A DNA stretch of 32,000 nucleotides. Origin: Candidatus Brocadia sp. Lineage in GTDB: Bacteria; Planctomycetota; Brocadiia; Brocadiales; Brocadiaceae. Under the pieces are notes generated by a model. It was given only the letters and a program-made list of their open reading frames with translations. It did not search any database and was not told the origin of the DNA. Position numbers and translations under genes: made by a program. Shown one piece after another: positions 1 to 32,000 of the stretch (positions are counted from its first letter, which is position 1; each line of letters begins with the position of its first letter). The stretch spans positions 4,014,274-4,046,273 of the forward strand of contig CP091279.1 of the NCBI GenBank assembly GCA_021650915.1. The letters run 5' to 3'.

Positions 1-1
1 T

Positions 2-298
2 TCTCTTTTGAAGGAAACCCCCATTCTTTCTAATGTGGCTATGACGGGCGAGATTACCCTGCGTGGCCGTGTGCTGCCGGTAGGCGGCATCAAGGAGAAG
101 GTGCTTGCCGCCAAACGGGCTGGAATCACCACCGTCGTCCTGCCAAAACGAAATGAGAAAGACCTGGTCGAAGTGCCTGAAAATGCCAAGAAAGAGATGA
201 AGTTTGTATTTGTAGAAAAGGTCGATGAGATGTTGCCGGTCGTCTTTGGGACAAAAGAGCCGGCAGTGAAAAAGAAAAGGATTTTTAGCAAGGTTTAG
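2..298 (+). CDS. lon: Lon protease, C-terminal fragment (5' end outside window)
   Basis: The frame is open from the window edge. [43 protein letters not shown] matches the C-terminus of the Lon proteolytic domain, including the PVGGIKEK Lys motif. Stop TAG at 296-298. Confidence 0.85.
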
Positions 299-358
299 TA
301 GTTCAGGTCACCAAGGCACAAAGTCAGGAAGTAAAAATGTAATTGAGGGACTTCATAT

Positions 359-586
359 ATGGATATAGCAATTAAAAAACAGGCTAAGAAAGCAATTGAA
401 ACCCTTTCTGATAAAAAGGCCCGCGTTGCCCTGGATTTCATCAATTACCGCAGAGGAAGGGAGGAATGGGAGGCGACTTCTGAACTTCTTTCTGACGAAA
501 AACTTTCGATGGATTACAAAGCGGCGAGAGAAGAAATTAAAGAAGGCAACACGGTAAAATGGAAAAATATCAAGAGAAACGTTTGA
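359..586 (+). CDS. Putative type II antitoxin, partner of the downstream relE/parE-like remnant
   Basis: 75-aa ORF directly upstream of the toxin remnant, overlapping it by 5 nt. The tail EWEATSELLSDEKLSMDYKAAREEIKEGNTVKWKNI resembles the E..LSD...I.eG... tails of Phd/YefM- and RelB-class antitoxins. Assignment rests on context and motif only. Confidence 0.5.
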   Translation: MDIAIKKQAKKAIETLSDKKARVALDFINYRRGREEWEATSELLSDEKLSMDYKAAREEIKEGNTVKWKNIKRNV

Positions 587-1036
587 GATAGAATTTTCCA
601 GAAAGGCCGAGAAATATTACTGTTCTGCAGATGAAAAGACGGTGAGAATTCTCAACAGATGTCTTGAAATTATTGCTAAAGAACCTTTTTATCATGCAAA
701 CATAAAAAACTGCATGGAGAGTTTGAAGGAAGCTATAGATACAGGTCGGGAAGTTTAGAAATTGTATAACACTTTAGTTTTTTGAAAAATTACTATAATA
801 ACGATGTTGCCGCACGGTGTAAGGGCGAAGCATTTGCCATAAATTGGTATAAATGTATTCATACCCCAAGCTGGCAAATGCTTCGCCCCTACTTTTTCAA
901 AAAACTAAAGTGTTACGGAATTGTATATTCTGTGGATGAAGAAGAAAGAATTGTTTATAGTGAAATAATTACGAACAAAAGGTTAAAGAAGTTGGGAATA
1001 AGTGACTGCTTTAAAATAATGATGCGCATAGTATAG
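582..1036 (+). pseudogene. RelE/ParE-family toxin, disrupted (no start codon, 1-nt frameshift, MITE insertion)
   Basis: The conceptual translation FEIEFSRKAEKYYCSADEKTVRILNRCLEIIAKEPFYHAN / KKLHGEFEGSYRYRSGSLEIV / YSVDEEERIVYSEIITNKR follows the RelE/ParE pattern (..IEFS.KAEK....D.K...RI...I..LA..PF....IKKL.G...G.YR.R.G.YRI.Y.ID.E...V.). It needs a frame change at the A6 run 704-709 and removal of 769-927. There is no ATG/GTG/TTG in frame between the stop at 555-557 and the conserved N-terminus. Confidence 0.7.
769..918. mobile_element. 150-bp foldback MITE inserted in the toxin gene
   Basis: Perfect 21-bp terminal inverted repeats: 769-789 ACACTTTAGTTTTTTGAAAAA versus 893-913. Flanking 9-bp direct duplication AATTGTATA at 760-768 and 919-927. 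Inner inverted repeat AGGGCGAAGCATTTGCCA at 822-839 versus 872-890. No coding capacity. Confidence 0.65.
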
Positions 1037-1076
1037 GTCGCTGCAAAGTTCGGATTTTTAACCTTTTGGATTCGGA

Positions 1077-2138
1077 TTGGGAGACACAACATTGCTAAGA
1101 GTAGGAATCATTGGCGCCACGGCCTATACCAGCCTTGAGCTCATAAAAATTCTCCTGCGTCACCCGGAAGTGAAGATTACCTATCTCGGCGTGCGCCGGA
1201 CTGACCGCCCCAGGATATCAGATATATTTCCCACCTTAAAAAACCTGCTCGACTTGAAATGTGAGACCATTGAGCAGAAAGAAGTTCCTGAAAATATTGA
1301 CCTCGCTTTTATTACACTGCCGCCAACGATCTCTATGCAATATGTCCCGCTCTTTATACAAAAGAGCATAAAGGTCATCGATTTTAGCGCCGATTACCGT
1401 TTCCGTGACAAGTCACTGTATGAACGGTGGTATAAGACGCAGCATACAGATAGTAAGGGAATTGAAACGGCCGTATATGGCCTTCCGGAGCTTTTTCGGG
1501 AGAAGATCAAAAAGGCCAGGCTGGTAGGCAATCCGGGTTGTTATACTACGGCAACCATATTGGCCTTAGCCCCCTTACTTATGAAAGGGCTTGTCTTCCC
1601 GGAAGATATCATTGTGGACGCAAAGTCGGGCGTATCAGGACGTGGACGTGAACCCAAGGAAGATACCCACTATTGCGAATGTAATGAGAACATAGAGGCC
1701 TATAGCGTAGGCGGGCATCGCCACAGTCCTGAGATCGAACATATCCTTTCCATGAGGACAAACCAAAAGGTATCTATACAATTTGTCCCTCACCTCATTC
1801 CTATGAATCGCGGCATCCTGTGTACCATCTACGCCAAACCAAAACATGGAATGACTGTAGGGGCGAATGGTCATTCGCCCTTCAGTGACCATGAGGTGCA
1901 TAAACTCTACAAAGAATTTTACGGAAATGGACCCTTTATTCGTCTCAAAGAGGGCCATGAAACACCCAGGACAAAGGACGTAACATACACCAACTTCTGC
2001 GATATTGCCACGAAGGTCACAGAAAACCGCATCGTCATCCTTTCCGCTATCGACAATCTTATCAAAGGCGCATCCGGTCAGGCCGTACAGAACATGAATG
2101 TCATGTGCGGCTTTGACGAGAAAACGGGGCTGTTATAG
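1077..2138 (+). CDS. argC: N-acetyl-gamma-glutamyl-phosphate reductase
   Basis: GIIGATAYTSLELIKILLRHPEV (NAD-binding N-terminus), the catalytic-Cys motif GNPGCYTTA, and DAKSGVSGRGREP. TTG start at 1077; TTG 1092 is an alternative. Confidence 0.9.
   Translation: MGDTTLLRVGIIGATAYTSLELIKILLRHPEVKITYLGVRRTDRPRISDIFPTLKNLLDLKCETIEQKEVPENIDLAFITLPPTISMQYVPLFIQKSIKVIDFSADYRFRDKSLYERWYKTQHTDSKGIETAVYGLPELFREKIKKARLVGNPGCYTTATILALAPLLMKGLVFPEDIIVDAKSGVSGRGREPKEDTHYCECNENIEAYSVGGHRHSPEIEHILSMRTNQKVSIQFVPHLIPMNRGILCTIYAKPKHGMTVGANGHSPFSDHEVHKLYKEFYGNGPFIRLKEGHETPRTKDVTYTNFCDIATKVTENRIVILSAIDNLIKGASGQAVQNMNVMCGFDEKTGLL
1861..1880. repeat. Perfect palindrome GGGCGAATG-GT-CATTCGCCC inside argC
   Basis: 9-bp arms at 1861-1869 and 1872-1880. 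It lies within codons VGANGHSPFS (1857-1886), which look like an insertion relative to ArgC homologs as I recall them. Confidence 0.8.
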
Positions 2139-2291
2139 ACCGGTTGTAGTCAGAAACAGCATACAAAGATTCATTTCTCTGCGTTTTCCGCGCGTTCTGC
2201 AGTGCACTCTTACGAAAAAGAGTGGTTGGAGGTGGTAAGGCAGGGAGCAAAAAGCTTGAAATTCCTGTATATAATTTATGTCAAACTACTT

Positions 2292-4361
2292 TTACACGTG
2301 CCTTCTTAAGGCAGCAATATCGTTCAGGAACCGTTCGTTGGAATATTTTCCTTTTTTTACCACCAGGGAAACACAGTGGTTTAACTTTTCCTTATCCGCC
2401 TGGGTCAAATCCTTTGAAGTAACCACGATGATGGGAATGGTGTTCGTCTCCGGCGAGGTCTTTAATTTGTCCACAACGTCAAATCCGCTTACCTCCGGCA
2501 TCATCAGGTCTGAAAGAATCAGGTCCGGTTTGTGGAGAAAAGCCTTATCGATCCCTTCTTTCCCGCCGAAGGCCTTTAAAACTTCATATCCTTCCGAGCC
2601 AAGAAGCGTACTGAGTAATTCGACTGATTTCGAATCGTCGTCAATAATCAATACCTTCGTGTGCACGTTGTTGACCCTGGGAGACAATCCGTATGAGGCG
2701 AGTTTTGACAAGAGATCGGCTCTGCTGACCGGTTTGCTGAGGTAATCCGTTGCGCCCAGTCCAAAGCCGATATCCCTGTTGTCTACCAGGGAAATTACCA
2801 GGACGGGGATATCTTTCACTTCCGGATCTTCTTTCAGTTCCTTTAATACCTCCCATCCGTCTTTTTTGGGAAGCATGATGTCCAGGGTAATGGCAAATGG
2901 CTTAAACTTCCTTGCCTTGTGCAGGGCGTCTTCACCATCGAAGGCGGTAATGGTCTGATACCCCGATTTCTTTAAAAAGACGCACAGGAGTTCGCTTGTC
3001 TTCGGGTCGTCTTCAACCACCAGAATTACTTCACGGCCTGGCTGGCTTTCGGATAGACGGGCACGTTCTCTTTCTGTTCCGGCGATTTTGTTTACCGGCA
3101 AGGTGAAGAAAAAGACACTGCCGACTCCCACCGTACTCTCAAAGCCTATTTTGCCGCCATGCATCTCAACTAATTTCTTCGTAAGGGCAAGGCCCAGTCC
3201 TGTTCCTTCATATTTGCGCGCGAAAGAGCTGTCGACCTGCGAAAATTCCACAAATATTTTTGGATAATTCTGTGGGGCTATCCCAATACCCGTGTCGGTG
3301 ACTTTGACCTCAATACAATCGTTCTCTCTTTTCACCGAAGCGGTATGGAGCGTAATTTTTCCTTTTTCCGGGGTAAATTTAATGGAGTTGGAAAGCAGAT
3401 TATACAGTATTTGCTTAAACTTGGTCGGGTCAGCAAAAAGACGGGCGGCAGAGTCGTGTACTATGGTTTCAATGGCAAGTGACTTTTTACTGGCAAGCCC
3501 CTTCAGGGTAATCAAGACGGCATCTATTGCCTTGCCGAGCTCAAATTCTTCATATTTTAATTCCAGTTTACCCGACTCCACTTTGGAGAGATCCAGGATA
3601 TCATTGATCATCTGCAACAGATGCTGACCACTGCTATGGATGTCGAGAACAAACTCCGTCTGCTCGTCATTTAAATCACCGCACAGTTTATCCCGAAGCA
3701 CTTCGGCAAAACCAATGATGGCATTTAACGGGGTGCGCAGTTCGTGCGACATGTTGGCAAGAAACTCGCTTTTTGCCTTGTTGGCCGTCTCGATCTTCTT
3801 GTTTTGCATCTCGGTAATCCTGACCTTTTCCTCAAGCGCAGCGTGGTAGCTGTGGATATAGGCATCCATAGCCAGTTGCATATCGAGGTTCATAATCTTG
3901 TCCATGACCAGGATATAGTCCGTCATCTTCTCTGGCTGTTCTTTGTAAGTCTCAATGATAAGAGGAAAAATCAGCCGGTGATACAGGCAGTATGCGCCAA
4001 TATACCAATTAGGGTGCAGATCAATGCGGTCATGTGTTTTTCCCACGTTTAAACGATGTGCAAAGTATTCGTCGTCATACTCCCCCCCGGTGAGCATCAG
4101 GAGATATTCCTTTTGCGTGCGCCTGACCTTCTTGACCGTTTCTTCGTCTGACAAAAAAGCCCTGGTTTTATCAAACCGGAGGAGGTGACTGTAAAACTTG
4201 CTTATGATCGCGTCTGCATGCTGATGGATAAGGCCGTTTAATTCCTTCAGCAAGACGACATCTCTCCCGGTAAAATCTACATAGTCCTTGCGAATCTGAC
4301 GTTCCTTTTCGCTCAGGTTCAAGTCATTTATCGGCACGATATGTTCTTCCATGGCAAACAC
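2292..4361 (-). CDS. Globin-coupled hybrid sensor histidine kinase (globin sensor + HisKA/HATPase + two receiver domains)
   Basis: The N-terminus KFYSHLL...LNVGKTHDRIDLHPNWYIGAY matches the globin-coupled-sensor signature (distal Tyr, proximal His, RIxLxPxWY). Kinase motifs: H-box SHELRTPLNAI, DTGIGI and GTGLGLA. Two receiver (REC) domains: VILVVEDD...ITLDIMLP and VLIIDDD...ILSDLMMP. ATG 4352 is an alternative start. Confidence 0.88.
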   Translation of the reverse strand: MFAMEEHIVPINDLNLSEKERQIRKDYVDFTGRDVVLLKELNGLIHQHADAIISKFYSHLLRFDKTRAFLSDEETVKKVRRTQKEYLLMLTGGEYDDEYFAHRLNVGKTHDRIDLHPNWYIGAYCLYHRLIFPLIIETYKEQPEKMTDYILVMDKIMNLDMQLAMDAYIHSYHAALEEKVRITEMQNKKIETANKAKSEFLANMSHELRTPLNAIIGFAEVLRDKLCGDLNDEQTEFVLDIHSSGQHLLQMINDILDLSKVESGKLELKYEEFELGKAIDAVLITLKGLASKKSLAIETIVHDSAARLFADPTKFKQILYNLLSNSIKFTPEKGKITLHTASVKRENDCIEVKVTDTGIGIAPQNYPKIFVEFSQVDSSFARKYEGTGLGLALTKKLVEMHGGKIGFESTVGVGSVFFFTLPVNKIAGTERERARLSESQPGREVILVVEDDPKTSELLCVFLKKSGYQTITAFDGEDALHKARKFKPFAITLDIMLPKKDGWEVLKELKEDPEVKDIPVLVISLVDNRDIGFGLGATDYLSKPVSRADLLSKLASYGLSPRVNNVHTKVLIIDDDSKSVELLSTLLGSEGYEVLKAFGGKEGIDKAFLHKPDLILSDLMMPEVSGFDVVDKLKTSPETNTIPIIVVTSKDLTQADKEKLNHCVSLVVKKGKYSNERFLNDIAALRRHV

Positions 4362-5974
4362 CTGTTTTTCATGAATTTTCGCTCATTCCTCACATCCTAG
4401 AAATTTTACCAGAAGTCTTTATGAATGATAAGGAAAAACTCGCGGATTCGATCGTGATGCACAAAGAGCAGGAATAATTTAGTTTTTTGATGGAAAGCTG
4501 ATGTAACGGCCTGGCGGGATATATACGCAAATTATACTCAAGATGCTCATAAAATGTGAATTTTAAATTGATAATAAGGTGGCATGGACAAACTCTGTTT
4601 GTCCGTGTTGAACTACTATAAATCACAAATTGTGAGCCTGTGGAGTATAGCAGAGAAATGTTTGTAAAACTCAGACCCAGGGCCATCGTAAAAGCGTCTT
4701 TCAGAAAATCCCTGCGATTGGCAAGGGTATTTTCTTTGAGTGGCATTTTCTCTTATTTCCTTACCTGCCCGTTCCCATATACTACAAATTTATACGTCGT
4801 GAGTTCTTCAAGTCCCATAGGCCCCCGGGCATGGAGTTTGTCCGTACTGATGCCGATCTCCGCACCCATGCCAAATTCGTAGCCATCGGTGAAACGTGTT
4901 GAGGCATTGACGTACACGGCCGCCGAATCGACCTCTTTCGTGAATTTCAGGGCGTTACCGACATGATCGGTGACAATCGCATCAGAATGATTTGATCCAT
5001 ATTTGGTTATGTGACTGATGGCATCGTCTATCGTAGCCACCACTTTTACGTTAAGGATCAGGTCAAGATATTCAGAGTAATAATCGTCCGCCGTGGCATG
5101 TTTTATATTTCCTAAAATGCCGCACGACTTGTTGCAGCCCCGGATTTCTACTCCGGCATCGTGCAGTTTTTTCGCCACACCTGGCAGAAAAACGGATGCA
5201 ATCTTTTCATGCACCAGCATCGTCTCCATGGCGTTACAGGTAGCGGGACGCTGCACCTTTGCGTTAAAACATATCTCCGCAGCCATGGTAAGATTGGCAA
5301 ATTCATCCACGTAGGTATGACACACCCCTTTGTAATGCTTGATGACGGGTATCGTGGATTTTTCCACTACCGCGCGGATAAGCGATTCCCCGCCTCTGGG
5401 AATAACGGCGTCCACATATTGGTCGGCCTTGAGCAAAAAGTCGATGGCTTCACGTTCAACAACCTCCACAAGCTGGATGCACCGCGTGTCCAGTCCCGCC
5501 TTCTCCAGGGCAGAGGCAAGGATCTTGTAAATGGCAATATTTGAATGGATTGACTCCTTTCCTCCACGCAGGATAACGGCATTTCCCGCCTTTAAACACA
5601 AGGATGCCGCGTCAGCAGTGACGTTGGGGCGTGATTCATAAATAATGGCAATGACCCCGATGGGTACCCGCACCTTCTGAATCTGTAACCCGTTTGGCCT
5701 GGTCTGTCCCCATAAGAGTTCACCAACAGGGTCGGCAAGATGGATGATTTGGCGGACGCCTTCAGCCATGCCCTGAATACGGCTGTCGGTGAGGCGGAGA
5801 CGGTCAATTATCGCCTCGGATAGGCCGGCTTTTTTGGCCACGGCAATATCCTTTTCATTTTCTGCCTTAAGGAGATCTTTTGAGGAAAGAATGCCTTCGG
5901 TAAGATAGTGAAGTGCCGTGTTTTTTATGGTGGTATTTGCTGAGGCAATGAATCGTGATGCAGTTTTTGCGTGT

Positions 5975-7908
<1,934 letters not shown>

Positions 7909-8064
7909 TTAAAAAACAGCATAAATATTTTACTCGACAAAACGAGAGCCATGTTTTAATATATGGCTATAACTCTGCTCATAGTTCCTCGTTTCGTGTT
8001 TCGTGTTTCCCAAAAGGAACGCAACAAGTGTTTGCAAACATTCAAAGCTCAAATCAAGGTATCC

Positions 8065-8889
8065 ATGAGTCAAACAGACAGAGATCATAAACCTGCAGAA
8101 CCTGCAATAGCGCCACATCATACAAAATCCATGAATACCTGGAAGCACATGGTTGCGCATGTATGCATATGGTTTTTGGTCATTGCGCTGGTCATGGTTT
8201 ACTTTACCTCAACCGGTTCGCCACAGGCGGGACTCCTGGAGGTTGGGGTGGCAGCGTTCATCTTTATTGCCCTGTTTCATCTCGTAATGAAATTCTTCCC
8301 GCTCATTTCTAAGATTATTACCTCAATAATTGCCATCGGCTTTGGGGTTGCATTAATCTTCGTGAATTATCATTATTTAAAAGTTGTAAAAACTGACGCG
8401 TCGTTTAAGCAACTTTTAGTGGGAGACCTGCTCGTTCATAAGATCGTAAAGACCATCCAGAAAGAGCCCATTACTTCATTAGCGAATAAAGAGAGGCCCC
8501 AAACAGTTCCGGAAAACAAGCCGGAAAATCTATCTCCAGAGGTGTCTTTTGATCAACAAACCACGCCCATCGCCAAGCCAATGTCATCTGATCTGAATTC
8601 AGTAATATTGCAGGTAACGCCTTTAGCGCCTGCCCTCACAACAAAAACATTCTTTACCAGCGAAAAAAATGCAATTCACGCACTGACAAACAACACATCC
8701 GGTGAAATTGCTCACTTACCATTTACCGTAAAAGAATGCGCACCGACAATACGGGACGTTGCAGAAAGATACGACTTGAGCTATGCCATTCTTCCCGTGG
8801 CTCTGCGAGACTTACCAAGCGCAGAACTCAAAGAACCAAAGATGCGACCGCCCCTATCGGAAAAGGTCGTATCAATTCCCGTACAATAA
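8065..8889 (+). CDS. Hypothetical membrane protein (about four TM segments, Pro/Ser/Thr-rich tail)
   Basis: The ORF is open from 7963. ATG 8065 is preferred because AAGG lies upstream and 7963 has no Shine-Dalgarno (SD) sequence. Hydrophobic segments include VCIWFLVIALVMVYF, VGVAAFIFIALFHLVM and IITSIIAIGFGVALIFV. I recognise no family. Confidence 0.45.
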   Translation: MSQTDRDHKPAEPAIAPHHTKSMNTWKHMVAHVCIWFLVIALVMVYFTSTGSPQAGLLEVGVAAFIFIALFHLVMKFFPLISKIITSIIAIGFGVALIFVNYHYLKVVKTDASFKQLLVGDLLVHKIVKTIQKEPITSLANKERPQTVPENKPENLSPEVSFDQQTTPIAKPMSSDLNSVILQVTPLAPALTTKTFFTSEKNAIHALTNNTSGEIAHLPFTVKECAPTIRDVAERYDLSYAILPVALRDLPSAELKEPKMRPPLSEKVVSIPVQ

Positions 8890-8975
8890 TGGTGTGGACC
8901 GGCACATTGTAGAATGATATATTTTGTTTATCTCTGTTTTTGCGCATGTTGATTGTATTCAAGAGGAGCCATGTC

Positions 8976-9701
8976 ATGAGAACGCATATCTATATTGGTA
9001 TTGTACTAATGTTATTTATCCTGGGAAATACCGGTTATACCCAGGATCAGGGTAAAGACGACTCTCTAGATGCTGCAATAAATTCGTTTCTGCAGGCCGT
9101 GGAAAAAAATCCCCATCACGCTGATGCCCATTATAATCTTGGCATCTTATACAGCGAAAAAGGAATGAGAGAAGAAGCTGTTGCCGAATACAAAAAAACA
9201 TTAGAGCTCGAACCCAATTATGTAAAAGCGCACAACAATCTCGGCGTAATTTACTATGAAACAGACCGGTTCGATGAGGCTATCGAATGCTTTAAGAAGG
9301 CTCTCGCCGCCTCTCCGGAGTATCTTGAGGCACAATATAATTTAGGAATCGCGTATTACGGAAAGAAGCAATATGCCGATGCCGTGGCGGCATTTAAAAA
9401 GGCTGTAGAGATTAACCCGAAATTTGAAAAGGGATATTATAATTTGGGCGTCACGTATGCCACCATGGACTCCCCGGATGACTCGCTTGCCGCCTTTAAA
9501 AAGACCGTATCAATCAACCCGCAATTTTCAGATGCCTACTATAATATGGGGGTCATTTATACAAAGAAGAACCAGCTTGATGAGGCTATTAAATCCTTAC
9601 AAAAAGCCCTGGAACTCAACCCAAACGACGACAAGTCTCATTTCGCCTTAGGGGTAATCTATCAGGTAAAGCGGAAGACAAAACTGTCCGGCGGAAGGTA
9701 A
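8976..9701 (+). CDS. Secreted TPR-repeat protein
   Basis: Signal-like N-terminus MRTHIYIGIVLMLFILGNTGYTQ, then about six TPR units (A..YNLG..Y...G....A...YKKALE..P.). AGAGGAG lies 8 nt upstream of ATG 8976; the ORF track start of 8940 is less likely. Confidence 0.75.
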   Translation: MRTHIYIGIVLMLFILGNTGYTQDQGKDDSLDAAINSFLQAVEKNPHHADAHYNLGILYSEKGMREEAVAEYKKTLELEPNYVKAHNNLGVIYYETDRFDEAIECFKKALAASPEYLEAQYNLGIAYYGKKQYADAVAAFKKAVEINPKFEKGYYNLGVTYATMDSPDDSLAAFKKTVSINPQFSDAYYNMGVIYTKKNQLDEAIKSLQKALELNPNDDKSHFALGVIYQVKRKTKLSGGR

Positions 9702-9761
9702 AACGACACAAGCACGGCTCATTCTTCCTTCTCAACAAGGCTGATCAATAGGAAAGGTTTC

Positions 9762-9781
9762 CCTTTGCCTTCTGGCAAAGG
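9762..9781 (+). terminator. Weak hairpin downstream of the TPR gene
   Basis: CCTTTGCC-TTCT-GGCAAAGG (8-bp stem, tetraloop), followed by TCTTGTAT. The T-tract is poor. Confidence 0.3.
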
Positions 9782-10209
9782 TCTTGTATGTGATAATAAC
9801 AGCATACCACCATTCCTTTAAATAACTCCCCCAAGAAAGCAATTTTCTTCTTTGTCTCTCCTTCAACTTAAGGATATAATATCCCCATAATCAGTAGTAT
9901 AACATTACGGTGCAAAATCTTTTTTTCTCAGATTTTACCCTCCTTGGCTTTGTTATAAGCGCTCAGCGGAACGACAGGAAGGTGTAATTGCGGTCGTGCT
10001 GTGCTATAACCCCTAAGGTATTTTTGACATTTTTAGCAAAATATTATGGATGAAATTGACTCAGTCAGGGTTTAGAACCCCGACTGAGTTGACTCATGAA
10101 TTCCATGCTTTGGATTTTGTTTTTCGCACTCGTACGGCTTCAGCATTATGTCTCTCGTTGTGGTTATAACCACGCTGATTTGAGAGATGGCTAGATATGG
10201 AGATTTTGC

Positions 10210-13200
10210 ATGCCTCTTGATGGAGTCTGGCTCTCGGATGAACCCCTCTGGTACAAGGACGTCATTATCTATGAGCTTCACGTACGGGCATTTTACGACA
10301 GCAATGCCGATGGGATTGGAGATTTTGAGGGGCTTATAGAAAAACTGGATTATCTGGAGAATCTTGGCATAACAGCCATATGGCTTCTTCCTTTTTATCC
10401 ATCCCCCCTTAAAGATGATGGATATGATATCGCAAATTATTTTGGCATCCATCCTGATTATGGCTTATTGCGGGACTTTAAGGAGTTTATCAGGGAGGCG
10501 CACAGAAGGGGTATGCGGATTATTACCGAACTTGTTCTGAATCATACCTCAGAGCGGCATCCCTGGTTTCAGATGGCAAGAAAGGCAAAACCCGGTTCTG
10601 CATTGCGAAATTTTTATGTCTGGAGTGACACACCTGAAAAATATAAAGAGGCAAGGGTCATTTTCAAGGACTTCGAATTATCCAACTGGACGTGGGATCC
10701 TGAGACGAAGGCTTACTACTGGCACCGATTTTTCACCCATCAACCCGATTTGAATTATGACAACCCCTTGGTGCAGAAGAAAATCATGAGGGTTATTAAT
10801 TATTGGCTGGATATGGGCGTTGATGGATTTCGCCTGGATGCCGTGCCCTATCTTTTTGAAAGGGAAGGAACCAATTGTGAAAGTTTACCGGAGACCCACA
10901 GATTCTTAAAAGAACTCCGGGCATACCTGGATCGTAATTTTAAAAACCGGATGCTTCTTGCGGAGGCGAATCAGTGGCCTGAGGATGCGGTAACCTATTT
11001 TGGAAACGGAGACGAGTGTCACATGGCATTCCATTTTCCCCTTATGCCCAGGTTATTCATGGCAATCTGGACCGAGGACAGGTTTCCCATAATTGATATC
11101 CTTGAACAAACCCCCCCAATCCCAGACACGTGCCATTGGGCATTTTTTTTAAGAAACCACGATGAACTTACCCTGGAGATGGTAAGTGATGAAGAAAAAG
11201 ATTATATGTACCGGGTCTATGCGAAAGACCCTGTGGCAAGGATCAATCTCGGCATACGGAGACGGCTTGCCCCCCTTCTCGGAAATAACCGGCGAAAGGT
11301 GGAAATCATGAATATCCTGCTTTTCTCTCTCCCGGGCACTCCCATTGTTTATTACGGTGATGAAATTGGAATGGGAGATAATTACCATCTTGGCGACAGA
11401 AACGGCGTGAGAACACCTATGCAATGGAATGTCGACAGAAACGCTGGTTTTTCCCGCGCAAATCCCCAGAAACTCTATCTCCCTCTTATTATCGACCCGG
11501 AATATCATTACGAAGCCGTTAACGTTGAAAATCAGGAAAAGAATCAGGCTTCCCTGCTCTGGTGGATGCGCAGGGTCATCGCCATGAGAAAACGTTTTAA
11601 GGCATTTGGAAGAGGAACGACTGAATTCTTATTTCCCGACAACCCAAAAGTGCTGGCATTTATCCGGCAGTATCATAACGAGGTCATCCTTGTCATTATT
11701 AATCTCTCGCGTTTTTCACAAGCAGTTGAGCTTGATCTTTCAAAATTTTCCGGATTTCAGCCAGAAGACATCTTTAGCGGAAATAAATTCCCACCAATAA
11801 AGGATACCCCCTATCTCTTTACCCTAGGCCATTACGATTATTTCTGGTTTGTCCTGAAAAAAGAGGAGGAGACCGCACCGTTTCGCAAAATACGACACAT
11901 TCCTCATATCAGTGGAAACTGGAAAACCCTCTTTATGGGAAAAACGAAAGAACTGCTGGAAAGGGAAATCTTACCGCCTTATATGAAAATGTGCAGATAC
12001 TATGGCGGTAGAATACAGGAAATGCGGGAAATAAGAATTACCGAGACTATAAAAATCAAAGAAAATACCTGCGATGCACAGATGCTTATTCTTGAAATAA
12101 AATACCTTACGGGACTATCGGACACCTGTTTTCTTCCCCTTTCCTTTTCATCCGGCGATACGGCGGAAAGCGTCGTCATAGAAAATCCACATGCCGTTGT
12201 TGCACACTTGAAGAATGACAATGCCGAAGGAATCATTTATGATAGTATCTACGATGAAGGATTCCGGAGTTATCTGCTGCGGATGTTTGTCAGAAGACAT
12301 AGGCACCGCGGACTTCATGGCGAACTTATCACCACTACCGGGAAGACGATAAAAAAACGCAAAGAGGATGAACTCTTATCGTTGAAATCCCACGTTATTA
12401 AGGGAGAACAAAATAACTCGTCCCTCCTTTACGGCAAGGAACTCATTTGCAAACTTTACCGATGCCTTGATGAAGGGATAAATCCCGAACTGGAAATGTG
12501 TGAGTTCCTTACCGATAAGATTCCTTTTCGCCACGTCCCTCCGCTTTTGGGTGCAATCGAATACCGGCGGCACGGAGGTGAATTCCTAACGGTAGGCATG
12601 CTTCAGACCTTTGTCCCGAATGAAGGTGATGCGTGGACCTATACCCTTGACTGGATAGGAAGATACCTGGGCAGAATCCTTGCCAGAAAAAATGAACTTC
12701 AGGGAATATCCCCCGTTCCCCCTTCTTTTTTTGATCCTGCTCTTCAAGAGACACCCCTCCTATTTCAGGAATTGATCGGTGGTATATATCTTGAAATGGT
12801 ATCCCTGCTGGGCAAAAGGACTGCCGAACTTCATCTGGCGCTCGCATCGGAAACGGAGGACACAAATTTTGCGCCAGAGCCGTTCACCGCATCCTATCAA
12901 AGGTCACTCTATCAATCTATGCAGTCTCGCACAAAAAGGATTTTTGCGCTCCTTAGAAAAAACACGAAAAATATCCCTGATCATCTTAAGGGATTAACGA
13001 ACGACACCCTCAATCTTGAAAAGGAAATCATGAGTCGTTTCAAGGCCATTTGTACCCGGAAGATATCCGCGGCAAAGATAAGGATCCATGGGGATTATCA
13101 CCTGGGACAGGTACTCTTCACGGGAAATGATTTTGCCATTATCGACTTTGAAGGAGAACTTGCGCGAAACGTAAGTGAAAGAAGATTAAAGAGGTCGCCA

Positions 13201-13533
13201 TTACGAGATGTGGCAGGCATGATACGTTCCTTTCATTACGCCACCCATGCCACCCTTTTAAAATCTGCCCGCACGAATCCGGAAGAGACCCCGGCGCTGG
13301 AACCCTGGCTAGATTTATGGTACCGGTATGTGGGAGGCGTCTTTTTACGGTCATACCTTGAAACGGCTGGAAATGCATCTTTTATTCCAAAGAGCAGAGA
13401 AGATCTTGATATTATGCTCAGGGCATATCTCCTGGAAAAAGCTGTTTATGAGATTGGACATGAAATAAACAATCGTCCGGAATGGATTATGATACCCTGC
13501 AGGGGAATTAAGCATCTGCTTGAGACCAATTAA
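10210..13533 (+). CDS. treS: Trehalose synthase / maltokinase fusion (TreS-Mak/Pep2)
   Basis: The N-terminal GH13 TreS domain has WYKDVIIYELHVRAFYDSNADGIGDFEGL, GVDGFRLDAVPYL, LLAEANQWPED and FLRNHDELTLE. The C-terminal maltokinase domain has IHGDYHLGQVLFTGNDFAIIDFEGE. GGAGA lies upstream of the ATG. 1107 aa, typical of such fusions. Confidence 0.9.
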   Translation: MPLDGVWLSDEPLWYKDVIIYELHVRAFYDSNADGIGDFEGLIEKLDYLENLGITAIWLLPFYPSPLKDDGYDIANYFGIHPDYGLLRDFKEFIREAHRRGMRIITELVLNHTSERHPWFQMARKAKPGSALRNFYVWSDTPEKYKEARVIFKDFELSNWTWDPETKAYYWHRFFTHQPDLNYDNPLVQKKIMRVINYWLDMGVDGFRLDAVPYLFEREGTNCESLPETHRFLKELRAYLDRNFKNRMLLAEANQWPEDAVTYFGNGDECHMAFHFPLMPRLFMAIWTEDRFPIIDILEQTPPIPDTCHWAFFLRNHDELTLEMVSDEEKDYMYRVYAKDPVARINLGIRRRLAPLLGNNRRKVEIMNILLFSLPGTPIVYYGDEIGMGDNYHLGDRNGVRTPMQWNVDRNAGFSRANPQKLYLPLIIDPEYHYEAVNVENQEKNQASLLWWMRRVIAMRKRFKAFGRGTTEFLFPDNPKVLAFIRQYHNEVILVIINLSRFSQAVELDLSKFSGFQPEDIFSGNKFPPIKDTPYLFTLGHYDYFWFVLKKEEETAPFRKIRHIPHISGNWKTLFMGKTKELLEREILPPYMKMCRYYGGRIQEMREIRITETIKIKENTCDAQMLILEIKYLTGLSDTCFLPLSFSSGDTAESVVIENPHAVVAHLKNDNAEGIIYDSIYDEGFRSYLLRMFVRRHRHRGLHGELITTTGKTIKKRKEDELLSLKSHVIKGEQNNSSLLYGKELICKLYRCLDEGINPELEMCEFLTDKIPFRHVPPLLGAIEYRRHGGEFLTVGMLQTFVPNEGDAWTYTLDWIGRYLGRILARKNELQGISPVPPSFFDPALQETPLLFQELIGGIYLEMVSLLGKRTAELHLALASETEDTNFAPEPFTASYQRSLYQSMQSRTKRIFALLRKNTKNIPDHLKGLTNDTLNLEKEIMSRFKAICTRKISAAKIRIHGDYHLGQVLFTGNDFAIIDFEGELARNVSERRLKRSPLRDVAGMIRSFHYATHATLLKSARTNPEETPALEPWLDLWYRYVGGVFLRSYLETAGNASFIPKSREDLDIMLRAYLLEKAVYEIGHEINNRPEWIMIPCRGIKHLLETN

Positions 13534-13559
13534 ATCGTTTGAGATGAAAGAGAAAATCT

Positions 13560-15473
13560 ATGAATACCCTAAGCCTCTTTACGGATCACGATATCTATCT
13601 CTTCAAAGAAGGGAACCATTTTCAGCTTTACAACAAACTCGGCTCCCACAGGATTGCAACAAGAGGAACCACAGGCGTCTATTTCGCCGTGTGGGCGCCG
13701 AATGCGGAAAGGGTCTCGGTCACGGGTGATTTTAATCAATGGAATAAGGCGTCTCATCCGCTAACACCACGGAAAGACGAATCCGGTATCTGGGAAGGAT
13801 TCATTGAAGGCATTGAAAACGGGACGGCGTATAAATATCATATCACTTCCCGCTATCAAAACTATACGGCGGATAAAGGCGACCCATTCTCTCTGCGCTG
13901 GGAAACCCCTCCTAAAACTGCCTCTCTGGTATGGGATCTGAATTATGCATGGAATGACCGTGCATGGATGCATACCCGCCACAAAGCCAATTCATTGGAG
14001 GCTCCGTTTGCTATTTATGAAATCCATCTTGGTTCCTGGAGGCGAGTTCCTGAAGAAGGGAATAGATATCTCACCTATAAAGAGATGGCTCACCAGCTCG
14101 CTGATTATCTGAATGAACTGGGATTTACCCACGTTGAACTGCTACCGATTACCGAGCATCCCTTTTATGGTTCGTGGGGGTATCAGTCCGTGGGATACTT
14201 TGCGCCCACGAGCCGGTACGGAACTCCTCAGGATTTTATGTATTTCGTTGATTATCTGCATCAACGCGGAATCGGAGTTATTCTTGACTGGGTGCCTTCT
14301 CACTTTCCCGCGGATGAGTATGGTCTCGTCTATTTTGACGGCACACACCTCTATGAACACGCAGACCCAAAAAAGGGCTTTCATCCGGACTGGAAGAGCT
14401 ACATTTTTAATTATGGCAGAAATGAAGTAAGGAATTTTCTTATCAGCAGCGCCTTCTTTTGGCTTGATAAATACCATATAGACGGTCTCAGGGTAGATGC
14501 CGTGGCTTCGATGCTTTATCTCGACTACTCAAGAAAAGACGGGGAATGGATACCAAACCAATACGGAAGCAGAGAAAATTTAGAGGCAATAGCCTTTATA
14601 AAAAGATTTAACGAGGCCGTCTATGAAACCTACCCGGACGTTCAAACGATTGCTGAAGAATCAACCGCATGGCCTATGGTGTCTAAACCAACCTATGTCG
14701 GCGGCCTCGGATTTGGTATGAAATGGAACATGGGTTGGATGCACGATACCCTGGCATTTTTTACCAAAGACCCGCTCTACCGAAAGTACCACAACAATCA
14801 ACTTACCTTTAGCATCATGTACGCATTCTCCGAAAACTTCGTCCTCCCCTTTTCCCATGATGAAGTTGTCCACGGGAAAGGGTCTTTGGTGGGAAAAATG
14901 CCGGGTGACGAGTGGCAGCGGTGCGCGAATCTCAGGCTCCTCTTTGGATATCTGTACGGACATCCAGGGAAAAAACTTCTTTTTATGGGAGATGAATTTG
15001 CACAGGTAAAGGAATGGCACCATGATGAGAGCCTGGAATGGCACGTGTTACAATACCCCTTTCACGCGGGCGTTCAAAGATGGGTCAGGGATTTGAATCA
15101 TCTTTACAGAAGCAAGCCGGCCTTGTACGAACGGGATTTTTGTTTCGACGGGTTCGAGTGGATAGACTTTCATGATTGGGAATGCAACGTTATCAGCTTC
15201 ATAAGAAAGGGAAATGCTGCGGATGATGTCATTCTTGTGATAAGCAACTTTACCCCCATACTGCGGCATAATTATCGCGTGGGCGTCCCGCTGGGTGGCT
15301 ATTGGAAAGAGGCATTAAACAGCGATGCAACTATCTATGGGGGTGGCGGACAGGGAAATTGTGGTGGAGCGGATGCGTCACCGGTACCGGCGCACGGAAG
15401 AGCCCATTCCCTTTCTCTTACCCTCCCTCCCCTGGGAATCCTCTTCCTGAAGTATGAAGGCAGAACTCGCTGA
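13560..15473 (+). CDS. glgB: 1,4-alpha-glucan branching enzyme
   Basis: [42 protein letters not shown] and [12 protein letters not shown]. Confidence 0.92.
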
Positions 15474-17947
15474 TGGACAGATATATCTGCATTCACGGAC
15501 ATTTCTATCAACCACCGCGTGAAAATCCCTGGCTGGAGGCTATCGAATTACAGGATTCCGCCTTGCCATACCATGACTGGAACGAGAGGATAACCTCAGA
15601 ATGTTATTCCCGCAATGCGGCATCCCGGATTTTGGACGGTGACGGACGCATCAAAGAAATCGTCAGTAATTACACCCGAATAAGCTTTAATTTCGGCCCT
15701 ACCCTCCTTTCCTGGATGGAGAAATATGCCCCAGGCATATACCAGGCCATACTCGATGCAGACAGAAAAAGCAGGGAGTGGCGTTCCGGTCATGGAAACG
15801 CAATTGCGCAGGTTTACAATCATATCATCATGCCCCTTGCCAATACCCGTGATAAACGCACCCAGATCATCTGGGGAATCAGGGATTTTGAGCACCGGTT
15901 TCAGCGCTTTCCTGAAGGCATGTGGCTTTCGGAAACGGCAGTCGACCTGGAAACACTGGATATTATGGCTGAGCAAGGCATACAGTTCACCCTCCTCTCA
16001 CCCCATCAGGCATTGCGGGTAAGAAAAATAGGCTCGGAAAAGTGGAAAGACGTAAGTGGCGGGCGCATTGACCCTACAAGAGGGTACCTCTGTAAACTGC
16101 CGTCAGGGAGGGCAATATATATTTTTTTTTACGATGGCCCCATATCTCGGGCGATAGCATTTGAAAAATTGCTGAACGGAGGAGAGCATTTTGCCCATCG
16201 GTTGTTAAGCGGTTTCTCAGATACGCGAAAATGGCCTCAAATCCTTCATGTTGCCACCGACGGAGAGTCGTATGGTCATCACCACCGGCATGGAGATATG
16301 TCCCTTGCCTTTGCCCTTCATTATATCGAGTCCCGGGGGCTGGCGCGGCTGACAAATTACGGAGAATACCTCGAAAAAAACCCCCCAGTGCATGAAGTTG
16401 AAGTCCTCAGTAATTCCTCCTGGAGTTGTGTCCACGGCATAGAGCGGTGGAAAGGCAACTGTGGATGCAATTCTGGCGGGCATCCCGAATGGAACCAGGA
16501 ATGGCGCACCCCAATCCGCAACGCCTTTGACTGGCTGAGAGATCAGATGGTGATAAAATACGAACAAAAGGCAAAAAAATATCTGAAAGACCCCTGGCGG
16601 GCAAGAGATGAATATATCACCCTTCTCCTGAACCGCTCAGCGGATCAGGTACACCAATATTTTGAACGGCACACGGTGAACGCCCTCGGCACAGAAGAAA
16701 TCATTTGCATGCTTGAATTGCTCGAAATCCAAAGAAACGCACTGCTGATGTATACCAGTTGCGGCTGGTTTTTTGATGAGCTTTCAGGGATTGAAACTCT
16801 GCAGACCATCCAATACGCCGGAAGGGCAATTCAACTGTCAGAAAAAATATTTGGTTACAGCATAGAAAATACCTTTTTGGAAAAACTTTCACAGGCAAAA
16901 AGCAATATCGCTGAACAGAAAGACGGCGCGCATCTTTATGAAAAATTCGTTAAGCCAGCCATGATCGACACCAAAAAGGTCGGGGTGCACTATGCCGTGA
17001 GCTCGATTTTCGAAGATTACCCGGAACGCACCAGAATTTACTGCTTTACGGTTACCAGAGAGGATTATCATCGGGAAGAGGCCGGGAGAATAAAGATTGC
17101 CGTGGGGCGGGTTTCCATCAGGTCTGAAATAATCAAAGAAACCGAACGTTTAAGCTTCTGTGTTTTGCATCTCGGCAATCATGATTTTAGCGGAGGCGTA
17201 TGTGCTTTTCCCGGAGACGATGCGTATCAGTCAATGAGAGACGAGATGATGGCGTCCTTTGAAAAGGGAGCCTTTGCCGTCATGGTAAGACTGATGGATA
17301 AACATTTTGGCATGCACAACTATTCACTCAAACATCTTTTCAAAGATGAACAACGAAAGATCGTACATCAGGTCATCCGATCAACCATTGATGAATTTGA
17401 AGAGACCTATCGCAGTATGTATGAGAACAATCGCATCCTGATGAGGTTTCTGCAGGAGACAGGTATGCCCATACCAAGCGTTTTTCGCACCGCCGCTGAG
17501 TTTACCCTGAACCAGGATTTAAAAAAAGCATGTGCAGAAGAAAAGGGTCTTAACAGGATACAGGGCATTCTGCATGACATGAAAAAATGGGATATCCCCG
17601 TGGACGCCTTAGATCACGAATTCGCACTTCGACGACTAATCGAGGCGTTAATGGATGAATTGCAGGAGAGGCCATCTGATTTTTCCCTGCTTCAAAGGAT
17701 AGAGCGAAAACTGCATCTCTTCCTTGCGTTACCTTTCGAGATCAATCTCTGGCACGTGCAAAATGTTTATTACGAGATGGCAAAGACCATCTATAAAACA
17801 TTTCTGCCCAAGGCAAAATACGGCGACCCAGATACCGTTCGTTGGATAGAATTGTTTAAACAGATTGGGTACAAATTGTTCTTCAATGTGCCGGCTATGC
17901 TGCCTGACGCCTCAGACGAACATTTCCATGCACGGGGAACTGAATGA
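15473..17947 (+). CDS. Glycoside hydrolase family 57 protein with long C-terminal extension (DUF3536-like)
   Basis: ICIHGHFYQPPRENPW, GMWLSETAVD (nucleophile Glu region) and HVATDGESYGHH (acid/base Asp region). Its ATG overlaps the glgB TGA (TGATG). Confidence 0.85.
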   Translation: MDRYICIHGHFYQPPRENPWLEAIELQDSALPYHDWNERITSECYSRNAASRILDGDGRIKEIVSNYTRISFNFGPTLLSWMEKYAPGIYQAILDADRKSREWRSGHGNAIAQVYNHIIMPLANTRDKRTQIIWGIRDFEHRFQRFPEGMWLSETAVDLETLDIMAEQGIQFTLLSPHQALRVRKIGSEKWKDVSGGRIDPTRGYLCKLPSGRAIYIFFYDGPISRAIAFEKLLNGGEHFAHRLLSGFSDTRKWPQILHVATDGESYGHHHRHGDMSLAFALHYIESRGLARLTNYGEYLEKNPPVHEVEVLSNSSWSCVHGIERWKGNCGCNSGGHPEWNQEWRTPIRNAFDWLRDQMVIKYEQKAKKYLKDPWRARDEYITLLLNRSADQVHQYFERHTVNALGTEEIICMLELLEIQRNALLMYTSCGWFFDELSGIETLQTIQYAGRAIQLSEKIFGYSIENTFLEKLSQAKSNIAEQKDGAHLYEKFVKPAMIDTKKVGVHYAVSSIFEDYPERTRIYCFTVTREDYHREEAGRIKIAVGRVSIRSEIIKETERLSFCVLHLGNHDFSGGVCAFPGDDAYQSMRDEMMASFEKGAFAVMVRLMDKHFGMHNYSLKHLFKDEQRKIVHQVIRSTIDEFEETYRSMYENNRILMRFLQETGMPIPSVFRTAAEFTLNQDLKKACAEEKGLNRIQGILHDMKKWDIPVDALDHEFALRRLIEALMDELQERPSDFSLLQRIERKLHLFLALPFEINLWHVQNVYYEMAKTIYKTFLPKAKYGDPDTVRWIELFKQIGYKLFFNVPAMLPDASDEHFHARGTE

Positions 17948-19440
17948 ACAGAAGGAGCGGCATATTACTTCATATTACCTCCCTTTCGGCTCCCCACGGT
18001 GTGGGAGATTTCGGTGAAACAGCTTACCAATTTGTCGACTTTCTTGCCGAAACCAGGCAGTCTTTGTGGCAAATCCTCCCTTTAAATCCCACCTCCATCG
18101 TATACGGAAACAGCCCTTATAGCTCTAATTCAGCCTTTGCGGGAAATCATACCTTGATAAGCCTTGATCTCCTGATCCAGGACGGTATCCTCTCAAAATC
18201 TGATATGAAAGATCAGCCAACCTTTCTTCATGATTTGGTTGACTATGATATCGTTACTCCCTTTAAAGAGAAAATGCTTCGGGTAGCATACCACAATGTT
18301 CGCCACACGCTGGAAAAGAATGGGGAATTTGAGAAGTTTTGTGCCGAAAATGCCCACTGGCTTGAGGACTATACCCTGTTTGTAGCCCTGAAAGAGAACT
18401 TTCATGGCGTTGCCTGGTATGACTGGCCTGAAGGCTTACGGCACAGGAGAGAGGACGTCCTGCAAGACCGGAGAAATAGCCTGCGCGACAGAATACTGAT
18501 GGAAAAGTTTTTCCAATTCCTCTTTTTCCGGCAGTGGTTTTCTCTGAAAAAATACTGCAACTCAAAGAACATACAGATCATCGGTGATATTCCTATCTAT
18601 GTAACCGACGACAGCGCCGATGTATGGGCGAAACCTGAGATCTTTAAACTGGATGATACCAGCAAACCTCTGTACATCGCAGGAGTTCCGCCTGATTATT
18701 TCAGCGCCACAGGACAACGATGGGGAAACCCGGTTTATAACTGGGGTATCCTCAAAGATACGGGATACTCGTGGTGGCTGAGGCGCATCGAATATAACCT
18801 GAAACTGTATGATATTATCAGACTCGACCACTTCAGAGGTTTCGTTTCCTACTGGGAAATTCCGGCCGGTGAAAAGACCGCAATCAACGGGAAGTGGGTG
18901 GATGCACCGGTAAAGGACTTCTTTAATATCCTGTACCGGCATTTCCCAAGCCTTCCCATTATTGCCGAAGACCTGGGGACGATAACACCTGACGTAAGAG
19001 AAATTATGAGTATGTTTGGAATTCCGGGCATGAAGGTGCTCCTCTTTGCCTTTGGAGACGATTTGCCGGTCAATCCGTATATCCCCCATAACCACACGCC
19101 ATCCTGTATTGTGTACACGGGAACCCACGATAACAACACGGTGAAAGGCTGGTTTAAACAAGATGCAACCACGGAAGACAAAAAAAGAATGCACAGATAC
19201 CTGGGAAGGGAAGTTACTGAAGACACGATTCATCGCGAAATGATCCGGCTGGCGATGATGTCTGTCGCAACGATGGTGGTAATGCCCATGCAGGATGTGC
19301 TTGGTCTGGGAGAGGAATCGAGGATGAACCTGCCTTCAACTTCCAAAAACAATTGGAGGTGGCGGCTCTCACCGGAACACCTTACCCCTGCTCTCAAACA
19401 AGAGCTAACGGAAACAACGACCATCTACGGCAGGGGATGA
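17944..19440 (+). CDS. malQ: 4-alpha-glucanotransferase (amylomaltase, GH77)
   Basis: GILLHITSL, IIGDIPIYV, RLDHFRGF, IIAEDLG and YTGTHDNNT. Its ATG overlaps the GH57 stop (ATGA). Confidence 0.92.
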   Translation: MNRRSGILLHITSLSAPHGVGDFGETAYQFVDFLAETRQSLWQILPLNPTSIVYGNSPYSSNSAFAGNHTLISLDLLIQDGILSKSDMKDQPTFLHDLVDYDIVTPFKEKMLRVAYHNVRHTLEKNGEFEKFCAENAHWLEDYTLFVALKENFHGVAWYDWPEGLRHRREDVLQDRRNSLRDRILMEKFFQFLFFRQWFSLKKYCNSKNIQIIGDIPIYVTDDSADVWAKPEIFKLDDTSKPLYIAGVPPDYFSATGQRWGNPVYNWGILKDTGYSWWLRRIEYNLKLYDIIRLDHFRGFVSYWEIPAGEKTAINGKWVDAPVKDFFNILYRHFPSLPIIAEDLGTITPDVREIMSMFGIPGMKVLLFAFGDDLPVNPYIPHNHTPSCIVYTGTHDNNTVKGWFKQDATTEDKKRMHRYLGREVTEDTIHREMIRLAMMSVATMVVMPMQDVLGLGEESRMNLPSTSKNNWRWRLSPEHLTPALKQELTETTTIYGRG

Positions 19441-19942
19441 TGTAAAAACGAGGGTCTGTAGGAACAAGAAACAACGGACAATGGTGATGTATCTTGTCTG
19501 ATACCAGAACGGGATATTAGGTAAAACTCTTGGTGATTATCTCGGTGGTATATCAGGTGCAGCAATTATCGTGAACGATAACCATAATGAGCGAAGAACT
19601 CCTGCGAAATATAAAACGGAATAATACGATAGCAACCTTGAAGAGGCAACAATGACTGAGCGCACCGGCACAGTGGTCGTTTCGCCGCACCCTGTGGAGT
19701 GATTGGCTATGTGTTATTCTGTTAATGTTCCTCCGATGGACATGCCTTTTTGTATCCGTCCATTTACTATTGTCGCAAAATCGACGCCTCTGTTCGTCGA
19801 AGACGCTTATCATTCTTGAATCAGGAAAAGTAGTAGATGTCTGCCCAAAAGCAATACCATGGTTTTTTGATTTGTTTTTGCCTTACGGGGACCCCAATCA
19901 AAATAACAACGCACTCTTTCACTCCTGCATATATTATACACA

Positions 19943-20049
19943 TATTAATCGTCTCATAATAGAACACACATTAAGCTGTCCGTTTAGCGCTTCAATACTG
20001 GAGAAGGAAAGCATACGACGAATCAATACAATTATGAGACCCTTAATAA
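19943..20049. repeat. 107-bp direct repeat, copy 1 (left border of the catalase island)
   Basis: 106/107 identical to 23270-23376. It carries internal terminal inverted repeats: GTCTCATAAT at 19951-19960 versus ATTATGAGAC near its right end. Weaker similarity extends about 16 bp to the left. Confidence 0.9.
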
Positions 20050-20109
20050 CGCCCCGCATAACCAGGCACTGTCGCACGATGCACGGCGAAAGCCCGCCAA
20101 GTGCAGATG

Positions 20110-21381
20110 TTAGTCGGAATCCTTATCTTTCTGACCGGCCGGGAACAACAGGCTCCTGAACCTCAGGGCGCCAAATCCAAAACCAGCTATCAGTCCGATC
20201 ACGGCACACGTAGTTATGAGTCTTACAGAGCTGAGATTCAGCCCAAAGATGGCGTTTGCCCAGGATGTCAAAAGAAAGAGAGCTGCAAACGCTGCTGTGG
20301 TGACTAGCCCCGAGTAGACTCCGAAGTCCTTCTTTGTTGGTCGAGCCAGACGTTCCAGGTTCCTGACCTGGTTAGCGACCTGCTCGGTGAAGCGCACCAT
20401 CGCTGTCGCCTGTGGCCCAGCCTTCGCAAGCGTTTCGCCCGCGAGATGGATCTTGTTTCGGAGCGTGCTTAATCCTGGAAGCGCCGTTGTAAAGCTGGAG
20501 TCGAAGACCTTTTTCATAATACGCGCAAGCTCCGGTATGGCTTCCAAAAACTGACTTACCCCCGTAGCCAATACCGATGCGATTCGAACCGGTTCAGACA
20601 TCCCCTCTACTTGACGCAACAGATCTGAGGCGCTCCTTGCATTGGCGTTAACCTCTGCAGCGTTGGCGACTATCCGATCGTATTCGAACTGGTTACTATC
20701 GCTGATCGAACGGAAAAAGTCGTAGAACGCTCGGTAAAGATGGGCATAACCTCTAAATGCAAGACGCTCAGGCCGGCCTTCGGTGTAGTAAACATCGGCA
20801 ACGTTGTTGGCTGCTTTCGATGCTTCCTCAATCAGTGTTCGACCCGTCGCAAGATCGAGCTGCTGCAGCGCCAGCAGTGATGCAATCAGCAGCATCTCGG
20901 GTTTCATGTGGTCGACAAGCGGTTTGTATTTGCTGCTAAACGTCCCCGCTTTGTTAAGATAGACCTCTACCGCTTGCAGACGATCAAACGCCCGCGTAAT
21001 ATTCATCGCCCTAACGTCTAGCACACTTTGTGCGTACGCTCCCAGGCCGACAGAGATATCACGCGCATGCGTTTGCCCAAGTTGATCGAACCCCGATGCG
21101 GCTCGATCCAGCAGATCAACGGCCACCACGAAGTCACCTCCCCGAAAGGCGACGTTCACCGCTTGGGCAAAATACCACACTGACTGGAGAGCCGCTTTCA
21201 GCGCATCGCGATCCTCTGTGGCTTTGACATGGTCCAGTTCCTGTAGCTTCTCCTCGGCGAAGGTCTGTAAGGTGTCAGGATCGGTGTCAAACGCGGCGTT
21301 CAGAGCATCGTCAATGAGTGCTTGCGCGGACTTGGAAACTACGCTGATCTCTCCTGGCTTTCCGTGGTTATTTTCAGACAT
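20110..21381 (-). CDS. Hypothetical helical protein with C-terminal two-TM hairpin (unknown family)
   Basis: GC-rich ORF. ATG 21381 is preceded by GAGGAGG 6 nt upstream; the ORF track's GTG 21420 is less likely. The C-terminal hydrophobic segments are VYSGLVTTAAFAALFLLTSWANAIFG and LITTCAVIGLIAGFGFGALRF. I recognise no motif. Confidence 0.65.
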   Translation of the reverse strand: MSENNHGKPGEISVVSKSAQALIDDALNAAFDTDPDTLQTFAEEKLQELDHVKATEDRDALKAALQSVWYFAQAVNVAFRGGDFVVAVDLLDRAASGFDQLGQTHARDISVGLGAYAQSVLDVRAMNITRAFDRLQAVEVYLNKAGTFSSKYKPLVDHMKPEMLLIASLLALQQLDLATGRTLIEEASKAANNVADVYYTEGRPERLAFRGYAHLYRAFYDFFRSISDSNQFEYDRIVANAAEVNANARSASDLLRQVEGMSEPVRIASVLATGVSQFLEAIPELARIMKKVFDSSFTTALPGLSTLRNKIHLAGETLAKAGPQATAMVRFTEQVANQVRNLERLARPTKKDFGVYSGLVTTAAFAALFLLTSWANAIFGLNLSSVRLITTCAVIGLIAGFGFGALRFRSLLFPAGQKDKDSD

Positions 21382-21659
21382 CTTGTCCTCCTCGTTGTAA
21401 AAATAGAACTTCTGTTTCACCTCTGCTGCAACCGCCTTCCGTACCGACTCGCTCTGACGTCCGGCTAATTCCCGGCATCAGCGGCGCTGAGCGCCGTCCG
21501 TTACAACCAGTTAGTTGTCTCGGATTTTGAAAACGGTAGCGCCAATCCCTTATGGTCGGCCTGTGCGGGGGATAAACCACCCGCGCTACGTATTTTGCTT
21601 CATGCCGATTGTATAGAAAGGTACAAATTTTTCAAAAAACTACCTTGTTATCCTGTCTC

Positions 21660-23114
21660 TTATTTCTTTATCTCACTCATCGGAATGCCCATCGCCTTGG
21701 CAAGGCCCTCGCCGTAAGCCAGATCGGCTTTGAGACAATTACCAATGTGGCGAACCTTGATCTCCTTGGGCACGTTACCCATGGCACGGGCGGTGTTATC
21801 GAAGAGCGTCTGTTTCTGCGTGTCGTTTATCAGGCGGAAGAGGCGTCCCGGCTGGGTATAGTGGTCGTCATCTTGCGGGTAGCGGTCCGCGGCGCCATCA
21901 AGGGCTAGAGGCGGTTCGCGTAAATCAGGGTTGTCTTGCCATTCATTGTAGCTGTTGGGATCGTAGCCAGGCGTTCCGCCCTGATTGCCGTCGACCCGCA
22001 TCGCTCCGTCGCGGTGGTACATGTTTACCGGGCAACGCGGACGGTTGACGGGGATCTGGTGGTGGTTGACACCAAGGCGGTAGCGCTGAGCATCGCCATA
22101 GGAAAAGAGTCGTCCCTGTAGCATCTTGTCCGGAGAAAAGCCTATGCCTGGGACCACATTGGCAGGGTTAAAGGCCGACTGTTCGACTTCGGCAAAATAG
22201 TTCTCCGGGTTCTTATTGAGCTCGAGAATGCCAACTTCGAGGAGCGGGTAGTCCTTGTGGTACCAGACCTTGGTCAGGTCAAAGGGATTGTACGGCATCT
22301 TGGCGGCGTCTTTTTCATGCATAACCTGGATGAACAGCTTCCATCGCGGAAATTCGCAACGCTCAATCGTCTCGTAGAGATCACGCTGGTGACTCTCGCG
22401 ATCTTTGCCGATGACTGCCTCCGCTTCTGCGTCGCTAAGGTTCTTGATGCCCTGCTGAGTGTGGAAGTGGAACTTCACCCAAAAGCGCTCGTTCCTCGCG
22501 TTGATAAGGCTGAACGTGTGGCTCCCGAACATGTGCATGTGCCGATAGCTTGTCGGAATGCCGCGGTCGCTCATCGTGATAGTGATCTGGTGTAATGCCT
22601 CGGGCAGCGACGTCCAGAAATCCCAGTTGTTCTTAGCGCTACGAAGATTGGTGCGGGGATCGCGCTTCACCGCATGGTTGAGACCAGGGAAACGTAGCGG
22701 ATCGCGCAGAAAGAAAACCGGGGTGTTATTACCAACGAGATCCCAGTTGCCCTCCTCGGTGTAGAACTTGATCGCCGTGCCACGGATATCGCGCTCGGCG
22801 TCAGCCGCGCCGCGTTCGCCGGCTACCGTTGAGAAGCGTAGGAAAAGGTCTGTCCTCTTGCCAATCTGCGAGAATATTTTCGCCCTGGTGTACTTGGTGA
22901 TGTCGCAGGTCACCGTAAAGATGCCATAGGCGCCTGAGCCCTTGGCGTGCATGCGGCGTTCGGAAATCACCTCGCGATCGAAGTGTGCGAGCTTCTCGAG
23001 AAACCAAACATCCTGAAGCAACTGTGGTCCTCGCGGCCCAGCAGTCATCACATTTTGGTTGTCTGCCACGGGCGCCCCGGCGGCGGTTGTCAGTTTCTTC
23101 TTTTCGTCATTCAC
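21660..23114 (-). CDS. katA: Monofunctional heme catalase (small-subunit, clade 3, KatA-like)
   Basis: [58 protein letters not shown] and [17 protein letters not shown] 23114 is preceded by AAGGAG, giving a typical 484 aa. The longer track ORF from 23207 lacks an SD. Confidence 0.9.
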
Positions 23115-23224
23115 TTTTATTCTCCTTTTGCAGTTTGATTGTACAGCTAACGTTTGAGCACAACGGCGGCCCGTCTGAGCCGTCCGCTGGAACGAATTGT
23201 TGGACATCTATCCGCTACAAAGGA

Positions 23225-23392
23225 CTAGTGTGCAGACATATTAATTACAAATTATATATTGTGGGCAATTATTAATCGTCTCATAATAGAACACACATTA
23301 AGCTGTCCGTTTAGCGCTTCAATATTGGAGAAGGAAAGCATACGACGAATCAATACAATTATGAGACCCTTAATAATATGTCTGTATACTAG
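23225..23392. mobile_element. 168-bp MITE containing 107-bp repeat copy 2 (23270-23376)
   Basis: Terminal inverted repeats CTAGTGTGCAGACATATTAATTA (23225-23247) versus the reverse complement of TAATAATATGTCTGTATACTAG (23371-23392), 20/23 matching. Both ends begin and end with CTAG. No ORF. Confidence 0.7.
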
Positions 23393-23588
23393 CAACCCCT
23401 GTCACAAAAGCCTTCTTATAGGCAACCCCTCTTTCTGACCCTATAACCCCTAACCCGAACGAGTCGGAAAAGTTTTGTGTTTTAGTAACTTGCAAACGTA
23501 GTATACAATAATAAGCGAATAGTTATTTTCACCCACTCGTTCGTGTTCGTCAGAAGAAAACGGATTTCTTCACAATAAGGGATTATCT

Positions 23589-24114
23589 ATGAAGCTTATC
23601 ACAGAGACTCACGCGGAGCATATTCGAGGCACTCTTTCATGCTATGACCGTATCATTATTCAAGGCACCTTGCCCCCTTTTTGTCATGCAAAGGGTATGA
23701 CATCATTTCTGTATGGGGAAAAAAATCCGTATCTTTGACTACCCGCAATTTGCTCAAGGCTTGCGGGACGAATTGATTGCGCACGCCAAAAAGATCGCCA
23801 GCGAGAATAACCTGAGTATCCAATATCTCCCGAAAAAGAACTTTCGCCAGGAAGAATGTATTGCAGAAGTCCTGAAAAGACACGGCACCCATCCTGGTCT
23901 TGTCCACATCTTTTCAGTACAAGAATCCTGTGCCTCCTATACTCCATGGCACGACAAGAATACCCACAAGACTTTTCTCAAATACGATCCCAGTGGGAGA
24001 TGCCTTCACTATTATTTCTATTTTATTCATGAAATTTTAGGCCTGTGTTATGTCCGTGTGCCAACATGGATTCCTTTTCGTCTTCAAGTCTATTTTAACG
24101 GTCATAACTGGTTA
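23589..24114 (+). pseudogene. Conserved hypothetical gene, frameshifted and 3'-truncated
   Basis: MKLITETHAEHIRGTLSCYDRIIIQGTLPPFCHAKGMTSFLYG runs in one frame, then KKIRIFDYPQFAQGLRDE...LCYVRVPTWIPFRLQVYFNGHNWL continues in frame +1. The switch is at the G4A7 run 23715-23725. Protein-like sequence ends at about 24114, where the CAGAAAGGG repeat begins. Confidence 0.55.
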
Positions 24115-24150
24115 GGGGAACAGAAAGGGTCACCCAGGAACAGAAAGGGG

Positions 24151-24309
24151 TCAAATCTTTATTGTTGACAAATCTATCTCAACTCTTTGGATCATCTGGG
24201 AAAGATGCTTGTTGCCATTCAGTCTTTCCCGTAATCGTTTTCGTCCCACACTCACGGTACTATAGTCTACCCCCATTATTTCCCCTATCTCAGTTCCGCT
24301 GAGTCCGCC
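24151..24309 (-). pseudogene. 3' remnant of an HTH-containing, mobile-element-associated ORF
   Basis: It encodes GGLSGTEIGEIMGVDYSTVSVGRKRLRERLNGNKHLSQMIQRVEIDLSTIKI*, an HTH of DnaA-C / sigma70-region-4 style. There is no N-terminal part. About 90% identical over its shared part to 26522-26626. The stop lies inside the repeat motif. Confidence 0.55.
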
Positions 24310-24372
24310 AAGAACAGAAGGGGTCAAATCTTTATGAAGCTCAGCGGAATAGCGGGCAGGTGGAGCGCCTTG

Positions 24373-24630
24373 TTAGACAATATTTGATTCATATTGATAG
24401 ACAGGAACCTGAATAATTTTTGTTGGTTTCTTTTCCTCTTGTAGAAGCTGATCAATGGCCTTAGCTACTGCTGGTTTTATCACTTTTTCTCCACACTGTG
24501 TACAAACACCCACAGGAACATTCTCAAAAATGAATAACTTTCCCTTCCATCTAATTTCACGATGCGTGAGTTGTTCCGCGACAGCCCCCCCGCAATAGAA
24601 ACAATCACTGTATTTATATTCCTTTACCAT
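24373..24630 (-). CDS. YgiT-type zinc-finger protein (MqsA-N-like putative antitoxin)
   Basis: CFYCGG...(x27)...CTQCGE zinc ribbon with the VPVGVC pattern. GGAGA lies 10 nt upstream. Located immediately downstream of the DUF4258 gene. Confidence 0.75.
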   Translation of the reverse strand: MVKEYKYSDCFYCGGAVAEQLTHREIRWKGKLFIFENVPVGVCTQCGEKVIKPAVAKAIDQLLQEEKKPTKIIQVPVYQYESNIV

Positions 24631-24672
24631 AGGTCAATGTCTCCATTATCGATTTCTTGTGTATGGAGCTCT

Positions 24673-24960
24673 CTATTTTGGCATAGTTGGGATATAAACG
24701 GTAACGAGAATCAAATGTCCAGAAGGACTCTTCCCACAAACAACATGAACTGGTATTCCATCATGGGTAAATCCAACTGTCAGACAACTTTCACCACGAG
24801 GGTCATTTGGATATTGTTCTAATATTTTACCCTGTGATAAAGCAAATTCCAATTCAGAAATGGTTAAACCATCTGCAATTCGTTCGTCATCTGCGTGAAG
24901 TGATATTTCATAGGTCTGCTTTTCAATTCCATTGCGAATAAAATCAGGTGCTATACTCAT
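24673..24960 (-). CDS. DUF4258-family putative toxin
   Basis: ISLHADDERIADGLTISELEFALSQGKILEQYPNDPRGESCLTVGFTHDGIPVHVVCG....LILVTVY matches the DUF4258 pattern (H....R...R.I........L..G.I.E.YP.D.......L......G.P.HVV). Confidence 0.7.
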   Translation of the reverse strand: MSIAPDFIRNGIEKQTYEISLHADDERIADGLTISELEFALSQGKILEQYPNDPRGESCLTVGFTHDGIPVHVVCGKSPSGHLILVTVYIPTMPK

Positions 24961-24980
24961 TCCGATCTATTTCAATGTTG

Positions 24981-25343
<363 letters not shown>

Positions 25344-25423
25344 AGGTTATTTTATCATTTCATCATTTTTAGTCGAACGATAGAACTGCGCGGCGGCGGA
25401 ACGCCATCCGCACGAGTGACTTG

Positions 25424-25762
25424 TTATGCCCCTATTATCTCATTCAGTCCGTCAACTACCTGTTCCATTTCCTCAGGAGAAACCCTTCCGATTATTTTTC
25501 CAATTCTCTCAACGGAAAGCGTCCGAATCTGGCTTATTTTTGCCCATGACCGTTTGGGTAAATTTGTGGTTTTTAATTCAAGGGTGAGGGGAAATCCCGC
25601 CTTCTGAGGCTGACTGGTTAGAGCTACGGCAATAACTGTCCCTGATCGTTCATTGAATATATCCTGGCTTAAAATTAAAACAGGCCGTAAGCCTGCTTGC
25701 TCACGGCCACGTACGGGGTTTAAATCAGCCCATCTAATGTCGCCCCTCAGTATTCGGGCCAT
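25424..25762 (-). CDS. mazF: MazF/PemK-family endoribonuclease toxin
   Basis: RGDIRWADLNPVRGREQAGLRPVLILSQDIFNERSGTVIAVALTS is the canonical PemK/MazF N-terminal pattern. Confidence 0.88.
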   Translation of the reverse strand: MARILRGDIRWADLNPVRGREQAGLRPVLILSQDIFNERSGTVIAVALTSQPQKAGFPLTLELKTTNLPKRSWAKISQIRTLSVERIGKIIGRVSPEEMEQVVDGLNEIIGA

Positions 25763-25989
25763 TGGTTCAAATCCTCAGTTAAACCTTCCTCCGCCATTGC
25801 TTTTTCAAAGGGTATGTCGAGCTTGGCGCATTCTTTAGCCAAACGAGTGCGTTTAAGACGTTTCAGTTTCTCTTCTACTGCTTCCTGTATTGCCTGACTG
25901 CGGTTTTGAAAAACATGCTCACTAACGAGCCTATCTATGTCTTCAATAAATTGTTCGTCTAATGTAATGGCAATTTTTGTTTTTCTCAT
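25747..25989 (-). CDS. Ribbon-helix-helix (CopG/MazE-like) antitoxin
   Basis: MRKTKIAITLDEQFIEDIDRLVSEHVFQNRSQAIQEAVEEKL has the ribbon-helix-helix (RHH) signature. It overlaps mazF by 16 nt. Confidence 0.8.
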   Translation of the reverse strand: MRKTKIAITLDEQFIEDIDRLVSEHVFQNRSQAIQEAVEEKLKRLKRTRLAKECAKLDIPFEKAMAEEGLTEDLNQWPEY

Positions 25990-26006
25990 AATTTACCTTT
26001 GGTATT

Positions 26007-26035
26007 ACAATATATCATACCTATGGATTTGTCAA
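26007..26035 (-). promoter_or_regulatory. Sigma70-type promoter candidate for the RHH-mazF operon
   Basis: The minus strand reads TTGACA (26035-26030), a 17-nt spacer, then TATTGT (26012-26007), about 18 nt upstream of ATG 25989. Confidence 0.4.
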
Positions 26036-26233
26036 TATTTTTCAAGGCATAACGAGATCAATAAGGAGCGGGGGCAATTGCACGAATGAAAACCAAAACA
26101 GCGTTATTCCCCGTCGTCTTGGTTGAAGTGTTCGACGTTGCTTTCATATGTATTTTTATATGGTCTGAAATCTAATCCGTGTTGCTTTTCTTTCACTAAG
26201 CATTCATAGCGCGGCACCGCCACAACCAAATTT

Positions 26234-26357
26234 CTTTTATGAAAGCGGGGAGATTGCTTCGGAAAAGGCCCTCGCAATGACAGCGACCATGCACTTTGAT
26301 GGCACACGGCACGTTGTCATTGCGAGTGAAGCGAAGCAATCTTTCACTCATAAAAAG
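26234..26357. repeat. Foldback palindromic element (cattgcgag / aagcaatc class)
   Basis: Nested inverted repeats: CTTTTATGA / TCATAAAAAG, AGATTGCTTCG (26251-26261) / CGAAGCAATCT (26332-26342), and CTCGCAATGACA (26271-26282) / TGTCATTGCGAG (26315-26326). Its translation yields the familiar artefact peptide VIASEAKQS. Confidence 0.7.
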
Positions 26358-26651
26358 CGGCATCTCTTGAAAGGGGTTTGTGAAAAAACTTACAAAAAAA
26401 GAAGTTTTTATACAGTAATACTATATTGCGACAAATGGCTCGCAGTCATTGATATGCCAGTCATCAACGACAGGCATTCAAGTGTCCCGAAGCGAGTCAG
26501 AAGGGGTCAAAAATTTGAGAAAAATGCTTGTTGCCTTTCAGTCTTTCCCGTAATCGCTTTCTCCCCACACTCACGGTACTATAGTCTACCCCCATTATTT
26601 CTCCTATCTCAGTTCCGCTGAGTCCGTTAAACCGATAGAACAAGTCTATCG

Positions 26652-27177
<526 letters not shown>

Positions 27178-27262
27178 CTAACTTGTTAACGTTACAAATT
27201 GTGTGATAGACAGAAAAGAGGATAAGTATTTATGCTCATGATTCTTCCTGGTATTACCGACG

Positions 27263-30200
27263 CTACACAGGAGACCACGCTGCCTGATGTTTGAGTAATT
27301 TCCATCTCCTCTGAATTTCTGCTTCCGCCTGCTTCATAAGCGCTGCAGCGACTTCAGGATTGCTTGCCTTTAACGCCCGGTAGCGATTTTCCTTGTAGGC
27401 ATATTCTTCAAAGGAAACGGACGGGTCCTTGCTGTCAAGCACCAGCGGATTCTTCCCCTGGGCTTCAAGCTGCGGATTGTACCGGTACAGCGGCCAATAA
27501 CCGCTGGCAACCGCCTTTTTCTGCTGCTCTATGCCCCTGCTCATATCAAAGCCATGGGCAATACATACGGAGTAGGCAACAATGAGCGCCGGCCCGTTGT
27601 ATGCCTCTGCCTCCGTAATCGCCCTGACCGTCTGCGCGAGATTCGCCCCAAACGCCACCTGGGCAACATATACCTTGCCATAGGTAGCCATCATCAAAGC
27701 GATATTTTTCTTCGGCGTCCTCTTCCCACCCGCAGCAAACTGCGCAATCGCACCCAGCGGGGTCGCCTTGGACATCTGCCCGCCGGTATTCGAATAAACC
27801 TCGGTGTCCATAATGAGGAGCTTTATGTTTTCACCCGACGCCAGGACGTGGTCAACCCCACCATACCCGATATCATAACCCCACCCGTCACCGCCAATCG
27901 ACCATACCGATTTCTTCACCAGATAATCTGCAAGGGAGAGGAGACTCTTTGCATCGGATGAGGCGTCCTTTGACAACCTCTTTTTCAGTTCTTCTACACG
28001 CACCCTCTGTTTATCAATCCCTTCCTGGTCAGACTGGTCGGCATTTTTCAATGACTCAAAAAGTTCCTTTGCATCCGCATATGCAGGCGTCTTTGCCAGC
28101 TTATCCAGTAACTCTCCTGCCTGTAAGTAAAATTTATCCACGGTCAGCCGCATGCCAAGACCAAATTCTGCCGTATCCTCAAAGAGGGAGTTCGACCATG
28201 CAGGACCGCGCCCGTCAGCCCGTTTGGTATAGGGAGTGGTTGGCAAATTTCCACCGTAGATGGACGAACACCCGGTGGCATTGGCAATAATCAAACGGTC
28301 GCCAAACAACTGGGTAAGCAATTTAATATACGGAGTCTCTCCGCACCCCGCACAGGCGCTGTGATACTCAATGAGCGGCTTTACAAACTGGCTCCCTTTC
28401 ACGGAATTCACGTTAAACCTTGCAGGATCCGTTTCGGGAAGATCGAGGAAGAACTGGTAATTCTCTGCTTCCGCCTGACGAAGCGGCTCCTGAAGCTTCA
28501 TATTAATGGCCTTGACACCAGGTATCTTGTTCCCCTGCGCATCCTTCTTCTGACCAGGACAGTTGAATACACACGAACCGCATCCGGTGCAATCTTCCGG
28601 CGCTACCTGGACGGTAAACCTCAGCCCCGTCAGTTCTTTTCCCGTTGCGTCAACCGATTTGAAATTTTGGGGCGCATCCTTTAACAATGCAGGATCATAC
28701 GCCTTTATCCGGATCGTTGCGTGAGGACAGACAAATGAGCACTGGCCGCACTGAATGCAGGCATCAGGCTCCCATTCGGGGATATGTACCCCGATGTTCC
28801 TCTTTTCATACTGGGTCGTCCCGGTAGGCCAGGTGCCATCTGCGGGGATCGCGGAAACGGGCAGATAATCACCCTTGTTGGCAATCATCTTTGCCGTCAC
28901 CTTTTTTACAAATTCCGGCGCATCTTCGGGCACCGGCGGCCTCATACGGACATTGCTGGTGACCTTGCCCGGCACCTTTACCTCGACAATATTCTGGAGC
29001 GCCTTGTCCACTGAGGCGTAGTTCATCTTCACCACGTCCTCGCCCTTTTTGATATACGTCTTTTTCAGCTCCGCCTTGATTGCCTCAATGGCTTCTTCCT
29101 TGGGAATAATGCCAGAAATAACAAAGAAGGCGGTCTGCATGATGGTGTTAATCCTTGTCCCCAGCCCGATCTCCTCGGCCAGGGAAATGGCGTCAATAAT
29201 ATAGAATTTCATCTTTTTGGCAATGAGATGCTCCTGCACTTCTACCGGCAGGCTGTCCCAGATCTCGTCCTTATTTTTTGAAGTCGTCAGAAGAAACGTT
29301 GCCCCTTCCTCCGCATTGGACAGCATATCGAATTTTTCAAGAAACGAGGGATTATGGCAGGCGATGAAATTTGCCTTCGAGACCAGGTAGGGGTTGAGTA
29401 TCTTATCTTTCCCAAAGCGCAGGTGGGATACCGTTGTTGACCCCGACTTTTTTGAGTCATACACAAAGTATCCTTGAGCATAATTATCCGTTTCAGAGCC
29501 GATAATCTTGATCGTGTTCTTATTTGCGCCAACCGTGCCATCCGCCCCCAACCCGTAAAACAACGCCCGGTACGCCTCTTTCCCCTCTATCGTAAAGGAT
29601 TCGTCGTACGCGAGGCTGGTGCCCGTGACATCGTCGTTGATACCAATCGTAAAGTGGTTCTTTGGTTTCCCCTGTGCAATATTGTCAAACACAGCCTTCA
29701 CCATTGCGGGGGTAAAATCCTTTGAGCCAAGCCCGTAACGGCCGCCAACCACGACCGGATAATTCTTGAATTTTGTCGTGCCCTTATCCATGGCCTCACC
29801 AATGGCGGTCCTCACATCGAGATACAAAGGCTCACCAATAGCGCCGGGCTCCTTGGTGCGATCAAGGACGGCAATTGCCTTTACACTTGCAGGTAAACTA
29901 TCAGCAAAGGCGGCAACATCAAATGGCCGAAAAAGCCTTACCTGGAGCAGCCCCAGTTTTTCGCCCTTCGCATTGAGTGCCTGAATGGTATTGAACACCG
30001 TCTCTCCGGCTGAGCCCATAACGATAATAATGCGTTCAGCATTGGGTGCGCCGGAGTAATCAAAGAGTTTATATTGACGACCAGCAACCTTCGCAAAGGC
30101 ATCCATCGCCTTCTGCACGATGGCAGGGGTTGCCGCATAATATTTATTCACCGTTTCCCTTCCCTGAAAGTATACATCCGGGTTTTGTGATGTGCCGCGG

Positions 30201-30844
30201 ATATAAGGATTGTCAGGGGTAAGGCCCCGCTTGCGGTGTGCTATCACCAGATCATTATTGATCATTGCCCGCATCTGATCAAAAGACACCTCTTCAATCT
30301 TTTGCACCTCATGGGACGTCCTGAACCCATCAAAGAAATGCATAAAGGGTATCCTGGACTCAAGGGTAGCCGCCTGGGCAATCAAGGCAAAATCCATGGC
30401 CTCCTGCACGTTTTTCGAACACAGCATGGCAAACCCCGTAGAACGCGCGGCCATGACGTCAGAATGGTCGCCAAAGATGGATAATCCCTGGCATGCAAGG
30501 GAACGTGCGGTTATATGAAAGACCGTTGGTACCAGTTCTCCGGCGATCTTGTACATGTTCGGAAGAAGCAATAAAAGCCCCTGAGAACATGAAATAGTAG
30601 TTGCCAGTGCGCCCGTTGTCAGCGACCCGTGCACCGCCCCTGCAACGCCCGCCTCCGACTGCATCTGGCTTACCTTCGGCACCGATCCCCAGATATTCAC
30701 CTGTCCGGCAGCCGTCTTGACATCGCATATCTCTGCGATAGGCGAGGAAGGCGTTATGGGATAAATTGTGATAATTTCATTGGTTGCGTGCACCACGTGT
30801 GCACACGCCGTACAGCCATCAACGGTTACCATCGTCCGACTCAT
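27263..30844 (-). CDS. nifJ: Pyruvate:ferredoxin (flavodoxin) oxidoreductase
   Basis: About 1190 aa in a single chain. Ferredoxin-type clusters CIQCGQCSFVCPH and CTGCGSCVFNCP; TPP motif GGDGWGYDIGYGG. ATG 30844 is preceded by AAGGAG; the track start of 30904 is unlikely. Confidence 0.93.
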   Translation of the reverse strand: MSRTMVTVDGCTACAHVVHATNEIITIYPITPSSPIAEICDVKTAAGQVNIWGSVPKVSQMQSEAGVAGAVHGSLTTGALATTISCSQGLLLLLPNMYKIAGELVPTVFHITARSLACQGLSIFGDHSDVMAARSTGFAMLCSKNVQEAMDFALIAQAATLESRIPFMHFFDGFRTSHEVQKIEEVSFDQMRAMINNDLVIAHRKRGLTPDNPYIRGTSQNPDVYFQGRETVNKYYAATPAIVQKAMDAFAKVAGRQYKLFDYSGAPNAERIIIVMGSAGETVFNTIQALNAKGEKLGLLQVRLFRPFDVAAFADSLPASVKAIAVLDRTKEPGAIGEPLYLDVRTAIGEAMDKGTTKFKNYPVVVGGRYGLGSKDFTPAMVKAVFDNIAQGKPKNHFTIGINDDVTGTSLAYDESFTIEGKEAYRALFYGLGADGTVGANKNTIKIIGSETDNYAQGYFVYDSKKSGSTTVSHLRFGKDKILNPYLVSKANFIACHNPSFLEKFDMLSNAEEGATFLLTTSKNKDEIWDSLPVEVQEHLIAKKMKFYIIDAISLAEEIGLGTRINTIMQTAFFVISGIIPKEEAIEAIKAELKKTYIKKGEDVVKMNYASVDKALQNIVEVKVPGKVTSNVRMRPPVPEDAPEFVKKVTAKMIANKGDYLPVSAIPADGTWPTGTTQYEKRNIGVHIPEWEPDACIQCGQCSFVCPHATIRIKAYDPALLKDAPQNFKSVDATGKELTGLRFTVQVAPEDCTGCGSCVFNCPGQKKDAQGNKIPGVKAINMKLQEPLRQAEAENYQFFLDLPETDPARFNVNSVKGSQFVKPLIEYHSACAGCGETPYIKLLTQLFGDRLIIANATGCSSIYGGNLPTTPYTKRADGRGPAWSNSLFEDTAEFGLGMRLTVDKFYLQAGELLDKLAKTPAYADAKELFESLKNADQSDQEGIDKQRVRVEELKKRLSKDASSDAKSLLSLADYLVKKSVWSIGGDGWGYDIGYGGVDHVLASGENIKLLIMDTEVYSNTGGQMSKATPLGAIAQFAAGGKRTPKKNIALMMATYGKVYVAQVAFGANLAQTVRAITEAEAYNGPALIVAYSVCIAHGFDMSRGIEQQKKAVASGYWPLYRYNPQLEAQGKNPLVLDSKDPSVSFEEYAYKENRYRALKASNPEVAAALMKQAEAEIQRRWKLLKHQAAWSPV

Positions 30845-31440
30845 ACATTCTCCTTGTTGGTCTTGGTGTTGGGAAAAAATATAATGCAGAAAAACTACAA
30901 CCAAATCCCTAGAAAAAGGGGGATTCCAGGGGTAAAATACTTGCCAAAACAGAAGCTTTTACACGGTAATACGATAACTACGGAAGACACGAGGTTCTTT
31001 CAATTCAGGGATTTACAATTTCAGATACATGATTTTCCTCATCTCAAATTGTAATTTATAGATTCATTCCTTATTTTTCCCTGTGCCTCTGTGCCCCTGC
31101 GGTAAGTATAAATAATATGCAAGTAGCATACACTATTTTTCTCATTTTGTCGAGGAAATGTATTGCCTTGATGTCACCATTTTGAGATGGATTGTCTCAA
31201 TGGCATGCATTTCCAGTTTGAAATACAACATAGATATTTATACCTCATGGTACTTGGATAAAGCTTCGGCTGACATACTGTATTGAATAACTTTTTTGGA
31301 AAAACCAGACTCATTTTACATGCCGTAGCATGATTGCCAAAACGGGCACTTAATCGGTACGTCAGCTAATTTTACCAATGAAAACCAGACCATCGTACCA
31401 CGTAAAAGTTCGTTCACCAGAAACAGAGAGTAAACTTTCA

Positions 31441-31487
31441 CCAAAAACAAAAAGCCCCAATATCCTTTTACCGAATATTGGGGCTTT
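31441..31487 (-). terminator. Rho-independent terminator downstream of csp
   Basis: 13-bp perfect stem AAAGCCCCAATAT (31451-31463) / ATATTGGGGCTTT (31475-31487). On the minus strand it is followed by TTGTTTTTGG. Confidence 0.7.
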
Positions 31488-31594
31488 TATGTCGCAATTA
31501 TAATTATACGTTAAGTGACTACTCCATATTTTTATACCCCTGACCTATTGCAACTGATTGCCATTTAAAATATAAGAGTGTGCTTTTTATAATT

Positions 31595-31795
31595 TTATAA
31601 TTTAACGACGTTGGTAGCTTTATAGCCTTTCTGATCCTTTATGACCTCGAACTCGACCTTGTCACCCTCAGCTAAGGTTCTAAAACCCTCAGACTTGATT
31701 GACGTCTGATGAACAAACACATCCTGGCCATTGTCCTGGGAAATAAAACCAAATCCCTTCTTGTCATTGAACCACTTTACCGTTCCTGTTGCCAT
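31595..31795 (-). CDS. cspA: Cold-shock protein (CspA family)
   Basis: [33 protein letters not shown] carries the RNP1/RNP2 motifs KGFGFI and VFVH. 66 aa. Confidence 0.93.
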
Positions 31796-31842
31796 TTACA
31801 ATCACCCCCCTTCACGTACAGAAAATTTTATTAAAAATAAAA

Positions 31843-31873
31843 AAGGCTACTCGGTTGTACCCCTCGTAGCCTT
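31843..31873 (-). terminator. Terminator-like hairpin just upstream of csp
   Basis: 8-bp stem AAGGCTAC / GTAGCCTT with a 15-nt loop. On the minus strand it is followed by TTTTTTATTTTT. It is either the terminator of an upstream gene outside the window or a csp leader structure. Confidence 0.4.
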
Positions 31874-32000
31874 ATATAACATTACTCTATGTAATATGAC
31901 TTTGTAATACAACCACATACTAAGGGGTATGATAACAAAGAGTTGATGCTAAAGCAAAAGAAAAATAAAATAATTTTATCTTGAATAGCGGAGCCGAAAA

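Follow-up and report, generated by a model that had tools for sequence, protein, structure and literature searches.

A catalase gene in an integron-cassette position among MITE insertions in a Candidatus Brocadia genome

Genes and composition of the locus

We analysed a window of 32,000 nucleotides (the window being the whole stretch of Candidatus Brocadia sp. DNA under study), in which a GC-rich segment next to malQ, here called the island, is bracketed by two direct repeats. The gene content of the island (20050-23224) consists of two minus-strand genes, one for a catalase and one for an unfamiliar protein, as had been read in the initial annotation:

21660-23114, minus strand: monofunctional haem catalase of the small-subunit type, 484 aa (Pfam Catalase E 1.6e-187, plus Catalase-rel)
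20110-21381, minus strand: gene for a protein of 423 aa, all-helical (TPR-like) and membrane-anchored in its AlphaFold2 model

The catalase carries the domains PF00199 and PF06628, and its true start is at 23114, from which homologues of 483-486 aa span 100% of the protein. The closest solved structures (2isa, 4e37 and 1m85, all 483-484 aa) are what we take to be clade 3 catalases, and by domains, length and nearest structures the enzyme is of the clade 3, small-subunit type, the clade to which it had first been assigned. It would be expected to remove H2O2 in an oxygen-sensitive anammox bacterium. In protein sequence, the enzyme shares 86-89% identity with catalases from MAGs of Syntrophorhabdaceae and Actinomycetota, with a 90% cluster that takes in Brocadia, Syntrophorhabdaceae and Actinomycetota; its close relatives in the latter two groups lie in ordinary chromosomal contexts without attC sites. 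For the 423-aa protein, no Pfam or NCBIfam family was matched, and homologues numbered 12 in a word-indexed search and 226 representative clusters in a profile search. Its AlphaFold2 model (pLDDT 84) shows 16 helices and two C-terminal transmembrane helices, and compared with the PDB it gave no significant match.

Calculation across the window placed the GC content of the island at 54.5%, versus 45.8% to its left and 45.3% to its right, making it the compositional outlier of the window; an earlier hand count of about 60% had thus captured the enrichment and overstated its magnitude. The edges fall where they had been drawn, directly behind the left repeat (20050) and at about 23224, with GC in 40-nt windows rising from 0.40 to 0.65 at 20050 and dropping from 0.53 to 0.25 at 23220. 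In tetranucleotide usage the island lies at a distance of 0.396 from the remainder of the window, every other tile of the same size remaining at or below 0.247, and each half of the island is outlying by itself (0 of 86 host tiles reach the value of either half). GC3 of the catalase gene is 0.695, against 0.45-0.59 in host genes.

In line with the initial annotation, no recombinase, integron integrase or tyrosine recombinase was found among the open reading frames of the window, and no tRNA lies within it; in sister genomes, whose loci were covered out to PFOR and malQ, there is likewise no integrase within 10 kb. A classical genomic island was rejected, since neither an integrase nor a tRNA or tmRNA target is present and the direct repeats are copies of a miniature element, described below.

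Three sister assemblies (L059, UTAMX2; L063, GCA_021463075.1; L064, GCA_949281365.1) carry malQ, the left repeat, the 423-aa gene, the catalase and its adjoining attC site at 99.1-99.8% identity. In Ca. B. pituitae and a second Brocadia species the treS-glgB-GH57-malQ order is kept and the catalase and 423-aa genes are absent within 10 kb, homology to the window stopping at 19443 and 19626, respectively; to the right of malQ, all the Brocadia species compared show rearrangement. The search for an empty site and for synteny in relatives was therefore answered in two ways, as the island is missing at malQ in these two species and shared by the sister assemblies with the left repeat copy only. 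Atypical composition, absence from two Brocadia species and the similarity of the catalase to those of Syntrophorhabdaceae and Actinomycetota support the original proposal that the segment, with its oxidative-stress gene, was acquired horizontally.

A repeat-induced misjoin, placing foreign DNA between collapsed repeat copies, could in principle produce such a picture, and short-read unitigs do end within the repeats. However, these breaks fall 26-30 nt into the repeat, as expected with k = 31 at any multicopy element, and five independent assemblies (the window, LAQJ01, MWTE01, JAJTXD01 and CASDLW01) all connect the island to the same flanking Brocadia sequence. Contig LAQJ01000278.1 from Ca. 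Brocadia fulgida matches the window at 99.99% identity over 7945-26297 and contains both repeat copies, and independent Logan contigs back the flank-to-repeat and island-to-repeat junctions. An assembly artefact, whose probability we regard as negligible, was rejected.

Two MITE insertions of different age

The repeats and the element surrounding the right-hand copy are arranged as follows:

19943-20049, plus strand: MITE-A copy 1 (element at about 19945-20046, TA on each side, one mismatch to the family consensus)
23225-23269, plus strand: left part of MITE-B (97.8% match to MITE-B positions 1-46)
23270-23376, plus strand: MITE-A copy 2, matching the 21-copy consensus exactly, in place of the central 45 nt of MITE-B
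23376-23392, plus strand: right arm of MITE-B, from alignment with intact MITE-B of sister genomes

The two 107-bp repeats are in direct orientation and identical at 106 of 107 positions, the single difference being C/T at repeat position 56, just as had been noted. Each contains MITE-A, a non-coding element of about 102 bp with terminal inverted repeats of 16-19 nt (TTAATCGTCTCATAAT and ATTATGAGACCCTTAA in copy 1) and only chance open reading frames of 47-59 aa across it. The 20-nt arms (23268-23287 and 23358-23377) are 90% complementary, and the same arms occur in all copies. Besides the two copies in the window, 19 further ones were found in 18 metagenome contigs, uniform in length, all with TATTAAT...TTAATA ends and with unrelated flanks. 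By its length, coding capacity, inverted repeats and occurrence at multiple sites, MITE-A is a MITE, and both repeats hold complete copies of it, contrary to the earlier view that the left one lacks the right terminus of a 168-bp MITE. The shared MITE and the G+C content suggest that the metagenome contigs that bear it are Brocadia; copies of MITE-A are scattered, almost identical, across genomes of the Ca. Brocadia fulgida group. TA flanks every copy on both sides, a dinucleotide so invariant that only a clean empty site would set it apart from the element ends; at the only polymorphic site, that of copy 2, 45 nt are deleted as well. The inner core of the terminal inverted repeats (CGTCTCATAAT ... 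ATTATGAGACG) also occurs in MITE-like elements of Syntrophorhabdales, of other MAGs labelled Deltaproteobacteria and of Methylomonas.

Among the 21 copies the median pairwise difference is 1 in 107, and in 52% of random pairs there is at most one difference; because the family is almost invariant, the 106/107 identity of the flanking repeats is uninformative.

The second element, MITE-B, is CTAG-ended and 109 bp long when intact, as it is in L059, L064 and L054, and occurs in tandem in L063. What had been described as a complete 168-bp MITE containing the right repeat is a nest of these two elements, a 109-bp MITE-B in which the 107-bp unit takes the place of the 45 nt in the middle; a 168-bp family was considered and rejected, as none of the 19 other MITE-A copies has those outer arms. 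The right-hand copy thus lies 64 nt past the island, within MITE-B, and at this position L059, L063 and L064 have an intact MITE-B and no MITE-A.

The repeats are therefore two independent MITE-A insertions, the left one older and the right one later. The left copy, seen in sister genomes such as L063 and L064, is common to these and to a second copy of the module that holds the 423-aa gene (described below), and the right-hand insertion is a later event restricted to the lineage of the window and LAQJ. Three sister assemblies possess the island without the right MITE-A, so that the bracket is late and incidental. The later copy landed inside a resident MITE-B, with the loss of 45 nt of the latter.

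These observations bear directly on mobilisation as a MITE-bracketed composite, one of the two routes first proposed, by which both MITE-A copies and the DNA between them would have moved as a unit with a transposase acting in trans. Two direct, complete, near-identical copies do surround the cargo with TA at their outer ends, and MITE-flanked integrons have been described in the literature, among them those with 439-bp MITEs in Acinetobacter and the integron mobilisation unit (IMU) of Enterobacter. However, one mismatch is the family median, so the flanking copies are no closer to each other than random MITE-A pairs, TA flanks are universal in the family and therefore no mark of a composite event, and the right copy sits beyond the island inside another element. 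With the cargo at the same locus beside the left copy only in L059, L063 and L064, a composite transposon is refuted, and we consider this route highly improbable.

Integron attC sites around the catalase

The initial annotation did not contain two integron attC sites, one of them immediately upstream of the catalase. These sites, a third candidate and a neighbouring cassette are located as follows:

23145-23205, minus strand: integron attC (attC_0), R' core GTTAGCT 30 nt upstream of the catalase start (R1 30.9 bits, E 8.7e-5)
25372-25429, minus strand: second strong integron attC, with the MazF/PemK stop codon within its R'' box (R1 31.9 bits, E 5.4e-5)
20056-20115, strand ambiguous: attC-like candidate of marginal score at the island's left edge, overlapping the stop codon of the 423-aa gene
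25424-25989, minus strand: toxin-antitoxin cassette, with a ribbon-helix-helix antitoxin of 80 aa and a MazF/PemK toxin of 112 aa

Scores are from R1, a home-made covariance model (not the IntegronFinder model) that was built from eight clinical class 1 cassette attCs and does not include the window sequence. In controls R1 recovered all true attCs, and its other matches below E 0.1 were only reverse strands of true sites. Besides the two strong sites, no further attC fell below E 0.1 in 64 kb of searched strand. The site at 20056-20115 reached 16.6 bits (E 0.12) on the plus strand and 8.7 bits on the minus strand, so that it scores better on the wrong strand, with 14.3 bits (E 0.19) from the iterated model R2; it had no BLAST similarity to plasmid attCs, and its identity as an attC is unproven.

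By contrast, attC_0 aligns with the blaOXA-10-type attC at 81% identity over 61 nt (E 1e-4) and with the attC of aadA1 at about 73% over 67 nt. A BLAST search with 23135-23215 matched 3834 plasmid records at the attCs of blaOXA-10 and aadA1 cassettes, in the orientation of the genes, directly after the cassette open reading frame and before qacEdelta1. The second strong attC closes the MazEF cassette, whose toxin matches NCBIfam MazF (E 2.7e-14) and whose antitoxin matches MazE/NikR-type ribbon-helix-helix models; this attC is kept in L059, L063 and L064, and PemK_toxin is present in sister loci.

The catalase is co-oriented with this second site, 2.2 kb upstream, and it occupies the position expected of an integron gene cassette. 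Its leader runs from GTTAGCT (23151-23145) through an AAGGAGA ribosome-binding site to the ATG at 23114, and the promoter scan gave no promoter-like site upstream of the gene on the minus strand. The catalase thus begins as a cassette does, with the GTT core of the attC before it and a short promoterless leader that has a ribosome-binding site; formally, the strong attC beside it is part of the preceding cassette. For the 3' attC of the catalase itself, nothing was detectable, the best R1 candidate (21516-21463) having 12.9 bits (E 0.74), disappearing with R2 and showing no BLAST similarity to known attCs. With two minus-strand attCs 2.2 kb apart, inside the limit of about 4 kb used for such clusters, and no integrase nearby, this is a CALIN-type cassette cluster.

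Two MITE-A-bearing contigs share a RidA cassette at 96.4% identity, the homology stopping at the GTTAA core of the attC and the flanks being unrelated; one cassette in two contexts with homology up to the attC core points to recombination at attC within the MITE-bearing pool.

Ordinary horizontal transfer offers a different account, in which a fragment of a cassette array would have arrived by transformation or conjugation and been integrated illegitimately, its attC sites being passengers that never functioned in Brocadia. The lack of an integrase in the window and sister loci, of a 3' attC belonging to the catalase and of a stable arrangement to the right of malQ in the Brocadia species compared is in keeping with this. 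However, two strong attCs of the same style and strand, each correctly placed relative to open reading frames, and more attC cassettes in other contigs of the MITE-bearing genome pool argue against it, leaving it a small but appreciable chance.

A duplicated module and the origin of the island

The left half of the island has a history of its own, with these features:

20050-21588, minus strand: two-copy module of about 1.54-1.57 kb (leader, 423-aa gene and MITE-A junction), second copy downstream of leuS
21421-21540, minus strand: structured leader upstream of the 423-aa gene (fold -28.2 kcal/mol, z = -4.0)
21608-21635, minus strand: sigma-70-like promoter motif upstream of the 423-aa gene (TTGAAA, 16 nt, TACAAT; 10 of 12 consensus positions)

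In L014 and L066-68, the 3' end of leuS is followed by the module segment and then by 29 nt of MITE-A. Each lineage has the module twice, behind the catalase and behind leuS, and the two copies evolve in concert, with four SNPs sorting by lineage and not by context; unitigs containing only the module turned up in some 47 or more sequencing runs. The island thus combines two units of separate history, the 423-aa gene lying outside the catalase cassette. This mosaic nature had been missed in the initial annotation. The duplication itself is evident. In the leader, 0 of 200 shuffles folded as well (single-strand fold energy), and no Rfam family matched. The motif at 21608-21635, reckoned as part of the 1.57-kb module, is a putative promoter, the number of such sites in the region being no higher than chance.

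The recurrence of the junction between MITE-A and the 423-aa gene after leuS, which implies that the element travelled or recombined with the module, together with the start of GC-rich DNA directly after the left MITE-A, is what one would expect from homologous recombination between an incoming MITE-A copy and a resident chromosomal one, the left MITE then marking the crossover. Yet this would account for the left junction and the 423-aa-gene module only: in the older arrangement it is attC_0 and MITE-B, and not MITE-A, that border the catalase end, and no island-free site with a retained MITE-A was found. Capture into a resident MITE copy, as earlier formulated, also lacks support, the right copy being a later event in the window/LAQJ lineage and the 168-bp MITE not being a family. 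We consider homologous capture unlikely.

Our preferred reading, to which we assign a probability of about 0.65, is that three unrelated things overlap here: the MITE-A insertions, a catalase in an integron-cassette position and a separately duplicated module with the 423-aa gene. The catalase probably entered this lineage through integrase-mediated recombination at attC, either as a single cassette or as part of an array. More tentatively, and with odds well short of even, anammox bacteria of the B. fulgida group might draw on an integron cassette pool from which the catalase was delivered as a cassette, with cassettes still being exchanged between loci through an undiscovered integrase or through integrases acting in trans in wastewater communities. 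If so, a catalase cassette would bring a degree of peroxide and oxygen tolerance to anammox bacteria, and the attC next to it would be a close relative of those of clinical blaOXA-10 and aadA cassettes.

Comparison with known systems

The locus is made of known kinds of element, MITE copies and a CALIN-type cluster, and no report of integron cassettes in Brocadia was found in the literature searched. Most CALINs, as defined together with SALINs for IntegronFinder 2 (bioRxiv 10.1101/2022.09.11.507474), are small, as is the cluster here. It shares with them the same-strand attCs, the co-oriented open reading frames with no intI nearby and a toxin-antitoxin cassette with its stop codon in the R'' box, and differs in that its attCs were called by our own covariance model and not by IntegronFinder, no 3' attC can be recognised for the catalase, MITEs lie in and beside the cluster, and the host is an anammox planctomycete.

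In length (about 60 nt), in the R''/L''/L'/R' order of its boxes and in the base left unpaired in its L stem, attC_0 agrees with the class 1 attCs of blaOXA-10 and aadA1; its core GTTAGCT is one position off GTTRRRY, a deviation also seen in the aadB and aacA4 attCs. In contrast to these, its stem is weaker (-10.4 kcal/mol, z -0.9, versus -18.3, z -4.7, for aadA1), and its neighbour gene is a catalase and not a resistance gene.

MITE-A resembles TA-targeting MITEs of the IS630/Tc1-mariner type in its size, terminal inverted repeats and lack of coding capacity as well as in the invariant TA flanks of many near-identical copies at unrelated sites; however, the IS630-family element in Ca. B. pituitae (L069) has ends unrelated to those of MITE-A. 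With MITE-flanked integrons and the IMU, the locus has in common two direct MITE copies around attC-associated cargo, but the flanking here is not the vehicle, the sister genomes having the cargo with one copy and the second copy residing inside another element.

Gene map, assembly support and composition of the island

The locus belongs to the Candidatus Brocadia fulgida group (99.99% identity to contig LAQJ01000278.1 of GCA_000987375.1 across window positions 7945–26297), and its features are arranged as follows.

1–9700: housekeeping genes
10210–19440, plus strand: glycogen operon treS/mak-glgB-GH57-malQ
19943–23392: repeat-bracketed island under study
20110–21381, minus strand: second island gene, 423 aa
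21660–23114, minus strand: small-subunit monofunctional haem catalase
23589–24168, plus strand: frameshift-split ORF (49 aa + 151 aa), no family
24151–27168, minus strand: small toxin-antitoxin genes, in a run
25424–25989, minus strand: toxin-antitoxin cassette of MazE/MazF type, a ribbon-helix-helix antitoxin gene followed by a MazF/PemK toxin gene
30904–27263, minus strand: pyruvate:ferredoxin oxidoreductase (PFOR)

Neither a tRNA nor a recombinase or transposase domain was found in the entire window, which bears out, and widens, the absence of integrase, transposase and tRNA that the initial annotation had noted near the island. The split ORF, situated between the nested repeats at the island's right end and the toxin-antitoxin genes, is the sole plus-strand gene of that cluster. 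Within the toxin-antitoxin region, two segments are duplicated at 93–95% identity (24988–25344 versus 26686–27169, and 24194–24307 versus 26513–26626), comprising BrnT/BrnA-like genes and an adjoining piece, with one toxin copy degraded.

The island is attached to the same flanks in five independent assemblies, and it is therefore not an assembly artefact. One Logan contig (L065, SRR33509043) ends at window position 20051, exactly at the island's last base, unlike all other such contigs, which continue 29–30 nt into the left repeat; this end could reflect an allele without the left repeat, or mere low coverage.

The island has a GC content of 54.5% against 45.8% and 45.3% in its flanks, so the previously proposed compositional break is real, albeit milder than a hand count had suggested. 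In tetranucleotide composition it lies at a distance of 0.396 from the remainder of the window, no other equal-sized tile exceeding 0.247, and both halves of the island, taken separately, deviate more than all 86 host tiles. The catalase gene, with a GC3 of 0.695, is clearly foreign in its codon usage (r = 0.58 against pooled host genes, compared with 0.70–0.89 for the host genes themselves); the second island gene, at r = 0.70, is borderline.

Ca. Brocadia pituitae and a second Brocadia species, with MalQ identities of 83% and 80%, respectively, have kept the glycogen operon, but both island genes are absent within 10 kb downstream of it in these two species, where unrelated genes are found. 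Nucleotide homology to the window ends at 19443 and 19626, respectively, and everything to the right of malQ varies among the Brocadia species compared. No island-free allele was found in close relatives, all longer assemblies of the lineage carrying the island; Logan unitigs do not cross the 107-bp repeat. Composition, together with absence at the locus in two other Brocadia species, supports the horizontal acquisition of the catalase that had been proposed earlier.

The right-hand repeat is younger than the island

The two 107-nt direct repeats (19943–20049 and 23270–23376) exist as first described, with a single-base difference between them. Both blocks end in terminal inverted repeats of their own, TTAATCGTCTCATAAT ... 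ATTATGAGACCCTTAA, with TA on either side; we refer to this element as MITE-A. By scanning metagenome contigs with the two termini alone, we found 19 further copies in 18 contigs, of exactly equal length and in unrelated flanks, all with the ends TATTAAT ... TTAATA. Among the 21 copies, which the scan's demand for exact termini biases toward well-preserved ones, the median pairwise difference is 1/107, with 52% of pairs showing one difference at most; 106/107 identity is therefore the norm for any two family members. The right-hand copy equals the family consensus, and the left-hand copy carries one private change.

With its size, inverted repeats, lack of coding capacity and multiple copies, MITE-A meets the description of a MITE, and its constant TA flanks are compatible with an IS630/Tc1-mariner-like transposase that duplicates TA. 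An IS630-family (DDE_3) transposase element does lie between the GH57 gene and malQ in Ca. B. pituitae (AP021856.1, L069:8845–9986), but was rejected as the parent, its ends resembling neither of the two MITEs at the locus. When species-representative genomes were scanned for the MITE termini, no Brocadia record came up, only elements of other phyla with related inverted repeats. Contigs L020–L033 (Syntrophorhabdales, Deltaproteobacteria-labelled MAGs, Methylomonas and others) contain MITE-like elements of 80–110 bp, several of them at contig ends, that have the same inner terminal core as MITE-A, CGTCTCATAAT ... ATTATGAGACG, and different interiors; the nearest non-Brocadia catalases are also found in Syntrophorhabdaceae.

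Three sister assemblies, UTAMX2, GCA_021463075.1 and GCA_949281365.1, carry the island in the same position, with malQ on one side and the toxin-antitoxin/PFOR region on the other, at 99.1–99.8% identity. The left MITE-A is present wherever their contigs extend that far, but the right one is absent from all three, which instead carry an intact second element, MITE-B (109 bp, CTAG ends, 21-nt inverted arms). This element also occurs in a further contig (L054), and in GCA_021463075.1 it forms two overlapping tandem copies (L063:7962–8157); MITE-A and MITE-B are both repeated small elements. In the window and in LAQJ01000278.1, MITE-A substitutes for the central 45 nt of MITE-B. The supposed complete 168-bp MITE is thus a one-off nest, its outer arms being found in 0 of the 19 other MITE-A copies, and the left repeat, thought to lack its right terminus, is complete.

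The right-hand MITE-A was therefore added after the island, in one sub-lineage, and since sister genomes hold the island without it, mobilisation as a MITE-bracketed composite, one of the two routes initially suggested, is refuted. For genome scanning more generally, near-identical direct repeats around a compositional island may not be its vehicle, and a family-wide identity baseline combined with sister genomes is a quick way to decide.

Two attC sites in an integron-type cluster

We built a covariance model with R and L stems from the attCs of eight class 1 cassettes in annotated arrays (aadA1, catB8, aac(6')-IIa, aadB, blaOXA-101, aacA4, dfrA1 and qnrVC1), excluding the window sequence. 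In controls, every true attC was recovered at 28–77 bits, and apart from these only the reverse strands of true sites came in below E 0.1. Searching the window on both strands with filters off returned one site at 25429–25372 (minus strand, 31.9 bits, E 5.4e-5) and another at 23205–23145 (minus strand, 30.9 bits, E 8.7e-5).

The first opens with GCATAAC, in which TAA is the stop codon of the MazF/PemK toxin gene, inside the R'' box; with the MazE/MazF-type pair it makes a textbook toxin-antitoxin cassette. The second, attC_0, whose 60 nt of coding (minus) strand read GTCCAACAATTCGTTCCAGCGGACGG...CCGTTGTGCTCAAACGTTAGCT, precedes the catalase, the start codon lying 30 nt past its end with a ribosome-binding site, AAGGAGA, in between. 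In the public annotation, the catalase has 515 aa and an ATG at 23207, and its extra N-terminal stretch passes through the attC; homologues of 483–486 aa back the start at 23114.

In a BLAST search of 72,556 plasmids, attC_0 found matches in 3834 records; its top match (81% over 61 nt, E 1e-4) is the stretch directly 3' of blaOXA-10-family genes, and identity to the stretch after aadA1 is about 73% over 67 nt. Every match is in gene orientation, between a cassette ORF and qacEdelta1, and these plasmid sequences are the attC sites of the blaOXA-10 and aadA1 class 1 integron cassettes.

Other candidates were not retained. A site at 21516–21463, considered as the catalase's own attC, scored 12.9 bits (E 0.74), was lost with the iterated model, gave chance-level plasmid BLAST matches only, and aligned locally to attC_0 no better than shuffled sequence (31/500 shuffles scoring equally high). 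A site at the island's left end (20056–20115), overlapping the stop codon of the second gene and lying within the duplicated module described below, was marginal (16.6 bits, E 0.12; marginal with the iterated model too), scored higher on the plus strand and gave only chance-level plasmid matches. Folding yielded no signal at either this site or attC_0, and Rfam gave no match across 19500–23800 at E up to 5. Our claim is accordingly limited to two attCs, one ahead of the catalase and the other 2.2 kb further upstream. The two sites delimit a cassette-like layout that lacks an integrase; being on the same strand, 2.2 kb apart and integrase-free, they fall under the definition of a CALIN (bioRxiv 10.1101/2022.09.11.507474).

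The same model detected attCs on other MITE-A-bearing metagenome contigs, probably Brocadia judging by the shared MITE and G+C content (39.8 and 20.5 bits in L042, region 4847–6148; 33.7 bits in L046, region 3307–3858), beside small genes of the kind that cassettes usually carry (DUF4160/DUF2442, an addiction-module antitoxin and RidA). The attCs resemble one another in style, YAACAAGTCGYTCCAGC..., as members of a single cassette pool would. The RidA (L-PSP) cassette is 96.4% identical over 550 bp between L042 and L046; homology stops at the GTTAA core of its attC, with unrelated flanks, a pattern that is the signature of recombination at attC. The main rival, that the attCs at the catalase locus are passive passengers on a fragment integrated by other means, appears rather improbable to us.

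Origin of the catalase and the duplicated module

The second island gene and its leader form a module (21588–20050) that is duplicated, occurring also directly 3' of leuS in four contigs (L014 and L066–68) with the same 3' MITE-A junction, so that the island is a mosaic. The 62 nt upstream (21589–21650), about 65% alike between the catalase and leuS contexts, contain a promoter-like motif, TTGAAA-16-TACAAT. Four SNPs in the module divide two lineages rather than the two contexts, the window agreeing with L014, and L063/L064/L065 with L066/L067; about 47 sequencing runs or more yielded unitigs consisting of the module and nothing else, with a break at either end. The simplest reading would be two module copies per genome, held identical by gene conversion. 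Homologous recombination at MITE-A, the other route initially suggested for the island, may account for the movement of this module, but it leaves the catalase end unexplained, and we consider it quite unlikely as the explanation.

The leader (21421–21540, minus strand, 120 nt) adopts a closed three-hairpin fold (z = −4.0 against shuffled sequence) that is strong but not of attC type, and matches no Rfam family. The encoded 423-aa protein, of which a 436-aa version is annotated as an exact match in a Candidatus Brocadia sp. genome, is predicted to fold as a TPR-like solenoid built entirely of helices, with two transmembrane helices at its C terminus (pLDDT 84). Neither Pfam nor NCBIfam has a family that it matches; its own family, an uncharacterised one, comprises about 226 representative clusters. 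Foldseek against the PDB gave no significant relative, only generic TPR-like matches (E above 0.02, TM-score 0.2–0.3). In another bacterium (GCA_038198935.1, L036:10001–11305), a 39%-identical homologue lies between minC and minD, a placement that might point to a function in cell division or at the membrane.

The catalase, already annotated in B. fulgida as KKO18349.1, has its closest structures in Vibrio salmonicida, Pseudomonas aeruginosa KatA and Proteus mirabilis, which are clade 3 entries, in agreement with the earlier clade 3 label. Its 90%-identity cluster comprises Brocadia spp., Syntrophorhabdaceae MAGs and one Actinomycetota MAG. The non-Brocadia members share 86–89% protein and about 79% DNA identity with those of Brocadia, over the coding region only, and lie in ordinary chromosomal neighbourhoods without attC. 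In a Syntrophorhabdaceae MAG, the gene has 53% GC against 42% for its locus, and that lineage may therefore be a recipient too. We rejected the notion that the 'Actinobacteria' MAG is a mis-binned Brocadia contig, its context being actinobacterial (sortase, SpaA pilin, 60% GC).

Taken together, we favour, at a probability of roughly 60%, entry of the catalase as a cassette or array fragment. Integrase-mediated attC recombination would have brought it in, the module would have been joined downstream, and the catalase's own attC would have been lost or never retained at that step; the enzyme would now provide H2O2 removal.

The main significance concerns anammox oxygen tolerance and the reach of the integron cassette pool. 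Oxygen sensitivity restricts anammox bacteria in wastewater treatment. The anammox MAGs of one reactor study contained no catalase (PMC9909701), and the B. fulgida lineage has been reported from groundwater with oxygen up to 3 mg/L (PMC8862662). A foreign catalase in a cassette-type setting offers a concrete candidate, open to testing, for why lineages might differ in oxygen tolerance.

No paper in the literature searched connected Brocadia with integron cassettes or attC sites. There is ample precedent for MITEs, for CALINs and for the lateral transfer of catalases; this locus places integron attC cassettes in an anammox planctomycete, with an attC related in sequence to those of the clinical resistance cassettes blaOXA-10 and aadA1.

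Follow-up and report, generated by a model that had tools for sequence, protein, structure and literature searches.

Does a gene that directly adjoins a catalase gene also work with it? This is the question raised by a 423-aa reading frame in the 32,000-nt stretch of DNA analyzed here (the window). The first-pass annotation had offered two answers, a new catalase partner or an unrelated membrane-acting cargo gene, and the evidence favors the latter. We propose that the protein is a putative solitary, single-chain sensor and membrane effector, that is, a conflict protein of the immune or abortive-infection type, a reading that we hold with a confidence slightly better than even.

Gene, start site and immediate surroundings

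20110..21381, minus strand: coding sequence of the 423-aa protein, stop included (ORF list and sequence)
21387..21393, minus strand: Shine-Dalgarno motif GAGGAGG, with a 5-nt spacer to the ATG (read from the upstream sequence)
21608..21635, minus strand: sigma-70-like promoter match TTGAAA-16-TACAAT, 10/12 (consensus match alone)
21660..23207, minus strand: catalase gene, 515 aa, with Catalase and Catalase-rel domains (Pfam Catalase, E 1.6e-187)

The 423-aa gene is real. The reading frame is not due to chance, because no fewer than 22 independent loci, spread over several phyla, conserve it over its full length at 30-50% identity. Its start codon is the ATG at 21381 on the minus strand, preceded by the Shine-Dalgarno motif whose strength had been pointed out before. 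Both a mechanical ORF search and the database gene call (P0001, 436 aa) start at a GTG (21420), 13 codons before this ATG; since 10 homologs begin their alignment at the ATG (with MSENN, MPEDK, MNEQ and so on), 423 aa is the better call. The protein is rich in alanine (14.4%) and leucine (11.3%), with abundant V, S, D and R. The catalase gene lies upstream on the same strand, and 278 nt separate the two genes. On its minus strand, this spacer showed no terminator-like site, and no Rfam family or tRNA was detected in the window. The promoter match is situated just downstream of the catalase stop; going by its consensus, it could be a candidate promoter of the 423-aa gene itself.

A helical domain with a predicted TPR-like fold

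20338..21381, minus strand: residues 1-348, predicted TPR-like alpha-solenoid in the cytoplasm, constant throughout the family (AlphaFold2 helices H17-H346)
20146..20337, minus strand: residues 349-412, KKDFG junction and two-TM hairpin (hydropathy, charge distribution, invariant columns)
About 20248-20316, minus strand: TM1
About 20161-20223, minus strand: TM2
20110..20145, minus strand: residues 413-423, charged, poorly conserved C-terminal tail, and stop (15% mean identity, low pLDDT)

The first-pass annotation had described an all-helical protein that resembles nothing recognizable and lacks a TPR or ankyrin consensus, and this description holds. Two AlphaFold2 models (pLDDT 82.9 and 93.2) consist of helices throughout, 16-17 in number, the helical domain terminating in a conserved NLERLxxP motif. 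The 423-aa protein has no significant match in Pfam, NCBIfam, PADLOC or PHROGs, or by phmmer against PDB; lowering the Pfam threshold to E<=1 yields a meaningless Sif match only, with no TPR or Ank family. A profile of 88 sequences found nothing significant among PDB sequences, and Foldseek searches against PDB (two models) and BFVD gave 0 matches at E<=0.001, even with the pLDDT-93 model. What had been missed is the arrangement in three dimensions, in which the modeled helical part is a TPR-like alpha-solenoid. The best Foldseek matches are TPR proteins with probabilities of 0.97-1.00, but with E>=8e-3, TM-scores of at most 0.34 and rmsd values of 11-20 A. In fold class, as an array of antiparallel helical hairpins, the modeled domain resembles the TPR solenoids of kinesin light chain, LGN, SNAP and the Rap/NprR peptide receptors, whereas the low TM-scores, the lack of any match at E<=0.001 and the absence of a Pfam TPR indicate a distinct global geometry. 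In P0152, a member of a divergent subgroup, TPR_2 and TPR_19 are both matched below threshold. No conserved catalytic constellation is present in the helical domain, and conservation falls mostly on A, G, Y and N, that is, packing residues; together these features fit a binding scaffold.

The C-terminal hairpin

Hydropathy (Kyte-Doolittle >1.5) delimits hydrophobic segments at about residues 356-378 and 387-407, the models place hairpin helices at H350-379 and H385-412, and the short charged stretch QKDKDSD follows TM2, all in agreement with the membrane hairpin and short charged tail recorded before. Five lysines and arginines precede TM1, none lies in the 8-residue loop and three come after TM2, a distribution that fits an N-in/C-in topology with a cytoplasmic helical domain. 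The hairpin carries a near-invariant LIxGFGFGA motif, whose G-F-G-F-G-A columns are invariant. Among 45 representatives, mean pairwise identity is 42.6% in the hairpin versus 25.5% in the helical domain, the hairpin being the better conserved of the two, which would be unexpected for a passive anchor. We propose that it is a putative membrane effector module; a hairpin that does no more than anchor a scaffold to the membrane is less probable.

CyanoTRADDas_TM and SLATT, which are known two-TM effector modules, do not match the window protein in Pfam at E<=1. A search with a profile of the tail alone gave fragments, and no two-TM tail on an unrelated N-terminal domain. The idea of an independently mobile tail was abandoned, as fragments or whole-protein homologs were all that was recovered: P0160, apparently a stand-alone tail of 94 aa, has a miscalled start within an ORF of ~390 aa, and its subgroup aligns collinearly with the entire protein, as a remote homolog (hhalign 99.5%).

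One helical domain, many fused modules

An exhaustive profile search of 1.84 billion representatives recovered 227 relatives, 106 of them at E<=1e-30; among 5.8 billion proteins there are 12 clusters at 90% identity. The architecture of the window protein, helical domain plus GFGFG two-TM hairpin, is the commonest, with about 65 cases among the best 150 of the 227 relatives; the remainder of these 150 retain the helical domain alone and have another module attached. Profile positions ~13-348 recur beside many different domains, and at least 10 alternative modules are joined to this one helical domain, including the following.

EAD11 adaptor: 25 representatives (P0056, E 8.8e-14)
CAP12/Pycsar-type TIR: P0050 (PF10137, E 3.8e-37)
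TIR_2 plus EAD11: P0117 (E 3.5e-23)
DpnII/MboI-type REase: P0125 (E 4e-33)
Trypsin_2: P0055 (E 1.7e-9)
CHAT: P0146 (26.1 bits, cutoff 24)
DUF900-like alpha/beta-hydrolase: weak, under the Pfam cutoff
CyanoTRADDas_TM two-TM module: five representatives, in the same slot as the hairpin (P0061, E 8.4e-9)
Tandem AAA+ ATPases plus EAD11: two members

In PADLOC, the fused parts match PDC-S35, CBASS TIR effectors, PycTIR, the REase part of the pAgo-associated Helical-REase, the DRT RT-Protease and IetA; by these profile matches, they correspond to established defense effectors. The two-TM hairpin of the window protein follows directly after NLERL, in the very slot taken by TIR, REase or hydrolase in the paralogs. 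Such swapping of effectors on a constant module is a hallmark of prokaryotic conflict systems, and the principle of a constant module combined with variable effector modules has been laid out in PMC7159879. The fusions to TIR, nuclease, protease, hydrolase and EAD11 had escaped the first-pass annotation.

Proposed function

In the mechanism that we envisage, the cytoplasmic TPR-like alpha-solenoid of ~340 aa would serve as the constant sensing or regulatory scaffold, and the output module would be the two-helix hairpin at the C-terminus, which bears the glycine-rich LIxGFGFGA. Once the solenoid had bound a trigger, possibly a protein or peptide of the invader, the protein would oligomerize, upon which the hairpins would damage or permeabilize the inner membrane and the infected cell would be stopped. 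A more far-reaching version may be formulated, which we offer tentatively and consider, as a whole, somewhat more apt to fail than to hold. The solenoid would then constitute a new family of single-chain immune receptors that sense an invader ligand directly and drive any fused output; the window protein would be the prevalent pore- or lesion-forming version, with LIxGFGFGA as a new glycine-zipper-like two-TM effector; and it would act as a one-gene abortive-infection system, distributed across bacteria and present in some archaea too.

That the solenoid acts as a sensor is an assumption, because following the EAD principle the proteins that combine the helical domain with EAD11 could be partners that are recruited and do no sensing themselves. 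The 423-aa protein might be one component, a regulated effector, of a system whose other parts are encoded elsewhere in the genome, its helical domain being autoinhibitory or recruiting and its activation depending on an NTPase or sensor acting in trans. We regard this as unlikely. It would account for the 25 representatives with EAD11, an adaptor that also occurs on LRR+AP-GTPase+COR core proteins (Kaur et al., PMC8195603), and for the two members in which tandem AAA+ ATPases are fused with the helical domain and EAD11. However, Pfam detects no EAD in the window protein or in any of the 2TM-type members, the EAD11 variants examined have no EAD11 partner beside them, the vicinity contains no conserved partner gene, and direct fusions of the helical domain with an effector need no third party.

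If the single-chain reading is true, the family represents a compact immune module encoded by a single gene, with a sensing domain that Pfam, NCBIfam, PADLOC, PHROGs and PDB all lack, and the catalog of membrane effectors gains a new motif. It would also supply a natural effector-swap series, comprising two-TM hairpins of two kinds and TIRs of three, together with a nuclease, two proteases, a hydrolase and EAD11, in which the coupling of a TPR-like sensor to widely differing outputs could readily be studied.

Distribution and gene neighborhoods

The hosts comprise Terriglobia, Dehalococcoidia, Anaerolineae, Planctomycetota, Acidobacteriaceae, Desulfobacterales and one Thermoplasmata archaeon, and from this distribution the family reads as accessory, horizontally spread, rare and phyletically patchy. 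Searches of IMG/VR contigs, GenBank phages and PLSDB plasmids recovered no relatives. The helical domain was not met in the EAD11 and PDC-S35 literature, including PMC7159879 and PMC8195603, where the organizing principle is present; the family is probably undescribed, a literature negative of this sort not having the force of proof.

The genes are solitary. No neighbor is conserved in the 22 independent homolog loci, and neither is any adjacent NTPase switch (MoxR-vWA, STAND, GTPase). An all-against-all ORF comparison of 25 loci yielded no conserved partner gene; its matches were confined to shadow ORFs in antisense and to synteny at lineage level that L029, L030 and L031 share. A large gene in L018, tried as an EAD11-partner NTPase, turned out to encode a PKD/Ig-repeat protein. 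The Pfam-scanned neighbors of 2TM-type genes are mostly housekeeping genes, such as those for a GFO oxidoreductase, RNase PH, ComEC, radical-SAM enzymes, acyl-CoA dehydrogenase and minC/minD, and seldom form recognizable defense islands. Suggestive neighbors of the defense type are confined to three loci: the window, where the toxin-antitoxin genes MazF and DUF4258 are near the 423-aa gene, L009 with a BrnT-like toxin, and L003 with patatin and DUF3800 on the flanks.

Such surroundings, and the absence from phages and plasmids, count against the conflict-protein reading and would suit a membrane-anchored scaffold or adaptor with a role in the envelope or in cell division, in which the hairpin merely tethers a TPR-like platform to the inner membrane. 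The fold class, that of protein-binding TPR scaffolds, is in line with a scaffold, and in an Anaerolineae MAG the homolog sits inside a minC-X-minD-minE operon (gaps of 21 and 44 nt) that adjoins mreBCD, PBP2 and rodA. We nevertheless think a scaffold role quite improbable: the min context is restricted to one lineage and no neighbor recurs across the 22 loci, the family is very rare and patchy, TIR, REase, trypsin, CHAT and EAD11 are not housekeeping fusion partners, and conservation within the protein is highest in the hairpin.

Comparison with known systems

Among described systems, the closest parallels to a single-chain sensor and effector are found in two groups of proteins with exchangeable modules. 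The TPR + GreA/B-C + PIN core carries EAD10 or any of 13 effectors (Kaur, Iyer, Burroughs, Aravind, eLife 2021, PMC8195603). Like that core, the window family combines a constant, rapidly evolving helical-repeat region with an EAD adaptor or one of many effectors, in this case EAD11, TIR, REase, trypsin, CHAT, hydrolase or two-TM. Unlike it, the family lacks GreA/B-C and PIN (Pfam), its constant domain is a different solenoid of ~340 aa for which no Pfam model exists, its variable module is mostly C-terminal, and its commonest output is a membrane hairpin. In the prokaryotic Roco-like AP-GTPase proteins, LRR, AP-GTPase and COR are followed by TIR, EAD8, EAD11 or TM+TM (PMC8195603, fig. 6 source data). 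In both families TIR, EAD11 or two-TM alternate in one C-terminal slot, but the window family has neither an LRR nor, except for the two AAA+ fusions, an NTPase switch, and its sensor-like part is a TPR-like solenoid.

A third parallel concerns effectors that respond to nucleotides. Pycsar and CBASS effectors (PycTIR/PycTM, Cap12-type TIR, Cap14/Cap15) couple a ligand-sensing module to a TIR NADase or a membrane-disrupting TM part. The TIR variants of the window family carry the CAP12/Pycsar-type TIR itself. In contrast to those effectors, the window protein lacks any cyclic-nucleotide-binding or SAVED domain, any adjacent cyclase and any PADLOC match; neither a nucleotide-sensing domain (Pfam, PADLOC) nor a conserved cyclase/CD-NTase neighbor was detected.

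The catalase and the repeat-bracketed block

19943..20049, plus strand: MITE-like element, left copy, 107 nt, ending 60 nt beyond the stop of the 423-aa gene
23270..23376, plus strand: MITE-like element, right copy, 107 nt, starting 62 nt upstream of the catalase ATG

Pseudomonas aeruginosa provides a precedent with katB-ankB, where a catalase gene is immediately followed by one that encodes a membrane-associated helical-repeat protein. The order in the window is the same, with the 423-aa gene directly downstream of its catalase gene; by contrast, the 423-aa protein has no ankyrin repeats (no Pfam Ank match, in keeping with the earlier remark that it is unrelated to ankB in sequence pattern), and none of the homolog loci shows the catalase linkage. 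Tblastn with the window catalase found a catalase in 0 of 22 independent homolog loci, flanks of 206 kb included, and because synteny is absent the proposal of a new catalase partner, for which the first-pass annotation had itself named this criterion, is largely refuted. A membrane accessory for haem or peroxide handling or for tethering of the catalase is therefore very improbable: its support comes from the shared strand, the short spacer free of terminator-like sites and the common GC-rich block between near-identical repeats, and against it stand, besides the 22 loci, the promoter-like site that separates the two genes, paralog architectures (TIR, REase, protease, EAD11) unrelated to peroxide metabolism, and a catalase that is itself ordinary and complete. 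The catalase is a neighbor within the bracketed block and lies outside the proposed system. Single adjacency is a poor guide to function in annotation, and the catalase link is probably an accident of the MITE-bracketed block.

Co-transfer of the two genes, which had also been suggested, is supported by the bracketing repeats and the GC maximum. The two 107-nt copies are 99% identical, in direct orientation, with terminal inverted repeats of ~18 nt; they are the only copies in the 32 kb and enclose exactly the 423-aa gene and the catalase gene. GC content is 54.1% in the block versus 42-47% in the flanks, a value reached by no more than 0.2% of segments of the same size; the block is the most GC-rich 3.2 kb of the window. 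TA is present on both sides of each copy, which has no discriminating value for a composite target-site duplication. The two genes probably arrived jointly, as a MITE-bracketed block of 3.2 kb, and joint arrival need not imply functional cooperation.

The gene and its predicted structure

The first-pass annotation had described, from the nucleotide sequence, a helical protein ending in a membrane hairpin, and the open reading frame, the helical character and the hairpin were all confirmed:

20110-21381, minus strand: open reading frame of 423 codons (ORF list and sequence)

A GAGGAGG motif lies 5 nt upstream of the ATG at 21381. Both the mechanical ORF and the gene call in the database (P0001, 436 aa) start at a GTG at 21420, 13 codons earlier; we prefer 423 aa over 436 aa because ten homologs align from the ATG, and from this alignment and the Shine-Dalgarno position P0001 is probably 13 codons too long (21382-21420). 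The A- and L-rich product was predicted to be all-helical by two AlphaFold2 models, built from 11 sequences (pLDDT 82.9) and from 88 sequences (pLDDT 93.2, pTM 0.85, 17 helices), and its last two long helices (residues 350-379 and 385-412) match its only two hydrophobic segments. Five K and R residues precede TM1, none is found in the 8-residue loop and three follow TM2, a distribution that should place both termini and the helical domain in the cytoplasm.

The protein had also been called unrecognisable, and this holds: no significant match was obtained in Pfam, NCBIfam, PADLOC or PHROGs, by phmmer against PDB sequences, with an 88-sequence profile against the PDB, or with Foldseek for either model against the PDB and BFVD (E<=0.001). 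Since Foldseek matched best to solenoids of the TPR type (kinesin light chain, LGN, SNAP and Rap/NprR peptide receptors), at TM-scores of at most 0.34, the soluble domain as modelled appears to be a TPR-like array of helical hairpins of distinct geometry and is not fileable as a member of the TPR family. No earlier description of the helical domain or of this two-TM module was found in the literature surveyed; one may exist.

One helical domain with many partners

When 1.84 billion representatives were searched exhaustively with a profile, 227 relatives emerged, of which 106 reach E<=1e-30, and a word-indexed search of 5.8 billion proteins returned 12 clusters only, each of ~420 aa and 33-50% identity. 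About 65 of the best 150 relatives share the architecture of the 423-aa protein (2TM type), and for many others the match is limited to profile positions ~13-348 and another module is attached. The profile was divided into helical domain and tail, the extra regions were clustered and representatives were scanned, giving the following set.

Modules joined to the helical domain in relatives (P-numbers are database protein representatives)
EAD11 adaptor: 25 representatives (P0056, Pfam E 8.8e-14)
TIR-like with HhH tail: 8 representatives (weak PF10137)
CyanoTRADDas_TM two-TM module: 5 representatives (P0061, Pfam E 8.4e-9)
CAP12/Pycsar-type TIR: 2 representatives (P0050, Pfam E 3.8e-37)
DUF900-like alpha/beta-hydrolase: 2 representatives (weak, under the Pfam cutoff)
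N-terminal CHAT: 2 representatives (P0146, 26.1 bits, cutoff 24)
N-terminal Trypsin_2: 1 representative (P0055, Pfam E 1.7e-9)
TIR_2, helical domain and EAD11: 1 representative (P0117, Pfam E 3.5e-23)
DpnII/MboI-type REase: 1 representative (P0125, Pfam E 4e-33)
Tandem AAA+, helical domain and EAD11: 2 representatives (P0139, P0149)

PADLOC recognised fused parts only (PDC-S35, CBASS TIR effector, PycTIR, DRT RT-Protease, IetA and the REase part of the pAgo-associated Helical-REase), and never the helical domain in any variant scanned.

A tail-only profile search found no independent movement of the two-TM tail. Two candidates for it were rejected: the P0152 group, in which this tail had appeared to follow another N-terminal part, is remotely homologous to the entire protein and collinear with it (hhalign 99.5%, E 2.5e-23), and the 94-aa stand-alone tail P0160 from a public collection is a miscalled start. 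The frame of the latter is open upstream (locus L033, ~5090-6285), giving a divergent family member of ~390 aa. Sequence comparison thus makes the helical domain the constant part, with ten or more alternative partners, of which the two-TM tail is one.

A candidate conflict system

In the conflict systems of Kaur et al. (PMC7159879; PMC8195603), the organising principle is a constant module with a fast-varying set of effectors and adaptors. Prokaryotic LRR+AP-GTPase+COR proteins, whose C-terminal end is alternatively TIR, EAD11 or TM+TM (PMC8195603, source data), set a direct precedent for slot logic of the kind seen here. The principle is thus already known; the constant domain and the two-TM module are absent from all libraries searched, and the family presents effector swaps as a natural series of unusual clarity. 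The hairpin starts directly after a conserved NLERLxxPxKKDFG junction, at which TIR, REase or hydrolase start in paralogs. Across 45 representatives of the 2TM type it is more conserved than the helical domain (mean identity 42.6% versus 25.5%) and its LIxGFGFGA motif is nearly invariant, which argues for a specific helix packing in the membrane rather than a mere anchor. In the helical domain, conservation falls mainly on small or aromatic residues of the packing type, and the conserved positions form no catalytic constellation. Because of the slot logic, the hairpin conservation and this non-catalytic, packing-type domain, we lean slightly towards a single-chain sensor or scaffold combined with a membrane-damaging hairpin. 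The cytoplasmic TPR-like domain would act as sensor or scaffold, a trigger would cause oligomerisation, and the assembled hairpins would then damage the membrane, presumably against an invader.

Contig look-ups and scans of genome and metagenome data yielded 22 independent homolog loci with 206 kb of flanks, from hosts including Terriglobia, Dehalococcoidia, Anaerolineae, Planctomycetota, Acidobacteriaceae, Desulfobacterales and one Thermoplasmata archaeon. Their neighbours are heterogeneous and mostly housekeeping genes, and an all-against-all comparison of flanking ORFs revealed no neighbour conserved between loci. TIR and EAD11 variants are also solitary among housekeeping genes, and a CAP12/Pycsar-type TIR variant stands by itself, flanked by an Omp85-family gene on one side and a POTRA-domain gene on the other (L017, 1-3049); the non-2TM variants therefore likewise resemble solitary insertions. 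The most defence-island-like context among the loci seen is a metagenome contig (L003, 2853-7870) in which the homolog has the gene of a 795-aa patatin-like phospholipase on one side and that of a DUF3800 protein on the other; in another locus (L009) a BrnT-like toxin follows the homolog. Against a conflict system speak the location of family genes mostly outside defence islands, the solitary setting of the TIR and EAD11 variants, and the lack of relatives found in viral contigs, phages or plasmids. On computational grounds the gene is a well-supported candidate for a novel conflict system made of one gene, with a weak defence-island context.

That the protein is instead an effector activated in trans by a system encoded elsewhere, as the occurrence of EAD11 in the family might suggest, seems unlikely to us. 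We give rather low credence to a membrane-tethered physiological scaffold, which would fit an Anaerolineae MAG (L001, JBBPZQ010000151.1, 9251-12573) where homolog P0009 lies inside a minC-X-minD-minE operon (gaps of 21 and 44 nt), with mreBCD and PBP2 upstream and rodA downstream; this arrangement reflects either an operon insertion or a lineage-specific functional link. The partnership with the adjacent catalase favoured by the first-pass annotation is very improbable, since tblastn with the window's catalase found none in the 206-kb flanks of any of the 22 loci.

The island shared with the catalase

The catalase gene (Pfam E 1.6e-187) precedes the 423-aa frame on the minus strand at a distance of 278 nt, and exactly these two genes are bracketed by a MITE-like element:

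19943-20049, direct orientation: left 107-nt copy, 60 nt past the stop codon of the 423-aa frame
23270-23376, direct orientation: right 107-nt copy, 62 nt upstream of the catalase ATG

The 32-kb window contains only these two copies, which share 99% identity; each has terminal inverted repeats of ~18 nt and is flanked by TA. The 3.2 kb between them form the window's GC maximum (54.1% versus 42-47% in the flanks; 0.2% of same-size windows reach 54.1%). Co-transfer with the catalase, also proposed earlier, thereby gains independent support, and en-bloc arrival, whether within a composite bracketed by MITEs or through recombination at a copy already in place, is plausible; two separate MITE insertions may also account for the bracket, the copies having been counted within the window. 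Read-through from the catalase and independent transcription would both be possible, because the interval between the genes contains a sigma-70-like promoter match and its minus strand showed no terminator-like site. Folded as RNA, the 278-nt spacer (21382-21665, minus strand) exceeds shuffled sequences in stability (-88 kcal/mol, z = -2.9), and it matches no Rfam family.

Immediately right of the right copy is a 151-aa ORF without Pfam match (23713-24168), and the 18-nt sequence AAGGGGTCAAATCTTTAT is repeated exactly, in direct orientation, at 24145 and 24318 (region 24145-24335); together these may be a mobile-element remnant. Toxin-antitoxin-like small genes adjoin the island (24373-25989):

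24673-24960: DUF4258 protein, with a zinc-ribbon partner at 24373-24630
25424-25762: MazF/PemK toxin, with an RHH antitoxin at 25747-25989

The left side of the island directly adjoins a plus-strand glycogen/trehalose gene cluster (10210-19440) for a 1107-aa TreS-maltokinase fusion, GlgB, a GH57 + DUF3536 protein and the 4-alpha-glucanotransferase MalQ; to the right of the island is a PFOR gene (27263-30904).
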